Part shown: piece by piece, positions 1-64,000 of the stretch
Layout of the letters: every line of letters begins with the position of its first letter
How positions within the stretch are numbered: position 1 is the stretch's first letter
Notes under the pieces: model-generated
What the model saw: only the letters and a program-made list of their open reading frames with translations
Told to the model about the DNA's origin: nothing
The model's database searches: none
Translations under genes and position numbers: made by a program
IMG/VR virus record: IMGVR_UViG_3300042401_001747
Direction: 5' to 3' (one strand)
From: a virus
DNA length: 64,000 nt

Positions 1-3000
1 TTTTCTTCAGCTAGCTTTTCTACAGATTCCTTAACCTGTTCTGCGGACATGCCGGAGAAGTCAACACCGTATCTGTCTGAGAGGTACCTGAGTTGTTCTG
101 GTCTCCGTATGTCGTCTTCTGGCCATAGGTCGAATTCTCTCTGCAGCCCCCATGCGATGCTCTTTAGCGTTGTGGTTTTACCAGTTCCAGCACCTGCAAG
201 AATAGACAATATACGCGGGTCTTTGTTTCTAATGAGATTCATGGCGACCGCCATAATGTCTCGCTGCTCTTCGGTTGGCTCGTTTGACAAACCGAATGCA
301 AGCCTGAGCGCTACCGTCTCATCTATGGGCTTTATTTCTGGTGCTTTAGGGTTCTTTCCCTTAATTGGGCCCCTGCCGCTAGAAAGTCTTCCAGACGGAG
401 TAATGACGATTCCGTCTTTGGTCTTTGTTGGAAGATTTCGTGAAAGAGAACTCATCTCTCGTTCTGCGAAAGACGTTCTCCTAGCCTCTGGCGTGAAATC
501 GTCTGGGAACTCTACGTCCAGCATGTCTTCCATTGTTCCGCTTATGCCTGGTGTTGGTTTGATTCTTGGAGAATCTTCGTATCCAGTAAGCATTGGTACT
601 TCTAGCCAGGTGTTGTCTTTGCCTTTTCGTTCATCGTCTGGAATACCAGCAAGTCTTCGCATTGTTGATGAGCGGTCCAGCAAGTAGTCGTTTGCCTGTT
701 GAGCAGAAAGGATGGCTCTGTGCAAAGCAAGTGGGTCCGCCGTCAGTTTCTTCAACCATCCAGCTACATAAACAAGGTGATTATCTCTGATTGTTGGCTC
801 AAGACCCATTGCACCCATTGCGAATGCTGAACCTATCTCAGCAATCAGCTCTTCAAATGCGTACTGTTCGTCGCCAAATTCTTTACCCAAAGTTCTGTTT
901 AGGCGTGTTGGGTGAGACGTCCAATGAACGGTTTCATGCATCGCTGTTCCATAAAAAGCCGCAGCATCGACAAATTGTTCAAAAGCAGGCATATGAATTT
1001 TGTCTGTTGATGGACGATAAAAAGCGTCTTCGCCAAATGATTCAACAAAATCAGGACCTATTTCTTTAATAACATTTTCTAAGTCTTCAAGTCTTGCTTC
1101 TTGATTTATTTCTGTTTCAATAGGGTCGTAGTATTTCTGCGCAAGTCCGGCTACCTCGGCTACGTTGTAAACAGTCTGAGCCTCGTAATAGCGCCCCTCA
1201 ACGACTTCTTTTCCGTTTATGTCGGTAAATGTTCTTCCTTCTCGTGGAACGAGAATGGAGACGCCCTTGCTTCTTCCGCCTGGCTTAAGTTTTCCACCAA
1301 GCTTTTTCCATTGACCTTCTCCAGCCCATCGAGGTAGTTCATACCCACGAGACATGCCAATCAAACTAAGAGTGAGTTGGTTCATGCCCTGATACACGCG
1401 ACCACGCGTAGGGTTTCTTGCATAGAGCTCAGGGCGACGCCATGGAAGCTTCCAGTTCTTATCGCTATTTGGGTCGTTCATTAGGTCGGTCAAAAGTTTT
1501 ACTACGTCTTTAGACATTGCTTCGTAGAATTCTTTAAGCTGTGAGGAGCCTTCTGGAAGCTGAGCTTTGTCAGGAAGTTTGCCAGAAGAGAAGCGTTCTA
1601 CGCTTGTCATCGATTGACCAGCGATTGGTATGCGCTCGGGTTTTAGGCCTCTGGCCAACTGGGTGTTTTCTCTGTTAAGAACCTGTGACGCCTTGGGCTT
1701 TTTCTTCGGCTTTTCGCGCTCCATTTCGCCTTCAGCCATCTTCTCAACGCTTGCCATGTATTTGTCAAGCTCAGCAATAGCTTGCTTCAGTTTCTTTATT
1801 TGGTCTTTATCTGAAGCTCCATCAAGTACGCCCTGAAGCTCGTCTCGTTGCGACTCGGCAGAACCGTATTTGGCTGCAGAATCTACATCGGGGTCATCCA
1901 TGCGTGGTACATCAAACAGTTTTCCGCTGTTGAGTTTTGAGCCGACCGGCTTGACTTTTCCATCCCCAGCACGGTCGAGAATCTCCGATTCAGGCTTGCG
2001 TACTTGAGCGCGAGATGGTTTTGGGTTACGTATTGAACCAGGACCATCCGGTGTTGGGTCTGGAGTAGCAAGTGGAATACCACGAAGGAACAAGCCTTCA
2101 CCGACTATTCCGTTCAGGTTGGCATCACGTGCGGAAAATGGGTCAAAATCTTCCGCCCCAATTGACGTGAAGAATCTCCCAGACGAACGACCCCCACCAA
2201 TGTTTGGCTTATTTGTTAAGCGACCACCAATAGCACGACCAAGTCGGTAACTAGCAGCCTTCCACTCTATGTCATTTTGATTTATAGATTTTTTTTTTAG
2301 GTTATCAACCGCTGTGTCAACGGCGTCAATCAAATCATAACTAATCCCGGACGTCATTACGATTCCGTCTACGTCTACAAAAGACTCAACGCCGTGATAG
2401 TCAAATATTGGGTCTAGAGCCTGCTTGACCATGAAGGCAAACTTTGGCACGACAGGCAATAGATAGGCCTTCTCTTCAGGCCAATCACTTTGTGAACCGA
2501 ACTCGCTCAGCAACTTGAACTTACGACGCTTTTGTCTACGTCTTCCGACGGCCCCACGAAGAGCCGCTATAGCCAACTCTCCAGGGTACTTAACCTCAAG
2601 GTCAGAAACGTAGTCTTCTTGAGTGAACTCTTCTTCGATTTCGTATGTCTTTTTAGCGGTTGAATCACCCTTTACTACTCCGTTTGGTATGACGGCGAAA
2701 CGGCACTTTCCTTCTGATTCAACTTCCATGTCAATAATCTTGCAACTATCGCCACCTTGATAAAAAACGCAATTAGCACACTTAACGCCTATGCCGGCGA
2801 TTGAGTTTTCGGCAGCTGGCGTGTACCCAGCCCACACACCTTCTGAGTCTTGATTAAACTTGCCATGACGTTTTGTTATCTTAAGAAGCGCATCCCTTAG
2901 GTCTGCTTCTTCTTTGTCCAAGTTGGTCGGGTCGAATTCTTGCGTATCATCATCTTCGTACTCAACTGCTGGAAGCGCAATTATCTGGGGACCATTTTGT

Positions 3001-3920
3001 CCTGGTCTTACAGCGATAGGCATGGACATTGCCGGTGGACGCGTAGGACGCTGAGGCTGGTTTATTACGATTCCCGGAGACCCAACTGGCATCATTGGCA
3101 TTCCAGGCATAGGCACTGACGGTCTGCGTGGCGCAACAACCGTAACTGGCTCAGGTGCTCCAAACATGTATCGTCCGCGACCTCCGCTAAAATGACACTT
3201 GTATCGGCCAACTTCACCGTTGTCCGCACGACGAGCAAAGGTTAGCTCTTCTCCGTTTACGTCCATCAAGGAAACTTTTGCACCAAGCATTAAGCCTAAT
3301 TGCTTTTCAATTTCTGCACGGTTTATGGTTTCTTCTTCGTCTTCTTCCATATAAGAAACTGGACCGGAATATCCACCTTCTTCTGACTTTACGGAAATGG
3401 TGCCGGTGAGTTGGTTTGCCCCATGAAGAACTGGAGATACTTCGTATAGTTCAAGTTCGTAAATAACGTTTGCTTGCGACTTTTGGTCGAACTGGGCACG
3501 AAGCGTCTTGTAGCCAATTGACCATTCTTGTTCTTCGCCAAAGAAAGCGACCATAGCGAACGCTTCTTTACCTTTTTCAGAGTTGAGGTTAAACTGAACG
3601 CGAGCAAAAAGCCCACCGATTCCTGCCATCTTCATTTTTAAAGGCAGTCTTGGGTCCGTGTTTGGTACTTCGTAAATCTCTAAAACTTTGCCGATTGGGT
3701 CGTTCCAGTTGTGGCCCCAAACAACACGAGGTTTCCGGCGAGTAAGGCTTTTGGTGAATGCGCCAGTGGTAACAATGTCCCCCACCGAGTCCTTATTGCC
3801 TATCCCGGCTACGAAGCACTCAACCATCCCCTGAGCTTCATCTAGGTTGATGGAGCCACCTTTGGTCGCAAAGGATGTTCCAAGCGTAGTTGACTTATAT
3901 TCGTACAGTTCAGGCAACAT
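1..3920 (-). CDS. Giant polyvalent protein, truncated by the window edge (>1306 aa): HK97-family prohead protease + HiPIP-like domain + ArdC-N + HExxH metallopeptidase + SF1/UvrD-like helicase
   Basis: Hand translation from ATG 3920 stays open to position 1. Protease: GNKDSVGD..GAFTKSL..VVWGHNW..PIGKV..WSIGY..LYEVSPVLHGAN (~3390-3850). CANC-x8-C-x12-C (2703-2780). ArdC-N: WKLPW..RNPTRGRVYQGMN..RGYELPRW..TVYNVAEV (~1140-1540). Peptidase: AFYRPSTDKIHMP..MHETVHWT..YAFEELIAE (~670-1090). Helicase: PTEEQ..LAGAGTGKTTTL (<1-275). Absent from the ORF track. Confidence 0.93.
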   Translation of the reverse strand, partial: MLPELYEYKSTTLGTSFATKGGSINLDEAQGMVECFVAGIGNKDSVGDIVTTGAFTKSLTRRKPRVVWGHNWNDPIGKVLEIYEVPNTDPRLPLKMKMAGIGGLFARVQFNLNSEKGKEAFAMVAFFGEEQEWSIGYKTLRAQFDQKSQANVIYELELYEVSPVLHGANQLTGTISVKSEEGGYSGPVSYMEEDEEETINRAEIEKQLGLMLGAKVSLMDVNGEELTFARRADNGEVGRYKCHFSGGRGRYMFGAPEPVTVVAPRRPSVPMPGMPMMPVGSPGIVINQPQRPTRPPAMSMPIAVRPGQNGPQIIALPAVEYEDDDTQEFDPTNLDKEEADLRDALLKITKRHGKFNQDSEGVWAGYTPAAENSIAGIGVKCANCVFYQGGDSCKIIDMEVESEGKCRFAVIPNGVVKGDSTAKKTYEIEEEFTQEDYVSDLEVKYPGELAIAALRGAVGRRRQKRRKFKLLSEFGSQSDWPEEKAYLLPVVPKFAFMVKQALDPIFDYHGVESFVDVDGIVMTSGISYDLIDAVDTAVDNLKKKSINQNDIEWKAASYRLGRAIGGRLTNKPNIGGGRSSGRFFTSIGAEDFDPFSARDANLNGIVGEGLFLRGIPLATPDPTPDGPGSIRNPKPSRAQVRKPESEILDRAGDGKVKPVGSKLNSGKLFDVPRMDDPDVDSAAKYGSAESQRDELQGVLDGASDKDQIKKLKQAIAELDKYMASVEKMAEGEMEREKPKKKPKASQVLNRENTQLARGLKPERIPIAGQSMTSVERFSSGKLPDKAQLPEGSSQLKEFYEAMSKDVVKLLTDLMNDPNSDKNWKLPWRRPELYARNPTRGRVYQGMNQLTLSLIGMSRGYELPRWAGEGQWKKLGGKLKPGGRSKGVSILVPREGRTFTDINGKEVVEGRYYEAQTVYNVAEVAGLAQKYYDPIETEINQEARLEDLENVIKEIGPDFVESFGEDAFYRPSTDKIHMPAFEQFVDAAAFYGTAMHETVHWTSHPTRLNRTLGKEFGDEQYAFEELIAEIGSAFAMGAMGLEPTIRDNHLVYVAGWLKKLTADPLALHRAILSAQQANDYLLDRSSTMRRLAGIPDDERKGKDNTWLEVPMLTGYEDSPRIKPTPGISGTMEDMLDVEFPDDFTPEARRTSFAEREMSSLSRNLPTKTKDGIVITPSGRLSSGRGPIKGKNPKAPEIKPIDETVALRLAFGLSNEPTEEQRDIMAVAMNLIRNKDPRILSILAGAGTGKTTTLKSIAWGLQREFDLWPEDDIRRPEQLRYLSDRYGVDFSGMSAEQVKESVEKLAEE

Positions 3921-3952
3921 TCAGGAGACCCTTCGTCTTGTGTCTACTGAAA

Positions 3953-3988
3953 ATAATAAGACATTTCAAAGTCTGTTCGGTGCAACTA
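3953..3988 (-). promoter_or_regulatory. Putative promoter TAGTTGCA-N22-TATTAT upstream of the protease polyprotein
   Basis: Same 8-mer and same 22-nt spacing to a TAnnnT hexamer as at 17975 and 20035. Confidence 0.6.
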
Positions 3989-4046
3989 TGCCTATATATC
4001 CACTTTTAGTGAAATTATATAAAAATCAAATAATCGTTTAGTGAAA

Positions 4047-6107
4047 CTAAACAGTTTGACCGAAGTTCCAAGCGGAACGAGCCTCATTTTCAGCCAGTTG
4101 ATATTGACCATAAGCGAAGAAGTCGGTATACATTTCCACTAAGCCGTCTCTGAAGAACGAATATCGTCTTTCTTCGTCTGCGTATTCAAAAGATTTAATC
4201 ATAAGTGAATTAATTTCTGAAAAATTCGCTTCATTTATTCTTTTAATTCTTGAAACGTGAGCATCAACCATTGCGCGAAGGTCCTTGACTGGGAGAGCTT
4301 TTACTTTTACTCCCTTTTCGGACGCTTCGTTTACTCGTGACTCAAAAGAATCGCTAATAATAGAAGAAACAACCGGACGGATGTCTTCCTCTATCTGCTT
4401 ATTCCATGTCTCAATTGACAAAACCGAGTCAACATCAAGAGTTCCGTGCATTAAGGCCTTTTTAGACTTCAAGCCGCTAGCTTTTTCTAGCACTACTCTT
4501 TGTTGTCTTTCCGCTACACGCTCAACGCTTCTCGCAAGAATTTCAGTCCATCTTTCAATTGACTGTTCGTTCTTGTCAATCATTTCTTTTACTTGAATTT
4601 GATTACTAGGAGAAGACGCAACAGTCATTGGCTGCGGAAGTCCACCAAGTGCCTCGGTAGGAATAGTGGTTTGAGCCAATTCGCCACCTTCGGCCATTCC
4701 GGCTTCGGCCATTGCCCCCTGCATGGTGTTCGTATCCAGAGGAATAGTCTCTGCCATTGGAGGAACCGGAGTTGGCATTCCAGGTGGCATTCCAGGCATT
4801 CCAGGTGGCATCCCCGGCATTCCTGGAGGGGCCCCAGGAGCCCCAGGAATTTGAGCCTGTCCTTCTTCCATCTTCTTTTTCGTGTTTGCAATAGGAATAA
4901 GGTTTGGATTCTGAAGAAGCGAGTCAGCCAAGTCGGCATCTACTTCTTTGCGTGACGAGCCAGTTCTGTACTCGTTCGCACTAATTAGCCCAGACTGGAA
5001 TTCCTGTAGTAAATACTTGTCCCGCTCTTGCTTGTAAAGCATGAGGATTGGAACTTCGGTTGTGTCAAAATCCAGATAGTACTTTTCATCAAGTTCGTCC
5101 AGCGCTCTAGATATTGGCTCCAAATGGGGAAGCATTGTCTCCATCCAGAAAACACGAATTTCTTCTGAGGCGTTACTGAAGGTTCTGCCAGAGGCGTTAC
5201 CAATAACAGACTCAGGAACACCAAATGCAGAAAGTATTTCTTCTTTAGTTATCTGACGCATCTGGACATAGGCAGCATCGCGTGGGTTTGCAGAAGTATC
5301 GACAAAGTCAACTCCGTCGTCTGCCGCGATAACCGTAGTGTGTCCAGCCCTTGCTAGGTTTCCTCTAAATCTGTTACGAAGTTCTTCTTTGTCGTCTTCA
5401 TCAATTTCACCTCTGACAACCAACAGTCCACCCGGACGTCCGTCATTAAGAAGGTAGTTTCTGTTGTAAATCTTGGCAAGGTTTTCAATTTCTATGGCCA
5501 CGCCTGCTGCCTCAAGAGGCGTAAGCGATAGGTAAGGGTCAATGGGGTGAGGGCGTCTAACCCAGCAGACATCTTCTGGCTTGAGTATTATTTTCTCGCC
5601 ATAAGGCATTTGCACTTCGTAGCCAGAAACAAACGTTTTAGGGTCTGGTATCGGTGCTGTTGACTGAGGTGGAAGAAGGTTGAGCCCAATGATTCCACCA
5701 TCACGTCCACGTATCTTTTCTATAAAAGCTCCACGAGTACCCAGCATGAGCTGAGCAGAAAGCCTGTATCTAAAAATAAAAGAGTTTTCTCCGACATTGG
5801 CTTTATTGTTTAAAATCTCCAGCAGAGGATTGCGATTTGCTTCGCGGCCCTTAACAATTTCGCCGTGTTTTGAATTGTCTTTTCTTAAAATCATCGGCAA
5901 GCGCGCTTGGTTTCCCGAGATTGCGTCAATACACCTATTGACCCACGTGATTTTAGACATGCCTTCGCGATAGGCGCGCTCTATGTCCCAAGAGTCACGA
6001 TATGCCTTCCCAGCGAGGGATGGGTTCATGGATATGGGGGCTCCGTATCCTAAATTTTTGCTTGATTGTGAGCCCAAGCCTTTGTTTTGAGGCGAATTCC
6101 AGCCCAT
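4047..6107 (-). CDS. Portal protein (HK97 family) with Pro/Gly/Met-rich linker and C-terminal helical extension
   Basis: WVNRCIDAI, NPLLEILNN, LSLTPLEAA, NDGRPGGLL, EEILSAFGVP..G, TFSNA motifs; lies next to the prohead protease. Confidence 0.92.
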   Translation of the reverse strand: MGWNSPQNKGLGSQSSKNLGYGAPISMNPSLAGKAYRDSWDIERAYREGMSKITWVNRCIDAISGNQARLPMILRKDNSKHGEIVKGREANRNPLLEILNNKANVGENSFIFRYRLSAQLMLGTRGAFIEKIRGRDGGIIGLNLLPPQSTAPIPDPKTFVSGYEVQMPYGEKIILKPEDVCWVRRPHPIDPYLSLTPLEAAGVAIEIENLAKIYNRNYLLNDGRPGGLLVVRGEIDEDDKEELRNRFRGNLARAGHTTVIAADDGVDFVDTSANPRDAAYVQMRQITKEEILSAFGVPESVIGNASGRTFSNASEEIRVFWMETMLPHLEPISRALDELDEKYYLDFDTTEVPILMLYKQERDKYLLQEFQSGLISANEYRTGSSRKEVDADLADSLLQNPNLIPIANTKKKMEEGQAQIPGAPGAPPGMPGMPPGMPGMPPGMPTPVPPMAETIPLDTNTMQGAMAEAGMAEGGELAQTTIPTEALGGLPQPMTVASSPSNQIQVKEMIDKNEQSIERWTEILARSVERVAERQQRVVLEKASGLKSKKALMHGTLDVDSVLSIETWNKQIEEDIRPVVSSIISDSFESRVNEASEKGVKVKALPVKDLRAMVDAHVSRIKRINEANFSEINSLMIKSFEYADEERRYSFFRDGLVEMYTDFFAYGQYQLAENEARSAWNFGQTV

Positions 6108-6114
6108 CTATTAC

Positions 6115-6381
6115 CTACTCAAGTCCCAAAAGAAAGCCAAATATTCCACAGCCGACACCGGCAACCACCCAACCGGCAGGCATAAATATCATTCCTGCTC
6201 CAATACTAGTAAACAGTATAAAGCAAAACATCAGTACATTTGCGGACCTTGGTCTATTGACTTGTCTAGCCACAAAAAGAAATGGCGCTTTAATAATTCT
6301 TACAAAGTCAGAGCCTTTTGTTTTTACTCTTTTTATTAGCTTGGCTCTTCTGGTCTTTGTGTTCGATGACGCTGGGGGCAT
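6115..6381 (-). CDS. Small membrane protein upstream of portal
   Basis: Basic N-terminus and two hydrophobic C-terminal segments; probable leaderless start (TACTGT 7 nt before ATG 6381). Confidence 0.65.
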   Translation of the reverse strand: MPPASSNTKTRRAKLIKRVKTKGSDFVRIIKAPFLFVARQVNRPRSANVLMFCFILFTSIGAGMIFMPAGWVVAGVGCGIFGFLLGLE

Positions 6382-6452
6382 GTAACATACAGTAGCGCAC
6401 AAATTGCCCCAAATGCACTAAGGGCTTTAATTGATTGGTCAATATATATCTC

Positions 6453-7766
6453 ATGGCTACAAAATCTAACTGGGATGAAGTACTTGAGTACCTGAGCCCA
6501 AAGCTGCCACCATTCTGCCCAGAAGAACCCTCAATTAATCAAAAAGTTTTTTTAAGAACTAATTCTATAGAGGCATTATTTGGAGGTGCGGCCGGAGGAG
6601 GAAAGTCCTCAGCCCTCCTGATGGCGGCGCTTCAGTATGTAGACGTTCCTGGCTATTCAGCCCTTCTCTGCCGTAGAACCTTTGCCGACCTTTCCCTGCC
6701 TGGAGCCTTGATGGACAGATTCAGGGCGTGGATGAGTAACTACGACGACGTTCACTGGAACAACAACACTTTCGTTGCCACCTTTCCATCTGGGGCCCGT
6801 ATCTCCTTTGGTTACCTAAATAACGTAAATGACTACCTACGATACAAAGGTTCGGAATTTCAATTCATAGGAATGGACGAAGTTACCGAAATCAGAGAAT
6901 CCGACTATAGATACCTCTTCTCTCGTCTTCGTCGACCCGCCAGTGGTCCAATATCTCAGGTTCCGCTAAGAATGAGGGCTGCATCAAACCCAGCCCCTAA
7001 CTGGGTGAGACAAAGGTTCATTGTAGAAGGCAAGGAGACCGGGCGCGTCTTCGTGCCATCCACGTTGAAGGACAACCCAGGAATTGACGCTGTTTCGTAC
7101 CGTCAGGCCCTTTCAGAGCTGGACCCCGTTGAAAGACGACGCCTAGAAGAAGGAGACTGGTGGTCAACGACCCTCGGTAGCCTCTTTCAGCGCGAGGCCT
7201 TTCTTGTTATTGACCCAGAAGAGATACCCGTCATAACCAACTCAGCAAGGGTGGTCCGGTTTTGGGACCTTGCCGCGACAGAGCCACATGCTGGATACCC
7301 AGACCCCGACTGGACCGTAGGAACCCTAATGATGTTTGATGGCGGTGTTGCCTATGTTCTTGACGTAAAAAAGGCCAGAGTCAGGGGTGAAAAGGTGGAG
7401 CAACTCATCGCTAAGACGGCAGAAGAAGACGGTTTTGGTGTTGCCATCAGAATGGAGCAGGAGCCTGGTTCTTCAGGCAAGGCCCTGGTTGACCAATACG
7501 CCAGATACGTGATTCCTGGATACGATTTCGGCGCAATGCGCCCAACGGGAGATAAGGTCACAAGAGCTAGGCCTTTTGCTGCTGCCGCTTCAAACGGAAA
7601 CGTGAGGCTAGTTCGCGCTTCATGGTTGACAGATTGGTTGGATGAATTTTCTTCATTCCCAGAAGCCTCAAACCATGACGACCAAATAGACTCCGCAGTT
7701 GGAGCATTTACCTATCTAACAGGTTTAGGGTTGCCACAACGCAAAAGAGCTTCTATACTCATCTAG
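6453..7766 (+). CDS. terL: Terminase large subunit
   Basis: Walker A GGAAGGGKS, Walker B FIGMDE, motif III ASNP, RNase H-like RFWDLA and HDDQIDS; ATG 6453 preferred over the track start at 6435. Confidence 0.95.
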   Translation: MATKSNWDEVLEYLSPKLPPFCPEEPSINQKVFLRTNSIEALFGGAAGGGKSSALLMAALQYVDVPGYSALLCRRTFADLSLPGALMDRFRAWMSNYDDVHWNNNTFVATFPSGARISFGYLNNVNDYLRYKGSEFQFIGMDEVTEIRESDYRYLFSRLRRPASGPISQVPLRMRAASNPAPNWVRQRFIVEGKETGRVFVPSTLKDNPGIDAVSYRQALSELDPVERRRLEEGDWWSTTLGSLFQREAFLVIDPEEIPVITNSARVVRFWDLAATEPHAGYPDPDWTVGTLMMFDGGVAYVLDVKKARVRGEKVEQLIAKTAEEDGFGVAIRMEQEPGSSGKALVDQYARYVIPGYDFGAMRPTGDKVTRARPFAAAASNGNVRLVRASWLTDWLDEFSSFPEASNHDDQIDSAVGAFTYLTGLGLPQRKRASILI

Positions 7767-7802
7767 CAAATCACCTATCTAAACTTAAATGAGGTACTAG
7801 TA

Positions 7803-8300
7803 ATGAGCTTGGAAAAAATCCAAGAGCTCCGCTCTTCTTTAATCAACCTTGACAAAGAATTGTCCTTGTTCATATCCGGGGAACCTACACCAGAAGAAGC
7901 CGGTCAAGGACTCGCAGAGTTGAACCTTTTGAAAAGAGATGTCGCGCTCGTTTATGATTCCTTCGCACACGCTCTGTCCGAAATCATGGGTTCAGTAGAG
8001 ATGCTGTCACTCCCTGACGGCACCACGATTGAAAAGAAGTCAGCCTACGACAGAAAAGGCTGGAAGCATTTAGAGCTCGGTTCAGCCGTAGCGGAACGTC
8101 TTGTAAAAATGTCTATTGACATGGACACTGGAGAGGTGACAAAGTCTCCAAAGGAAATCGCAGAAGAAATGCTTGCCTACTGCGCTCCGTCATATTGGAG
8201 AATTAAAGAACTAAACAAAATCGGCTTAAATGCCGATAACTTTAGTGAGACTGGCGAACTCAAAACAAGCATCATCGTTCGCAAACCTAAAAATACATAA
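7803..8300 (+). CDS. Hypothetical protein in recombination block
   Basis: 165-aa ORF with GAGG RBS, upstream of the Rad52/Sak gene. Confidence 0.75.
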   Translation: MSLEKIQELRSSLINLDKELSLFISGEPTPEEAGQGLAELNLLKRDVALVYDSFAHALSEIMGSVEMLSLPDGTTIEKKSAYDRKGWKHLELGSAVAERLVKMSIDMDTGEVTKSPKEIAEEMLAYCAPSYWRIKELNKIGLNADNFSETGELKTSIIVRKPKNT

Positions 8301-8328
8301 ACATACTTAACTAAACAAGGAGACCTAC

Positions 8329-9021
8329 GTGTCGTCTATTAATATCAATAACTCAGAGAACATTTCGCGTCTCTTAGCAGAGCCTTTCTCGGAAGAAATG
8401 GAACGCACGAGAATCAAGGGCGGAATTTCGCTCATCTATCTTCCGATAAGTGAAGTCATCAATCGTCTTAACAAAGTTTTGGGCGTTGACAACTGGTCGT
8501 TTGAAATCGTTTCCGTTCGCCGTGACGATGTGGATACAGATGAAATTGTTGCTCACGTATCGTTAACTGCCACCATAGGTGATTTAACCGTCATTAAACA
8601 CGGTTTTGGTGGTTCCTCAGTGAAGCGTCAGAAGAAAGACAACAAGCCACTTGACCTCGGAAACGACTTTAAAGGGGCCGTCTCTGATGCTCTTAAAAAG
8701 GCCGCTCAGCTATTGGGTGTCGGTCTATACCTCGCACGCTCTGCAGATGCCTTAGACGCGGAATACGCATCCTCTGCGCCAGCCCCACAACCCGAGGTGC
8801 CATCAGAGATTGATGAAAAATGGACCAACTTTGTTTCAGTTGCAAAAACACTGACACAAGAACAAAAAGACTCATTGAACACTTTTTGGACCAATCATTC
8901 AAACGGGAAAGCAAAGCCCACTCGCGCTACCGTGACTGAAGAAGACATTGACACCCTTGTTGTTGAGGCAATGCGTTTGTCGTTTGGTGCAACTCTTGTT
9001 GCAAAAACAGATGACAACTGA
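8329..9021 (+). CDS. Rad52/Rad22 (Sak)-family single-strand annealing protein
   Basis: LIYLP..EVINRLNKVLGVDNWSF, KGAVSDALKKAAQLLGVGLYL; AAGGAG RBS. Confidence 0.9.
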   Translation: MSSININNSENISRLLAEPFSEEMERTRIKGGISLIYLPISEVINRLNKVLGVDNWSFEIVSVRRDDVDTDEIVAHVSLTATIGDLTVIKHGFGGSSVKRQKKDNKPLDLGNDFKGAVSDALKKAAQLLGVGLYLARSADALDAEYASSAPAPQPEVPSEIDEKWTNFVSVAKTLTQEQKDSLNTFWTNHSNGKAKPTRATVTEEDIDTLVVEAMRLSFGATLVAKTDDN

Positions 9022-9790
9022 CCAAGACGGGCTCATGCAGGCCCCAGAACTGCTTTCTCCTTCTTCAATATCCACATTCCAGCAATGTCCTATGAAGTTT
9101 AAGTACAGCAAGATTGATGGACTTAGGGACTCTCCGACAGAAGCAACAATGCTTGGCAACTTTGTTCATGAAATCCTAGAAACAATGTACGCCCTTCCCT
9201 CCGAACAAAGAACACAAGAAACCGCTCGCCAACTGGCGCGAGATTTATGGGCTGCAAAATGGGAAGCAGAAGTCACCACTTTAATCCGTGGGGAAAAAGA
9301 ACTGCGTCTTTTCAGATGGTCTGCCTGGTGGTGTGTTGAAAATCTCTGGATGCTGGAGCAGCCACAAGAAGTTGAGCCGTGGGGCATCGAAGAGCATGTG
9401 GAAGGCGAGATATCCGGAATCAAACTTCATGGATTTATAGACCGCTTGCACCTAGATGGAGATACCGCAAAAGTTTCCGATTACAAAACAGGCAAAACAC
9501 CGAAAAAGAATTACATTGAAGATAAGTATTTTCAGCTAATTATCTATACTCAGCTCCTCAAAAGCCTCGGCATAGAGGCCAAGAAGTTTGAGATAGAGCT
9601 TCTGTACCTAAAAGATGGGGTTAGGTTTGCAAAAGAAGTAACTGCAGAAGATGTGCAGAAAGTTGCTTCAGTGATTGCAGAAGTAAGAGCAGGCATAGAA
9701 GAGCGCTGCAAGAATGGATATTTTGAACCCAACAAAACCATTTTATGTAACTGGTGTGGGTTTAAGAAAATATGCCCTGCGTGGCAGTGA
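9011..9790 (+). CDS. RecB-family PD-(D/E)XK exonuclease with Fe-S staple cysteines
   Basis: LSPSSISTFQQCP, GNFVHEILE, GFIDRL, DYKTGK, QLIIY, CNWCGFKKIC. Confidence 0.9.
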   Translation: MTTDQDGLMQAPELLSPSSISTFQQCPMKFKYSKIDGLRDSPTEATMLGNFVHEILETMYALPSEQRTQETARQLARDLWAAKWEAEVTTLIRGEKELRLFRWSAWWCVENLWMLEQPQEVEPWGIEEHVEGEISGIKLHGFIDRLHLDGDTAKVSDYKTGKTPKKNYIEDKYFQLIIYTQLLKSLGIEAKKFEIELLYLKDGVRFAKEVTAEDVQKVASVIAEVRAGIEERCKNGYFEPNKTILCNWCGFKKICPAWQ

Positions 9791-9802
9791 CCCAAAAAAT
9801 AT

Positions 9803-10318
9803 ATGAACTCAAGATGGAATGATGACACTTTTGCTCGCATGGTCGCCGAAGAGGTAAAAAACAAAGTTACCCCTTTGGAGCGCGCGGAGCTCAGGCTGGT
9901 CGAAAACTGGGATAGATGGAAAAGAGCTTTGCTTGCCCTGTCCGAAAACCTTCAAAGACAAATAGAAAGTATTGAGGCAGATAGTGAATCTGACCAAAAA
10001 CGATACTCTTCGTTGGACTTCAAGTTTAAAAAACTCAATGACGAGACACAGCGTTATTACAACGAAAAAGCAACACGAATAAACAGGTTTAAGTACCATG
10101 TTGACCGTCGGCTTGACGAAGTTTGCGTAATGATTGAGACTGGCGAATCCACTCTGGAAGACGGGTGGAAGGAGGTCGATTTCTACAGAAGAGCAATCAT
10201 CGCTCATAGAACACTAATGAGAGACTTTGACCTGGAAGATACGGCAATCGACCGTTCTTTGTGGGAATGCCTTGACAGTAAGTGGACTTTTGATTCTATA
10301 AACAACGACAACCTCTAG
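9803..10318 (+). CDS. Hypothetical coiled-coil protein
   Basis: 171-aa ORF tiling the operon. Confidence 0.7.
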   Translation: MNSRWNDDTFARMVAEEVKNKVTPLERAELRLVENWDRWKRALLALSENLQRQIESIEADSESDQKRYSSLDFKFKKLNDETQRYYNEKATRINRFKYHVDRRLDEVCVMIETGESTLEDGWKEVDFYRRAIIAHRTLMRDFDLEDTAIDRSLWECLDSKWTFDSINNDNL

Positions 10319-10338
10319 TGCTGTATTCTTTAGCTTAG

Positions 10339-10707
10339 ATGAAGCCAAGGAAACCACTAAAGCGAACACCGTTAAAACGAACCTCACTAAACCGAGGAAC
10401 TAAACCAATCCCAAAAAGAAGCAAGAAAACGGAACAGGTTTATGTTGAGAGACGTAAAATCGTTTCTTCTATGCTTGCCGAGTTTCCTTTTTGCTTTGCG
10501 TGTCCAGTTTTTGCCAAACATGACGGCTTGACAACGTTTATTCATAAAAACAGCGTAGACGTGCATGAGTTAATAAGAAGGTCTCAAGGCGGGTCAATAC
10601 TTGACGAAGAAAACTTGGTAACAGTCTGCAGAGCCTGCCATACCAGGATTGGTGAAGAGCCTTCTTTGGCCTTTTCTTTAGGATTAGCAAAACATTCTTG
10701 GGAATGA
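10339..10707 (+). CDS. HNH endonuclease
   Basis: Basic N-terminus (KPLKRTPLKR), CFAC..DVHE..RSQGG..NLVTVCRACH. Confidence 0.88.
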   Translation: MKPRKPLKRTPLKRTSLNRGTKPIPKRSKKTEQVYVERRKIVSSMLAEFPFCFACPVFAKHDGLTTFIHKNSVDVHELIRRSQGGSILDEENLVTVCRACHTRIGEEPSLAFSLGLAKHSWE

Positions 10708-10710
10708 ATG

Positions 10711-10800
10711 TATTATTTAATCACTCCTTAGAATCGCTACCTGGGGACATTATAGGTACATGGGCAGGCTGGCGCGGCAATAACGCGACTGCCTGCCTTT
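10711..10800 (+). ncRNA. Candidate small structured RNA / terminator
   Basis: TATTAT at 10711; stems 10725-31/10741-47, 10738-42/10754-58, 10763-69/10791-97 with inner CGCG/CGCG, then TTT. Confidence 0.35.
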
Positions 10801-10828
10801 GTATTTATTTGCTATAGTCAGACTTACT

Positions 10829-11344
10829 ATGCGCCTCATGGGTCTTGACCTCTCACTAACATCCACAGGAATATCCATGGACGGCGTGACCAGCGTTGTA
10901 CGGTCTAAAGCAAAAGGGGCCGAGCGTCTCTCTGACATCACAAGAACCGTGTTGCATGAGTGCTTAGAAAATGAAATCATTTGCGTTCTGATTGAAGGTT
11001 ATTCGTTTGCTTCCAGAAGTGGACAAGCATTCAGTATTGGCGAACTCGGTGGCTGCATTAGGATGACACTGTTTGAATGCAATATTCCTATTGTTGAAAT
11101 CCCGCCCACCTGTCGTGCAAAGTTTGCAACTGGACGAGGAAATGCATCAAAAGGAGAAGTCATTTCTGCCATCTCAGCAAAGACCGGGATTATATTTAGT
11201 GGAGCATCTGGGAACGACGAATGTGATGCATGGGTTCTTGAGCGAATGGGAATGGTTCGCCTCGGAATAGATACTCAATGGGAATGGACAAAAGAGCAAC
11301 TTTCTGCACTTGACAAAGTAGACTGGTCTCCACTAGAAGGATAG
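10829..11344 (+). CDS. RuvC-like Holliday junction resolvase
   Basis: MGLDLSLTSTG, VLIEGYSF, IGELGG, KFATGRGNASK, NDECDA. Confidence 0.9.
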   Translation: MRLMGLDLSLTSTGISMDGVTSVVRSKAKGAERLSDITRTVLHECLENEIICVLIEGYSFASRSGQAFSIGELGGCIRMTLFECNIPIVEIPPTCRAKFATGRGNASKGEVISAISAKTGIIFSGASGNDECDAWVLERMGMVRLGIDTQWEWTKEQLSALDKVDWSPLEG

Positions 11345-11346
11345 GT

Positions 11347-11694
11347 GTGAATAAAAGTATGAGAAGTTCTCCAATAAGCCAAATTGACATTGAACAGGAA
11401 TTGATTCGTTTAATGGATTCCTTAGAAGAGGAAACTGAACAATTTGAGTCGTTATCTATGGACATGGCTAAGAAAGAGTCTTTCTATAAGGCGAACTGGG
11501 CGCGAGAGTACCTATCAGCCAAGGGTTCAATTAAGGAAAGAGAGGCTTGGGCTGATTATAAATTAGACCAAGAACATTTTGAATATAAGTGCGCTGAAGC
11601 TTTGGTTAAGTCAAAAAGAGAAAAGCTTTCCTCGGTTCGCGCATCAATGGACGCAATCAGAACACTCAATGCCAACGTAAGGTCTCAGGTATAG
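11347..11694 (+). CDS. Hypothetical helical protein
   Basis: 115-aa ORF tiling the operon. Confidence 0.7.
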   Translation: MNKSMRSSPISQIDIEQELIRLMDSLEEETEQFESLSMDMAKKESFYKANWAREYLSAKGSIKEREAWADYKLDQEHFEYKCAEALVKSKREKLSSVRASMDAIRTLNANVRSQV

Positions 11695-11696
11695 AT

Positions 11697-12560
11697 ATGG
11701 CTAATGGAATACATGAATCTCTGGAATCCCTGGCTTTCGACATAAGCCTTCTTGAGTCCCTCCATAACAATCCACGAAGAGGAGACGTTAATGCGATTAT
11801 GGCATCCTACGCCGAGTTTGGACAGATTAAACCAATAGTGATAAGACCCAACGGAGACGGTACAGCAACCGTCATAGCGGGCAATCACCAACTAGAAGCA
11901 GCAAAACTTCTTGGGTGGGACAAGATAGCTGCTGTTCAGTTTGACGTCGATGACACTAGGGCCATGGCTTTTGCTATTGCTGACAACCGAACAATGGAGC
12001 TTGGGTACACCGAGCCAGAACTTCTTGAAGAGTTTGTTTTAGAAATGGTCGACTTTTATCCAGAACTTTTAACTGGATTGGGATGGGATGAATTTTCAAC
12101 AGCCGAAATTGAACAGCGCTTCATCAGAGAAGACAATCGGGTAGTCGAGCCAGGGGCTGGATTTATGTCCCCTGTAATTAATTCTGATTACGGAAACGGA
12201 TTTAGTTCTCGGCTTGATAAATTTTCCGACTATGAAGATTCTGATGAAGATGCTCTAGTTAAAGACGCTCCAGAAATGGATAGAAATGTTGTTTCAGTAA
12301 CTCAAACAGGAGACGGAAAACAGAGAATCGACATCATGCCAGGCATGAATCAAAACGATGCAGTAATTAGAGGTTCAACAACAATTGCTCCTGGCTCGGC
12401 ACCAAGAGCCGTCGTTCAGTACACAATCGTGTTTGACAACACGGACCAACAAGCACGATGGTATGAATTCATGAAATGGCTAAAAGCTGACCCAGCTGTT
12501 GCTGGCGTAACAATGGCCGAAAAACTAATCGACTTCATAGACCAACACATAGAAATATAG
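11697..12560 (+). CDS. ParB/Srx-like N-terminal domain protein
   Basis: NNPRRGDV..IMASYAEFGQIKPIV..VIAGNHQLEAAKLLGW..IADNRT. Confidence 0.88.
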   Translation: MANGIHESLESLAFDISLLESLHNNPRRGDVNAIMASYAEFGQIKPIVIRPNGDGTATVIAGNHQLEAAKLLGWDKIAAVQFDVDDTRAMAFAIADNRTMELGYTEPELLEEFVLEMVDFYPELLTGLGWDEFSTAEIEQRFIREDNRVVEPGAGFMSPVINSDYGNGFSSRLDKFSDYEDSDEDALVKDAPEMDRNVVSVTQTGDGKQRIDIMPGMNQNDAVIRGSTTIAPGSAPRAVVQYTIVFDNTDQQARWYEFMKWLKADPAVAGVTMAEKLIDFIDQHIEI

Positions 12561-12568
12561 GATTACCA

Positions 12569-12772
12569 ATGGAACAGACCATAGAACAAAAATGTAGATA
12601 CCTCCTCGGCAGAGGAAAAGTATCGCCGGCCGAGTGCGCTGAAGTTTTAGAGGCGCTTGATACTCGCATCTCTGAAGCAACGTACTGGAAAAGCGTAGCT
12701 GAAAACATGATGCGCGAGAACAACGAGCTTCGTGCCGAGGTATCACGCCTCACTCAAATCGCAAGATACTAA
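12569..12772 (+). CDS. Small hypothetical coiled-coil protein
   Basis: 67-aa ORF abutting both neighbours. Confidence 0.6.
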   Translation: MEQTIEQKCRYLLGRGKVSPAECAEVLEALDTRISEATYWKSVAENMMRENNELRAEVSRLTQIARY

Positions 12773-13912
12773 ATGACTCGTCAGCGCCTATTTCTTGATA
12801 TGTCCTGCGTTGACGCAGCAAGACAGAGAATACGGCACGTCTACGACACCTTCGATACTGTCTGTGTACAGTTCTCTGGAGGCAAAGACTCCACTGCGAT
12901 TCTGTATCTAGCAAAAGAAATACATGAAGAGCGAGGCCTTGGTCCAGTAAAGGTAATCTTTCGAGACGAAGAGATGGTCAGTCCTACTGTCGTAAAGTAC
13001 GTGGAAAAGGTTCGCAACTACGACTGGGTTGATATGGAGTGGTACTGCCTTCCTTACCCTGCAGAGATATGGTTTCTAGGTCACAGGCTTACTACTATTT
13101 TGTGGAGCCAGCAAAGATTCGAACAAGACAGATGGGTTAGACCCATGCCTCCGTGGGCCATTAGTGGTAAGCATTTTGGTTTAACTCATGAAGTTTCTCT
13201 TCCTGAGCAGACCGACTATTACACGATGCAGGGGAAAAAGGGAAACGTGGCTTTCCTGACCGGTGTTAGGGCTAGTGAATCAATGGTTCGTTATCGCTCT
13301 GTAGTTCAAAAATTGCACGAGAACTACATCAATATCCCATACAAGTTAAAAAAGGGAATCCCTTTAAAGTTTGCAAAAATAATCTACGACTGGAATACGA
13401 ATGATGTATTCAAGTTTATTATTGAAGAACATGAAGCGGAATACTGTGAGTATTACGACCTGGCTGTAACCACGGGGAGCAACACGAGAGTCGGCATCCC
13501 TCTGCATGCTACGGCAATTCGCAGAATAGGTGACGTAGTTGCTACTGAGCCAGAATTCTACGACAGACTGTTTGACTGCTTTCCATACATAGATGCCCAA
13601 AGACGCTTGTGGGCTGATTTTGATTCAGAAAAACTCATAGAGAGCTATGCGCGAAGAGGATTTGATGGGGCGTCTGCGTTTATTGACAAGTACCTAATAG
13701 GTGATAGACGAAAGACCGAGGCTCGTGTTTATGTTTCAAAATTTAGAAAGAAACACCTGAGCGACCCTCATGGATATCCAGTCAGCTGGCTGATAAGAAA
13801 CTTAATGCTTAACGATATTGACGTTAATTCACCAACCCCTGTGGGTCCCAAAACCAGAGCTCACGCTGTACGAGCACTGGAACTAGAAAGAGCAGATATC
13901 TATGAATATTAA
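12773..13912 (+). CDS. PAPS-reductase-like PP-loop protein (IbrA/DUF3440-like)
   Basis: DAARQRIRHVYDTF, VQFSGGKDS, FRDEE, GVRASES..R, IYDWNTNDV, YYDL. Confidence 0.85.
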   Translation: MTRQRLFLDMSCVDAARQRIRHVYDTFDTVCVQFSGGKDSTAILYLAKEIHEERGLGPVKVIFRDEEMVSPTVVKYVEKVRNYDWVDMEWYCLPYPAEIWFLGHRLTTILWSQQRFEQDRWVRPMPPWAISGKHFGLTHEVSLPEQTDYYTMQGKKGNVAFLTGVRASESMVRYRSVVQKLHENYINIPYKLKKGIPLKFAKIIYDWNTNDVFKFIIEEHEAEYCEYYDLAVTTGSNTRVGIPLHATAIRRIGDVVATEPEFYDRLFDCFPYIDAQRRLWADFDSEKLIESYARRGFDGASAFIDKYLIGDRRKTEARVYVSKFRKKHLSDPHGYPVSWLIRNLMLNDIDVNSPTPVGPKTRAHAVRALELERADIYEY

Positions 13913-14459
13913 AATCGAGTACGTTGAACCATCCCTGCTTTCTGTTCCTGAATGGAAAGCCACCTATACCCTGCGTCCAGAGATGCTTGTCATTTCTGCC
14001 TCTTTGTCTCAGTTTGGTTTTATTCAGCCGATACACGTCAGGCTTGCCACTGGGGAGATAATCGACGGCTCAGAAAGATATCTACTGGCAACGAATATTC
14101 CACAAATTCTTGCCATGAGTGAGGGGAAAATACCAGTCGTCTATCACGACGTCGACAAAATGGATGCCATGATGATGCATCTTCGACTCAACAGGGGGCA
14201 CTCCCATGTGCTCGCCCCCAAGACATCCGACATCATTAGAACACTAAGACGCTCTGGCAAATACGGCATTTCAGATTTTGAAGACATGCTTTGCATGCGT
14301 TCAGAAGAACTCTCTTTAATGCTTGACGGAAGTCTCTATAAAGTGAGAAAAATCAAAGAGCATAATTACGCCAGGGCATGGATTCCAATCGAGGCTCCGC
14401 CTGGCTCACTAGAGTCATCTACGGTCTCTATTGAAAGACCCCCAAATCCTGACAGATAA
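13902..14459 (+). CDS. ParB-like protein (IbrB-like)
   Basis: PEMLVISASLSQFGFIQPI, EIIDGSERY, IPVV, LRLNRGHS; directly follows the IbrA-like gene. Confidence 0.75.
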   Translation: MNIKIEYVEPSLLSVPEWKATYTLRPEMLVISASLSQFGFIQPIHVRLATGEIIDGSERYLLATNIPQILAMSEGKIPVVYHDVDKMDAMMMHLRLNRGHSHVLAPKTSDIIRTLRRSGKYGISDFEDMLCMRSEELSLMLDGSLYKVRKIKEHNYARAWIPIEAPPGSLESSTVSIERPPNPDR

Positions 14460-14503
14460 ATATTTCTGGTATATTTGTAAAAAGACTTTTAGTAAGGAAC
14501 ATT

Positions 14504-15310
14504 ATGCCAGGAGTACGTTACGGCCCAGACATATCCGACGATGCGGCCTACTTTGTTGACAAAGTCAAGGAAATTCAAGCCAAAATTCGCGCAGGGGGTA
14601 AGCCAAACGCGACGGAACGAACAACACTAGCAAACGCCGCAAGTTTGGCTAAAAACGTTTTTGGCGTCAGCGAAAAAGATTTTAATAAAGGCAAGCTTGG
14701 CGATATGGCGGATATGGCGCGATATGGTGGCTCCAAGCCTCTAAGCCGTCGAGCAAAAGACTCACGAACGGGCACAGAAATGACCAAGTCTGTGGCAGAA
14801 GAATTGCTGGATAGGTCTACTGGTAAGAATAGTCGTGGCAGTAGAACAAAGCCCGCAGAAGGCACCTACTACGCAGGACGTACTCGTTCGAAGAGATTCC
14901 GTGAACTTGAAGCAAGAGCCACCAAACGTTTAAACAGGAACGGGCTGGATGTAGGTAAAAGGTCTGTAAAGAGAGGGGGGACTAATCCAAAAAATTTCAA
15001 AGACAGAGTAGACGGATTCCAGTTCGCCAAAACGAGAGGCAACTCTTCTGACATAATGAACCGAGTGCGAGGAGGCGATGGTCCTAGCAGAATACAGTTA
15101 GGAAAACCGCGTAAAGACGGTACTCGTTCTGCCGCAGGTTTTGGAATTCGGCCACCCTTAGCCAAGTCTCAGCAACAAAAAACAAGAAGAGCCAAGGCTG
15201 CAACAACGCCCAAAGCACCTAAATCTGCAAGCTCGGTACGCGCCGCTGGAAAAAACACCAAAAGAAAAGCAGCAGTCAAAAAAGGCGGAAAGACTGGAAA
15301 GAAAAAGTAA
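14504..15310 (+). CDS. Highly basic Lys/Arg-rich protein
   Basis: 268 aa; histone-H1-like tail KAPKSASSVRAAGKNTKRKAAVKKGGKTGKKK; AAGGA RBS. Confidence 0.8.
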   Translation: MPGVRYGPDISDDAAYFVDKVKEIQAKIRAGGKPNATERTTLANAASLAKNVFGVSEKDFNKGKLGDMADMARYGGSKPLSRRAKDSRTGTEMTKSVAEELLDRSTGKNSRGSRTKPAEGTYYAGRTRSKRFRELEARATKRLNRNGLDVGKRSVKRGGTNPKNFKDRVDGFQFAKTRGNSSDIMNRVRGGDGPSRIQLGKPRKDGTRSAAGFGIRPPLAKSQQQKTRRAKAATTPKAPKSASSVRAAGKNTKRKAAVKKGGKTGKKK

Positions 15311-15322
15311 AATTACAACCTT

Positions 15323-15760
15323 TTAAACGGCTGTAATTTCATCCTCTTCGTCCCCTAGGACTTCCTCTTCATCCATTAGTCTCCAGCTGTGCCATCCAAG
15401 TCCGGCATCCGGTTCAGCGTCCTCTAGGAAATCTTCGTAGTAATAATCGTCTTCTTGGCCAAAGTCTTTTTCTATTAAGAAGTTCTTCACGGATTCTGTT
15501 GGTTCAAATGTCGCCAAATACTTTCCCGTAGAACTTTCTACTCCAACAACCCTTAGTCCGCATATAGCCATAAGGGTGGACGCGACCAGCCACATATAAT
15601 CGCCTAGCTCTACTTTTTTGTCGTCGTCTTCTATTTCGGGTTCATGCTCGGTGTAGTAGTAAAATAATCCCTGATGAAGCCTGTCTATAATATTTACAGT
15701 TGCGGCTCTTCTTGCGTCTTGGTCCGCAAACAAAGTGCCTTTAATTTCTTGCTCTGACAT
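15323..15760 (-). CDS. Acidic hypothetical protein (paralog of 15773..16075)
   Basis: Aligns by eye with its neighbour; GAAGGA RBS. Confidence 0.75.
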   Translation of the reverse strand: MSEQEIKGTLFADQDARRAATVNIIDRLHQGLFYYYTEHEPEIEDDDKKVELGDYMWLVASTLMAICGLRVVGVESSTGKYLATFEPTESVKNFLIEKDFGQEDDYYYEDFLEDAEPDAGLGWHSWRLMDEEEVLGDEEDEITAV

Positions 15761-15772
15761 ATTTATCCTTCT

Positions 15773-16075
15773 TTATTGAATATTGTTTTTAATAGCAAAG
15801 TCACTAAAAGACTTATAGGGCTTGAATCGTGCAACATAATCGCCTTCGATATTTTCCCCAATAATGTTCATTCCTGCAACTGCCATGACTACGGTGGCCA
15901 TTTCAAAGGACTGATTTGCTAAATCGTCAATTTCATCAGGCGACTCAATTCCGCCCTCGGGCATAAATAATGCAAACAACGCTTGAGTGACCCTATCTAA
16001 AACGCTCATATTGGCTTCAGATATCTCTTTGTTGTCGAATTCAACAGTTGGATTAAATTTTGATGAATCACTCAT
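15773..16075 (-). CDS. Acidic hypothetical protein (paralog of 15323..15760)
   Basis: TAGATT 6 nt before ATG (leaderless-type start). Confidence 0.75.
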   Translation of the reverse strand: MSDSSKFNPTVEFDNKEISEANMSVLDRVTQALFALFMPEGGIESPDEIDDLANQSFEMATVVMAVAGMNIIGENIEGDYVARFKPYKSFSDFAIKNNIQ

Positions 16076-16193
16076 CTCCGTAATCTACACCGGAATCACC
16101 CAGCGGGCAACCCCAGTGTTCGGCTAGGTCATTGCTAGGTGTTAGAATTTGATACAACATTTATTTGCAACATCGCTTTAACCGGGAGCCGCC

Positions 16194-16838
16194 ATGATTG
16201 TCTCAGTCAACGACATTAAGACATATATGGACATCAAATTGTCCGCTCGCCAAGAAGACGCTGCAGAAATGATTCTGGCTGGCCTTCAAAGTGAAATGGA
16301 AACTTTCCTTAAGCGTCCAATAGAGGTTCAGGAATTTACCGAAGAAATACGCCTTGACTCCAATCACACGGGAGTCCCAATGGGTTCGTTTTTGACATCA
16401 AACGACAATACGTATAACTCTTCGTACACTTCAAGTCCAAGCAACGATACAACAACATGGGCAAGTCCTCCCCCAACCGTCTATCTGAAAAATACTCCGA
16501 TAGTTTCGGTTGACGAAGTTAAAGTAAAACCACTTTTCGGAACAGAAAAAGTTCTTCAAGAAGAAGTCGATTACATCACTAGAAAATATGGAATTGATTA
16601 CTACTACGGATGGTCCGACGATTTGGTGACAATAACTTATACCGCTGGTCTAGACGGAGCATCAATACCCATCTTCAAGATTCTTATTATTAGAGCGGCT
16701 GCACGTGAAATGCAAAACATGTACGACGACGTTGTTGGCGTAAAAGACTTAAATACACGCGGTACTGGGCCACTTATGACCGGTTTTCTTGATACCGAAC
16801 TAGGTTCGATTAGGAAATATAGACGAGTTCGGGTATAA
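16194..16838 (+). CDS. Head-to-tail adaptor
   Basis: MIVSVNDIKTYM, E.FLKRP, PIVSV, VTITYTAG; first gene of the neck/tail operon. Confidence 0.75.
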   Translation: MIVSVNDIKTYMDIKLSARQEDAAEMILAGLQSEMETFLKRPIEVQEFTEEIRLDSNHTGVPMGSFLTSNDNTYNSSYTSSPSNDTTTWASPPPTVYLKNTPIVSVDEVKVKPLFGTEKVLQEEVDYITRKYGIDYYYGWSDDLVTITYTAGLDGASIPIFKILIIRAAAREMQNMYDDVVGVKDLNTRGTGPLMTGFLDTELGSIRKYRRVRV

Positions 16839-16842
16839 CAGC

Positions 16843-17343
16843 GTGGCTAGAAGAAACGTTTTAATAACAGTCACGGACGTTGACTGGCAGGGGAAAGATG
16901 CTGTAGACAGACTGCAAAACATGAAAGACAGGGCTAACGATATGGGTCCAGTTTTGCGATGGGGAAAAGACTATTTACAAAGAGCTTATTCAAAAAACTT
17001 TACAACGATGGGTGCGATGTCTGCAAAGGCGATGTTAAAGGGGGCGTGGCCTCCTCTTGACGATGACTATGCGTTTCAAAAAGCTGAACGTTATCCCGGC
17101 GCTCCAATGATGATGATTACTGGAGAGCTTTTTAGAAGCGTTGCCAATATGGCTTCTAGTCCCAAAAACGTGATTACGGAGATGGAGGGGACTTTTGTTA
17201 TCGACAGCCCTATAGCCAGATTTCATCAGTACGGGACGCGAGACATGCCAGCAAGAAAAATATTGTTTATTCCTCGAGATTTTGACAGAGATATAAATAA
17301 AAAAACACTCCAGTACATCATTGAAGGAAGCAAATTAATATGA
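16843..17343 (+). CDS. Virion morphogenesis / neck protein (Mu gpG-like)
   Basis: WPPL, TGELFRS, ARFHQYGTRDMPARKIL. Confidence 0.8.
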   Translation: MARRNVLITVTDVDWQGKDAVDRLQNMKDRANDMGPVLRWGKDYLQRAYSKNFTTMGAMSAKAMLKGAWPPLDDDYAFQKAERYPGAPMMMITGELFRSVANMASSPKNVITEMEGTFVIDSPIARFHQYGTRDMPARKILFIPRDFDRDINKKTLQYIIEGSKLI

Positions 17344-17948
17344 CGGCTTTAATGAATGGTTCTCATTTTGCAAAAAAATATGTCAATGATTACTTGACAC
17401 AGGACCTCCCAATAAGATTGATTCGCTATAGAAACGGCTGGAATCTAGACAGCACCCTACTCCCTGACCCTGGTCAGTACATAGCCTACGAACCGCTAGC
17501 CATAGACGAGTGGCCTTCAATCATCACCGTAACGACCTCAATGAATGGATTGGAGCGCATAGGCTTCGATGGGTCAGACCCCCTCTATAGGGTCTCCTAC
17601 AGCATGAGGACGTACATCTGGGTCCGTGACGAAGGCAACGAACCAACGACGGTCATGAGAGACAGATTGACCACTGTGGTGAGAAGTGCGCTTCTTGACT
17701 ACCCCTGCCTAAAGGCCTATGACTCTAGAACTTCGTTTAGGGCGGTAATAGGCGAAAACAGCATTCGTGAAGAATATTCAGACATCACTCTACTAAAAGG
17801 CGAGAGAATGATGGCTGGTGCCTACATCTCCTACGTCCTCGAAATAGACGAAGTTGTCACAAGAGAGCCTATTGGAGTTGTGGAATCAATAGAAATAGAA
17901 ACAGTTACCGCAGGGACCAATGAAGAAATGCCGTCACTTGATAATTAG
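17340..17948 (+). CDS. Tail terminator/completion protein (putative)
   Basis: Lies between neck and sheath genes; WPSII motif. Confidence 0.6.
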   Translation: MTALMNGSHFAKKYVNDYLTQDLPIRLIRYRNGWNLDSTLLPDPGQYIAYEPLAIDEWPSIITVTTSMNGLERIGFDGSDPLYRVSYSMRTYIWVRDEGNEPTTVMRDRLTTVVRSALLDYPCLKAYDSRTSFRAVIGENSIREEYSDITLLKGERMMAGAYISYVLEIDEVVTREPIGVVESIEIETVTAGTNEEMPSLDN

Positions 17949-17974
17949 TTTTTATATTTTTAAAGTTCAATTCA

Positions 17975-18010
17975 TAGTTGCACAGAATAATACGTACCCC
18001 TCTGTACAAT
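17975..18010 (+). promoter_or_regulatory. Putative promoter TAGTTGCA-N22-TACAAT upstream of tail sheath
   Basis: One of three copies with identical spacing. Confidence 0.65.
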
Positions 18011-18059
18011 TGAAATCACAATCACAAACGGGATTCCCAATGCGAAACAGTGAGGTCCT

Positions 18060-19514
18060 ATGCCTGGCGTAGTTATATCAACTTCAGTAAGAACCGGTCC
18101 TTCGACCACAACAGTACGCGAGTCGTCACAGTTGTTTGTCGTAGGCCTGACAGAGAGAGGCCCTTCAGACGAGCCTGTACTCATCCAAAACCTGGGAGAG
18201 TTCGAGGACGTGTTTGGAGGCTACCTAGCCGGTACCTACACTCACTCAACCCTAGAAACATTTTTTGAAGAAGGTGGTACACGGGCTTACGTTGCAAGAG
18301 CCGTTGGAGCATCTGCGACAGTGGGAAGCCTTACGCTTTACGACAGTGCAGAACCCGTTATCACTCTTACCGCAAACGGAGCGGGCCCATGGAGCGCAGA
18401 TGTTGAAATCGTAGTCACTCAGCCTACGGTAACTACGTTTAAAATTGACATCTGGTACGACGGAGCACAAAAGTACTCAACAGGAACAGTGTCTACGTCA
18501 TCCCAGGCAGCGGGAAGAATAAATCTCAGCGCAATAGCCCAAAGATACGTAAACGCAACAGTAAACAGCACGACCCTCATCCCGGACGCTGTTGGTTTAA
18601 CCCCTCTCACTACGGGGGTATCAAACAATAACCTAGTTAACCAATCTGCCTATGAATCAAAATTGGGGCTCTTTAATGACGCTCTTGGTTCTGGTGCAGT
18701 AGTTTGTCCAGAAAATTCCAGCGACGCAATGTCGGCTGCTTTAATTACGCATGCAAATACATACAGCAGAATTGCTCTTTTGTTCGCTGGAGAAAACGAC
18801 TCTGTTGCTACGGTCAAAACAACAGCACTTACGCTCCAAGCTGAAGACGGTGCAGAACACGCAGCCCTGTACTACCCATGGGTAGAGGTTCCAACTAGTG
18901 TTCCAGGAGTTACTCGATTTATTCCACCAGTGGGATATGTTGCCGGCAAGCGGGCGGTTGCTCACAACCAAACTGGCCCACACCTTCCTGCAGCTGGTCT
19001 CATTTCTGCAGCTGGATTCGTGGTTGGCTTAAGTGCTGACATCAACAAATCAGTTGGTGACGACTTGGATGCCAATAACGTAAACCCAATCAGAATCATT
19101 CAAAACACAATAAGAATATACGGTGCACGTTCACTGTCGTCTGACATTGACAACTTCCGCTACATCACCCAGCAGGACGTTGTAAATACAATCGTTACAG
19201 AGTGTTACCGTTCTATTGAAGATGTTGTATTCAGTTCCATCGACGGCAGAAATACTATTTTTGCTAACATTGAGTCGCGATTAATATCAATTTTGTCGGT
19301 CATGCGTGGCATTGGGGCTCTTTACCCAGCTTTTGATGCCAATGGCCGCCAACTTGATAACGGTTATGTTGTGAAGTGCGATTCTTCGCTTAACCCAACA
19401 TTGCAGTTGTCTGAAGGATTGGTCAAAGCGAAAGTTGGCGTTCGCGTCAGCAGCGTCGGTGACAGAATCGAAATCGATATTGTCAAGTCAAACCTAACCT
19501 CAACAGTGGTTTAA
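18060..19514 (+). CDS. Contractile tail sheath protein
   Basis: MPGVVI, FVVGLTERGP, FFEEGG..AYVAR, AALYYPWV, PPVGYVAG, VNPIR..IYGARSL. Confidence 0.95.
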   Translation: MPGVVISTSVRTGPSTTTVRESSQLFVVGLTERGPSDEPVLIQNLGEFEDVFGGYLAGTYTHSTLETFFEEGGTRAYVARAVGASATVGSLTLYDSAEPVITLTANGAGPWSADVEIVVTQPTVTTFKIDIWYDGAQKYSTGTVSTSSQAAGRINLSAIAQRYVNATVNSTTLIPDAVGLTPLTTGVSNNNLVNQSAYESKLGLFNDALGSGAVVCPENSSDAMSAALITHANTYSRIALLFAGENDSVATVKTTALTLQAEDGAEHAALYYPWVEVPTSVPGVTRFIPPVGYVAGKRAVAHNQTGPHLPAAGLISAAGFVVGLSADINKSVGDDLDANNVNPIRIIQNTIRIYGARSLSSDIDNFRYITQQDVVNTIVTECYRSIEDVVFSSIDGRNTIFANIESRLISILSVMRGIGALYPAFDANGRQLDNGYVVKCDSSLNPTLQLSEGLVKAKVGVRVSSVGDRIEIDIVKSNLTSTVV

Positions 19515-19530
19515 ACAGAGGAAGTTACCC

Positions 19531-20028
19531 ATGTCAAAAGTAGCGCAAAGACAAGTACTGGCAACAATAGTTCCAAGCACTTTCAGCGATAATGCCAAAC
19601 AGCAAACCAACGTGCAGGCCAACCTGCCGAAGTGGGAAGGATTCCGCTTTGCTCAGGTTTCAGGTGGCGAGATAACAGCATCCGTAGAGAAAATCTACGA
19701 AGGCGGAAAGTCTAGACCGACAGTCCTGTGTGCCCCTTCAGAAATAGGCGACATCACGCTGACTGCTCATTACGATGACGATATGAATACCTCACTTACA
19801 AGTGCTGGTATTGGACGCAAAATCAAAGACTTGCGTCGATTTGTCGGAACGGCCTACTTCAACCTTACAGTATCTGTTTACGACTGCGATATCAAGGACC
19901 CAACCAACGACCGCATTTACACAAATGCACTGCTTGTTGGAATGACCGAGCCAGAAGGTGACTCGTCATCTGGAGCTCCAGCCACGTTTGCATTAACGTT
20001 CGCAATCTCAGACGTAGACGCCGCTTAA
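19531..20028 (+). CDS. Tail tube protein
   Basis: Follows sheath; FAQVSGGE, EIGDITLT, EPEGDSSS..ATFALTF. Confidence 0.85.
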   Translation: MSKVAQRQVLATIVPSTFSDNAKQQTNVQANLPKWEGFRFAQVSGGEITASVEKIYEGGKSRPTVLCAPSEIGDITLTAHYDDDMNTSLTSAGIGRKIKDLRRFVGTAYFNLTVSVYDCDIKDPTNDRIYTNALLVGMTEPEGDSSSGAPATFALTFAISDVDAA

Positions 20029-20034
20029 ATACGC

Positions 20035-20070
20035 TAGTTGCAACGCCGGGCAATATGTCTGTGCTAGCTT
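20035..20070 (+). promoter_or_regulatory. Putative promoter TAGTTGCA-N22-TAGCTT driving a leaderless tail chaperone mRNA
   Basis: Hexamer ends 6 nt before ATG 20077; TGn extended -10. Confidence 0.65.
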
Positions 20071-20076
20071 CTCAGC

Positions 20077-20628
20077 ATGAGCGATAATCCCCTGTACACG
20101 ACCGAAGACTCCGACGACGTTAAGAGCAGCAAAAAGGCTGTTCAGCGCGATGGACTTACTTCTTCTGTAAAAGAAGAGACACAACTTGACCGTTTGCGTT
20201 CTGTTGTAAGAAAGAAAGTTGAACGCCCTGTTGTTCATATTCCTGTCACAGAACGTGATGGCGTGAGCATTAAGGTCAGCCCAAACATTACTCAGTCACA
20301 GATGAAAAACTGGAGAAAATCTGCTGGCGAAGACTCACGAAATGGTCTTGATGCCACCAAATTTGCCTGCCTGGTTATTGGTAATACGACCATAGGCATC
20401 TGTATGGACGATGAAGAAATCTATGACGAGAGTGGCAATAACCTAAACTTTGCTCACCCGTTGGTTTTGGAAATGACAGACACTACCCGTCCAGTTCCAG
20501 ACGCCGTGCGTGCCATGTTTGGTGTTGACCCTCATATAGAATCAGCCGCTTTGGCAATCCTGGACGCCGCTGGATATTCAGATACTGTTGCCGCGGTGGA
20601 CCCTACGAAGGAATCTTCGACGAACTAG
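20077..20628 (+). CDS. Tail assembly chaperone (gpG-like)
   Basis: Between tube and tape measure genes; ends ..VDPTKESSTN. Confidence 0.8.
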   Translation: MSDNPLYTTEDSDDVKSSKKAVQRDGLTSSVKEETQLDRLRSVVRKKVERPVVHIPVTERDGVSIKVSPNITQSQMKNWRKSAGEDSRNGLDATKFACLVIGNTTIGICMDDEEIYDESGNNLNFAHPLVLEMTDTTRPVPDAVRAMFGVDPHIESAALAILDAAGYSDTVAAVDPTKESSTN

Positions 20629-20792
20629 TTGAAGATTCCGTAGTCATCTCCGCAGCAAGACTCGGAGAACTTTTCCACGTTAATCCTTTGGAACTTATGA
20701 ACTTTGACGATAATGACTGGTTGGTCCTTCTCGCCTGTGCTAAAGTAATAAGTAACGACCGCGAAGAGCAAGAGCGCAAGTCGAAGACTTAG
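20598..20792 (+). CDS. -1 frame extension of tail chaperone (gpT-like; fusion 20077..20792)
   Basis: Open -1 frame ..ELVEDSVVISAARLGELFHVNPLELMNFDDNDWLVLLACAKVISNDREEQERKSKT* with no suitable start of its own; 12-bp hairpin at 20610-20639. Confidence 0.75.
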   Translation, partial: GPYEGIFDELVEDSVVISAARLGELFHVNPLELMNFDDNDWLVLLACAKVISNDREEQERKSKT

Positions 20793-20859
20793 GGACACTG
20801 CTCCCATAGCTTGACCGCCTTAGACTCACGTGATGTAAAAATCACTTTGGGCAGGCTAT

Positions 20860-23800
20860 ATGGCAGACGAAAATATTAATGTAAAAATTAAATTTGATGC
20901 CCAAACTGGTGAAATTCGCCGTGCAATTGCGGAAATTGCAGTTTTACACAAAAGACTAGACAAGCTTTCTAGCGGCAGAACAGACAAATTTGCCAACAGT
21001 ACAAACAAAAGCTTAAAAAGCGTCACTAATGGCTGGAAGAGAAGCTTTGACTTTATAGATAAAGGCGCAAAGATGGCAGGCAAAGGCCTGACCAAGTTCC
21101 TGGGAATGTCCGTCAAGGGTGTTGTTGCTGAAATGGCAATACTTGGCGCAACAATGATTGGTATTCACGCATTATTTGCTGCAGGACAATTTCTAGTTAA
21201 AGCCTACAGGGGTGCCATGCAGATGCTTTCGGCGGGCGCGGCGGGGGTGGTCGTTGCAATATCTGCAGCCTCAGCGGCAATACGAGAACAGCAAGCAGCA
21301 ATATACGCCTATAGAGGCAAAGGTGCTCCAGCTTTTGGGTCAGCAATGAATCAGACTCGCATGGCGATGAGAAACCTACAAGCCGACGCGGCTTTGTCCA
21401 GTCTCGGAATAGAAGCACTCAACAAGGCATATGGAAATATGTCGAAGTCAATGAACACCGGACAAATAAACCAAAGCGGTGGAGCAATCAAAGCTTTGAT
21501 GGACTTTGGTTCGGCAGGTCAAGACCCAGCTAAAGGGCTTGAGCAAGTATCTATAGTTATAGCCGCACTTTCTGACAAAAAGAAAAACATCAGTGACGTC
21601 ATAACTGAGGCAAAAAAACTAGGTCCAGAAATGGAATCCGCCTTAAAAAAGGCAAACGTCAAGACCAAGAAACAATTCCAAGAACTTCTGATGTCCGGAG
21701 ACCTTGCTAAGAAGGGTGGAGTTTCTGGTCAGTTTGACGCAGTGAACAATACTTTGATTAGCCAAATGAAAGGGTACTTCACTCGTCTACGTGGTGAGTT
21801 CGCAGATTTTGGTGACCAGTTTCTTGAGCCGTTAAAAGTTGCATTCGCTCGCGTATTTGACAAAGTCAGAACTGACTTAATGCGTGTTTTTGCTGCAATT
21901 CAGTACAGCTTTGGTGCAGAGGAAGGCATAAATAACTTTGCAAGCGCTATAGAAAAAGCATCTGGCTGGCTAGTAAAAATGATTCGCGAATACCTACCTG
22001 CCGCAATTGGCATGTTTGACAGAATCGGTGATTGGTATACCAAATTCAAACGTGGTTGGAATCTTGTTCTAGATGCAACACGTCCGCTCATCGACGGAGC
22101 AAAGGTTCTGTATAAGGCCTTGGACCCGGTATGGGATTCCATCAAGGGGGGCGCTCAAAACCTTACGCTTTTCAAGGACCTCCTGGAAGAAAATAGTTTT
22201 TTTGTTGAAGAGTTCGGTCAACGCATAGCAGACATCATCGACACCCTTTCCGAATACTTTATGGGTCTCAAGAAAAACTTTGCCCAGATGGCTCCATTTA
22301 TAAACGACCTTTTGGCGGGTCTTAATCAGGTGTTTAAAGTTCTTACCGGAATCATGACTGTTGGAGCTGGAAGCGGTCTCGGAGCAGCTCTTGCTCCACT
22401 AATGGGTGCTGCTGTTTTGGGAAGAGGATTGGCCGGAGTCAAGGGCCGCTTAATGCCCAAGTCTGGAAATCACACTCAAAACATGAACGTAACCGCTACC
22501 AACGTAAGCATTAATAATGGTGCTGGTCCAAGGAATGCCGGGACAACAAATGAAGGCCGCAGAGTTTCTTCGGGCAGTACCGCTTCTCCCATGGTTTATC
22601 CTGGTAGTAGCGCTTTAGGAAAAATTTCTGCACCTTCTGTTTATGGTCCGTCATCTCAATTAAGTGTTTTTAAAGCTAGCACCAATAAAGAAGCATTTGC
22701 CGCTATGCGAGACACTCCAAACCGGAGATTTATTCAAAATATCCGAGACGGTAGCAAGGTACAGGTCCGTGGAAGCGACTTCGAGACAAGACACTCAGAA
22801 AGATTTGCGGAAAGACAAGCAATGGGACGAGGAGCTGGCTATGCGGCTTTTGGGCAGCCAAAGGACCCATATTCGTCGCCTACCATTATGGGTCGTGACG
22901 GAAAGCCTCAACCAAACCCTCAGTTTAATCTTGCAAAGTCTGCTCGTTTTCGTGCCGAACAATCTCTCAACGGTCGCTCCAGACGCGAATTGCATCAAAT
23001 AGCAGCAGACAAGGGAGTCACTGGAATAACCAAGAAATCTACAAGAGAAGAAATCAATAGACAAATACTTGCAAAAAAGGGTTCAGTTGCAGAGTTTAAA
23101 AACGACCCTCGCCCTGTTGGGATAGGAACCGGGATTAGTAATGACGCTAAACGTTTAAAAAGCTTTGCTAAAGGTGGGGCCAGCAGGGTTAAGTATGGTG
23201 GGGCGCGAGCATTGGGTGGCTACAGGGGCGCAATGTCTTTTTTACAATCTGGTGCATACGACCCTGAAACAGGAGAATACAAAAACACAAAAGAACAACG
23301 TGATGAAATAAACAAAAGATACGAAAAAGCCACCAGCGCCGATACAAATCGTAACCGTGGCAGCAGAATGTTCGCAAAATTAAATCGAGCTCGCGAAACC
23401 AATAGAATGCTGCGAAATGATAGCAAATTTGGAGCCGGCACAAAAAAGTTCAATAACAGTATGGGGGCAAGGGCTGGTGTAGGAATAGGACTTGGAATGG
23501 CAAGTCAATACGCTCCAGAAGAAATGCGTGGAGCCATGGCTCTTGGAGCAACTGTTGGCACCATTAACCCAATGCTTGGACTCGGTGTTGCTGGAATAGG
23601 TGGAGCCATGAAGGCTCAGGGCGCAATGAAAGGTGCCCTGTCTGGTGCTGCTGGTGGAGCGGCTCTTGGCGGAATGTTGGGACCACATGGTGCGGCGATT
23701 GGTGCCGGAATAGGTCTACTTGTCGGCGGAATAATGGGAGCCGTAAATAAGGGTAAAGCTCAACTTGCTGCGGCTAAAGCGACAGTCATGGAAAGCCTCG

Positions 23801-25653
23801 GAGAGCTTTACATGGGAACCATGAAAAGCGCAAATGCAAAATTCCAGGAAAATTATGAAGCTTCTCAGAGAGGCGTAAGCTTAGCCGGAAAAAGTGCCAC
23901 CATGCTTGGGGTTGGAAAGGGGTTTGCAAAAACTCAAAGCCGTATTCGCGGTTCCGTGGAAGGCGCAATAGCGGGCGCGGGCGGAAGCTACATGTTGGGC
24001 GGCAAGCAGGAATTTGCCAACCCAGTAGCAGCCCTTGAGGCGTATTACAAGACTGCAGAAGGAAGCAAGGTCAGCGAAGAAGACAGAAAGACGCAGAAAA
24101 AAAAGGCAACCGGCACGCTGCGAACACTGCTGGAACAAACCGACCCAGCCGTTCAAAAGCAACTTGGAGAAATAGATAAACAAAACAGTGCAAGAATAGA
24201 TGCGTTATCTAGAGCTACTGGTAAGAGTGGTGCAGAGCTAGAGCAAATGGCTAAAACAATGGGTGTTGACCTTTACAACCCAACCGTACAATACACCGAA
24301 CTTTTAGGAAAATTTACTGCAGGCATTATAAAAACAGGAGCAGCCCTCAATGACGCGCTGACTGATAATTTTCTTGCCGGAGCAAATCCCTTCAAGGAAA
24401 CCAGAGAAAAAGATGAAAGTCAAGCCGCTCTTAATCAAAACATAGCTGGTTTAGGTGATGTTCTCCGTGGCAAAGGTAGCAAAGCTGAGAAATCGAAAGC
24501 CATTGGTGCATCTATGGAGCAGCAATTTGCGCAGCTGCTAGCAGTAAATGGTGGAGACGCTACAAAAGCTTATCTGTCCTATAACGAAATGTATGGACAA
24601 GGAGAAACGGGGGGTCTTTTTGCAAAAGGCGCGGCATTGGAGGGACAAGGAAAAACTGTCCTGCAAGACAAAGACGTTATAGCGTCTCAAGCAGCCATAA
24701 AAGAGGGGGCAGTAGGTAACGCCGCTGAGCAAATACGTGCAAGATTAGCAGATAAAGGAATGACCGTTGCCCCAGGTGTCTTGGAAGCAAAACTATCCGG
24801 AAAGACTCCTCAAGAACTAACAGGCATATTAGAGAATATTTCAAATTTTGACAAAGACAGTAGCGTTCCAAAGGGTGGTGAACAAAACAAACTGAAAAAA
24901 GCAATAGGTGGAGAAACCGCGGCAGACGTAACGACAGGTCTTGAGGGCCTTCTGGGAAGCGGCGTAACTGTTACTGCCGAAGACCCAGACAAGCTTAACA
25001 AAATCGCCGATGCTGCTACTGATTTTTCTACGGCTGCAAAAGGCTTAGAAACAGCAGTCACCACCTTTAACACCAATATGGATGGCTTCTTTAAGGCTCC
25101 TCTCGGCAACGCACCGGGATGGTGGTCGGCCGGACTAAAGGTTACTGGTACGGGTGACGATATGCGTCTAATGCCTGGAGACACTTCAACCCCTCGCGGC
25201 GGTGCAATCGGAGACACTGCAACAAGCAAGCTTTCTCAAACAATGGGCCGTCACGCCGCCATGAACGGTCAGTTGACAGGAAAAAGAACAGTCACTTCTT
25301 CTCTTAGAGACTATGCACTTGGTTCAATCAACTCAGACCACGCAACTGGTTCTGCTTACGACCTCACAGGACAGAACCTTGGTCAATACGCAAAGCTTGT
25401 TCATGCAAATGGAGGCTTTGCTGAGTTCCACGGTTCCATGGCTAATCGTCATCTTCATGTTGTTCCTGGTGCCGGAAAGATGGGCGACACAGCAACATCT
25501 ACGCCAGTTTCTACAGCATCTAGTTCCGGTGGCGGAACCAATAATTACTATACTTTTGAAATAAATGGCAACAACGCTGCTCCTGAGGTAATCGCCAACA
25601 TGGTCATGGCCAAAATTCAAGAAAAAGAACGTTCTAACAGGCAGAGAACATAA
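20860..25653 (+). CDS. Tape measure protein with C-terminal M15-like Zn peptidase
   Basis: 1597 aa, Ala/Gly-rich helical, follows chaperone; C-terminal TSSLR..SDHATGSAYD..HLHV. Confidence 0.9.
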   Translation: MADENINVKIKFDAQTGEIRRAIAEIAVLHKRLDKLSSGRTDKFANSTNKSLKSVTNGWKRSFDFIDKGAKMAGKGLTKFLGMSVKGVVAEMAILGATMIGIHALFAAGQFLVKAYRGAMQMLSAGAAGVVVAISAASAAIREQQAAIYAYRGKGAPAFGSAMNQTRMAMRNLQADAALSSLGIEALNKAYGNMSKSMNTGQINQSGGAIKALMDFGSAGQDPAKGLEQVSIVIAALSDKKKNISDVITEAKKLGPEMESALKKANVKTKKQFQELLMSGDLAKKGGVSGQFDAVNNTLISQMKGYFTRLRGEFADFGDQFLEPLKVAFARVFDKVRTDLMRVFAAIQYSFGAEEGINNFASAIEKASGWLVKMIREYLPAAIGMFDRIGDWYTKFKRGWNLVLDATRPLIDGAKVLYKALDPVWDSIKGGAQNLTLFKDLLEENSFFVEEFGQRIADIIDTLSEYFMGLKKNFAQMAPFINDLLAGLNQVFKVLTGIMTVGAGSGLGAALAPLMGAAVLGRGLAGVKGRLMPKSGNHTQNMNVTATNVSINNGAGPRNAGTTNEGRRVSSGSTASPMVYPGSSALGKISAPSVYGPSSQLSVFKASTNKEAFAAMRDTPNRRFIQNIRDGSKVQVRGSDFETRHSERFAERQAMGRGAGYAAFGQPKDPYSSPTIMGRDGKPQPNPQFNLAKSARFRAEQSLNGRSRRELHQIAADKGVTGITKKSTREEINRQILAKKGSVAEFKNDPRPVGIGTGISNDAKRLKSFAKGGASRVKYGGARALGGYRGAMSFLQSGAYDPETGEYKNTKEQRDEINKRYEKATSADTNRNRGSRMFAKLNRARETNRMLRNDSKFGAGTKKFNNSMGARAGVGIGLGMASQYAPEEMRGAMALGATVGTINPMLGLGVAGIGGAMKAQGAMKGALSGAAGGAALGGMLGPHGAAIGAGIGLLVGGIMGAVNKGKAQLAAAKATVMESLGELYMGTMKSANAKFQENYEASQRGVSLAGKSATMLGVGKGFAKTQSRIRGSVEGAIAGAGGSYMLGGKQEFANPVAALEAYYKTAEGSKVSEEDRKTQKKKATGTLRTLLEQTDPAVQKQLGEIDKQNSARIDALSRATGKSGAELEQMAKTMGVDLYNPTVQYTELLGKFTAGIIKTGAALNDALTDNFLAGANPFKETREKDESQAALNQNIAGLGDVLRGKGSKAEKSKAIGASMEQQFAQLLAVNGGDATKAYLSYNEMYGQGETGGLFAKGAALEGQGKTVLQDKDVIASQAAIKEGAVGNAAEQIRARLADKGMTVAPGVLEAKLSGKTPQELTGILENISNFDKDSSVPKGGEQNKLKKAIGGETAADVTTGLEGLLGSGVTVTAEDPDKLNKIADAATDFSTAAKGLETAVTTFNTNMDGFFKAPLGNAPGWWSAGLKVTGTGDDMRLMPGDTSTPRGGAIGDTATSKLSQTMGRHAAMNGQLTGKRTVTSSLRDYALGSINSDHATGSAYDLTGQNLGQYAKLVHANGGFAEFHGSMANRHLHVVPGAGKMGDTATSTPVSTASSSGGGTNNYYTFEINGNNAAPEVIANMVMAKIQEKERSNRQRT

Positions 25654-27134
25654 TGGCACTAAATAGCATCTCATACATAACTATCGGCTATACCGAAACA
25701 GACAACGCAAGCGTGCGAAAAGGGTATTCCATAAAAAAGCTTTTCAGGCAAACGGAAAACACAAACACCCCCATGTATCCTGCGTCATACACTCAAGTTT
25801 CTGCCCAGAAGTATTGGCTCCCATTCCTAAGCGGTTCTCAACAAGACTTCAACTACATCGAATATACGGCAGGCGATGAATATCTGTGGGACGATGATGA
25901 CAATCTAAGAGCCCCACAGATACCATACTCAAACCCTAAAACTACAAAATACAATAATTATGTAACCGGTCACAAAATTGTTTTTGCAGGCAATATCTAT
26001 GTAGCAACCCAGTACACATTTGAGTGGGGTCTCACTAAATTTCAAAGCAACGAAAATCCATACAAGCAATCACAAATTAAAAAATGGCGCAAATTCACGG
26101 ATACCGACGAAAATTGGCCTCAATACTGGTATCACCCTCTTCTTAAATTGTTTTTTCTTTTGGATTCCACGGACGCAATAGCTGAACTTCCTAATTTTGA
26201 CGAAGCATCACAATCAAAATGGGATGGTTTTGTTGGCGATTCAGCAGACATGAATCTTGAAAATTTTGACTCCGCCCAAATTAGAGAACTAATATCCCAA
26301 GGAACTTCTGCTACGGCTGCAACAAGCTTGGTAAATTCTCTGTCTACAAGGAATAGCGCGTTTATGACTGCATATGTCACTAGCGCTACGGCAACAAAAA
26401 GTGCAACAATTTCTGTTTCTTCACCCGTATCAACCGTGAAATCATCATCGTTGCCAGATTTGCCAAAGATGATTCAGCGCAGGGCAACGTCTAACTCTAC
26501 CGAAAAAACTGTATTAGATGAATACACGTTCAACTTACGGCCTAACAATATCTCATACAGCAATATCGGAGTTACATGGACGGAAATTGACCGTGTAAAC
26601 AATTACGGATTAGTTGATTACAAAAACAATAAGCTTATGAAAATTTCATTTGAATTTGTTGTCGAAGAGCATTCTGGTGGAAAGTCAAGCATCCACGAAT
26701 CATGTGAAGACCAGCTTGCAAAACTACAGAGAATGGCGAACACTCCTGAACTTGTAACCTTTAGGAATTTTGACTCACTGTTTAGTGGCAGCACAAAAGT
26801 AATAGAAGAAAAAAGCTACAGGGAATGGGCGATTTTTGATATATCAATCTCTTCCATTCAAAGAACTCCTCTCACTTCCACGTCTAATGGAGGAAGCATA
26901 AGTCGCGCGACCGTCAGTATGACAATCCAAGAAGTTCGCCTTACTCCGGACAATGTTATTTTCATGCCAAAACTTCGTAAAGTTCCCCGCGTGCCAAACG
27001 CTCCAGGGGATACTCCTGACCCAGAATTGTGTACCGAACTAGCAACCGATTCTTCTCCAACATCTCGGGAAGGCGGAATCAAACTTAGTCCGTGCTGGTA
27101 CAAGAACCGCGGGCTTCCCGTTCCTGCGGAGTGA
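25653..27134 (+). CDS. Baseplate / tail tube initiator-like protein
   Basis: Follows TMP; C-terminal YTFNLRPNNISYS..ISFEFVV..ISRATVSMTIQE tube-like domain. Confidence 0.6.
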   Translation: MALNSISYITIGYTETDNASVRKGYSIKKLFRQTENTNTPMYPASYTQVSAQKYWLPFLSGSQQDFNYIEYTAGDEYLWDDDDNLRAPQIPYSNPKTTKYNNYVTGHKIVFAGNIYVATQYTFEWGLTKFQSNENPYKQSQIKKWRKFTDTDENWPQYWYHPLLKLFFLLDSTDAIAELPNFDEASQSKWDGFVGDSADMNLENFDSAQIRELISQGTSATAATSLVNSLSTRNSAFMTAYVTSATATKSATISVSSPVSTVKSSSLPDLPKMIQRRATSNSTEKTVLDEYTFNLRPNNISYSNIGVTWTEIDRVNNYGLVDYKNNKLMKISFEFVVEEHSGGKSSIHESCEDQLAKLQRMANTPELVTFRNFDSLFSGSTKVIEEKSYREWAIFDISISSIQRTPLTSTSNGGSISRATVSMTIQEVRLTPDNVIFMPKLRKVPRVPNAPGDTPDPELCTELATDSSPTSREGGIKLSPCWYKNRGLPVPAE

Positions 27135-27142
27135 TATAGATT

Positions 27143-28873
27143 ATGGCTAAATTATTTTTACCGTCCAGCGTAGACACTTTCGGAAAACCTACGACCGGCC
27201 CTACTAGGCCTAACTTTCGAGGACCTTTTGAAAGAAAGATAGTTATATCTTCTCTGCCTGACAATTTGGTATCAGATATTTCCGATATGGTAACGGACTT
27301 GTCGGTTAGCTACTCGCTTAGTCAGGCTTCTGAATTATCTTTTGACGTCATAGATGTCGATTTAAAGATGTCAAGAAACAACTATTTTATACTAGGTAGA
27401 GACGTAATATACGAGACACAAACCTTAGGAAGGGTTAACTCTTTTACTGGCGAAGTGAGGCAGGTTAGACAGCTATTTGAGATAGCTGACGTCACCGTGG
27501 CGCAGGGACCAGGCGGCAGCGCCGTTTACAGTGTTAAGTGCTATTCAAAAGCGTACCAGCAAATGAAGAGAGACAAGACTCCAGCAACAATTAAAGGAAA
27601 CGGCAGTCAGTACGTTAAGAATGCTGCAAAAAAATACGGCCTTGACTTCTACTGCGAAGAATCATCTAAACCAAGAAATATAACTAAAGCAAAAGGTTCA
27701 AAGCAGCAGGATTCTGTTTGGGATGTTTTGCTTAGATTAGCAGGCGATGCAAAATTTGTTTTATTTGAAGTAGATGGTGTGTTGGTTTTTGCTTCCGAAA
27801 CTTTCCTGCTTCACAAATGGGGCACAAACATAAGATTTATAGACAAAAAAATAGTTGATAAAAAAACTAAAAAAAAGTCTATAAAAAAACTCGCCAGAAG
27901 ATTTATTCCTCTACAGTGGCCAAATAGTGGTCCTCAATATATAGGAACTGCTGGGTACTTTCGTCTTATCGAAAGACCTACGATTATAAAGTCTCAAAAC
28001 GACCCATATGCCGCAAACGGTAGCTGCTTAGTTGAACGATTTAATGGCGTACAGATTCGTCCTGGAATGACTGCCTATGTTGGTACCGTTCCTAATGCGT
28101 CTGGTTACTACTTAGTAGAATCCGTGTCGTTCAAGGAAATGACGCCAGAACCTGTTGCTGTTGGTTTCAGAACACTTACTCGTGATGAAGAAAAAGAAGC
28201 CATAAAGCTCTTGCCTCTAGGTGAAAAATATCAACAGACATTCGTGCGAGACGCTCCCTTGCGTACAACAAAGGAAGCAGTTCGTGACGCAGCTGGAAAT
28301 CCAATAACAAAAGCTAATCCAGACAAAAGAATTATTGGAGAAAATCTTCCAACAGAACTATTCCCATTTCGTTATCCAGAAATGGAGTACGCAAACATCT
28401 CCCGCACATATGCATCTACTTATGGAAAAATACCGAAGAGCACAAACAATAGAAACTCAGTAATACTAACCGGCAATATAGACCTATGGAATAGACCGAT
28501 AATCCCTATCTTAAATCAAGCAAGCACTAAGACTATCGGTTATCACACTCTTTTTACAATATCGCGCATCGAAGCCGCTGGTTCTGAATATAGGGCAATT
28601 TTACTGCCTCTTGTTTACACGGTTAATGGAGAGGCTGTGATTAAATCTGTAGAGGAAGTCTATGCGAAATACGATGCTGACGGTGGATATTCGGGGTCGG
28701 CAAAATACCTGGCGGTAGTTAGGGGTAGTTCCAGGGAAGACGCAATACTTAATGGACGAGACTACGGACTACTTTTATCTAGACAGCAATCTCTCATAAT
28801 TGAAAAACGATTCCCTGGCATTAATTCCGCAGACTTTCCCAACACTCCTGGGGGTGTAAACAGTGAGTTGTAA
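27143..28873 (+). CDS. Baseplate hub protein (gpD/gp27-like)
   Basis: LSVSYSLSQASELSF, DSVWDVLLRLA..FEVDGVLVF, IRPGMT..GYYLVESV. Confidence 0.7.
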   Translation: MAKLFLPSSVDTFGKPTTGPTRPNFRGPFERKIVISSLPDNLVSDISDMVTDLSVSYSLSQASELSFDVIDVDLKMSRNNYFILGRDVIYETQTLGRVNSFTGEVRQVRQLFEIADVTVAQGPGGSAVYSVKCYSKAYQQMKRDKTPATIKGNGSQYVKNAAKKYGLDFYCEESSKPRNITKAKGSKQQDSVWDVLLRLAGDAKFVLFEVDGVLVFASETFLLHKWGTNIRFIDKKIVDKKTKKKSIKKLARRFIPLQWPNSGPQYIGTAGYFRLIERPTIIKSQNDPYAANGSCLVERFNGVQIRPGMTAYVGTVPNASGYYLVESVSFKEMTPEPVAVGFRTLTRDEEKEAIKLLPLGEKYQQTFVRDAPLRTTKEAVRDAAGNPITKANPDKRIIGENLPTELFPFRYPEMEYANISRTYASTYGKIPKSTNNRNSVILTGNIDLWNRPIIPILNQASTKTIGYHTLFTISRIEAAGSEYRAILLPLVYTVNGEAVIKSVEEVYAKYDADGGYSGSAKYLAVVRGSSREDAILNGRDYGLLLSRQQSLIIEKRFPGINSADFPNTPGGVNSEL

Positions 28874-28915
28874 TACGCGATTTTTAATTAAACTTGGCGT
28901 AGTAAGGTAGCGGCC

Positions 28916-30439
28916 ATGGCAGAAATTATTGACAGAGTAAAATCGTCATCCCATCCGCTTGCCCCAGGTCGCATTTATTCAGGAATAATAAAAGCAGTTG
29001 ATTCACGCGGTGCCGTAACTGTATACGTTCAGGAGCTGGCATCTTCTTATGAAAGAGTCGTCCCTCTTAATACAAATAGCAATTCAATCTTGACTATTGG
29101 GGACGTAGTTAAATGTACGTTTTCTAACGAGTTCTTTACTGAGCTAGTTGTTTTAGGACTAGCAACCATCAAAGAAGCGCCGCAAGCAGGAGTAGCCATA
29201 TCCGATGCGGCTCCATCAACTCCATCCTCTGGTGATTTATGGTTTGACTCAAGTACGAGTACCACTTTTATTTACTACGACTCGTCTTGGATTGAAATTG
29301 GACCACAACCACTAAGTATTGTTGGGGCAACTGGAGCGACCGGACCTGCAGGTGGACCAACTGGCCCGACTGGACTTACAGGAGCAACCGGTCCGACTGG
29401 TTTAACTGGTGCGACTGGTCCTGCAGGCGCTACCGGTATCGGCGCAACTGGAGCAACTGGTCCGACAGGGGTTGGGACAACTGGCGCAACTGGCCCCCAG
29501 GGCGACCCGGGATTTAATGGTTTGCCCGGGCTAGATGGAGTAACCGGACCAACTGGACCCACAGGTTTAACTGGCGCAACAGGACCTACTGGAATTACTG
29601 GCGCAACTGGTCCTGCTGGTGGTCCAACCGGTGCAACTGGACCCATTGGGGCAACTGGACCTTCGGGTGTTCCTGGTTCAAATGGTGTTACATCACTAGC
29701 TGGCGGTACGGGAGTGACTGTTTCTGGAGCAACAGGTGCCGTTACTGTGAGTATTGGTCAATCGGTTACCACCACAGCGACTCCAACTTTCGGAAACATA
29801 ACTGCATCCGGTTCTGGGGATACAAGTATAAAAATTAACTCCACCAGCGGTTATGCCATTCAGTATTTTTCGATAAATGGCACCAACAGATGGCATTATG
29901 AAGTTACCCCCTCCTATCAGTCGTGGGCGCTTGTTGAATCGGGTGTCGCTCAACGAATGACTGTTGAAGCAGGTTCAGGACCAACTACTTTTGCAAACTT
30001 GGTCAAGAAGCCAAGTCAGCCTTCTTTTCTTATTTATACAGGTGGATATAACCACCCAGCAAACTGGGTGGACATCAGCCTGCTTGGTGGCACTGCCATA
30101 GTTAGCCACAACAACGGTTCGCATTGGAATAGTTCAACAGGGTTATTTACTGCTCCTGCTACGGGTTACTACCTGTTTTATGCTGGTGGTTGGGGAAACT
30201 ATGCTGGTGCTGGAAACAGATACGCAATCAGTTTTTCTGTCAACCAAACAGTAGGCGGAGACTGGGCGTTTATCAGTGGTGCCAACACCTCGCTGGTAGA
30301 TAGCCCTTTGGCGATGTCGCCAGTAGTTCGCTATATGGCAAGTGGTGACTACATGAGAACGACTATGTTTTCTTCGGTTGGGATGCAACTCGGCACAAGT
30401 TCCCACAAGTTTTACTATGGTGGATATTTTTTAGGTTAG
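28916..30439 (+). CDS. Baseplate spike-like protein with collagen stalk and C1q-like head
   Basis: N-terminal [22 protein letters not shown] (gpV-like); about 40 Gly-X-Y triplets; C-terminal [27 protein letters not shown]. Confidence 0.75.
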
Positions 30440-30446
30440 GAAAACT

Positions 30447-30749
30447 ATGAACACATTTACAATCACACTTACAGATGCAGAACTTAAAGCCCTTGCTTTT
30501 GTCGCTTACGACCCTCAAGATTGGATGGACAATGCGATTCGCGAGCGGTGTCGTCTTGCTATGGAAGAAATTTTTACGGCGGAAGTGGCGCGGATGGTTG
30601 CTGACCCATCTACCACTTCAATTCCCGCGGACCGTGAGGCTATAGTTCTAGCCGCTGATATCAAAACAGCCAAAGAAATCCACGAAGAGAGCATGCTTCC
30701 AGTAGATACACCTCCACCTGCTCTGCCCGAAAATCCGGATGTGGGATAA
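30447..30749 (+). CDS. Small hypothetical protein (possible fibre chaperone)
   Basis: TITLTDAELKAL..DPQDWMDNA; AGGA RBS. Confidence 0.65.
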   Translation: MNTFTITLTDAELKALAFVAYDPQDWMDNAIRERCRLAMEEIFTAEVARMVADPSTTSIPADREAIVLAADIKTAKEIHEESMLPVDTPPPALPENPDVG

Positions 30750-30756
30750 TTGAAAA

Positions 30757-31059
30757 ATGGATTCTCTTGCTTTTCCAATAAAATTTGACAGTACTGGTAT
30801 CAAAAAACACCAGGACGGAACAACTGACTACTACTCTCAGTTGCTGTCTATCTGCATGCTTACAGAGCCCGGAACCCACCCGATGACTCCTAGGTTTGGA
30901 GCCTTTGACCCAGTTTTTCAAGAGATAGACAAAAACGTGTTTATTCTTAACGCTGCCCAGTTTGTCCCAGAAATTACTATTACAGCAATGGAAACGACAG
31001 GCGTCGAACAGTCCTCTGGGGCGGCCAAGATTTCAGTAGCTTTTGAAATAGCGGATTAA
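30757..31059 (+). CDS. Baseplate wedge protein (gp25/gpW-like)
   Basis: LAFPIKF, LTEPGTHPMTPRFG. Confidence 0.8.
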   Translation: MDSLAFPIKFDSTGIKKHQDGTTDYYSQLLSICMLTEPGTHPMTPRFGAFDPVFQEIDKNVFILNAAQFVPEITITAMETTGVEQSSGAAKISVAFEIAD

Positions 31060-31068
31060 GGACAAGAC

Positions 31069-32532
31069 ATGCCAGCAGATTTTAGTGAATACGTAGACCT
31101 ATCAATATTTGATAAGGAACCTGGAGACATCTATAGAGACTCAATAGAGCTCGCTCGTCTTTCCTTGCCAGACTTCAACTTGCGCCCAGGAACCCCTGAA
31201 GACGCAATATTTCAGGCCGCTGCATACGTCAGCGCGCTGAACATAAACGCAATTAACAGATTGCCCGACAGACTAATGGCAGGCATTGTTCAGATGCTTG
31301 GATATCAACGTCAGCAAGCAATTTCTGCTGAAGTGAATGTTGAAGTAACTATAGGCTCTTACGACGGTGGAAACGTTCCAGCCGGAACCGTATTTGTCTA
31401 TGACTCGACTTTTGAAGACGAATCTGAACAGTACGCATTTCAAACCATATCTGCCACGACTATTCCTGCTGTTGCTCCAGGAGTAAATACCTATCCGTCG
31501 GCAGTAATAACAGTCAGGTCGTTAGAGCCTGGCATTATTCCTCCCTTAGTACCAGGAATAGAATTAAGCATCATATCTTCTGGAACGAACATTATTTCGG
31601 CCGAAATTGCAACAGTTTCTAATTTTGCAAACGGCTTAAACGAAGATACTGACGAGGACTATCTATCAAAAGCCTCCACCTATCTTCGTTCACTCAGTTC
31701 TGTTTTGGTGACACCAGCTCAGGTCGATGCTTACCTTCTTACGAACTACCCATCAATTGTGTCGAGAGTAAAAACCCTCGACTTAACTTGGGGAGACGAC
31801 CTTGACGGCAACCTAACCGTATACCGCCCGTCTGGCGTAGTTAAAACTTTTTTAAGTGCTTTTGAGGCAACGGTACAAACAGAAGCGCCTCATCTTTATG
31901 TAGTTGGCGACGTTGTGGACTTGGATATTTTTAACTCATCAGTGAGTGCAACATTTAACGGCCAACACACAATAACCAGTACAAGTAATACTACTTTTAG
32001 CTTTACCAAAAACGTGGGTAACTCAGCAAGCACGGTCGTAACAGGCTCCGCTTATGCCGGTCAAGATATAACCGGTTATGTAACAGTAGTGGCCTATGGA
32101 AACGGAACCGAACTTACCAGCGTTGAAAAATTAGGATTGATTACGGACGTAAGAGATAAGTCTATAGCTGGATTGGTTATGGACATAGTCGACCCAACTT
32201 TAGTGACCTTGGAGATTACTGGCTCTGTAGTGATTAGTGACATATACGAACAGGCTGCTCTCGTAGAAACCATAGAAGACGTTATTGTCGAATACCTAAG
32301 CCCGCAATCATTTTCCTTTAGTTTAGACAGAGTAAGACAAACTCAAATAATTTCTCTAATCAGCAATATTCCTGGAGTCGTTTATGTTGAATCCCTGAGC
32401 TTGACTCCTACGGGTAGTGGATGGTTGCCTAAGCACGGTGTCGACATTCTGTTCAGAGACAAGGGTACTCTTCCCATTCTTTCTCTTGATGATATTGACA
32501 TTACATATACGTCAATAAGCGCTGGGACTTAA
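31069..32532 (+). CDS. Baseplate J-like protein
   Basis: PGTPEDAIF, VPAGTVF, NGLNEDTDEDYL, ISLISNIPGVVYV. Confidence 0.88.
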   Translation: MPADFSEYVDLSIFDKEPGDIYRDSIELARLSLPDFNLRPGTPEDAIFQAAAYVSALNINAINRLPDRLMAGIVQMLGYQRQQAISAEVNVEVTIGSYDGGNVPAGTVFVYDSTFEDESEQYAFQTISATTIPAVAPGVNTYPSAVITVRSLEPGIIPPLVPGIELSIISSGTNIISAEIATVSNFANGLNEDTDEDYLSKASTYLRSLSSVLVTPAQVDAYLLTNYPSIVSRVKTLDLTWGDDLDGNLTVYRPSGVVKTFLSAFEATVQTEAPHLYVVGDVVDLDIFNSSVSATFNGQHTITSTSNTTFSFTKNVGNSASTVVTGSAYAGQDITGYVTVVAYGNGTELTSVEKLGLITDVRDKSIAGLVMDIVDPTLVTLEITGSVVISDIYEQAALVETIEDVIVEYLSPQSFSFSLDRVRQTQIISLISNIPGVVYVESLSLTPTGSGWLPKHGVDILFRDKGTLPILSLDDIDITYTSISAGT

Positions 32533-32533
32533 A

Positions 32534-33745
32534 ATGGCCAGTACTTTTAATCTTTTATCAGACAGCAATGCTCTATCGGTTTTTTCCTCACAGCAAGGAG
32601 AATTCGTAGGTATATCTTCGATTTCCTACGATTGGAGCGCCACCAATGCAGCCCTCTTTATAACAAGCTCTGAATCTATAGTAAACACTAGATACGTTCT
32701 TCGTTTGGCACCAAACAACTCAGGTGATGTTACTTTAAGATTAAACAATGTTCCACTCAATATTGCTGATAACGGGCGAGCCATATCGGCAAACGTAAAG
32801 ATAAAAGCAAGTTCCCCAATCAGTGTTTCATCGCTTTTATATATTGACTCTGCCTCGGCGGCATATGAACCGAATCTTCAGTCATTCACTAGCGGTAAAT
32901 ACTCGGCAGTTCATACAAACCAAGCTTCAGTACCAGACGATGGAGTAAAACATACCGCCACAATGAAGTTTGTAATTTCAAATCATTCTTCTGTGAATAT
33001 TTTTGTAACATTGCCTCACCTAATACATGAGTTGGGTTTTTATAAAAATCCTTTTGTTGGAAGAGCAAGAACTTTCTTGCCCGATTTTTACTTTGAAGTG
33101 GATTCTTCTCAGCTTTATCCATCTTTCCCATTTTTTAGACTTCTAGACATTCTCACTTCGGCTGCCGGAGAGACCCTGAAAGAACACGACAGCATGTATG
33201 AAGTCGAGCAGCAACAAGTCCAAGTTCCGTCACAGGTAGCTGAATATTGGGCGTCCAGTTCGCTTGTGTCGTCTCGTTCGGTACGTGCCGCCTATGTACC
33301 GTGGCTTTCTCAGTTCACTGGTACATTAATAAAGCAAAATATTTCAAAATCCGACGGTACTCCATTTTTTGATAATCCGATAATCAAAAGAGACTTTATT
33401 GAATGGCAACTAAATAGCTCGCACTACGGAAGGTCCGCAGGAAGCAGGAATGCCATTACGGAAGCAGCGCGACAAGTTTTAATAAAAACTAAAGATGGAA
33501 CTCCAAGCACTCTGGCGGTGGCAGTTCTTGCAAGATATCTGGACGACCCTTTCGAAATTCGAGTTGCAACCCTCTCTAACGAGACCCCGGATGCTGAAGA
33601 AGGAGAAGTTAGCCATTTGGTGACTGAGTCAGTTAATTGGGCGAAACCAATGGGTTACAAAATAACAGTGCAAACGTTTGACGAATTTTTCTTTTCGCTT
33701 GACGACCCAACATTGGGTGCGCTAGATAATTTCAGTTGGGGCTAA
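32534..33745 (+). CDS. Baseplate wedge protein (gpI-like C-terminal part)
   Basis: LPDFY..D, YVPWLSQFTG, AGSRNAI, AKPMG. Confidence 0.7.
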   Translation: MASTFNLLSDSNALSVFSSQQGEFVGISSISYDWSATNAALFITSSESIVNTRYVLRLAPNNSGDVTLRLNNVPLNIADNGRAISANVKIKASSPISVSSLLYIDSASAAYEPNLQSFTSGKYSAVHTNQASVPDDGVKHTATMKFVISNHSSVNIFVTLPHLIHELGFYKNPFVGRARTFLPDFYFEVDSSQLYPSFPFFRLLDILTSAAGETLKEHDSMYEVEQQQVQVPSQVAEYWASSSLVSSRSVRAAYVPWLSQFTGTLIKQNISKSDGTPFFDNPIIKRDFIEWQLNSSHYGRSAGSRNAITEAARQVLIKTKDGTPSTLAVAVLARYLDDPFEIRVATLSNETPDAEEGEVSHLVTESVNWAKPMGYKITVQTFDEFFFSLDDPTLGALDNFSWG

Positions 33746-33784
33746 AATGATACACTCATCTATGAACGATTTAGGAGAAAAATA

Positions 33785-34411
33785 ATGGCCGGACAGGGAG
33801 TAAAGCTTTTTTTATCTGGTGAAATAGCTACGGCTTCAGATGTGAACCAGTATTTAATGGACCAGGCCGTTTGTCGTTTCCTAGACGATGAAGAACGAGA
33901 TGGCGCATTTGGAGACGGAATACCAGTATCTCTAGGAGGGTCCGGATTACCAGCATTGGCTCCTGGAAGAATGTGTTTCCTTTTAGAAGGTCCGGGAAGC
34001 ACGCCAGGATTCCCCGTTCGAACCGTTCAGTACTACGACGGAAGCGCATGGCAAGACTCAGACCAGTTCACTATTCCTGACGGCTTTGTTACGTCGGCCA
34101 AAATAGCAAATGACACTATTATGAATGTGGACATTAACTCAGCCGCAGGAATTGTTGATACCAAACTTGCTACAATTTCCACGGCTGGTAAAGTTTCCAA
34201 CTCCGCTACCACCGCAACAGCAAATAGCGGAAACAGCACGATTGTTGCTCGTGACGCTTCTGGTAATTTTTCAGCAGGAACGATAACAGCCAGCCTTACA
34301 GGAACAGCAACCAATGCTGCGAAGATTAATAACCGAACTGTATTTGTGCAGAACGCAACCCCAACAGCCCTTGCCACCGGTGATATTTGGTTCCAGGTAG
34401 TAGGACTCTAA
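33785..34411 (+). CDS. Tail fibre / minor tail protein
   Basis: FLSGEIATASDVNQYLMDQAV..ERD N-terminus typical of actinophage fibres; ends GDIWF. Confidence 0.7.
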   Translation: MAGQGVKLFLSGEIATASDVNQYLMDQAVCRFLDDEERDGAFGDGIPVSLGGSGLPALAPGRMCFLLEGPGSTPGFPVRTVQYYDGSAWQDSDQFTIPDGFVTSAKIANDTIMNVDINSAAGIVDTKLATISTAGKVSNSATTATANSGNSTIVARDASGNFSAGTITASLTGTATNAAKINNRTVFVQNATPTALATGDIWFQVVGL

Positions 34412-34412
34412 T

Positions 34413-36284
34413 ATGGCAGTACCATCAACAACCGTTTTTGGTGGTACGTGGGGTGACTGGGATTATACAGGGAACGCATCCACGCAAGGCTTGCGTGTTG
34501 GTATTGATTTCGAGTGGGACACCCCTACCCATGGCGGCACGACGGTAGTCCTGCGGACAAACTTCTGGACACAAAACCGTTTCAGGATGAACGACACTCA
34601 GACCATGACTTTCTCGGGTGTCAACACTAACGATGCAACGACGTACTCAAACACTACAGGTTCAGACACCACAGCTCCAGATGCCGCTAAATGGAGGTTT
34701 ACAAGAAGCTACACATACACCTATCCAGTCCATCCGCTAGCACATGCCTTTCATACCAGTCCAGGGTCGCATACGGTTGGCGCATCGGTTAGCGGTGTTG
34801 ACGCTGCCCCAGGCATAGCCCCTAGTCATAGTCGAAGCATCGCAATTCCTGCAAGGCCAGGAACGACACCGGGTGCTCCTGGGGTTACGTCTTCTCCTGG
34901 GAACGGCTCCGTGTCTGTCAGTTACACAGCACCTGGCTTTGATGGTTATGCCCCTCTTTCGTACGAATACTCAGATAATGATGTTTATTATCAAACGGCA
35001 ACTACTAACCCTGTTGTTTTTACGGGTCTTTCAAACGGCACATCTTATACTTATTACATTCGTGCCCGTAACGCATACGGAGTCAGTAGCGGAACCTCTA
35101 CATCGAATACGCCTCGTACCACACCGGGTGCCCCAAGTATTTCTTCAACCCCAAATAACGGCTCAATATCTGTCAGTTACGGAGCTCCTGGGTCTGACGG
35201 TGGAGAAAGTATTGATTCCTACGAATACTCACTAAACGGTACTAGCGGATGGACCGCTACGCCCTCTAACCCTTTCACTCTTTCTGGTGCCAACGGAACA
35301 GCGATAAATGCCTATGTTCGTGCCGTAAACGCTGCTGGTGGTGGAGCATCTTCAGTAGTAACCACCAGCACGCCTCGCACAACCCCCGGTGCCCCCAGTG
35401 TTTCTTCAACCCCAAACAACGGCTCAATAACCGTCACTTATGGAGCCCCATCTTCTGATGGCGGAAACGCAGTATCCTCTTATCAGTACTCAACTGATAA
35501 CTCCAGTTGGGTAGCAACGCCATCTAATCCGTTTACAATTAATGGCACTAACGGAACCGCAATTACTATCTACGTAAGAGCAGTTAACGCCGCCGGTGGT
35601 GGAACTTCAGCGAGCACAGCCAGTACTCCCCGAACTACTCCAGGCGCACCAACGAACGTAACTTCAACACCTAGCAACGGTTCGGTATCTATAGGTTTTG
35701 GAGCACCTTCGTCTAACGGTGGCAACGCTGTATCTTCCTATCAATATTCAACCAACGACTCTACATGGACTGCAACTCCTTCCAATCCTTTCCCAATTTC
35801 TGGGACAAACGGAACTGCTATTACCATCTATGTTCGCGCAGTCAACGCTGCAGGTGGAGGAACTTCGGCCAGTGCAACAAGCACTCCTCGAACAACACCT
35901 AGCGCACCGACATCTTTTGCAGGCAACAATGCCACCTTTGCCCAAATTGGTTTATCTTGGGGAGCACCATCCAGCAATGGTGGAAACGCAGTTAGTGCTT
36001 ACGTATTAAGAAACGGCTCTACTGTTTTACAAAACAGCACTGCTACGTCATACACGCATACTGGACTATCTCCGTATACGGATTATTCATACACTGTCAC
36101 CGCGGTTAACGCTGCTGGAGAAGGAACTCAAGCTTCTTTAACTATAAAATCTCTCGGTGGCGTGGCAAAGGTATGGAACGGCACCTCATGGGTAACCACG
36201 TTGCCTAAAATATGGGATGGCACCACATGGGTTGACGCACAGGCTCGCATGTGGGATGGTACTGAGTGGAAACACGGAATATAG
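34413..36284 (+). CDS. Fibronectin type III repeat virion protein
   Basis: Five FN3-like units (PGAP..SYGAP.SDGG..SYQYS..YVRAVNAAG). Confidence 0.85.
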   Translation: MAVPSTTVFGGTWGDWDYTGNASTQGLRVGIDFEWDTPTHGGTTVVLRTNFWTQNRFRMNDTQTMTFSGVNTNDATTYSNTTGSDTTAPDAAKWRFTRSYTYTYPVHPLAHAFHTSPGSHTVGASVSGVDAAPGIAPSHSRSIAIPARPGTTPGAPGVTSSPGNGSVSVSYTAPGFDGYAPLSYEYSDNDVYYQTATTNPVVFTGLSNGTSYTYYIRARNAYGVSSGTSTSNTPRTTPGAPSISSTPNNGSISVSYGAPGSDGGESIDSYEYSLNGTSGWTATPSNPFTLSGANGTAINAYVRAVNAAGGGASSVVTTSTPRTTPGAPSVSSTPNNGSITVTYGAPSSDGGNAVSSYQYSTDNSSWVATPSNPFTINGTNGTAITIYVRAVNAAGGGTSASTASTPRTTPGAPTNVTSTPSNGSVSIGFGAPSSNGGNAVSSYQYSTNDSTWTATPSNPFPISGTNGTAITIYVRAVNAAGGGTSASATSTPRTTPSAPTSFAGNNATFAQIGLSWGAPSSNGGNAVSAYVLRNGSTVLQNSTATSYTHTGLSPYTDYSYTVTAVNAAGEGTQASLTIKSLGGVAKVWNGTSWVTTLPKIWDGTTWVDAQARMWDGTEWKHGI

Positions 36285-36295
36285 AAAATTAGGCC

Positions 36296-36520
36296 ATGAG
36301 AGACAAAACGGGAAAAAATTCAGAACGTAAAGCAAGTCCTCTTGATTTTTTTCGTAAAAGTACTGAATACTCTTCGGAAGAAGAGACTACGCGCAGATAC
36401 TCAATCTGTACTGAGTGCCCTCATTTTTTAGCGATAACAAAACAATGCATTAAGTGTGGATGCTTCATGCAGATAAAAACAAAACTGGCTCACGCTGAGT
36501 GTCCTGTTAACAAATGGTGA
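36296..36520 (+). CDS. Small Cys-rich protein (DUF6171-like)
   Basis: RYSICTECP..QCIKCGCF..K..AECPVNKW. Confidence 0.75.
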   Translation: MRDKTGKNSERKASPLDFFRKSTEYSSEEETTRRYSICTECPHFLAITKQCIKCGCFMQIKTKLAHAECPVNKW

Positions 36521-36528
36521 TTTAAAGG

Positions 36529-37587
36529 CTACGAAAGCTCGTAGAAACCTTTTCCCCATAGACCCTGCAAACGAGTAAAATACTTCTCGTACATCTTTCC
36601 CACGGTGTCTAATCCGTAGCGGTCTTTTGAGTATTTACTAATCGCCGCTCTATCAAGAGTCTTGACGTCCTCAGTTGCGTCAGCGAACTCTTGCATCGTG
36701 TGACAGCGAAATCCGGTCACTCCGTCGATGACTGTTTCAGTGAAAGCACCCCAGTCTGTAGAGATAATTGGAGACCCACAGGCCATCGCTTCGATAGCTA
36801 CGGTTCCAAAAGGCTCGACGTAAATAGTTGGCGTAAATGTGGCAATTGCACCACCCATTAGCTTGGCTCGCTCTTCTGTCCCTACAACTCCAACATACTC
36901 CCCATAGTTGGGCGCAGAACCCTGTCCAGCGACCACCAGACGCTTTCCTAGGGCCTTACAGGTGTCAACTGCAATCTGATAGCCCTTGCGCTCAATAAGG
37001 CGTCCTATGAACAAATAGTAGTCATCTGGCGTTTCCTGTAAAGGGAAGTCTTGAATATCAATATAACTTGGGATTACCGTGTCGTAGAACTTTCCATCAA
37101 GGGCATGGGGGTCGGTCACTTTCGACCCGTAGCAGGAGTGCATCCACGCATAGGACTCAAAGACCTTGAATGGAGCGAACGACCCGCCATAACCAATTCC
37201 GAACTCCACGCTTAGTTCGTCAGGAAAAGCATCGGCTATTGGCTTGGATGCAAAACCAGCAATAAGGCAAATAAAGTCTTTGTGCTCCAGGCGCTCTTGA
37301 ATGCCTTTGACTACGTTGCCATTAAACTCAACCCAATGTGGGAGGTTCCAGTCAAACGACGCAGCCGAGTAATGATTCGGTCCTACGGCTTCTAGACGCT
37401 GTTCTTCGGTAATACAGGTGATGTGCTCGTCACAGGGGGCTTCGTTGAACTCGCCGCCATACAGAAACACGGTATGCCCGAGGTCTTTCATCATGATGCA
37501 GAACTTACGGACTTTCTCCGTATAGGCACATGCCGTGAAGTCTTCAGTCGTGTTTGTGTGAGGAAGGGAAACTACATGAAATCTCAT
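36529..37587 (-). CDS. Glycosyltransferase (GT-B, GT4-like)
   Basis: YLFIGRLIERKG, EPFGTVAIEAMACGSPII, ETVIDGVTGF. Confidence 0.92.
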   Translation of the reverse strand: MRFHVVSLPHTNTTEDFTACAYTEKVRKFCIMMKDLGHTVFLYGGEFNEAPCDEHITCITEEQRLEAVGPNHYSAASFDWNLPHWVEFNGNVVKGIQERLEHKDFICLIAGFASKPIADAFPDELSVEFGIGYGGSFAPFKVFESYAWMHSCYGSKVTDPHALDGKFYDTVIPSYIDIQDFPLQETPDDYYLFIGRLIERKGYQIAVDTCKALGKRLVVAGQGSAPNYGEYVGVVGTEERAKLMGGAIATFTPTIYVEPFGTVAIEAMACGSPIISTDWGAFTETVIDGVTGFRCHTMQEFADATEDVKTLDRAAISKYSKDRYGLDTVGKMYEKYFTRLQGLWGKGFYELS

Positions 37588-37602
37588 GCAGAAATACTAC
37601 TC

Positions 37603-38298
37603 TTATTTATCAGTATCCCGCAATGAGAGAGAATGAAAAATCCTAGGGTCGTCAATAGAAATTCTCTCCCCATTTAGTTCCACAAAATCATCAGGGACGG
37701 CTTGTGAGATAAGCCAATCCTGTAAGGATTCGTCAATCAAGAAGGCGTCTTCGTTCTGGAGTTGCGCTTTTGTGTCGCCCGTCAAGTACTTAGAAATTTG
37801 CATTGGAGGATACGCGTTAAGAATGTGCTGAATTAGTTCTTCGGGCATATTCATGTCTTCTAAAAGGGCGGTAGAAATTTCACTGCACTTATCCAAGTTG
37901 TTGAACGGCTCTTTAGCCACTATTGACCATTCAACCATAAGCCTAATTAATTCACCAAATGAGTTTGCTCCAAAAGGCAGTGCTTGAGATTTGATTTGCT
38001 GATTCACTTCATCGTCTTTGAGTTTCAAATAAATGATGTAGCCATGAGGTGGGAGAGAGTAAAGAATTTCAAACTTGTCTATTTCGTCAAGAGACGAAAA
38101 TAGAACCGTTCCCATAGATTTGTTTAAATCCGTTTCGTTATTTCTTGGAGCAATCGGACCCCAGTTATTAAAATCGCACCTATCCGATGCTTCCGAGTCG
38201 TTGATGAGTTTTGCTGCAACTATTGCAAACACTCCGTCATTGTGTATAGACAAATACGGCAAAAACTTAGAAACATAAAATTTAATGTTTGTATTCAT
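37603..38298 (-). CDS. Hypothetical protein (paralog of 44649..45311)
   Basis: Shared EWS...EPFN core. Confidence 0.7.
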   Translation of the reverse strand: MNTNIKFYVSKFLPYLSIHNDGVFAIVAAKLINDSEASDRCDFNNWGPIAPRNNETDLNKSMGTVLFSSLDEIDKFEILYSLPPHGYIIYLKLKDDEVNQQIKSQALPFGANSFGELIRLMVEWSIVAKEPFNNLDKCSEISTALLEDMNMPEELIQHILNAYPPMQISKYLTGDTKAQLQNEDAFLIDESLQDWLISQAVPDDFVELNGERISIDDPRIFHSLSLRDTDK

Positions 38299-39560
38299 TA
38301 AAAATACGCTTCTTCAAAACCAATAACTGCGCCTTGAGCACCATTTCCGCCTGAAAGAATGCTGTTAACAGTACTACCAGAGCCTGGGTCGGTATTTGCA
38401 TTAGACGACACAACACTTTGCGCCATATAAAAAATTAAACCGCCGCCGCTACCACCGCTGCCGACAAATTGCGGTGCATTGTTGTAATTATTATTATCTG
38501 GCGCGCGACCGCCAGTCGCGCTAAAATAAATATTTGCGATTGCTCCTCTTGCAAACACAATTCCTGACCCGCCGACGCGCGACACTAAAGAATAACCATA
38601 AATCCTAGTAGGCGAAATGTCTAGTGAATTACCTTGAGGCATTCCTCCACCTCCAGTAACGGTAATTGTTGTTCCAACTTTCCCGTTTGGGTTTTCTGCT
38701 GACTCTCCATGAGAACCAGCAACCCCTACCCCGCTGTTTTGATAAGTATGGATAACTGAGTAAGACCCACCGCCACCGCCTCCGCCTCCCCATGCAGTTG
38801 CCCTAAACCCTGCAGAACCAATCCCTCCAACTGAATTTTCCGATGCACTCATCCCTGAGCCTCCATTGCCAAAAAACATCTTTCCGTCCGCTGACGGGGA
38901 CCTCTTAGAAGGTGGTTGAGTGCCTTCAGTACTGGAATACGCAGAAGACACTATGTACTGAGCCTGTGCATAAGTAGCGTCTCCTGTCTTTGCAATTCTT
39001 GGATAATAATACGCTCCCGCAGGAGAAGATATGATAGTTATGTCTTCCGCAGGCTGGTCGGTGGAGTTACTTCCGTGAAAATAAAACCCTGCAATACCGC
39101 CACCAGAAACAAGCGAACCATTTGATATGTTCCCGTTAGCGTAAATACAAGTTAGTTTTTTTCCTACAATATCCGCATTTAAAGAACCTGTATAAAAATA
39201 CAAACCAGGAGACAGTGAGATATCACCATTAACAACCAAGAAAAAACATTTACTTCTATCTGTAGAGGAATATGTATTAACTCCTGATGTTTCCATTGTT
39301 GTAATAGAAAGAGAAGATGCAGAGTAGTAGTACTCATATGCCCCAAGGTTTGCTCCGTTAATCCAAAGGTTCCCAGTTGGTGCTTGTTTTCCTGCAATTC
39401 CAAATTTGAGAATGTACTCAGCAAAGTCTTTTACAGAAGGAAAGTGTTGGTCACCTTCAACGCTGCCTCCAGAAGTGGGGGCGTTGGGCATGGGGATATC
39501 AATAAGTTTTGTGGACTTATAGGGCTGTAAAGCCGTACGGAGATATTCCTTTGTGGTCAC
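38298..39560 (-). CDS. Gly-rich virion fibre-like protein
   Basis: GGGGG runs; GGSGGGLIF..GGNGAQGAVI C-terminus. Confidence 0.7.
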   Translation of the reverse strand: MTTKEYLRTALQPYKSTKLIDIPMPNAPTSGGSVEGDQHFPSVKDFAEYILKFGIAGKQAPTGNLWINGANLGAYEYYYSASSLSITTMETSGVNTYSSTDRSKCFFLVVNGDISLSPGLYFYTGSLNADIVGKKLTCIYANGNISNGSLVSGGGIAGFYFHGSNSTDQPAEDITIISSPAGAYYYPRIAKTGDATYAQAQYIVSSAYSSTEGTQPPSKRSPSADGKMFFGNGGSGMSASENSVGGIGSAGFRATAWGGGGGGGGSYSVIHTYQNSGVGVAGSHGESAENPNGKVGTTITVTGGGGMPQGNSLDISPTRIYGYSLVSRVGGSGIVFARGAIANIYFSATGGRAPDNNNYNNAPQFVGSGGSGGGLIFYMAQSVVSSNANTDPGSGSTVNSILSGGNGAQGAVIGFEEAYF

Positions 39561-39563
39561 GAC

Positions 39564-41681
<2,118 letters not shown>

Positions 41682-41772
41682 GCCTGCAATTATACCCTGA
41701 ACTGATTAAGGGGAACCATAAGAAACAAGGTGGCAATATAATGCCAATTGAAGAAATCAAAAACTATGGTCG

Positions 41773-42039
41773 TTACGCTTCCAACGCTGCTTTAGCAGCT
41801 AGGTATGCTGCTCTCTGCTCATTTTGGTCATACACGGGAGCGTCATAAGCATCCCCGTTGTCCTTTATTGCCTGAATGGTTTCTTCAGCCCATTGTTCAG
41901 CGTCTTCTTTTGTCCACGGCATCCAGTTATGGGGGAAGTTAAATTGACTTATTGTGCGAGAAAAAGAAGAACCATTAATTTCCCCAGTCCATGTAATGGT
42001 TGCTTCATTTTTGTCGTCTACTTCATATGTGTATTCCAT
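41773..42039 (-). CDS. Small hypothetical protein (possible fibre chaperone)
   Basis: 88 aa; AAGGAG RBS. Confidence 0.65.
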   Translation of the reverse strand: MEYTYEVDDKNEATITWTGEINGSSFSRTISQFNFPHNWMPWTKEDAEQWAEETIQAIKDNGDAYDAPVYDQNEQRAAYLAAKAALEA

Positions 42040-42048
42040 AATGTCTCC

Positions 42049-43071
42049 TTAAACTACATACTCAATAATGACAGCGCCATTTGAACCCATTTTTGCAGGG
42101 GTAGTTCCTGTGTAGCCGTTAGCCATGCCTACATTAAACGAGTAGACAGTAGATGGAACAGTGGTTACTTGAAAAACTTCCGTTACTCCATCTTGCCCAC
42201 GACCTGCATACGCCTTTGCAGTAACCACCACGCTTACATAGTCACCAAATTCCTGCTCCACGGCTGCATTCGCTGAAGCAGTTGCCCAGCCCCCAACACC
42301 CCCAGAGCCAGGGTATCTATTTTCTGCGGTCCAAGAACCTGTTTGAGTGCTAGAACTTCCTGCAAGTTTAGTTCCAAAAGAGCCACCAGGAGCAGTAGTG
42401 GTGTCAATTGCCCCCATTACCCCACCAAGAGCCGTATATGTAGTGCCGCCAACAACAAAGGTCGTTGAGCCACCATCTTCGTAGCCTGTAAGGGAAGCAA
42501 CGCTTGATTGCCCATTAGAGGTTGCCGTTGCTGTGGCAAATCCCCCTCCCCCGCCTGCACCAATAAGTGTCAATTTTATTTGTGTGACACCAGCAGGACA
42601 AGTCCATGTTCCGCTTCCGTTTGTTGTGTACTTTGTAACATAAATTTTGGGGTCCACAGCACTGACCCCAGGCACTCCGCTAACCCCAGGCACGCCACTA
42701 ACACCAGAGACACCTTGTGGGCCTGTTACACCGGTCGGTCCTCCCGCAGGACCCGTGGCTCCCGTTAAGCCAGTCGGACCAGTCGGACCTGTCAGACCAG
42801 TGGGCCCAGCTATCCCTGTTGGTCCAGTAACACCAGTTGGTCCGGTAATTCCTGTTGGCCCTGTTGCCCCAGTCAAACCTGTTGGTCCAGTTATACCAGT
42901 AGGCCCAGTGGGACCCCCTGCAGGCCCTGTTGCTCCTATTGGACCTGTCGGGCCAACAACGCCTACTGTACTGACGTTAAGAACCCATTTACCTCCAGTG
43001 AATGTCCACGTCTTGGAGTTCGCGGTAAAAGACGCTCCCGGAGATGGTGCGTTTGGGAAATCAATAGCCAT
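42049..43071 (-). CDS. Collagen-like fibre with Gly-rich C-terminal domain
   Basis: MAIDFPNAP; G-P-T repeats; [27 protein letters not shown]. Confidence 0.85.
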
Positions 43072-43105
43072 GATTACCTAGTTTACTCCATGGGTAGTTA
43101 GCGAC

Positions 43106-43402
43106 CTAGAACCACCAGAAGTGTTTTAGGATAGACAGACTAGCCAGAATTACCCACGCGACATTGAAAAGAATGATTGTTGGAAGGGTCTTTTCCGTGG
43201 ACGACCAAATGAGGGCAATGCTGGAAGCGATGGCAAATATGTAAACCCACCACCACTGTTGACCAAGAAGCAGACCAGGGAAGATAATGGCGATTTTGGT
43301 GGCAAATCCCCAAGCCTCCACGATGTTTGGTTTAGTCCAATACCCCTTATGGGACATTGTCTTTGTTGCTTGTATTACTTTTTGCAGCATCTTTATAACC
43401 AT
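43106..43402 (-). CDS. Small membrane protein (about 3 TM)
   Basis: Three hydrophobic segments; overlaps the P450 stop. Confidence 0.65.
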   Translation of the reverse strand: MVIKMLQKVIQATKTMSHKGYWTKPNIVEAWGFATKIAIIFPGLLLGQQWWWVYIFAIASSIALIWSSTEKTLPTIILFNVAWVILASLSILKHFWWF

Positions 43403-44640
43403 AGAAAAGGATTAATATATTTCTTTTTTTGTTTAATGTTTATAGAGCGTGGTCCCCATACAGATTCGTATGATTCTCTGAATTGTGCTTCCCCCACGAT
43501 TGAATAATCGCCAATTCTCTTTGCAACAACCTTCATGCACTCCTGCATTTGTGCTCTAGCTAAAGCAGCACCTAGGCAATAATGGATTCCTCCACCAAAC
43601 GAAAGGGTTGCGCCTTTTCTGTTCGGTCTATCAATGATGAACTTTTCAGCATCTTTAAATACTGATTCATCATGATTTCCTGCAGTTAAAGTAACCCCCA
43701 TGATGGTTCCTTTAGGAAAAAGAACATCGTTGTATTCAATATCTTCAGACGCGATTCTAATCATGTACCTAAATACACTGTCTAGACGAATGCACTCTTC
43801 TAGTATGTCTTCTACGTTTTCTTCATTGCGGAGCATTTCTAACATTTCTGGTTTGTCTTCCAGCATGATTGCAATAAGCCCAAGTTGACATCTGGTCGTG
43901 TCTATACCAGCCAAAAGAACCGCGTTAATTAATAAAGATATTTCAAGAGTTGTAAGTTTTTCCCCGTCAACTTCCGCCTTAATCAAAAGGCTAGTTAAGT
44001 CGTCTGTTGGGTTTTCTCGTTTTTCAGCAATCAGTTTACGAACATATGCAGACAGCTGAGCCTGAGTATCTACTACAACGTCCTTGTCGTGGTCGTAGTT
44101 TCCGCCGAATGTCTTGAAAACATCATCAGCCCACTGACCGAACATTTGCCAATCCGAATGTGGGACTCCAATAATTTTAGAAATGATGTAAGACGGGTAC
44201 TTATCAAACACTTCTACTTGCAAGTCAAATTCCGAAAGGTCAGAAATCTCATCAATTATTTTATTAATTGCTTTGTTCATTTCAGGACGCAATGAGTCAG
44301 CAACTTTTGGAGAAAATACAGGCCCTACAATTTTTCTAAGACGAGCGTGGTCTAGCCCTTCAAGGTTGATTATTGACTGTTTTCTATTGGCCTTATCCGA
44401 TTCGCTAAGGTGAGGGTTGTTTTCACTAAAAAGATAGAGGGCGTTATGCCATCTCTTGTCTTTCAGCATTGCCAAAGAATGCTCGTGATTTATAACGACA
44501 AAAGAAAGACCCGAAGAAGCCAGCCAGTTTTCCTTGCTGGCATTGAGTGCTATTTCTAGTTGCTCGTATGTACCGTGTTCGGATTTTATTATCTTAGGGA
44601 CAACATAGGGAAGTTCTAGGTCGTTTACATTTACTGGCAT
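43393..44640 (-). CDS. Cytochrome P450
   Basis: DHARLRK..FSP, I-helix AGIDTT, K-helix EECIR, heme motif FGGGIHYCLG. Confidence 0.95.
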   Translation of the reverse strand: MPVNVNDLELPYVVPKIIKSEHGTYEQLEIALNASKENWLASSGLSFVVINHEHSLAMLKDKRWHNALYLFSENNPHLSESDKANRKQSIINLEGLDHARLRKIVGPVFSPKVADSLRPEMNKAINKIIDEISDLSEFDLQVEVFDKYPSYIISKIIGVPHSDWQMFGQWADDVFKTFGGNYDHDKDVVVDTQAQLSAYVRKLIAEKRENPTDDLTSLLIKAEVDGEKLTTLEISLLINAVLLAGIDTTRCQLGLIAIMLEDKPEMLEMLRNEENVEDILEECIRLDSVFRYMIRIASEDIEYNDVLFPKGTIMGVTLTAGNHDESVFKDAEKFIIDRPNRKGATLSFGGGIHYCLGAALARAQMQECMKVVAKRIGDYSIVGEAQFRESYESVWGPRSINIKQKKKYINPFLWL

Positions 44641-44648
44641 TTGTTCCT

Positions 44649-45311
44649 TTAAAAGTCTAAGGTTTCTTCAAAAGACTTTTGTTTGTATGTATTGGCAAGT
44701 TCTGTAATCCATGCCTTGAATTCTTCTGACGCTTCAGGATACGGGTGAGGAATCATTTTGTAATCTTCTTCACCTTTAAAAAATTTAGCCAGATGCATGT
44801 CTGGTAATGAATCCAGTTCATCAAGAATTGATTGAGGTGGGTCAAATGTGTCAAGAGCGAGTTTTGAGTATGTAGCCATTGGGTGGTCGGAGTTAAATGG
44901 CTCCCCAACAAGAAAAGACCATTCCCTCATTGTCTTGAAGAATTGGAATACGGATTTTGCTATCCACATGGACGAAGGAGTTGGGTCAGCCTCTATGTCG
45001 GCCCAGGTTGCGTACTCTATATAAGTTATATAAAAATGGGGCGACACATCCATTATGTGCTCGTATCTAGTAATCTTTTTTACTTCCATGATTCCTTCGG
45101 AAACCAAAGACCGTGAATACGGCGTAATGCTGTGATTCTCGTAAGGTGTTCCATGGGAAACAAGTATTCCAGTGTACGAAATATTGTCACAACGAACAGA
45201 GTCTCCAGAATTTGAATTTTGGTCTTCAGTTAAAAAAAAGCATTTTTCAATAAAGAACCCTCCCTTTTTTGTAGGGTCAGACTGTTTTAACAGTTTTTCT
45301 GGTTCAAGCAT
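44649..45311 (-). CDS. Hypothetical protein (paralog of 37603..38298)
   Basis: MREWSFLVGEPFN..LPDMHLAKFFKG. Confidence 0.7.
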   Translation of the reverse strand: MLEPEKLLKQSDPTKKGGFFIEKCFFLTEDQNSNSGDSVRCDNISYTGILVSHGTPYENHSITPYSRSLVSEGIMEVKKITRYEHIMDVSPHFYITYIEYATWADIEADPTPSSMWIAKSVFQFFKTMREWSFLVGEPFNSDHPMATYSKLALDTFDPPQSILDELDSLPDMHLAKFFKGEEDYKMIPHPYPEASEEFKAWITELANTYKQKSFEETLDF

Positions 45312-45576
45312 TTTTTAATTCATCCAATTTCTTGTTCACAATTTTTAATTTTTCCATATCGCGAACGATAGTGTTTGTAGCCCCCCATTGCAACCGTTCC
45401 GGGCGCGAAGCGTTATCAAGGTGACTGGAAACAAACCCTACAGGGTCAAAATTTGAAAAATCCAGCGTTTCTACATCAATTCCAAAAATTAAACAACAGT
45501 AATATATGTTTTTGTGCAGGGAAACTACAAGAGCCTCTAAAAATGCTATTTTTTCAGTATTTGTGTTAAAACCCAT
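45304..45576 (-). CDS. Small helical protein (paralog of 48881..49111)
   Basis: K...L....SL..NIY..L..GID.E..; ends LKIVNKKL. Confidence 0.6.
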   Translation of the reverse strand: MGFNTNTEKIAFLEALVVSLHKNIYYCCLIFGIDVETLDFSNFDPVGFVSSHLDNASRPERLQWGATNTIVRDMEKLKIVNKKLDELKNA

Positions 45577-45578
45577 AC

Positions 45579-46385
45579 CTACATATTATCTGAAAAAAAC
45601 CTAGAGATAATGCCCTTCTTCTGCGAGGCTAAATCAGCAATTTCTTTATCAACTCTTATACGCTCTCTTCTGTAGGGAGCAGCGGTTCCCTCAAAAGGCA
45701 TAATATGCCCTGTTCCAAACCCTTTGCTTGCAACATATTTAAAATTTGTTTCGTCCGCAACAATTAGTTTACCAATGTTTGTTTTGCGCTCAAAAGGTAT
45801 CAACTGCGCCAATGGGGTTCCCCATTTAATTGAAAAAGCAGATTCGGCTTTAATGTTTAAAACAATGTTGGCTGTATGGTAAAAATCAGTATGAACTACG
45901 GCAGGCAAAACATCGTAGTCTTTATTTGGTTCCCACATAACTGGAAGAATCAAAACAGACCATCCTGGTGCGGTTTCCACCCTCCACGGGTTAACGAGTT
46001 TTGGATACTGAGCCTCTGAGAATTCACTGTTTCTTACTGCACTAACTGGACATTCTCCTGTTGCAGCAAAAGGGAAAGACTCTACTGCCCCTATGCTTAT
46101 TTCACTTTGCTGGAGCCCAAAGTTTGCCCCTCTTGTTTCCCATGAACCATCTTGTCCTGGTCGGAAATTATAGTTTGTCCAACAAGGTATGGTTAATCCA
46201 ATACTAAGAAAATCATTTATTCCCGCACATCTACGAAGGGACCCAGGATTTTTGTGAATCCTTTTAAACCATGCTGGCTGTGTTTCAACCGAATTAATGA
46301 ATGGAGGCATCTCGTTAAGCCTGTTGTCTATTGGCGTTATGCGAATTTCTCCAGGTTTTAGTTTTTTGTTCTTCACAAAACCCAA
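45579..46385 (-). CDS. Uncharacterised beta-rich protein often found with phage 2OG oxygenases
   Basis: PAWFK..RRCAGI.D..G..IP.W, NPWRVETAPGWS, VVHTD, IKWGTPLAQLIPF. Confidence 0.65.
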   Translation of the reverse strand: MGFVKNKKLKPGEIRITPIDNRLNEMPPFINSVETQPAWFKRIHKNPGSLRRCAGINDFLSIGLTIPCWTNYNFRPGQDGSWETRGANFGLQQSEISIGAVESFPFAATGECPVSAVRNSEFSEAQYPKLVNPWRVETAPGWSVLILPVMWEPNKDYDVLPAVVHTDFYHTANIVLNIKAESAFSIKWGTPLAQLIPFERKTNIGKLIVADETNFKYVASKGFGTGHIMPFEGTAAPYRRERIRVDKEIADLASQKKGIISRFFSDNM

Positions 46386-47881
46386 TCTTCGTCAACCGTA
46401 TGCAGGTTCTTTAGAGCCTGAGCATGGTCAATAAGTTCGTGGTTGTTGCGAGACTCTCGCATTTTTGAAACTTCATTTTCAACATCGCGGCGTATGTTTA
46501 ACCTGTCTATCATTCTGGTTGCAGGCTCTGAAGAAAAAACGCCCTGACCTTGAGCAACATGGGCAATATGTGGAGTCAAAAAAAGTTCCATATGTTTATG
46601 TGGCACATCTGAGCGATGGGGCGGTCTTTCTGACCAAATATCCAAAAGTTCTTGAAGTTCGTCATTCACGGGCATTTCGGACATTGCTTTCCAAAAGAGA
46701 GTGTCTGTTCTGTCGCTATAATAATGAAGCCTAATCATTGTGAGAATGTTTCTCATCACTTCGCCGTATGCTTTGTTGAAGTGCTTTTGTGATTTTGTAT
46801 AAGAACTTTCGTAAGAAGCCAAGTACGGTATCATCATTTTAATTTGCTGAATAGAAGAACCAATGCTTGTGGCTTCTAGTGGCTCAACAAAAGAACCAGC
46901 AAGACCTATGGCAACACAGTTTTTAACCCACGGTGATTCCATGTAGCCAGCATCAAATTTAATGAATTTGTGGGTTGATATTTTATAACCAGACCTTTTT
47001 TCTGCTTCAGCAATTGCTTTTTCTTCATCACAAAACTGAGAGGAAAAAACATAACCATTACCTCGCCGTTGCTGAGTAGGTATTTCCCACATCCACCCGT
47101 TATCCCCAGCAATTGCCCGTGTGTATGGTCGTATTTCTCCAGAGGGGTCTGATTCAGTGGGAAAAGCAATAGCAGAATCTGAAAGAAGATAATCGTTAAA
47201 CGAGTTCCATTTGGAGTTTCCTAGTTTTTCCATTAAGACTTTTTTAAAACCAGAAGCGTCAAACCAGAAATCTGCCTCCACGGATTGTTCGTTATCTGTT
47301 AAAACGGACTGTATGTTTCCATTTTCGTTGTTGACTTCAATTGAGTCAACTATTCCTTCAACAAATCGTATGTTCCGTTTAAAGCAAAGAGAAATAAAGT
47401 ACTCATTAAGTTTGTGAGTATCAAAATGAAACTGATTAGTAGAACGATGCAGGCCGTTGACTCTGATTTTGTTTTTTACTAAACCGACAGATGTCGTTTG
47501 GTTAGTAAACAACTTGTTGCTTTCTATAAAACTTGCATATGTTGCGTGTGCCCCCCACGCAAAAAGTTCATCAACATCACTAACGCTATGAAAATACCTT
47601 GGGGTGTGTGTGGTCCAGTTTTCATAACTAATACCGTATTTGTGAGTTGCGTCTGTGGAAACAATCATATCTTCAAGGTCAATATCACAATGACGCATAA
47701 ACTCTGACCAGTGCTCAGTACTGCCTTCACCGACGCCAATAATACCTATCTGAGAAGATGAGATTACTGTTATCTCTGCATTACTAAACGCTTTTCTTAG
47801 CATCAGTGCGGTTATTAGGCCAGCAGTTCCAGACCCAACGATTCCGAATGACAGTTGTTTTGTTTGTTCTCTCGTGCTCAT
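46373..47881 (-). CDS. Flavin-dependent (tryptophan halogenase family) halogenase
   Basis: GSGTAG, IGVGEGS, catalytic-position Lys in ATHKYGI, DASGF, WMWEIP, FVEPLEATS; ATGA overlap with upstream gene. Confidence 0.92.
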   Translation of the reverse strand: MSTREQTKQLSFGIVGSGTAGLITALMLRKAFSNAEITVISSSQIGIIGVGEGSTEHWSEFMRHCDIDLEDMIVSTDATHKYGISYENWTTHTPRYFHSVSDVDELFAWGAHATYASFIESNKLFTNQTTSVGLVKNKIRVNGLHRSTNQFHFDTHKLNEYFISLCFKRNIRFVEGIVDSIEVNNENGNIQSVLTDNEQSVEADFWFDASGFKKVLMEKLGNSKWNSFNDYLLSDSAIAFPTESDPSGEIRPYTRAIAGDNGWMWEIPTQQRRGNGYVFSSQFCDEEKAIAEAEKRSGYKISTHKFIKFDAGYMESPWVKNCVAIGLAGSFVEPLEATSIGSSIQQIKMMIPYLASYESSYTKSQKHFNKAYGEVMRNILTMIRLHYYSDRTDTLFWKAMSEMPVNDELQELLDIWSERPPHRSDVPHKHMELFLTPHIAHVAQGQGVFSSEPATRMIDRLNIRRDVENEVSKMRESRNNHELIDHAQALKNLHTVDEDWVL

Positions 47882-48453
47882 TGAAACCAAGTTACCATAG
47901 AGTATTTCGTTCCGCTAATCACTGGATGCGCTATGTGTGTATAGGGGAAATTACTGGGAAAAAGAATTACAGAGCCAGCGTTCAATTTAATTTTTACATC
48001 AAAATTTGGGAACTCAAGTTCGCCACCTTCGTCAGGTTCTCCGAGGCATGCAACCAAACTGAAAACCCTTCTTGAGTCAGGGGAGTGGTCATGATGTGCG
48101 TGATACTCAGCAAGTCCTGAATATTTAAGTATGGATATCAATTCATGTGCTCCATTGAAAAGTCTGTGTTCTCTTACATAGTCATGAACAACATCAATAG
48201 TCGGTCTATACACTTCTTTTCTAAAAACTGATGACAGTTCATCCTCTGGATATGGCGGGAGAAGTGTTGTTACAGAACTGGATAAAGAGGTTCTGTATTG
48301 GCTATTTTCACCATTTCCAACCCTGGATACATCCCAGCAAAGGTCTTCGCCAAAACCGTTGGCTATTGCTTCTTCAAAGCGATTAATAAAATTGCTTGGG
48401 TTAAACACATCTTTATAAATAGAAATGCAAACAGCGGGATTATCTACAATCAT
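47878..48453 (-). CDS. 2OG-Fe(II) oxygenase (prolyl-4-hydroxylase-like)
   Basis: ILKY..YHAHHD, GGELEF, LFPSNFPYTH..PVISGTKYS. Confidence 0.92.
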   Translation of the reverse strand: MIVDNPAVCISIYKDVFNPSNFINRFEEAIANGFGEDLCWDVSRVGNGENSQYRTSLSSSVTTLLPPYPEDELSSVFRKEVYRPTIDVVHDYVREHRLFNGAHELISILKYSGLAEYHAHHDHSPDSRRVFSLVACLGEPDEGGELEFPNFDVKIKLNAGSVILFPSNFPYTHIAHPVISGTKYSMVTWFQ

Positions 48454-48878
48454 AAAACTTCAAAAACTCCTTCGGCCAATATCTTTTTTTCTTTTTCAAC
48501 AAGGCTTGTAATTAAAAAAGAATAACTACCTTCATCATAGAATCTTTCTCTATATTGAAGTACATGTCTTTCTTTAATGCGAGGCTTTAAGGTCTTGACA
48601 TTTCCGTCGGGAAGTTTTAAATCAAGTTGCGTACTTTCATCAAAAATAGAAAATTCGTCTAAATAGTCAAAAGATTGTATAAATCCAGCACGAACTTGTT
48701 TGTCATATGAAACGCCCCTGCCTTCTGGTATCTCAATAACCTGAATCGCGCCATACCTAGAATCGTCTTCATCCCCAACCTGTATTCCAAGTTTTGCTTC
48801 TCTGGACAACAAAATAGCCTTTTCAGGTATTTTACCGTTTTCCAGCAAAGAAAAAGGGACATAAATTTGTCTTTTCAT
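48450..48878 (-). CDS. Hypothetical protein
   Basis: 142-aa ORF translationally coupled in the cluster. Confidence 0.65.
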   Translation of the reverse strand: MKRQIYVPFSLLENGKIPEKAILLSREAKLGIQVGDEDDSRYGAIQVIEIPEGRGVSYDKQVRAGFIQSFDYLDEFSIFDESTQLDLKLPDGNVKTLKPRIKERHVLQYRERFYDEGSYSFLITSLVEKEKKILAEGVFEVL

Positions 48879-48880
48879 TA

Positions 48881-49111
48881 TTAAATAGTTGACAACTTTT
48901 GTTTTACTACAGAAAGAGACAAAAGCAACTTTTCAAGACGAAGAACTTCTCCATCAAACCCTGGAATTCTTAATTCTTCAATATCTGATTCTTCAAAAAC
49001 CTCTGGGTCAACCCCGACTCTTAGAAGAGTGTTGTAGATTTCATGACTCAGTGTTACTTCAGCGTTTTGTAAAGACTGAAGTTTTTGTTCTGTTGTTAAA
49101 TTCAATTCCAT
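48881..49111 (-). CDS. Small helical protein (paralog of 45304..45576)
   Basis: AGGAG RBS; LSHEIYNTLLRVGVDPE..LSVVKQKL. Confidence 0.65.
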   Translation of the reverse strand: MELNLTTEQKLQSLQNAEVTLSHEIYNTLLRVGVDPEVFEESDIEELRIPGFDGEVLRLEKLLLSLSVVKQKLSTI

Positions 49112-49118
49112 GATTCTC

Positions 49119-50798
49119 CTATAAATTAATCAAAATGTATGCTGCCCCAGAAGAAGCCGCAAAGTTGTCGGAATCAGCGGTTAAACCAGCCCGAGTGTCG
49201 TATGTAATTGTACCCGCTACAGAGTCGCTAACTACGAGAATAGCACCTCCGCCACCTGCGCCGCCTCTTTTGCCATTAACCCCTGGTTGACCACTTGTAC
49301 CAGTTTGTGCAGGGGCTGCAGCACCACCCGCTCCTCCCGCACCACCTATCCAGTGACCATTCGGTTGGGCTGTGGCAGGGTTGGCGTGATGGCTCCACCG
49401 ATTCAGGTCCATTACACCATTGCCATAATGGTGGGGTCCATGATGGTGTCCGCCACTCGCCTGCATTCCTCCACCTTGGCTTACACCGTTTCCTAGGTCG
49501 TGACCGTTTGCGTAGCCAGCATGTGTGTGTCCTGGATGGGCATGACCCGCATGAGCATGGCCGTCGGTCCCCCCTGCGTGAAGATGCTCAATTCTTCCAT
49601 GAAAAGTGCCAGTTGTTGCAGGGTGCGAATGTTGATAGGCGTGATTTGCCTTGTAGTGAGTTCCCGCGTATCCAGTGGGTGCGTAATAGTGTATACCCCC
49701 GTGACCATCATTTGAGTGAGGGTGATGTCTACTCCCCGTATGGTGGTAGTGGTGAGAGTTGTAGTTTCCCGCGGGTAGATGGGAAAATTTTCCATCATGT
49801 GCAGCGCTGTATGGATGCGGGTTTACGCCATGTGCGTGGAAATCTGAAAAAATAGCACCACCATGATGATGGCTAGGGTTATGTGTTGCAGGCACAGGGA
49901 CTGGGGCTATATGGTATGCCAAATCGGGAGCCTTGGTTCCTGGGGTACCTGCAGTTCCAGCGGTGCCAGTACTCCCTGCGCTCCCTGCAGTTGCTGTACC
50001 TCCAGCAACACCAGACCTGCCAATAGACATAAAAGTTCCAGAACCAACAATATGTTTTGCAATGATACAAACGACTCCGCCTCCGAGACCACCAGTACCT
50101 CCTGCACCACCAAGACCTCCCGCCCCACCAGCGCCAGCAGTCATTCCAGTCACATTTCCACTTGCGCCAGTATTTCCTTTACCTGCGGGTGCGCCTACTG
50201 ACTCACGATGAGGGTTTGCTGCCCCATTGCTTCCAGTTGCGGCACCAGCAGTTCCTGCGGTTCCAGCCTTCCCAGGCCATGTGTCACCGTTCGTAAGAAT
50301 CGCTGATGTTCCACTTGCGCCGTTAGCACCTGTAGTTCCTACTGTTCCTCCGGAACCTCCACCGATAGGAATCATCCCCGATGTGTGCATGAACACTCCA
50401 CCAGACATTGCGTTTATGTCTTTAACAAGAAAACTTGGCAAAACTGGAATGTTCGGGTTCGTAGAGCCACCACCCTGACCGCCAGCACGATATGAAATGG
50501 CGGACTGACCTTTGACTGTCCCATCGCTTACTGCGGATGCCGTCTCACCAACAACCCCACCGGAGACGGAACTCATACCAACATGACCGTTGATGGTCAG
50601 TGTATTTTTAACGAAAATCCTGTATCCGTTTGTAAAAAGTATTCCACCGCTTTGAACATCAAGGTTGTTGTAATGCATGTCTGAAGTAATAGTGACAGTA
50701 GTGCCAGAAGGGATTACAACATTTCCATCTAAACCAGTTCCATAGATAGCATCATTGCCTTCGCGCGCGACGCTTTTTTCAATTCTAGAAATAGCCAT
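49119..50798 (-). CDS. Gly-rich virion protein with a ~190-aa His-rich insertion
   Basis: N-terminus shared with 50800..51564 (IYGTG.DG..NGYRIFVK); about 40 His between ~49350 and 49920. Confidence 0.8.
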   Translation of the reverse strand: MAISRIEKSVAREGNDAIYGTGLDGNVVIPSGTTVTITSDMHYNNLDVQSGGILFTNGYRIFVKNTLTINGHVGMSSVSGGVVGETASAVSDGTVKGQSAISYRAGGQGGGSTNPNIPVLPSFLVKDINAMSGGVFMHTSGMIPIGGGSGGTVGTTGANGASGTSAILTNGDTWPGKAGTAGTAGAATGSNGAANPHRESVGAPAGKGNTGASGNVTGMTAGAGGAGGLGGAGGTGGLGGGVVCIIAKHIVGSGTFMSIGRSGVAGGTATAGSAGSTGTAGTAGTPGTKAPDLAYHIAPVPVPATHNPSHHHGGAIFSDFHAHGVNPHPYSAAHDGKFSHLPAGNYNSHHYHHTGSRHHPHSNDGHGGIHYYAPTGYAGTHYKANHAYQHSHPATTGTFHGRIEHLHAGGTDGHAHAGHAHPGHTHAGYANGHDLGNGVSQGGGMQASGGHHHGPHHYGNGVMDLNRWSHHANPATAQPNGHWIGGAGGAGGAAAPAQTGTSGQPGVNGKRGGAGGGGAILVVSDSVAGTITYDTRAGLTADSDNFAASSGAAYILINL

Positions 50799-50799
50799 A

Positions 50800-51564
50800 T
50801 CACACCTGCGACATATAGTAGACGGTGCCTGCGTTTTGACCAGTTACATCTGTGGTGATTCCAGAAGCCAATGTTTCGGCAGAAGAAACAATGAGTATTA
50901 CTCCTCCGCCTGCAGGTGCATTTCCTGGTGCCTTGATGTAAGCAGTACCTGACGCAGGACCGCTGATGTAACGAGCGGCAAGGATGATTACACCACCACC
51001 TGCTTGTGCAGTTCCTCCAGCGCCTCCACGAAGAAAAGTCGGTCCACCAGATGCTGTAATTGAGTATCCAGTTACTGCTTGATGAGGCACTTGAAAATAA
51101 GCGGAACCACCCATATTTGAGTGAGGCGCTGTTGCTGTGAATCCAGTAGCTGAACCGCCAAGTGAGTGAGTAACGGCGGTAGCGGCTGCTCCGCCTTGCT
51201 TGATTGAGCCTTCGGTTGAGTATCCAGTTGTAAAACCAATCGTGGAGTCGGTTCCCATAAACTTCAATGTGCCTTTAACGAAGATTCTGTATCCGTTTGG
51301 CTGCAGGCGACAACTCGTGTTAATCGTCAAATCGTTGAAGTACATGTCGCGGGTCATTGTGTAGACACTTGCAGATGGAGCCATGCTTAGAACGGTCGTA
51401 GTTCCGTCCAGTACGGCATCACCGTCAGCACCTGTTCCGTAGATAGAGTCAACGCTTTCGTTGAAGTAGGCGTTCCAGACTGTTCCGTCCCATTGCCAAC
51501 TCTTAGAGCCGACAGTATAAATCTGATTTACATACGGAGAAGCAGGAAAAGTAATTGCTGACAT
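50800..51564 (-). CDS. Gly-rich virion protein (paralog of 49119..50798 without the His insert)
   Basis: AITFPASP..WQWDGTVW start; IYGTGADG..NGYRIFVK; GGGVII motifs. Confidence 0.78.
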   Translation of the reverse strand: MSAITFPASPYVNQIYTVGSKSWQWDGTVWNAYFNESVDSIYGTGADGDAVLDGTTTVLSMAPSASVYTMTRDMYFNDLTINTSCRLQPNGYRIFVKGTLKFMGTDSTIGFTTGYSTEGSIKQGGAAATAVTHSLGGSATGFTATAPHSNMGGSAYFQVPHQAVTGYSITASGGPTFLRGGAGGTAQAGGGVIILAARYISGPASGTAYIKAPGNAPAGGGVILIVSSAETLASGITTDVTGQNAGTVYYMSQV

Positions 51565-51567
51565 CGT

Positions 51568-52863
51568 CTATTTCCTGTACCCATAGACAGAAACGGTTCC
51601 AGTTATTGAACCAGCACTTGGTATCAAAGAAAATCCAGTGCAAACAGTTGCTGAATTATGTCTAATTGCAGAAGTAAGGTTTAGTCTTGTTAAGGTTGCG
51701 CTCGCATTACTTACCGCAACTTGCCCAACCAAATTTGTCTCACGACTTAGGTTGGCACCAAAAACATCGTAACTAGCGGAACCACGATAAGCAGCGACAC
51801 ATCCACTTATGTATCCAAAAGTTTCACTTTCATTAGCAGAGTTGTTGAATCCAGCGAATGTACCAGTTCCACTTGAATAATAAGAACCACCAGAAGTGAA
51901 GCCATAGTTGCTAGATATGAGACCACCACTATCACGCAATTTAATTTGCAAGTTGCCATTGGTTGTATTCTGAAGCCACTCAATTTCAATACGGTAGTTG
52001 TCAAACTCTGAAGAAAAACAACTTGTTGCATCTGCTTGGGTTGAAGAACTGAAAGAAATAGTTTTTATTAACTGTAACCCTGGGGGCGTATCGGTATCCG
52101 CAATCATTACCCACGCCCCACCATTCCATACAATAAGATTGTTCGTATCTGTTTCGTAAGCGGTTTGACCAGTCCACGGAGATGACGGATGAGTAGACGA
52201 AGTAACTTGCATTGGCGACATGGAACCGCCACCTAGTTCAACCCATGCCGAGTTGTAGTAAATGTAAGTAGAACCAGTAGATGTATCAAACCAAATATCG
52301 CCAGCAGATGGTGACGCTGGGGCGGTTGCAGAACTTGTTATTGGAGCACCAGCACCTGTCGCGCCAGTTGCGCCAGTCGCGCCCGTTACGCCAGTAGGAC
52401 CCGTCGGTCCTGTCGGCCCTGTAACTCCAGTTGGACCAGTAGCACCGATTGGAACTACAAAGTCAAGTACAGCAGCACCAGTGGTTCCGCTGTTGGTTAC
52501 AGCGCCTGTTGCCCCATCAGTAGTTGTTCCTACCGTTACGGTTGCAGAGACTCCAGTCGGACCTGTTGCGCCAGTTAAGCCTGTCGGACCTGTTGCTCCT
52601 GTCGCACCGATGGGTACAACAAAGTCAAGTACTGCGGCACCAGTAGTTCCGCTGTTTGTGACAGCGCCGGTCGCTCCACCACTTGTAGTGCCAACCGAGA
52701 CTGTCGCAGCAACACCAGTAGGTCCTGTCGCGCCTGTTGCACCAATAGGACCAGATAGGTCTGTATAGATGACAACCCATTTTTCTCCATCCCACTTCCA
52801 AGTCTTTCCTGAAAAAGAATGAAGGTCGTTTGTGAGTGGTGAGTTTGGAAAGTCAATAGCCAT
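51568..52863 (-). CDS. Collagen-like fibre protein
   Basis: MAIDFPNSP; two [15 protein letters not shown] units; G-X-T repeats; AGDIWFD; [17 protein letters not shown]. Confidence 0.85.
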
Positions 52864-52865
52864 GG

Positions 52866-53762
52866 TTAGTACTTAATGATGTAGTTGAGCGCTAGGAATG
52901 GGTCCACCGTTGCAAGTGCAGTGTTTGTAAATCCACCGTTGCCTGAATCAAAAGGGGTAATATTGACATCATGTTGGTGATAAGCACTACGACCACCAGA
53001 AGTAAAAGGGGCAATATCTGTAGTATGTTGGTGATAAGCACTGCGACCAGTTGATGTTACATTGCCAATATTCACACCGTGCACATGGCCTATCGCATCA
53101 TAACCTGACACACTATTATTTTCATCATTTATTCCACCAGTTGTTGCTCCAGAACCAGTACCAGTCAGAATGGCACGGTTTGTACCAGCAGTAGCAATTT
53201 GAGCGGCTTTGTATGAGTGGGTGTGGCTACCATTAGCAGAATGGTAATGACCATCAGCACCTCCTGAATTTGTGTTTGCTGGGTCAACATCATGAGTATG
53301 TCCAGGGTCGTCGTTTCCAGATGTTGTAATTGGTGGGTCTATGGAGTGGGTATGCTCAGTATTGTCGTTTCCAGATGTTGTATTTGGTGGGTCAATAGAG
53401 TGAACATGTGTTGGAAGGTTACCTGAAGCAATAACAACGCTTTCAGCGCCACCTGTTGCCGCTAGTGCTCGTGAGGTTAATCCCGTTCCAGCACCTGCCC
53501 CTATTGGCATGCGGCTACGCATGTCAGGAACATTGAAAGTAGTTGTTCCATCTCCGCTTCCGTATGTTGTGCCTACTAGTGCCCAGAGGTTTGCGTAGGT
53601 TGTCCTGCTTACTGCTGCTCCGTTGCAGAGAAGCCATCCTTCTGGTGAAGTTGCACCCGCATATGGCATTAACCCACCTACTGGAATTAACGGATAACCG
53701 CCAGCACTGTTGTCATCAGCAACAGAGATTCCTTCTTTGACTGTAAATCTAGTTCTTGCCAT
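52866..53762 (-). CDS. Tail-collar domain fibre with HxH needle
   Basis: [24 protein letters not shown]; eight HxH motifs; LNYIIKY; start at ATG 53762. Confidence 0.88.
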
Positions 53763-53764
53763 CT

Positions 53765-54115
53765 TTATTCTTCCTCTGTTGTAGGTGTGCTTGAGACAAC
53801 AGTCCACGGAATGGCGTTATTGTTTAAATCCCAATTATTCCACGAAACAGGGCGACCCGATTCTGGTGTTACTGGTAACTGAATGGTGTTTTCAAGAGGA
53901 TAAGAAACAGTAGAAGTGATGTCTCTCATCTCTTGTCTCCAGACGCGCCAATCGTTTTTAATCTCTTCAGAAAGAGGGCAGTCTGGCATTTGTGTCCAGT
54001 CTGACTCTTTTAAAAGAACATCACGCATTTCACGAAGCGCTTGAACAAGTTCTTCTTGAGTTATTGCCGATTTGTCTGTAGTGCCTAAAGGCCAACCGTA
54101 AATTTGAATTAACAT
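53765..54115 (-). CDS. Tail fibre assembly chaperone
   Basis: LREMRDVLLKESDWTQMPDCPL..WRVWRQEMRDI. Confidence 0.85.
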   Translation of the reverse strand: MLIQIYGWPLGTTDKSAITQEELVQALREMRDVLLKESDWTQMPDCPLSEEIKNDWRVWRQEMRDITSTVSYPLENTIQLPVTPESGRPVSWNNWDLNNNAIPWTVVSSTPTTEEE

Positions 54116-54116
54116 G

Positions 54117-56249
<2,133 letters not shown>

Positions 56250-56262
56250 TCAGGGCCAAGCA

Positions 56263-56451
56263 TTAAGCTTTCTTGCCGAATGCTTTGTCGTTTGGATTCA
56301 GGTAACGCATGATAACAGGGAGGCCAGCTGCCCAGAGAGCATTTGCTGCCATCTTGACGTCTCCTGTTGAAGCGTAAACTGCCACTGCTGCACCAAGGAC
56401 GCTTCTTGCGTACGATGCTGCCATTGCTTTTTGTTCTGCTGTAATTTTCAT
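56263..56451 (-). CDS. Holin-like small membrane protein
   Basis: ASYARSVLGAAVAVY..LPVIMRYLNPNDKAFG. Confidence 0.6.
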   Translation of the reverse strand: MKITAEQKAMAASYARSVLGAAVAVYASTGDVKMAANALWAAGLPVIMRYLNPNDKAFGKKA

Positions 56452-56457
56452 AATTTC

Positions 56458-57777
56458 CTATCCTGTTACTACGATTGTGTATTGGTTTGCTGTAATTGTT
56501 CCCAACAGAACTACAGTGATTGCGTCTGCCGTTCTTGCAGTAACGTCACCGATAACTATTTCTCCGGTTGACTCTTGGAAAATTTGCACAATCACATTAA
56601 CGTTGCTGAAGTTATGCTTGACTACAGTAGTTGAAGTTCCAACTGAATCTGCAGCACATCCCTGTTTAGCAATACGGGCCAATACGGGTGTCGAGGTGGT
56701 TGCCGATTCCGCGGCACCTGGGGTTTCAATACCAAGGTTTTGACGAGCGGTGGCTGCAGTTGAAGCATTGGTACCACCATGTTCTACAGCAACATCTGTG
56801 GCTGCCCAAGTACCAGTAGTGATTGTTCCAAGGGTTGTGATTGTGTTTTGACCAATATAACCAGAATCAATATCGATAGCGTCTGAAGAAACAGAGATAC
56901 GACCGGCTGTTCCTACAGCATTAATCGTTGTTCCATTTTTGGTCAGACCATCTCCGGCAACAAACGAGCCAGCACCAGAAAACTGAACCCAGTTTATGGC
57001 GTCTGTGCCCACAGTGATTGGTCCGTTGCTTGAAACTACGAAACCAGAGTCTGCGTTTACGGTACCTTCTTCAACGAACGTGAAGGCCCCACCGGACACT
57101 TCACCAGCTCCATCAAAGTCTGTTGCGCGAACCGCAGCACCCGAGACCTGAACAACATAGATGCCGTTTTCGGAAGCCGTACTTTGATTCTTTACAAGAA
57201 CACGGTCACCAGTAACAAGAGTTACGCCGTCAATTGTGTCGCCGTTTTCTAAACCTGAAGCGAGAAGTACGGCAGTAGTAGTGGCTGCTCTTACTGACTG
57301 CTTGACGTCAAGACCCGAACGGGCTGCATCTACATAGGCTTTAGTGGCAGCATGATTATCGTCTGTTGGTGCACTAAACTTTGCCTGACCGTTTCCGTCA
57401 CGAATAACAAGTCTGTCTGCAGTTGCTTCAGATGTGGCATTGCCTAATTTTGTAAAATCAGCTGCAGTCATTAATCCAGCGCTTGCAGAAGTTGCAAGGT
57501 TTGGAGTAATGGTGATTTGACCATTGGATTCAACAATGGTCAGCGAATAGGCTTGCGCTCCACCAGAAACTACACCAGCGGCACCGCCAATTCCGGCAAC
57601 AACCTTTCGCCACGCGGCAGCGGTTGAATCGTAGATTTTAATAACACCATCGGCGCTATTGAAGTACATTCGACCATCAAAAAGGTCGGTTGATGGGTCG
57701 GTTCCGAGAACCTCAAAACTGGCATTAACGAGCTGATTGCGATTAAGGTCAATATTTGTTAAAAATTTTTGTGCCAT
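56458..57777 (-). CDS. Virion structural protein
   Basis: MAQKFLTNIDL; AATKAYVD..GLDVKQSVRAATT; GDRVLVKNQ..ENGIY. Confidence 0.8.
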   Translation of the reverse strand: MAQKFLTNIDLNRNQLVNASFEVLGTDPSTDLFDGRMYFNSADGVIKIYDSTAAAWRKVVAGIGGAAGVVSGGAQAYSLTIVESNGQITITPNLATSASAGLMTAADFTKLGNATSEATADRLVIRDGNGQAKFSAPTDDNHAATKAYVDAARSGLDVKQSVRAATTTAVLLASGLENGDTIDGVTLVTGDRVLVKNQSTASENGIYVVQVSGAAVRATDFDGAGEVSGGAFTFVEEGTVNADSGFVVSSNGPITVGTDAINWVQFSGAGSFVAGDGLTKNGTTINAVGTAGRISVSSDAIDIDSGYIGQNTITTLGTITTGTWAATDVAVEHGGTNASTAATARQNLGIETPGAAESATTSTPVLARIAKQGCAADSVGTSTTVVKHNFSNVNVIVQIFQESTGEIVIGDVTARTADAITVVLLGTITANQYTIVVTG

Positions 57778-57789
57778 TTTTCCTCTACC

Positions 57790-58098
57790 CTATGTGAGAT
57801 ATGCTTTTCCAGAGAATGCCACAGAGAACGTCACCGTAACCTGAGTATTACTATTGTATTGTACCTCACCAAATACATGCGTATCTGCAGAGTCCACGAT
57901 GGTTACCGAAGGTTTGCCTCCAAGCGTGTGGGTTATGACCCAAGTCGCCGATGCTGCTTGCTGAACAAATTCATATCTTCTCGTATTTCCAGCGCTTGCA
58001 GAGAGCCTTACAACAACCTGATTCGGCGCATCCTGGTTGACAACAACCTTATTTGCCGTGTCCTCATTTACTATGACATTGTTGGGGACGTTGCTCAC
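57790..58098 (-). CDS. Small virion protein
   Basis: Q..ASATWVITHTLG..PSVTIVD..FSGKAYL. Confidence 0.7.
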   Translation of the reverse strand: MSNVPNNVIVNEDTANKVVVNQDAPNQVVVRLSASAGNTRRYEFVQQAASATWVITHTLGGKPSVTIVDSADTHVFGEVQYNSNTQVTVTFSVAFSGKAYLT

Positions 58099-58478
58099 CT
58101 AGTTACCTCAGGACTCAAGTTAAACACCCCTTGAAGGACGCGAGAGACGATATTGGTTGTTGATATTATTTCAAGGTCATAAACGCCACTGGTGGTGACG
58201 GATGCTGTTGTGGCGGCTGAGATGTTAATTGAAATCTTGTTTACGTCTCCTGGTGAAGGATTTATCACCAAGGCTCCGTTTTGGGTCGTAAGGCTCAGTA
58301 GAAAAGTAGAAGAGTCAATAGTTCTTCTAACTTGCATTCTTGCCGAATACCCAGCTAGCGAGAAGGGTTCGAATGTGTTTCCAGTAGGGTCGGCCTCGAC
58401 ATCTGGCTGTTCAATTTCGATTAAGCGCGTAAAAGTTGAGCCCTGTTGACAAGTCATATTATAATTACCAGCCAACAT
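58095..58478 (-). CDS. Small virion protein (BppU-like N-terminal fold, tentative)
   Basis: QGSTF, LAGYSARMQVR, GVYDLEI..RVLQG..SPEVTR. Confidence 0.7.
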   Translation of the reverse strand: MLAGNYNMTCQQGSTFTRLIEIEQPDVEADPTGNTFEPFSLAGYSARMQVRRTIDSSTFLLSLTTQNGALVINPSPGDVNKISINISAATTASVTTSGVYDLEIISTTNIVSRVLQGVFNLSPEVTR

Positions 58479-58628
58479 TTGTAACAGTCCTCCAAAAATA
58501 AACGCGCTTACTAATTGATTGTATGTTATTATCCCTCATTTTGACCCCAAGTATTGCGCGCCTCGGTGGTATTTTTATTTAAAGAATTGCCAAAAAGGCT
58601 TAATGTTTGTAATAAGGTTTCTTTCGTC

Positions 58629-59720
58629 ATGAAAAAACCACAAAAACCAACAATTGCTTTTCTGACTCACGACTGGGCATGGGGAACAGACCCCTTAGAA
58701 CCGAACGGATGTGCTTGGTACAGATGCAAGCTCCCTTCAGACGAGCTCAATAAGCGTGGATGGTTCTCGGCAGTAGGTTTTCCAGGATTTAACAATACTC
58801 AGGGATTCGGAATGCTTGTCGAAGGGGACAGGGCAGTCCATGGCTGGGACATCATAGTTCTTAAGCTTTTAATGCAAAAAGAAGTTCTTGAGTCGATTCC
58901 GAAAGCGCAGGCTTTAGGGCAGAAAATTATCGTAGACGTGGATGACTGGTTTGACGGCTTGTCAGAAGCGAACCGCGCCTTCAAAGCAACTGACCCAAAA
59001 GAAAATCCTGACTCAAACAGAGAGCTTTATGCTCAAATTATCCTGGCTGCTGATGCTGTAATTACGTCAACTCCGTTCTTGTTTGAGTATTACGGAAAAA
59101 TCAGAGACAATGTTTTCTTGGTTCGCAACGGTATTGATATAGATAGATGGACGAGAAAACAGCCTAATACGACAAGAAAAACAAAAATCGGTTGGGTTGG
59201 CGCAACTCACTGGCGTTCCAACGACCTGGAGCAACTGAATAATTTTTTCGGAAAGTACCTAGAAACCAGAGATGTCTTGTTTCATCATTCAGGCCACAGC
59301 GAAACTGCTCCACTGGCTCACGAACTTCTTAAGGTAGACGAAAAAAGAGCAAGCAAAACCTACATGGCATCAATATTGTCGTATCCAGAAATCCTTAAAC
59401 CCATTGATGTTGGAATAATACCTCTAAATAATATTGAATTTAACCATGCTAAATCTTTTATAAAAGGTTTGGAATACGCTGCTGCAGGCATTCCTTTCGT
59501 TTCTTCGTACTCTCCGGAATACCAATACTTGGCTGATGCTGGCGTTGGAAGAATTGCAAAAAACGCAAAAGAGTGGACGTATCACCTAGATGAGCTGCTG
59601 GATTTTCATAAACGCCAAGATGAAATACAAGAGAATTACATAAACCTAAAACCTTTTTCAATGGATGCCCGCGGCGACGACTGGGATGCCACAATGAAAT
59701 TCATCAAGGAAAACCTTTAG
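58629..59720 (+). CDS. Glycosyltransferase (GT-B)
   Basis: WYRC, VDVDDW, IGWVG, DVGIIPL..FNHAKSFIKGLEYAAAG. Confidence 0.85.
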   Translation: MKKPQKPTIAFLTHDWAWGTDPLEPNGCAWYRCKLPSDELNKRGWFSAVGFPGFNNTQGFGMLVEGDRAVHGWDIIVLKLLMQKEVLESIPKAQALGQKIIVDVDDWFDGLSEANRAFKATDPKENPDSNRELYAQIILAADAVITSTPFLFEYYGKIRDNVFLVRNGIDIDRWTRKQPNTTRKTKIGWVGATHWRSNDLEQLNNFFGKYLETRDVLFHHSGHSETAPLAHELLKVDEKRASKTYMASILSYPEILKPIDVGIIPLNNIEFNHAKSFIKGLEYAAAGIPFVSSYSPEYQYLADAGVGRIAKNAKEWTYHLDELLDFHKRQDEIQENYINLKPFSMDARGDDWDATMKFIKENL

Positions 59721-59722
59721 TC

Positions 59723-60376
59723 ATGAATGATATTCAGTGGACTTTTGGAATAGTCACAGGATTCGAAGATAATCAAAGACTTGCTGAGATAATTGATTCA
59801 ATAAGAAATTTGTCTATTCCTGAATATGAAATTCTCCTTATTGGTGGAGATAGCACCGAATTTATTAATTCTAACGAAAACGTAAGGATTGTTTATTTTG
59901 ACGAATCACAAAAACCTAGATGGATAACCAGAAAAAAGAACATTCTTGCTAACGAAGCAAAGTACGACAATATCGTTTTAATGCACGACTATCACGTTTT
60001 TGATAAAGACTGGTATATAAATTTTAAATCTTTTGGTTTGGATTGGGAAATATGTTCATGTCCTCAGTATTTGATTACTGGAGCCAGAAACCCAATGGAT
60101 TGGTCACTTTGGGACAAGCCAGACCACGGCAGGGCATGGTCTCTCGATTATGACGACTGGTCTCAAACTCAGTACATGTACATCTCTGGCGGATTTTTTA
60201 TAGTTAAGAAACACGTTCTGCAACAAGAGCCTCTTGATGAATCTCGAGGTTGGAACGAAGAAGAAGATGTTGAATGGTCCATGAGAGTACGCAACAAGTT
60301 CCTCATGAAATGTAATGGCGGAAGCGTTGTCAGACACAATAAGTGGCATAGGCATGCCGGTCCGGAGCCTCAATGA
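59723..60376 (+). CDS. Glycosyltransferase (GT-A/GT2-like)
   Basis: TFGIVT, EYEILLI, KKNILA..AKYDNIVLMHDY, EEEDVEWS. Confidence 0.8.
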   Translation: MNDIQWTFGIVTGFEDNQRLAEIIDSIRNLSIPEYEILLIGGDSTEFINSNENVRIVYFDESQKPRWITRKKNILANEAKYDNIVLMHDYHVFDKDWYINFKSFGLDWEICSCPQYLITGARNPMDWSLWDKPDHGRAWSLDYDDWSQTQYMYISGGFFIVKKHVLQQEPLDESRGWNEEEDVEWSMRVRNKFLMKCNGGSVVRHNKWHRHAGPEPQ

Positions 60377-61746
60377 AAAGTCAGAAACTGATTATATTTG
60401 ACCTGGACGGAGTTCTAATAGATTCCCGTGATGTTCATTACGAATCGTTAAACCAAGCCCTGTCTCTAGTTGGGGAAGAATTTGTTATTTCACGTAGTGA
60501 ACATCTGTCTACTTTTGATGGACTCGGAACCACAAAGAAGCTAGAAATGCTTAGCTCCATGAAAGGGCTTCCAAAAGATTCCCATTCAGAAGTGTGGGAA
60601 AACAAACAAAAGTCAACGATTGAGATACTGAGCTTATTGCCCAGAAATGCAAACGCCATAGACATCATGCAAACCCTAAAAGCAGATGGGTGGAAAATAG
60701 CGGTTGCTAGCAACGCAATTCGTGAAACAGTAATTACTGCCCTCAATGCAATTGGAGTGCTGCACATGGTTAGCCACATCATGAGCAATGAAGATGTAAA
60801 ACACCATAAGCCTCATCCAGAAATGTATTGGCAGTGCATGATTAACTGCAGTGCTACTCCGTCTTCAACAATTATCGTCGAAGACTCGCACATAGGAAGA
60901 GAGGGAGCGACCGCTTCTGGGGCTCACCTTTATGCAATAAAAGACTCATACAGCCTAGATAAAGAAAGATTATTACGAATGGCATCAGAAATTAATGCAA
61001 GCCAGAGAACAAATGTTGCGTGGAAGAACGAAAAGATGAACGTTCTTATTCCTATGGCTGGAGCTGGTTCACGGTTCTCCCAAGCTGGATACACGTTTCC
61101 CAAGCCTCTCATCGAGGTTCATGGCAAGCCAATGATTCAGATGGTGGTCGATAACCTTAATATCGATGCCCATTTCATCTTTCTCGTACAGAAAGAGCAT
61201 TACGAAAAATATAACCTCAAGCAAGTATTGAGTATTATTAAACCTGGATGCGAAATAGTAATTGTTGACGGCATGACAGAAGGGGCAGCATGCACGACCC
61301 TTCTCGCTTCTGGTCTTATAGATAATGACGCACCTCTCCTTATGGCAAACTCTGACCAGTTAATCGAGTGGAACAGCAATGAATGCCTATACGCGTTTGA
61401 TGCAGATGAAATTGACGGCGGAATACTTACGTTTAAAGCAACTCACCCAAAGTGGTCTTATGCAAAAATAGGAGAAGACGGGTTTGTTGATGAAGTTGCT
61501 GAAAAAAATCCAATATCAGACAACGCCACAGTAGGTGTTTACTACTGGAAGCATGGCTCAGACTATGTTAAATACGCAAATCAAATGATTGAAAAAAACA
61601 TAAGAACCAATAACGAGTTCTATGTTTGCCCTGTCTTTAATGAAGCAATTCAAGACGGAAAGAAAATACGAATTAAAGAAGTTTCCGAGATGTGGGGAAT
61701 CGGAACCCCAGAAGACCTCAACTATTACTTGGAGAATCATAAGTGA
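60373..61746 (+). CDS. HAD phosphatase fused to a nucleotidyltransferase-like domain
   Basis: FDLDGVL, ASN, KPHPE, VEDS..G; then IPMAGAGSRF..PKPLI, NSDQ, EKNPIS, GIGTPEDL. Confidence 0.9.
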   Translation: MKSQKLIIFDLDGVLIDSRDVHYESLNQALSLVGEEFVISRSEHLSTFDGLGTTKKLEMLSSMKGLPKDSHSEVWENKQKSTIEILSLLPRNANAIDIMQTLKADGWKIAVASNAIRETVITALNAIGVLHMVSHIMSNEDVKHHKPHPEMYWQCMINCSATPSSTIIVEDSHIGREGATASGAHLYAIKDSYSLDKERLLRMASEINASQRTNVAWKNEKMNVLIPMAGAGSRFSQAGYTFPKPLIEVHGKPMIQMVVDNLNIDAHFIFLVQKEHYEKYNLKQVLSIIKPGCEIVIVDGMTEGAACTTLLASGLIDNDAPLLMANSDQLIEWNSNECLYAFDADEIDGGILTFKATHPKWSYAKIGEDGFVDEVAEKNPISDNATVGVYYWKHGSDYVKYANQMIEKNIRTNNEFYVCPVFNEAIQDGKKIRIKEVSEMWGIGTPEDLNYYLENHK

Positions 61747-62450
61747 AAAAGACAAAAACGGACTACCTGTCCATGCAAAATAAGTATTATGACGAATATG
61801 CGAGTCAGTGGTCGCTGTCTTTCAGAGACCCTGTAGTTGGTTCGTACGATGCCCACAATAACTGGTCAGACTATGACACAGTTTTGTTTAAGGACTTTGA
61901 CACAAACGGTTTAGTTGCTCTTGAATATGGATGTGGTCCAGGACGAAACCTTGTGAAGTTTTCTGACCGTTTTGCAAGAATCGACGGAGTAGACATCTCT
62001 GATATCAATATTGAAAAAGCAAAGATAAATCTAGAACATAACAATATTTTTGACTCAAACCTTTACGTCACAAGTGGTGACAATTTGTCAATGATAGAAG
62101 AAAATACGTATGACGTTGTTTTTGCTGTTATTTGCTTTCAGCATATTTGTTCTCACGAGATTAGATTTAATATTCTTAAAGATATTTATCGAGTCCTAAA
62201 ACCAGGAGGAAAGCTTTGCTTCCAAATGGGGCACGGGGGTAAAGACGGAATTCCTACTGCTGGATATTTCGATGACATATTTGATGCGGCAAGCACTAAC
62301 GGGCATGCGGACGTAAGCATTACAGAAGAAGCAGACATACAAAAGGACCTCGTTGACGAGATTGGGTATACCAACTACAGGTCAGATATCAGAGATACTG
62401 GCCCTGGAGACAATCACAGAAACTGGATATGGATTCAGGTTGAAAAATGA
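61743..62450 (+). CDS. Class I SAM-dependent methyltransferase
   Basis: LEYGCGPGR, GVDIS, YDVVF, RVLKPGG. Confidence 0.9.
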   Translation: MKKTKTDYLSMQNKYYDEYASQWSLSFRDPVVGSYDAHNNWSDYDTVLFKDFDTNGLVALEYGCGPGRNLVKFSDRFARIDGVDISDINIEKAKINLEHNNIFDSNLYVTSGDNLSMIEENTYDVVFAVICFQHICSHEIRFNILKDIYRVLKPGGKLCFQMGHGGKDGIPTAGYFDDIFDAASTNGHADVSITEEADIQKDLVDEIGYTNYRSDIRDTGPGDNHRNWIWIQVEK

Positions 62451-62905
62451 AATTGATTGCTCATCGAGGCAACACGTCTGGCCCAAATCCGGAAACAGAA
62501 AACACCACCTCAGCAATTGACGAAGCTCTATCTCAAGGTTTTGACTCAGAAATAGATGTATGGATGTTTCATGGAAAGATTTTTCTTGGGCATGATTCTC
62601 CTTCTTTTGAGATAGACCCAGAATGGGTAGAAGAGAGAAGACACAAACTCTGGGTCCACTGCAAAAACACTGAAGCTTTAGGGTATTTCGCAGAAAAAGG
62701 GTTTAATTGTTTCTTTCACGACATAGACGCGTACACGCTGACGCTCGATGGTTTTGTTTGGGCATATCCAGGCATGCCAGCCGCGGGTAATAAATGCATA
62801 GCCGTTATGCCGGAATACGTATCTGACGTGCTGGAATATGATTTGTCAAAATACTTTGGTGTTTGTTCGGACTACGTTGTTGAGTTAAAGGAAAAAAATG
62901 ATTAA
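62447..62905 (+). CDS. GDPD/PLC-like phosphodiesterase (short form)
   Basis: LIAHRGN..ENT, EIDVW, LGHD, WVHCKN, GVCSD. Confidence 0.82.
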   Translation: MKLIAHRGNTSGPNPETENTTSAIDEALSQGFDSEIDVWMFHGKIFLGHDSPSFEIDPEWVEERRHKLWVHCKNTEALGYFAEKGFNCFFHDIDAYTLTLDGFVWAYPGMPAAGNKCIAVMPEYVSDVLEYDLSKYFGVCSDYVVELKEKND

Positions 62906-63695
62906 AGAAATAGATTACAGCAAACATTTTGTCATTGGAACCCCTCTGGTTCCGTGGAAGTGTGAGGCCGGAGAGCACTTGGATTGGCTTTCAAACAGGG
63001 CTCAAATAATCAAAAAGTTTCCAAACGTTAAATGGTTTGCCGCACTTGAGACAGATGCGCGCGGCGTTGAACCATTCCACGAGGTCATTACCGCACTTCG
63101 CGAAGTCAATGGTGATTACTGGACCTACTCAATAAACGACATGCAGGCAGAAGTTACTTCTAGTAATAGATGGATTCGCATAGAAACCGGCCGCAACTTA
63201 ATTCGAGAATTTGCCCAAAGACACAGGGTCACCTCTGGACACCACTGGGGAGAAGACTGCACCGAAGAAAACCTCGGGGTAGTTAATTATCAAGCAATCC
63301 TTTATGTTGACTCAGATATACAGCTAACGGTAGAAATTATTGAAAAAATGCTTGAGGTGGATAGACCTCTGGTTGGGGCAAACGTTGGGGCTTATTGCTT
63401 GTCCGGGAAAGTAATAAGTGAAAACCCTCCAATTGAAGAGCACTGGACCACAGCAGGGTGTCTTCTTGTTAATTCTCCAGCTTTTTACGACCTCCCGTGG
63501 TTTCATAACTCATACCTAAACCTAAGTGACGACCCTTCGTTTCAATCAATGGCGGAACGCCTGATGATGAGGGTTGGTGTTGAGAATCTTGACACACCAT
63601 ACGGGATGACTTGGGTGAGAAAAGACTTGGATGTTCAACATAAAGGCAGACTAAGCCCTATTGAAGAAAGAAACATTCCCAAGAGGGATATTTAA
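62898..63695 (+). CDS. Glycosyltransferase-like protein (GT-A)
   Basis: GRN..REFA, ILYVDSD, AGCLLV, SDD. Confidence 0.65.
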   Translation: MIKEIDYSKHFVIGTPLVPWKCEAGEHLDWLSNRAQIIKKFPNVKWFAALETDARGVEPFHEVITALREVNGDYWTYSINDMQAEVTSSNRWIRIETGRNLIREFAQRHRVTSGHHWGEDCTEENLGVVNYQAILYVDSDIQLTVEIIEKMLEVDRPLVGANVGAYCLSGKVISENPPIEEHWTTAGCLLVNSPAFYDLPWFHNSYLNLSDDPSFQSMAERLMMRVGVENLDTPYGMTWVRKDLDVQHKGRLSPIEERNIPKRDI

Positions 63696-63752
63696 TTGCA
63701 TACATTATAAATAGCATGATGTAAAATTGTTTCTGTCGGGAGAGGACAGAGA

Positions 63753-64000
63753 TTGAGGATTGGTAAGAGAACAATAAGGCTGCGTCCTAGCGCATGGGTT
63801 TTTTTGCCTGTGCTTATTCTTTCGTTTTTTGCTCCTCCGACGTTCAGTTCTAAAGCATCAACAGTTATCACGAATGGCGGATTCAACGGTTCTGACGGCT
63901 GGACCATAGTCCAGAACGGTGGAAGCGGAATGGCTTTCAATAGCGCCCTTCAGTTTTCTTATGCAACTGGAGAAGTTAGCCAATCTTTTGCAGTAGAACC
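63753..64000 (+). CDS. Exported protein, N-terminal fragment (runs off window)
   Basis: TTG start after GGGAGAGGA; MRIGKRTIRLRPSAWVFLPVLILSFFAPPTFSSKA-STVITNGGF..GW; open to window end; not in ORF track. Confidence 0.65.
   Translation, partial: MRIGKRTIRLRPSAWVFLPVLILSFFAPPTFSSKASTVITNGGFNGSDGWTIVQNGGSGMAFNSALQFSYATGEVSQSFAVE

Follow-up and report, generated by a model that had tools for sequence, protein, structure and literature searches.

The 64,000-nucleotide stretch analysed here (hereafter the window; IMG/VR virus record IMGVR_UViG_3300042401_001747) poses a peculiar question: Why should a phage carry its prohead protease at the head of a giant protein that continues into an anti-restriction unit and a helicase? 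The answer that we consider probable, if only just, is that the protein is a protease-led cargo polyprotein, divided by a short sequence code and processed inside the head.

A Giant Frame and Its Relatives

Positions 3 to 3920 of the minus strand read, in the ORF listing and in translation, as 1306 codons with an ATG start at 3920, zero stops and a 3' end open at the window edge, in agreement with an earlier note on this DNA that had described one unbroken frame of more than 1300 amino acids. Sequence past the edge was taken from near-identical IMG/VR relatives, in which the full protein has 2916 residues (L002:10001-18751, 95% identical) and also holds a complete UvrD-like helicase and a C-terminal module of 525 residues.

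Could so long a frame be an assembly or frameshift artefact that fuses separate genes? Its unusual length and the A10 run inside it, error-prone in sequencing, would speak for this, yet the same frame is kept in 12 complete orthologs, each one ORF of 2887-3020 residues, from independent IMG/VR contigs (65-97% identity), and seven more distant clusters retain the module order unchanged in proteins of up to 4107 residues. Contigs of four lake metagenome runs cross the ORF without insertions or deletions, and 38 of their 40 listed substitutions, counted by hand from coordinates, fall at third codon positions; a frameshift or stop splitting the ORF, which the earlier note had named as fatal to its proposal, was not seen. 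Given the independent orthologs, the indel-free contigs and the mostly third-position variation, we judge the frame to be real and the artefact extremely improbable. Two candidate natural split forms, the protease-less ArdC-helicase-C-terminal proteins P0134 and P0136, begin 30-56 nt from contig ends and are truncated rather than split. Two assembly "joints" in the most conserved stretch of the protease (skips of 157 and 214 nt) have sides of only 22-44 nt and were read as cross-assembly of related phages.

Among cultured phages, megablast returned no match and tblastn none covering at least 80% of the protein; for protein P0062, a pattern search found no IMG/VR relative.

The Protease and Its Genomic Setting

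Residues 32-175 (3396..3827, minus strand, as for all features below) match Peptidase_S78, the family of the HK97 gp4-type prohead protease (PF04586, E 2.3e-11; 44.6 bits, cut-off 21), and the head maturation protease profile phrog_80 (E 9e-26). H70, S134 and H166 are invariant among 120 homologs; in a BLASTP alignment the first two fall on H65 and S114 of HK97 gp4, which we take to be its catalytic residues. The HK97 protease motifs that had been recognised from the letters alone are thus confirmed, and by family the N-terminal domain is a genuine HK97-type protease, with proteolytic activity in procapsids predicted. About 95 of its positions are near-invariant across the 120 homologs, while the cargo falls to 26-50% identity. 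Two complete relatives of ~157 kb have exactly one S78, no S77 and no ClpP; the fused S78 being the only prohead protease found in them, at least the protease part must enter procapsids.

The portal gene lies immediately upstream in this head module (4047..6107), and the S78 giant is the first gene after it; the order of portal, S78 giant, acidic protein and second giant is fixed across clades. All three giants of the phage carry HExxH, and that of the second giant, at ~570-600, is kept in every clade examined, including three other clades.

Modules of the Giant Protein

The protein holds S78, ArdC-N, MPTase and UvrD helicase domains, together with at least three modules of no recognised family. 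X1 is a small alpha/beta domain conserved family-wide at residues ~200-260 (3141..3323; AF2 block pLDDT 77-88). Further on, four cysteines (C381, C384, C393 and C406; 2691..2792) follow the family consensus CxNCV...C...GxCRF and form a possible metal or Fe-S site. The earlier description of this region as HiPIP-like corresponds to a sub-threshold resemblance: PF01355 scores 14.9 bits where the cut-off is 22 (E 0.034), and AF2 confidence is low there. Searches with the N-terminal part added little: residues 1-330 had no match in a PDB sequence search, the AF2 model of residues 1-665 (mean pLDDT 55.6) gave weak Foldseek rows, none with E <0.001 (EBV protease at rank 3, T4 gp21 at rank 24), to which we give no weight, and an ESM-feature search with residues 185-662 produced nothing usable.

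The full ArdC pair proposed earlier, ArdC-N plus HETVH peptidase, is firmly recovered. The ArdC-N ssDNA-binding domain spans residues 797-888 (1257..1532; PF08401 over residues 820-888, E 1.4e-13), and the MPTase-PolyVal zincin domain residues 946-1069 (714..1085; PF18818, E 3.4e-39), with HETVH at 995-999. Residues 806-1088 cover profile positions 15-309 of 324 of the anti-restriction protein phrog_7245. This is by domain content a complete ArdC unit, for which anti-restriction activity is predicted; a gene of the late head operon appears to encode a function mattering at DNA entry.

The window ends within a UvrD-like SF1 helicase (3..287), of which it holds only Walker A (GAGTGKT, residues 1243-1249); in this piece the P-loop/UvrD start at residues 1228-1261 lies below the Pfam threshold. 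The helicase start claimed in the earlier note proves correct. At full length the SF1 helicase is intact: the relative P0122 has, in order, Walker A (GAGTGKT at 1243), Walker B (DEAQD at 1665), motif III (GDDRQAVYAFR at 1691) and motif VI (SRAK at 2255), with a PF00580 match (E 1.1e-10), and in L002 DEAQD, motif III and SRAK are intact. The 525-residue C-terminal module is modelled with good confidence (AF2 pLDDT 82.5) and found no convincing match (best Foldseek E 1.4 in PDB and 0.41 in BFVD; TM 0.29 or lower in the ESM atlas; nothing usable from an ESM-feature search). A VIA-wide search gave at best Z 4.9, for a helical sub-domain of ~100 residues resembling HTH or HAD-cap arrangements. Such matchless searches do not establish a new fold.

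Homologous proteases differ in what follows them, as the earlier note had suggested examining: Their C-terminal cargo varies and includes pentapeptide repeats, sigma-70 region 4/HTH arrays and unknown domains.

A Recurrent Motif Between the Modules

Four motifs of the form [RK]-[LF]-[SA]-S-G stand in indel-rich linkers exactly between the Pfam-defined units of the protein, against 0.03 expected; none of 5000 shuffles reached four. The first, KLNSG at residues 662-666 (1923..1937; KLSSG in relatives), is separated by a charged, probably helical spacer of ~13 kDa (segment B, 1596..1922) from the second, RFSSG at residues 776-780 (1581..1595; LSSG in relatives). The third, RLSSG at residues 1178-1182 (375..389; L[SA]SG in relatives), closes a unit that, from site 2 to site 3, corresponds to an entire stand-alone ArdC. 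In alignments of relatives the motifs are islands of conservation amid linkers that vary in sequence and length. The same motif occurs three and nine times in two other giant head-module proteins of a 95%-identical relative, and the giants of the complete genome G006, 8,890 residues in all, have 8 strict sites versus 2 in 34,842 residues elsewhere. Among the 120 S78-headed homologs the wider form [GRK][LFM][SAR]S was observed 468 times versus 77 expected, 57 of the 120 being individually significant, and motif variants punctuate S78-headed proteins in an IMG/VR family of at least 300 loci. A literature search on the RLSSG motif found nothing relevant.

A short motif dividing a giant protein in this way resembles a code for the cleavage of enzymes that travel in the head, and its conservation is strong circumstantial support for the processing half of the earlier interpretation. 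Might it instead be a flexible linker, or a peptide docking to the portal, the capsid interior or a chaperone, never cut, with the giant acting as one chain? Linkers rich in Ser, Gly and other small residues are common, and the N4 vRNAP is packaged unprocessed (PMC5512222). Against this, in the sequence logo the hydrophobic residue is fixed and the flanks are basic, which sets it apart from generic linkers, the motif is conserved where the flanking sequence and length are not, and motifs bracket a unit of the size of free-standing ArdC. We give this reading little credence.

One copy of the motif lies near the N-terminus of the tail-module protein in tape-measure position, which is not a head protein, so that the protease may act outside heads. 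This copy, and the fact that helicases are ordinary replication enzymes, would fit a cytoplasmic polyprotein, or one multi-enzyme chain left uncut, that serves late replication, repair or anti-defence in the producing cell and is not packaged, its adjacency to the portal gene being historical. Such a role seems quite unlikely to us, though less so than that of an uncut linker, for the N-terminal protease is the only prohead protease in the complete relatives, the synteny of portal, S78 giant, acidic protein and second giant is fixed across clades, and ArdC-N, MPTase, pentapeptide repeats, GNAT and exonuclease form the domain set attributed to delivered proteins in PMC5512222.

The Capsid Protein and the Putative Cutting Enzyme

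If the linkers are cut, which protease would cut them? The capsid protein of the phage (P0125) offers a comparison. It has a helical N-terminal region of ~95-100 residues followed by the Phage_capsid domain, and its delta/N-arm boundary reads L-[ST]-S in this clade; sister clades have K-S-L-G-S-S there, a match to N-K-S-L-G-S of HK97 gp5. HK97 gp5 is cut at K103/S104, and the HK97 gp4 protease has a C-terminal targeting tail. The maturation boundary of the capsid protein and the HK97 site have an L-small-S core in common. We looked also for strict co-variation between capsid boundary and linker motif and rejected it, only the L-small-S core being common to both and one clade having S-V-Y-G-S.

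The capsid protein also contains REIK-S, of the HK97-like x-K↓S type, a hydrophobic-x-K↓S motif borders the protease domain, and K9 and K178 on either side of that domain are invariant in the family consensus. The true S78 site may be hydrophobic-x-K↓S rather than the linker motif. This would suit an alternative in which S78 cuts such sites only, in the capsid protein and at the edges of its own domain, leaving the linkers to a zincin metallopeptidase. The zincin would be either the conserved HExxH domain that the second giant supplies in trans or else the ArdC-type MPTase acting in cis. With HExxH in all three giants, and that of the second conserved in three other clades, the linker motif could be a zincin site; autoprocessing of polyvalent proteins by MPTase has in fact been predicted (Iyer et al. 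2017, PMC5512222). Yet HExxH is absent in cis from S78-headed homologs that carry 6-10 sites, the L-small-S core is what follows the scissile bond of the HK97 capsid protein and is met again at the capsid boundary here, and the three zincins differ in their HExxH motif, only one having a Pfam zincin match, while the linker motif is uniform. We regard the zincin as an unlikely cutter, albeit the most serious contender to S78.

A Leader Element and a Conserved Homopolymer

Before the first linker site lies a conserved leader element of ~70 residues (~545-615; 2076..2288), with a DxDxDG-like loop in the pattern RLG...IGGGR...FDP..RD-x-N-x-NG...EG; the third giant begins with a homologous N-terminal stretch. 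As packaging handle, a role that the earlier note had given to the protease, the leader and the protease are equally good candidates.

Directly upstream of the leader is the A10 run (2289..2298; CTA AAA AAA AAA in mRNA sense, A_AAA_AAA being in phase), the only homopolymer of at least 9 nt in the window. It is kept at the nucleotide level in five subclades (as A9 in one) and is absent from the wider family. Past it, both other frames meet stops within 2-7 codons, so that slippage could yield a cargo-free, protease-only short product of a predicted 545-549 residues. In its conserved in-phase A_AAA_AAA run and nearby stops in the other frames this candidate site resembles the slippage sites of dnaX, the tail chaperones G/GT and retroviral Gag/Gag-Pol; it differs in that the in-frame product here is the long form, which slippage would shorten. 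The RNA runs that were compared contained only 6% of the sequence words.

Comparison with Known Systems

The closest parallel is with the polyvalent proteins of phages and conjugative elements, for which co-delivery with DNA and proteolytic processing have been predicted (Iyer, Burroughs, Anand, de Souza, Aravind 2017, PMC5512222). As in these, a single chain, encoded in a phage of the portal-terminase type, combines numerous effector domains unrelated to one another (ArdC-N, MPTase, helicase). By its domain set the giant belongs among them, and its gene position and domain content suggest delivery with DNA. However, the assemblin-like peptidase of polyvalent proteins is reported to be "always at the C termini" (PMC5512222), whereas here the protease is N-terminal and the sole prohead protease of the phage. 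The same survey describes neither a recurring linker motif nor a shared leader, and the UvrD-type helicases that it lists are confined to a few giants of actinomycete plasmids. Our literature search found no paper describing a polyvalent protein with N-terminal S78.

T4 gp21 with its capsid-targeting sequences, and phiKZ/SPN3US gp175/gp245 with their propeptides, provide a precedent for a short motif read by one head protease that trims many packaged or ejected proteins and removes N-terminal leaders (PMC5694885, PMC10052503, PMC9026906). In those systems the protease, a member of the S77 family, is a small protein of its own and its substrates are separate genes; here, S78 is covalently joined to its cargo and the motif partitions multi-enzyme chains.

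HK97 gp4 and gp5 share with the present phage the protease family, the delta-like N-terminal domain of the capsid protein and, in sister clades, the K-S-L-G-S boundary, but gp4 has 225 residues and no cargo, the giant being 13 times longer. ArdC of the IncW plasmid pSa / R388 has the same pair of ArdC-N and zincin and, as a free protein, the same size; its counterpart here, with anti-restriction predicted, sits between two linker motifs of a giant in a phage head module. The nearest cultured S78 domains (38-44% identity), those of two actinophages, Gordonia phage DalanDe gp27 (1633 residues) and Streptomyces phage Gilgamesh gp52 (641 residues), are also fused to long extensions, and in both the fused gene immediately precedes that of the major capsid protein. 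Neither has ArdC or helicase at matching positions, or the linker motif, and in DalanDe gp27 the protease is in the last third of the chain, unlike the N-terminal one here.

A Proposed Mechanism and Its Significance

The mechanism that we favour can now be put together. In an uncultured lake myovirus of ~157 kb, the only prohead protease is the N-terminal domain of a polyvalent protein of ~324 kDa, which would enter the procapsid by way of the protease part, the leader part or both. Cutting at the conserved [RK]-L-[SA]-S-G linkers would then release a protease core of ~73 kDa, a spacer of 13 kDa, an ArdC unit of 45 kDa, a UvrD-like helicase of 135 kDa and an unknown module of 59 kDa. These products would remain in the head and pass with the DNA into the next host, where they would shield and handle the incoming genome. 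Two further giants of the head module carry the same linker motif, and in this clade the A10 run may add a cargo-free short protease. Against the scheme stand the motif copy in the tape-measure-position protein, the absence of the motif from the nearest cultured relatives, and a matter of space: HK97 procapsids hold several tens of protease copies, and a 324-kDa protein in matching numbers would fill much of the head volume.

More tentatively, and with somewhat less than even confidence, we extend the scheme to the lake-phage clade as a whole (at least 300 IMG/VR loci) as a form of modular capsid loading. The sole prohead protease and a leader of DxDxDG type would be its N-terminal driver; the effectors would be split by an x-[LFM]-small-S code used on the capsid protein as well; the cargo (ArdC plus helicase, sigma-4/HTH arrays, pentapeptide DNA mimics) would be swapped freely between lineages; and in the ArdC-helicase clade the A10 run would set the ratio of bare to cargo-laden protease.

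If this is true, large enzymes would be loaded into heads without a separate targeting system, the cargo being a tail on the one enzyme obliged to enter every procapsid and freed by that enzyme's own cleavage code. Unannotated metagenomic ORFs of 2,000-4,700 residues would become readable as strings of deliverable modules, with borders predictable from a motif of 4-5 residues, and would supply new candidates for early-acting or counter-defence modules such as the 525-residue C-terminal one. The protease and its substrate would form a directly testable pair that requires no cultured host. The polyvalent-protein concept, in which head proteases have been seen so far only at C-termini, would be extended to phages that place theirs at the N-terminus.

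Architecture of the S78 Giant

The minus-strand frame that begins with the ATG at position 3920 runs to base 3 as 1306 codons, stop-free in the ORF listing and in translation, and leaves the window still open, just as the earlier note had described. Along this single frame, which we call the S78 giant, profile matches follow one another in the order protease, ArdC pair and helicase start, confirming the reading made from the sequence: Pfam places Peptidase_S78 at residues 32–175 (E 2.3e-11, above threshold), ArdcN at 820–888, MPTase-PolyVal at 946–1069 (E 3.4e-39) and, below threshold in this piece, the P-loop/UvrD start at 1228–1261, while PHROGs returns a head maturation protease and, over residues 806–1088, an anti-restriction protein. 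The domain previously called HiPIP-like stands only in part: its four-cysteine motif is present, in a poorly modelled region, and its HiPIP match in the profile search remains below threshold. The portal gene (4047–6107, minus strand) lies directly upstream, with the large terminase gene beyond a divergent junction; a tail sheath gene elsewhere in the window, together with numerous genes for fibres, makes the virus a myovirus.

Two further features of the window are worth recording. A gene resembling flavin-dependent tryptophan halogenases is found amid fibre genes (43393–50798, minus strand; phrog_2928, E 6e-106), and a PAPS-reductase-like gene sits between two ParB-N-like genes (11697–14459, plus strand). 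The latter block, syntenic throughout the phage family, adjoins genes for an Erf/Rad52-type annealase, a PD-(D/E)XK exonuclease and RuvC, and may constitute a DNA-modification or recombination module.

The leftward extension suggested earlier is provided by relatives. Twelve of the 23 related loci found in IMG/VR carry the complete protein as a single ORF of 2887–3020 residues (65–97% identity), and the 95% identical copy of 2916 residues (L002:10001–18751) has in addition a UvrD-type helicase, with Walker A, DEAQD, motif III and SRAK all present among large insertions, and a C-terminal module of 525 residues. This module yields a confident predicted model (pLDDT 82.5) that had no convincing match in any structure library compared; a library-wide HMMER search located it, apart from short proteins and fragments, solely as the C-terminal end of giants 1865–4107 residues long. 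The order S78, X, ArdC, helicase and C-terminal module is complete in seven clusters, in which the protease is 83–89% identical versus only 26–50% for the cargo. Copies lacking the protease were considered as natural split forms and ruled out, since they start at contig ends. The phage occurs in lakes represented by 18 runs. Across the contigs of four lake-water runs there are no indels, and 38 of the 40 listed substitutions fall at third codon positions (counted by hand from coordinates). The complete orthologs, the lack of indels and the third-position substitutions together establish that the frame is real and under purifying selection.

Linker Motif, Leader and A10 Run

Four copies of the motif [RK]-[LF]-[SA]-S-G are found in the 2916-residue protein (residues 662, 776, 1178 and 2389), each forming an island of identity inside an indel-rich linker of the ortholog alignment; the window versions of the first three are KLNSG, RFSSG and RLSSG, the fourth lying beyond the edge. 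Shuffled sequence contains a mean of 0.03 copies, and none of 5000 shuffles reaches four. The motifs delimit a protease core of 73 kDa, a charged spacer of 13 kDa, an ArdC-N plus MPTase unit of 45 kDa and a helicase of 135 kDa, with the C-terminal module of 59 kDa after the last; the ArdC-N plus MPTase unit matches free ArdC in size and covers positions 15–309 of the 324 of the PHROG profile. The same motif appears 3 and 9 times, respectively, in the other two giants of a relative's head module, both outside the window: P0126 (L026:1833–9002; 2389 residues, with HEHAH) and P0127 (L027:6268–15297; 3009 residues), which combines two GNAT-like units, an RNase_T (DEDDh exonuclease) domain, HEFGH and an extended block of pentapeptide repeats. 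G006, a complete relative of 158 kb, has 8 strict sites in the 8,890 residues of its three giants, versus 2 in the 34,842 residues of all other ORFs. The architecture of the S78 giant and its motif code are solid, and there are good grounds to infer that the protein is cleaved and packaged.

About 25 kb of phage coding is spent on the three giants. KLSSG is present also at residues 35–39 of a 1597-residue protein in tape-measure position (20860–25653, plus strand), encoded after sheath, tube and chaperone-size genes, and is retained at residue 35 in the 66% identical complete relative G006.

Just before the first site, residues ~545–615 of the S78 giant form a leader (RLG...IGGGR...FDP..RD-x-N-x-NG...EG) homologous to residues 23–90 of the third giant, which likewise immediately precede the first site of that protein. 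Within the phage, BLAST gives E 0.04 for this pair; when the N-terminal 450 residues of the third giant are used as query, residues 25–99 align clearly with the S78 giant of record G013 (E 1.3e-9). The DxDxDG-like loop is found in 77 of the 79 family members scanned. We regard the leader as a candidate capsid-targeting or docking element.

Upstream of the leader, CTA AAA AAA AAA (A10; CDS nt 1623–1632, window 2289–2298, minus strand), in phase as A_AAA_AAA, is the only homopolymer of at least 9 nt in the 64-kb window. It is retained in five subclades despite diverged flanking codons, with A9 in one subclade, and is not present in the wider S78-headed family; about 50% of Lys codons elsewhere are AAA. 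Both alternative frames stop 2–7 codons after the run. We have good reason to suspect slippage here, which would release a predicted product of 545–549 residues ending just before the leader.

Which Protease Would Cut the Linkers?

Two kinds of enzyme may be considered for cutting the linker motifs: the S78 protease itself and a zincin, the second giant maintaining an HExxH near residue 570–600 in every clade checked. In favour of S78, homologs of the S78 giant carrying 6–10 sites have no HExxH in cis, and in two complete relatives the fused S78 is the sole S78, S77 and ClpP not being found. Residues H70 and S134 align with H65 and S114 of HK97 gp4, and ~95 protease positions are near-invariant, as might be expected if a large set of substrates constrains the enzyme. 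Moreover, the delta/N-arm boundary of the capsid protein, x-L-[ST]-S-R-E-I-K-S in the virus's own clade, is V-K-S-L-G-S-S in sister clades and there matches N-K-S-L-G-S-D of HK97 gp5, a capsid protein that we take to be cut between K103 and S104. A second type of candidate site, hydrophobic-x-K↓S, speaks against S78 as the cutter of the linker motifs. It flanks the protease domain, as YEYK-S (residues 6–10, window 3893–3907) and ISVK-S (residues 175–179, window 3386–3400), both on the minus strand; their lysines, K9 and K178, do not vary across the family. It recurs as REIK-S in the capsid protein (L026:13686–15053). On balance we rank S78 above a zincin, though not decisively. The capsid-protein delta region of the cultured Gordonia phage DalanDe contains EIKS four times.

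The Wider Family and Known Systems

A word-indexed search retrieved 500 S78-headed proteins of 718–2286 residues, and one IMG/VR scan 305 S78-headed loci; the protease is N-terminal in every protein examined. Whether the C-terminal cargo varies among homologous proteases had been raised earlier, and it does: pentapeptide repeats, sigma-70 region 4/HTH arrays or unassigned sequence follow S78. The most frequent 4-mers in long members are GLAS, GLRS, GFAS and LSSG, and in 120 homologs [GRK][LFM][SAR]S is observed 468 times versus 77 expected, with basic residues upstream. Gene order is constant across clades, from terminase and portal through the S78 giant and an acidic protein of 458–560 residues to the second giant. 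The acidic protein P0123 (L026:135–1817; 560 residues) is extremely acidic, rich in Met, Glu and Asp, with Cys clusters; a search for family matches found none, and it is possibly a scaffold or internal head protein.

Polyvalent proteins were defined by Iyer et al. 2017 (PMC5512222), who predicted their packaging and processing by zincins and observed that assemblin-like peptidases sit "always at the C termini". The N-terminal protease of the S78 giant departs from this pattern, with which gp27 of the cultured Gordonia Bendigovirus is consistent, whereas gp52 of Streptomyces phage Gilgamesh is a short version with N-terminal protease; the linker motif is absent from both. Work on T4 and phiKZ/SPN3US (PMC5694885, PMC10052503, PMC9026906) shows that numerous packaged proteins can be trimmed at a short motif by a single head protease; in those phages the enzyme stands alone as its own protein, whereas S78 is fused to its giant chain. 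In Gilgamesh (L034, MN234216 31978–45852) a 4624-residue gene lies just upstream of the N-terminal-protease gene, the S78 of which is related. Even without the motif, this cultured phage could become a surrogate in which to study giant proteins of the head module experimentally.

Follow-up and report, generated by a model that had tools for sequence, protein, structure and literature searches.

The presence of genes for a cytochrome P450, a flavin-dependent halogenase and a 2OG-Fe(II) oxygenase in the tail-fibre region of an uncultured phage raises the question of what these enzymes act on. The block that carries them (positions 43106-51564, minus strand) consists of eleven tightly packed genes, with spacings of -13 to +8 nt between neighbours (Table 1), and belongs to a window, i.e. 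the whole analysed stretch of DNA, of 64,000 nt. The original prediction described it as a RiPP-like system that oxidises, halogenates or cross-links a His-rich virion protein. The ORF coordinates bear out the minus-strand gene order given there, and the oxygenase, halogenase and P450 are indeed intact and placed in a fibre operon without NRPS/PKS context. The genes on both sides of the block code for collagen-repeat and tail-collar proteins and one fibre assembly chaperone. The operon also contains a GT4 gene, close to genes for sugar-nucleotide synthesis and for a methyltransferase. The virus is an uncultured myovirus, the structural core of which resembles that of actinobacteriophage myoviruses.

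Table 1. Features of the block and of the adjacent fibre genes.
Feature	Coordinates	Strand	Remarks
Downstream fibre genes	36529..43071	-	col340, collar457, col123, then g231 (u220 paralog) and glycosyltransferase
mem98	43106..43402	-	small Trp-rich membrane protein; DUF6552/CBU_0592-like (language-model features)
Cytochrome P450	43393..44640	-	bacterial class I type; PF00067, 2.2e-26; accessory, patchy distribution
u220	44649..45311	-	g231/u220 family; precedes P450; paralog g231 precedes glycosyltransferase
sh90	45304..45576	-	small protein; weak paralog of sh76; presence varies between loci
u268	45579..46385	-	dUTPase-fold protein with C-terminal helix; phrog_7084; model pLDDT 83; alternative start 46376
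Flavin-dependent halogenase	46373..47890	-	Trp-halogenase/VirX1 type; PF04820, 2.6e-102; alternative ATG start 47881
2OG-Fe(II) oxygenase	47878..48453	-	prolyl-4-hydroxylase-like; PF13640, 3.4e-12; phrog_61
u142	48450..48878	-	family-restricted protein; 4-nt overlap onto 2OG gene
sh76	48881..49111	-	small protein; immediately follows His559; present in most related loci
His559	49119..50798	-	long Gly-rich paralog; beta-solenoid-like scaffold with His-rich insert
His-rich insert of His559	49362..49901	-	residues 300-479; 39 His in 180 aa (22%)
gly254	50800..51564	-	short Gly-rich paralog; N-terminal FPxSP...KxWxWxGxxW module
Upstream fibre genes	51568..56219	-	col431 (collagen-repeat), collar313 (tail-collar), g116 (fibre assembly chaperone), colF700 (collagen-repeat)

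The Gly-rich pair and its His-rich insert

The block opens with two Gly-rich paralogs, gly254 and His559 (E 5e-14). An N-terminal module links gly254 to the collagen and collar fibre proteins. Pfam and PHROG searches assigned gly254 to no family, and neither paralog matched any known virion protein family. His559 is probably a fibre protein as well, because its sequence is paralogous to that of gly254, the bearer of the fibre-shared module, and we infer that both Gly-rich proteins are part of the virion.

In the AF2 model of His559, residues 20-295 and 480-559 form a confidently predicted scaffold (pLDDT 82-98), and the insert, predicted to be disordered or left unmodelled, forms a loop of it. 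Comparison of the model with known structures gave weak beta-helix matches (Z 5-7), and its matches to the gp38 receptor-binding domain (Z 4.7 for 6f45_D and Z 4.3 for 9v85_C) lie in the noise range. The insert contains YHH and YQH, as the original prediction had noted. It has one Trp (W468) and a handful of Tyr, with W483 just past the C-terminal edge. To our knowledge, the substrates of flavin halogenases are Trp, Tyr or pyrrole and do not include His. Orthologs of His559 were found in all related loci, the sequence of their inserts being hypervariable and the composition kept. The phage's own clade has about twice the expected number of HxH motifs (10 observed versus 5.1 +/- 2.0 expected), an enrichment that is absent among distant orthologs.

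The halogenase and the 2OG oxygenase

The halogenase matched PF04820 with 343.5 bits (cutoff 21) and carries the FAD site GSGTAG (19-24), K84, GWMWEIP (265-271) and FVEPLEA (334-340). K84 matches the Lys of 6nsd in the alignment and, like the EPLE motif, does not vary across 35 sequences. VirX1 (6qgm, 1.7e-44) is among the PDB relatives. The existence of viral halogenases has been on record since 2005, and one of them, VirX1, was studied in vitro. No flavin reductase was recognised among the scanned ORFs of the window.

The 2OG oxygenase matched PF13640 with 47.6 bits (cutoff 27), and its candidate HxD...H...K residues were assigned by eye to YHAHHDH (117-123) and THIAHPVISGTK (172-183). Its nearest solved relatives are the P4H enzymes of B. 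anthracis and PBCV-1 (E 8e-4 to 5e-3). Judged by this similarity, the closeness to peptidyl-prolyl hydroxylases suggests that the oxygenase may take part in protein maturation.

Conservation of the block across related loci

Co-occurrence of the enzymes with His-rich fibres had been proposed as a check. Both the halogenase and the 2OG oxygenase accompany the His-rich Gly-rich protein, and the P450 does so in only some of the loci. The Gly-rich pair stands together with the halogenase, the 2OG oxygenase and u268 in 67 distinct IMG/VR loci. Among 95 distinct loci, the long paralog has a 60-aa segment with 10 or more His in 64 of the 67 with halogenase and in 1 of the 28 without it, a contrast that is suggestive and not statistical, since halogenase presence changes once on the tree and the contrast therefore amounts to a single evolutionary event. 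The 28 loci form a sister clade with neither halogenase nor strongly His-rich insert. This clade kept the 2OG genes, and u268-like genes occur in 27 of its 28 loci, often duplicated (none in L199); both are therefore independent of His-richness.

A locus search seeded from gly254, and not from the enzymes, yielded 80 loci; all those with enough downstream DNA have the His-dense long paralog, a halogenase (51-73% identity) and u268, a linkage that may partly reflect block inheritance because all loci come from one phage lineage. The linkage is kept despite altered gene order in L028, L091-L099 and L107-L110. Both flanks of L049 show 78-91% nucleotide identity to the window, and everything from the insert through u268 is swapped as one divergent block. 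The fibre genes on either side, the P450, u220 and sh90 vary between loci, and the block ends with the conserved mem98 (74-98% identity between loci). Distant phages carry 3-4 clustered halogenases and at least seven 2OG oxygenases next to Gly-rich proteins (PF21722) that are present in triplicate.

The P450 and the RiPP reading

The P450 matched PF00067 with 93.1 bits (cutoff 22.8) and PDB relatives at 4.5e-43, and possesses the motifs AGIDTT (244-249), EECIR (281-285) and FGGGIHYCLG (348-357). Its closest relatives of solved structure are ordinary class I, small-molecule enzymes, and no ferredoxin or reductase partner was found among 40 scanned ORFs of the window. Its proposed membership in the unit did not stand, as it occurs in only 7 of 47 loci with at least five gains or losses; the P450-bearing loci belong to two lineages and show both orientations. 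A 60% homologue is located in an unrelated, non-structural phage context (L010). The P450 is an occasional add-on outside the conserved unit.

The idea of cross-links at YxH fared no better, YxH counts showing no relation to P450 presence. A biarylitide-type P450 system was considered and rejected: only 8 nt separate the stop of u220 from the P450 start, a space too short for a mini-precursor gene immediately before the P450. As for a RiPP-like system in general, the block offers no short precursor with leader and core, the candidate substrate being a fibre-type paralog of 559 aa, and neither a RiPP recognition element nor a leader or peptidase was found in Pfam scans or in searches of the u142 and u220 profiles against the PDB.

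u268 and the small proteins

The 268-aa protein, which the original prediction had left as unknown, was recognised by structure and profile matches as having a dUTPase-like fold. Its model matched dUTPases with Foldseek E-values of 8.6e-5 and below (about 1e-4) and with VIA Z 9.5 (rmsd 3.0 over 118 residues), a Z near the level of chance arrangements. Of the 19 profile hits, 17 are to dUTPases (E 0.05-1.4), and motifs 3-5 are weakly recognisable in these alignments. In the HMMER alignment His165 of u268 is placed at the first Asp of the motif-3 'DSDY', which we take to be the catalytic Asp of dUTPases. Viruses often repurpose dUTPase folds, and the structures matched by u268 include herpesvirus tegument proteins.

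The proposed paralogy of sh76 and sh90 holds as some similarity, which is weak (33% over 45 aa, pairwise E 5e-5). sh76 is possibly a fibre chaperone. No Pfam family matched u142, u220, sh76 or sh90 even at E 10; none of 25 u142 homologues had a Pfam domain, and the u142 and u220 profiles gave no matches in the PDB. The relation within the u220 family amounts to about 23% identity (tblastn E 1e-9). u220 was found in 20 of 47 loci, including all seven with the P450.

Proposed function and alternatives

The cassette may well be a virion-protein maturation module of the late tail-fibre operon, a reading that we put forward tentatively; the original prediction as a whole is partly supported. The Gly-rich pair would be produced together with the P4H-like oxygenase, the VirX1-type halogenase, the dUTPase-fold protein and small helpers, one paralog providing the docking N-terminus used by adjacent fibres and the other the 180-residue His-rich insert. 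During fibre assembly, residues exposed on the two paralogs would be hydroxylated by the oxygenase and halogenated by the halogenase, the exposed insert of His559 being the most plausible target; adhesion, metal binding or stability could be tuned in this way, and the P450, where carried, might add one more oxidation. The genes present, their close packing, the complete catalytic motifs and the conserved linkage were observed directly; we infer both the role of the Gly-rich proteins as substrate and the modification of the fibre with its chemistry. Actinophages reportedly modify their own virions using self-encoded enzymes (so Freeman et al. 2023). Known peptide halogenases make use of disordered substrate regions (PMC10858898), and VirX1 combines a large open active site with the lack of a known native substrate (PMC8407142); both fit the maturation reading. 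The dUTPase fold of u268, that of a nucleotide enzyme, speaks against maturation of virion proteins, as do the origin of all loci from one phage lineage, the single change behind the link of halogenase and His-richness, the substrates known for flavin halogenases, the failure to find a recognition domain or leader and that of the Gly-rich pair to match a virion protein family. A wider and more doubtful proposal is that the phage's own Gly-rich surface proteins, here through the disordered His-rich loop, could be the natural substrate of VirX1-family halogenases and their companion 2OG oxygenases, with the dUTPase-fold protein serving as a repurposed assembly or targeting subunit.

The enzymes might instead be auxiliary metabolic genes, as cyanophage halogenases are usually read; they would have host metabolites or free small molecules as substrates and occupy a cargo-tolerant fibre slot, the block being inherited as a unit. 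We rate this as possible but rather unlikely. Phage halogenases and 2OG oxygenases have been treated as metabolic (PMC3037559; PMC10452541), the halogenase of P-SSM2 and S-SCSM2R sits among metabolic genes and not among fibres, and VirX1 halogenates many small aromatics. The small-molecule relatives of the P450, its homologue in a non-structural context and the single change of halogenase presence on the tree fit this explanation as well. It is at odds with the constancy of the block over 67 distinct loci while its neighbours vary, with a linkage that outlasts rearrangement and with the renewed clustering of halogenases and 2OG oxygenases beside Gly-rich proteins in distant phages; furthermore, the Pfam scan of ORFs revealed no genes for metabolite scaffold-building or transport in the block.

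It is unlikely, in our estimation, that the insert is an unmodified metal- or receptor-binding loop, with the oxygenase directed to the GPT/GAT collagen-like fibres and the halogenase to another virion or host-envelope component. The collagen-repeat genes around the block, the collagen-type P4H relatives of the oxygenase, the retention of 2OG and u268-like genes in the halogenase-free clade, the hypervariability of the insert, which is like that of receptor-binding loops, and the HxH enrichment in the phage's own clade are all consistent with it. However, distant orthologs lack this enrichment, the 2OG gene moves with the insert cassette and not with the locus-variable collagen genes, and strong His-richness coincides with the halogenase. 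Joint action of the halogenase and u268 on a nucleotide or nucleobase, e.g. a modified base, unrelated to the fibre, is highly improbable: the fold of u268 with its weak motifs, the overlap of its start with the halogenase stop and the u268-like genes adjoining halogenases in L041 and L045 would agree with it, but His165 takes the position of the first Asp of 'DSDY', Pfam scans of the block revealed no further genes of nucleotide metabolism, dUTPase folds in viruses frequently take on other roles (cf. the tegument matches), and u268-like genes persist without halogenase, so that u268 is not a dedicated halogenase partner.

For viral halogenases, which have no known natural substrate, the His559 family represents a specific candidate, three genes away from the halogenase. 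If the fibre protein is modified, host recognition would gain an unrecognised chemical layer of hydroxylation, halogenation and possibly cross-linking, and the enzymes would be natural tools for protein halogenation. Should the wider proposal on VirX1-family halogenases be true, some phages would bear hydroxylated and halogenated receptor-binding structures; virion proteins would then be subject to a new class of post-translational modification, and the purpose of viral halogenases would be explained. If the protein is unmodified, the strictly conserved association of the Gly-rich pair with genes for 2OG oxygenases and dUTPase-fold proteins nevertheless represents an undescribed phage module.

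Comparison with known systems

His559 resembles the T-even gp38 adhesins in combining a Gly-rich scaffold with a hypervariable segment, the structural match being weak (Z 4.3-4.7), and the T4 gp37 HxH iron needle in having a His-rich segment with HxH, the enrichment of which is modest here and confined to one clade. Biarylitide P450s, which form a Tyr-His cross-link in MxYxH pentapeptides, share with this locus a P450 near a YxH-containing sequence; unlike in those systems, there is no space for a precursor gene directly upstream, and 40 of 47 related loci lack the P450. SrpI, MibH and ChlH, flavin halogenases of RiPP pathways that act on peptides and proteins, resemble the present cassette in that the halogenase gene stands beside that of its ribosomal substrate and disordered substrate regions guide modification. 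These enzymes act on Trp in short leader-bearing precursors, whereas the candidate here is a structural-type protein of 559 aa, and no RiPP exporter, leader, recognition domain or peptidase was found at the His559 cassette.

As in PBCV-1 and B. anthracis, a small PF13640 oxygenase is located beside Gly-rich or collagen-like surface proteins; the similarity to those P4H enzymes is weak (E about 1e-3). In contrast to collagen P4Hs, the oxygenase is linked here to beta-solenoid Gly-rich proteins and not to one particular collagen gene. Mycobacteriophage virions are said (Freeman et al. 2023) to be glycosylated by phage enzymes encoded in or near structural operons. Their modification is glycosylation, whereas the chemistry proposed here is oxidative or halogenating, and no such modification of a phage virion was described in the literature searched. 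The VirX1/cyanophage halogenases (6qgm) share with the present enzyme the Pfam family, FAD motif, catalytic Lys, WxWxIP, EPLE Glu and viral origin, the best-matching cyanophage halogenases being 36-38% identical to it. Unlike in P-SSM2 and S-SCSM2R, the halogenase is here fixed in a fibre-operon cassette that also encodes a His-rich protein, a dUTPase-fold protein and a P4H-like oxygenase.

Genomic setting of the fibre operon

The window carries terminase, portal and tail sheath genes, identifying it as phage DNA. Within a single long series of minus-strand genes, the eleven ORFs of the block under study follow one another with intergenic spacing of -13 to +8 nt; the genes on either side encode collagen-repeat proteins, tail-collar proteins and a fibre assembly chaperone. 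The positions of all features are collected in the table below. Megablast of the region revealed no near relative among GenBank phages, and tblastn of the P450 and of the Gly-rich paralogs His559 (long) and gly254 (short) gave no match against GenBank phages. Because the sheath and terminase are closest to those of myoviruses of Gordonia, Arthrobacter and Brevibacterium (37-44% amino acid identity), an actinobacterial host is a reasonable guess and no more. For the large terminase, the top matches among cultured phages (~44% amino acid identity) include the Methanobacterium/Methanothermobacter phages psiM2 and psiM100 along with Gordonia phages. Profile search of genome contigs with the gly254 alignment gave a single match, a 3-kb MAG contig, and hence no host clue. 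Scans for promoters and terminators detected sites no commoner than in shuffled sequences and so give no grounds for proposing an internal transcription unit. The window contains no tRNAs.

Two further genes, one PAPS-reductase-like (phrog_2302) and one with a ParB N-terminal domain, are interspersed among the head and tail genes. The fibre operon contains a glycosyltransferase, and shortly past it lie an HAD-hydrolase/nucleotidyl-transferase fusion and a SAM methyltransferase; together these could indicate that virion proteins are also glycosylated, like those of some mycobacteriophages.

Positions of features in the window and in related IMG/VR loci
Sequence	Position	Feature
Window	36.5-57.8 kb	minus-strand gene series
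Window	43106-51564	block of eleven ORFs
Window	45579-49900	stretch replaced in L049
Window	6435-7766	large terminase
Window	11697-12560	ParB N-terminal-domain gene
Window	12773-13912	PAPS-reductase-like gene
Window	36529-37587	glycosyltransferase
Window	37603-38298	g231
Window	43106-43402	mem98
Window	44649-45311	u220
Window	60373-61746	HAD-hydrolase/nucleotidyl-transferase fusion
Window	61743-62450	SAM methyltransferase
L010	10001-11233	P450
L157	8614-17744	halogenase-free block
L188	8353-16796	halogenase-free block
L041	6400-18200	enlarged halogenase/2OG cluster
L045	2900-16700	enlarged halogenase/2OG cluster
L030	3300-15700	enlarged halogenase/2OG cluster

Proteins of the block

His559 is paralogous to gly254 (E 5e-14), and no Pfam (to E 10) or PHROG family was found for either. 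Our reason for calling the pair putative fibre-type proteins is a short module at the gly254 N-terminus, FPxSP...KxWxWxGxxW, common to three neighbouring collagen/collar fibre proteins. In the AlphaFold model of His559, built with 37 orthologs, residues 20-295 and 480-559 are folded (pLDDT 82-98), and the unmodelled residues 300-479 (pLDDT 31-44) constitute the His-rich insert. Foldseek of the model against the PDB gave no significant match, and the scaffold showed weak beta-helix/beta-solenoid matches (Z 5-7). The insert contains 39 His per 180 residues, and among orthologs its composition is kept at 11-26% His while its sequence is not conserved. HxH enrichment in the insert, considered as a sign of a gp37-like metal needle, is weak and clade-limited.

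Pfam assigned the three enzymes to the prolyl-hydroxylase type of 2OG-Fe(II) oxygenase (PF13640, 3.4e-12), the flavin-dependent halogenases (PF04820, 2.6e-102) and the cytochromes P450 (PF00067, 2.2e-26). A pattern search located the catalytic motifs of the halogenase and P450, and inspection by eye suggested candidate iron ligands in the oxygenase. Lys84 and the EPLE Glu of the halogenase are invariant across 35 relatives. The 268-aa protein behind the halogenase (u268, phrog_7084) has a confident fold (pLDDT 83) that resembles dUTPases by Foldseek (E about 1e-4) and VIA-align (Z 9.5); dUTPases also made up 17 of its 19 weak profile matches, and a His occupies the position of the first Asp of dUTPase motif 3. 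We read u268 as a repurposed dUTPase fold. The roles of individual residues in it and in the prolyl 4-hydroxylase (P4H)-like oxygenase are in part putative.

The small proteins sh76 and sh90, u142, u220 and the membrane protein mem98 matched nothing in Pfam at E 10 or in PHROGs. Profiles of u142 and u220 gave nothing meaningful against PDB sequences, and a u142 profile search of 5.8 billion proteins returned the same family only, without domains. Mem98, which resembles DUF6552/CBU_0592 small membrane proteins, forms the block end in almost every locus and shows 74-98% amino acid conservation, whereas the adjoining halogenase shows 51-73%. U220 has a paralog in the window, g231 (~23% identical, tblastn E 1e-9); g231 stands directly upstream of the GT4 glycosyltransferase and u220 directly upstream of the P450, and u220 was found in the loci of all seven P450-bearing relatives.

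Conservation of the cassette among related loci

IMG/VR loci were collected with the halogenase (36), the P450 (9) and gly254 (80) as seeds, the last being independent of the enzymes. The gly254 scan and a second scan, seeded by divergent gly proteins, each reported ~370 relatives, of which the surveyed loci are a part. In all gly254 loci with enough downstream DNA the long paralog is His-dense and is accompanied by a halogenase (51-73% identity), u268 and mem98, and the 2OG oxygenase is usual, not universal; the set stays together although gene order varies in several loci. The original prediction that the tailoring enzymes accompany a His-rich fibre thus holds for the halogenase and usually for the oxygenase, joined by u268, but not for the P450, which occurs in 7 of 47 judgeable loci.

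In both flanks, locus L049 (IMGVR_UViG_3300032291_002077) is 78-91% identical to the window at the nucleotide level. Between the flanks, everything from the insert to u268, including sh76, u142, the oxygenase and the halogenase, is replaced by a divergent version. Its oxygenase, halogenase and u268 are 50-60% identical, its sh76 and u142 about 30-34%, and its long paralog has 655 aa; the replacement is a cassette swap.

The second scan also revealed a halogenase-free clade of 28 distinct loci, with 2OG genes in 28 and u268-like genes in 27, often two each. Its long paralog is not strongly His-rich (maximum 0-10 His per 60 aa), whereas at least 10 His per 60 aa occur in 64 of 67 halogenase-bearing loci. 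As the tree of the N-terminal scaffold contains exactly one change of halogenase state, this association is one evolutionary contrast, for which no p-value is possible. In members of the clade such as L157 and L188 the long Gly-rich paralog stands first. These two loci carry two 2OG and two u268-like genes (clade-wide counts 1-2 and 0-3), and the last ORF of their block, 87 aa long, has an N-terminal CxxDGxC stretch that resembles a ferredoxin by eye only.

The P450 as an optional member

The P450 underwent at least five changes on the tree. It falls into two lineages, 28-42% identical, that are encoded in opposite orientations; its site, between u220 and mem98, is constant. A 60% identical homologue lies among unrelated non-structural genes in L010, a 267-kb contig of jumbo-phage size; its neighbours are small genes without match to the cassette and a 559-aa ORF, helicase-like by eye. 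The L010-type lineage moves among phages independently of the fibre block. That different P450s recur at a single site suggests some function for them, but the P450, first grouped with the halogenase and oxygenase as a tailoring enzyme, is an optional addition and not central to the system. Counts of YxH, Tyr, Trp and Cys showed no pattern with P450 presence; YxH in the insert, once suggested as the P450 target motif, was no more frequent in P450-bearing loci. Regarding the oxygenase, the inserts of both 2OG-less loci tabulated contain 2 and 6 Pro, and counts of 5-6 are also found in loci keeping the gene, the loss events being too few to test.

Possible roles of the cassette

The linkage data favour the Gly-rich pair and the enzymes as a functional unit. 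Its deepest core comprises the Gly-rich pair, the P4H-like oxygenase and u268, and halogenase and strong His-richness appear jointly, in one large branch. Modification of a protein by the cassette is, tentatively, the most likely reading. Action of the enzymes on small molecules is possible and less probable; rather unlikely is that they have other protein targets and that the insert is an unmodified metal- or receptor-binding element. A nucleotide role is very improbable. As for protein modification through a RiPP-like system, as first proposed, the candidate substrate His559 is not the short precursor that defines such systems, and Pfam and profile searches revealed no recognition element. 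The cassette is therefore best not classed with RiPP systems; it may nonetheless work like one.

Comparison with known phage halogenases

The distant cyanophage-like contigs L041, L045 and L030 present an enlarged version of the same theme. Here 3-4 halogenase paralogs and at least seven 2OG oxygenases adjoin three tandem Gly-rich (PF21722) proteins, and a u268-like gene accompanies the halogenase clusters in L041 and L045, none being detected in L030. The literature regards the phage halogenase as metabolic, with a substrate not yet known (PMC8407142, PMC3037559, PMC10452541). In the cultured cyanophages P-SSM2 and S-SCSM2R, the two neighbourhoods examined, the halogenase stands among metabolic genes and not among fibre genes, unlike that of the fibre block.
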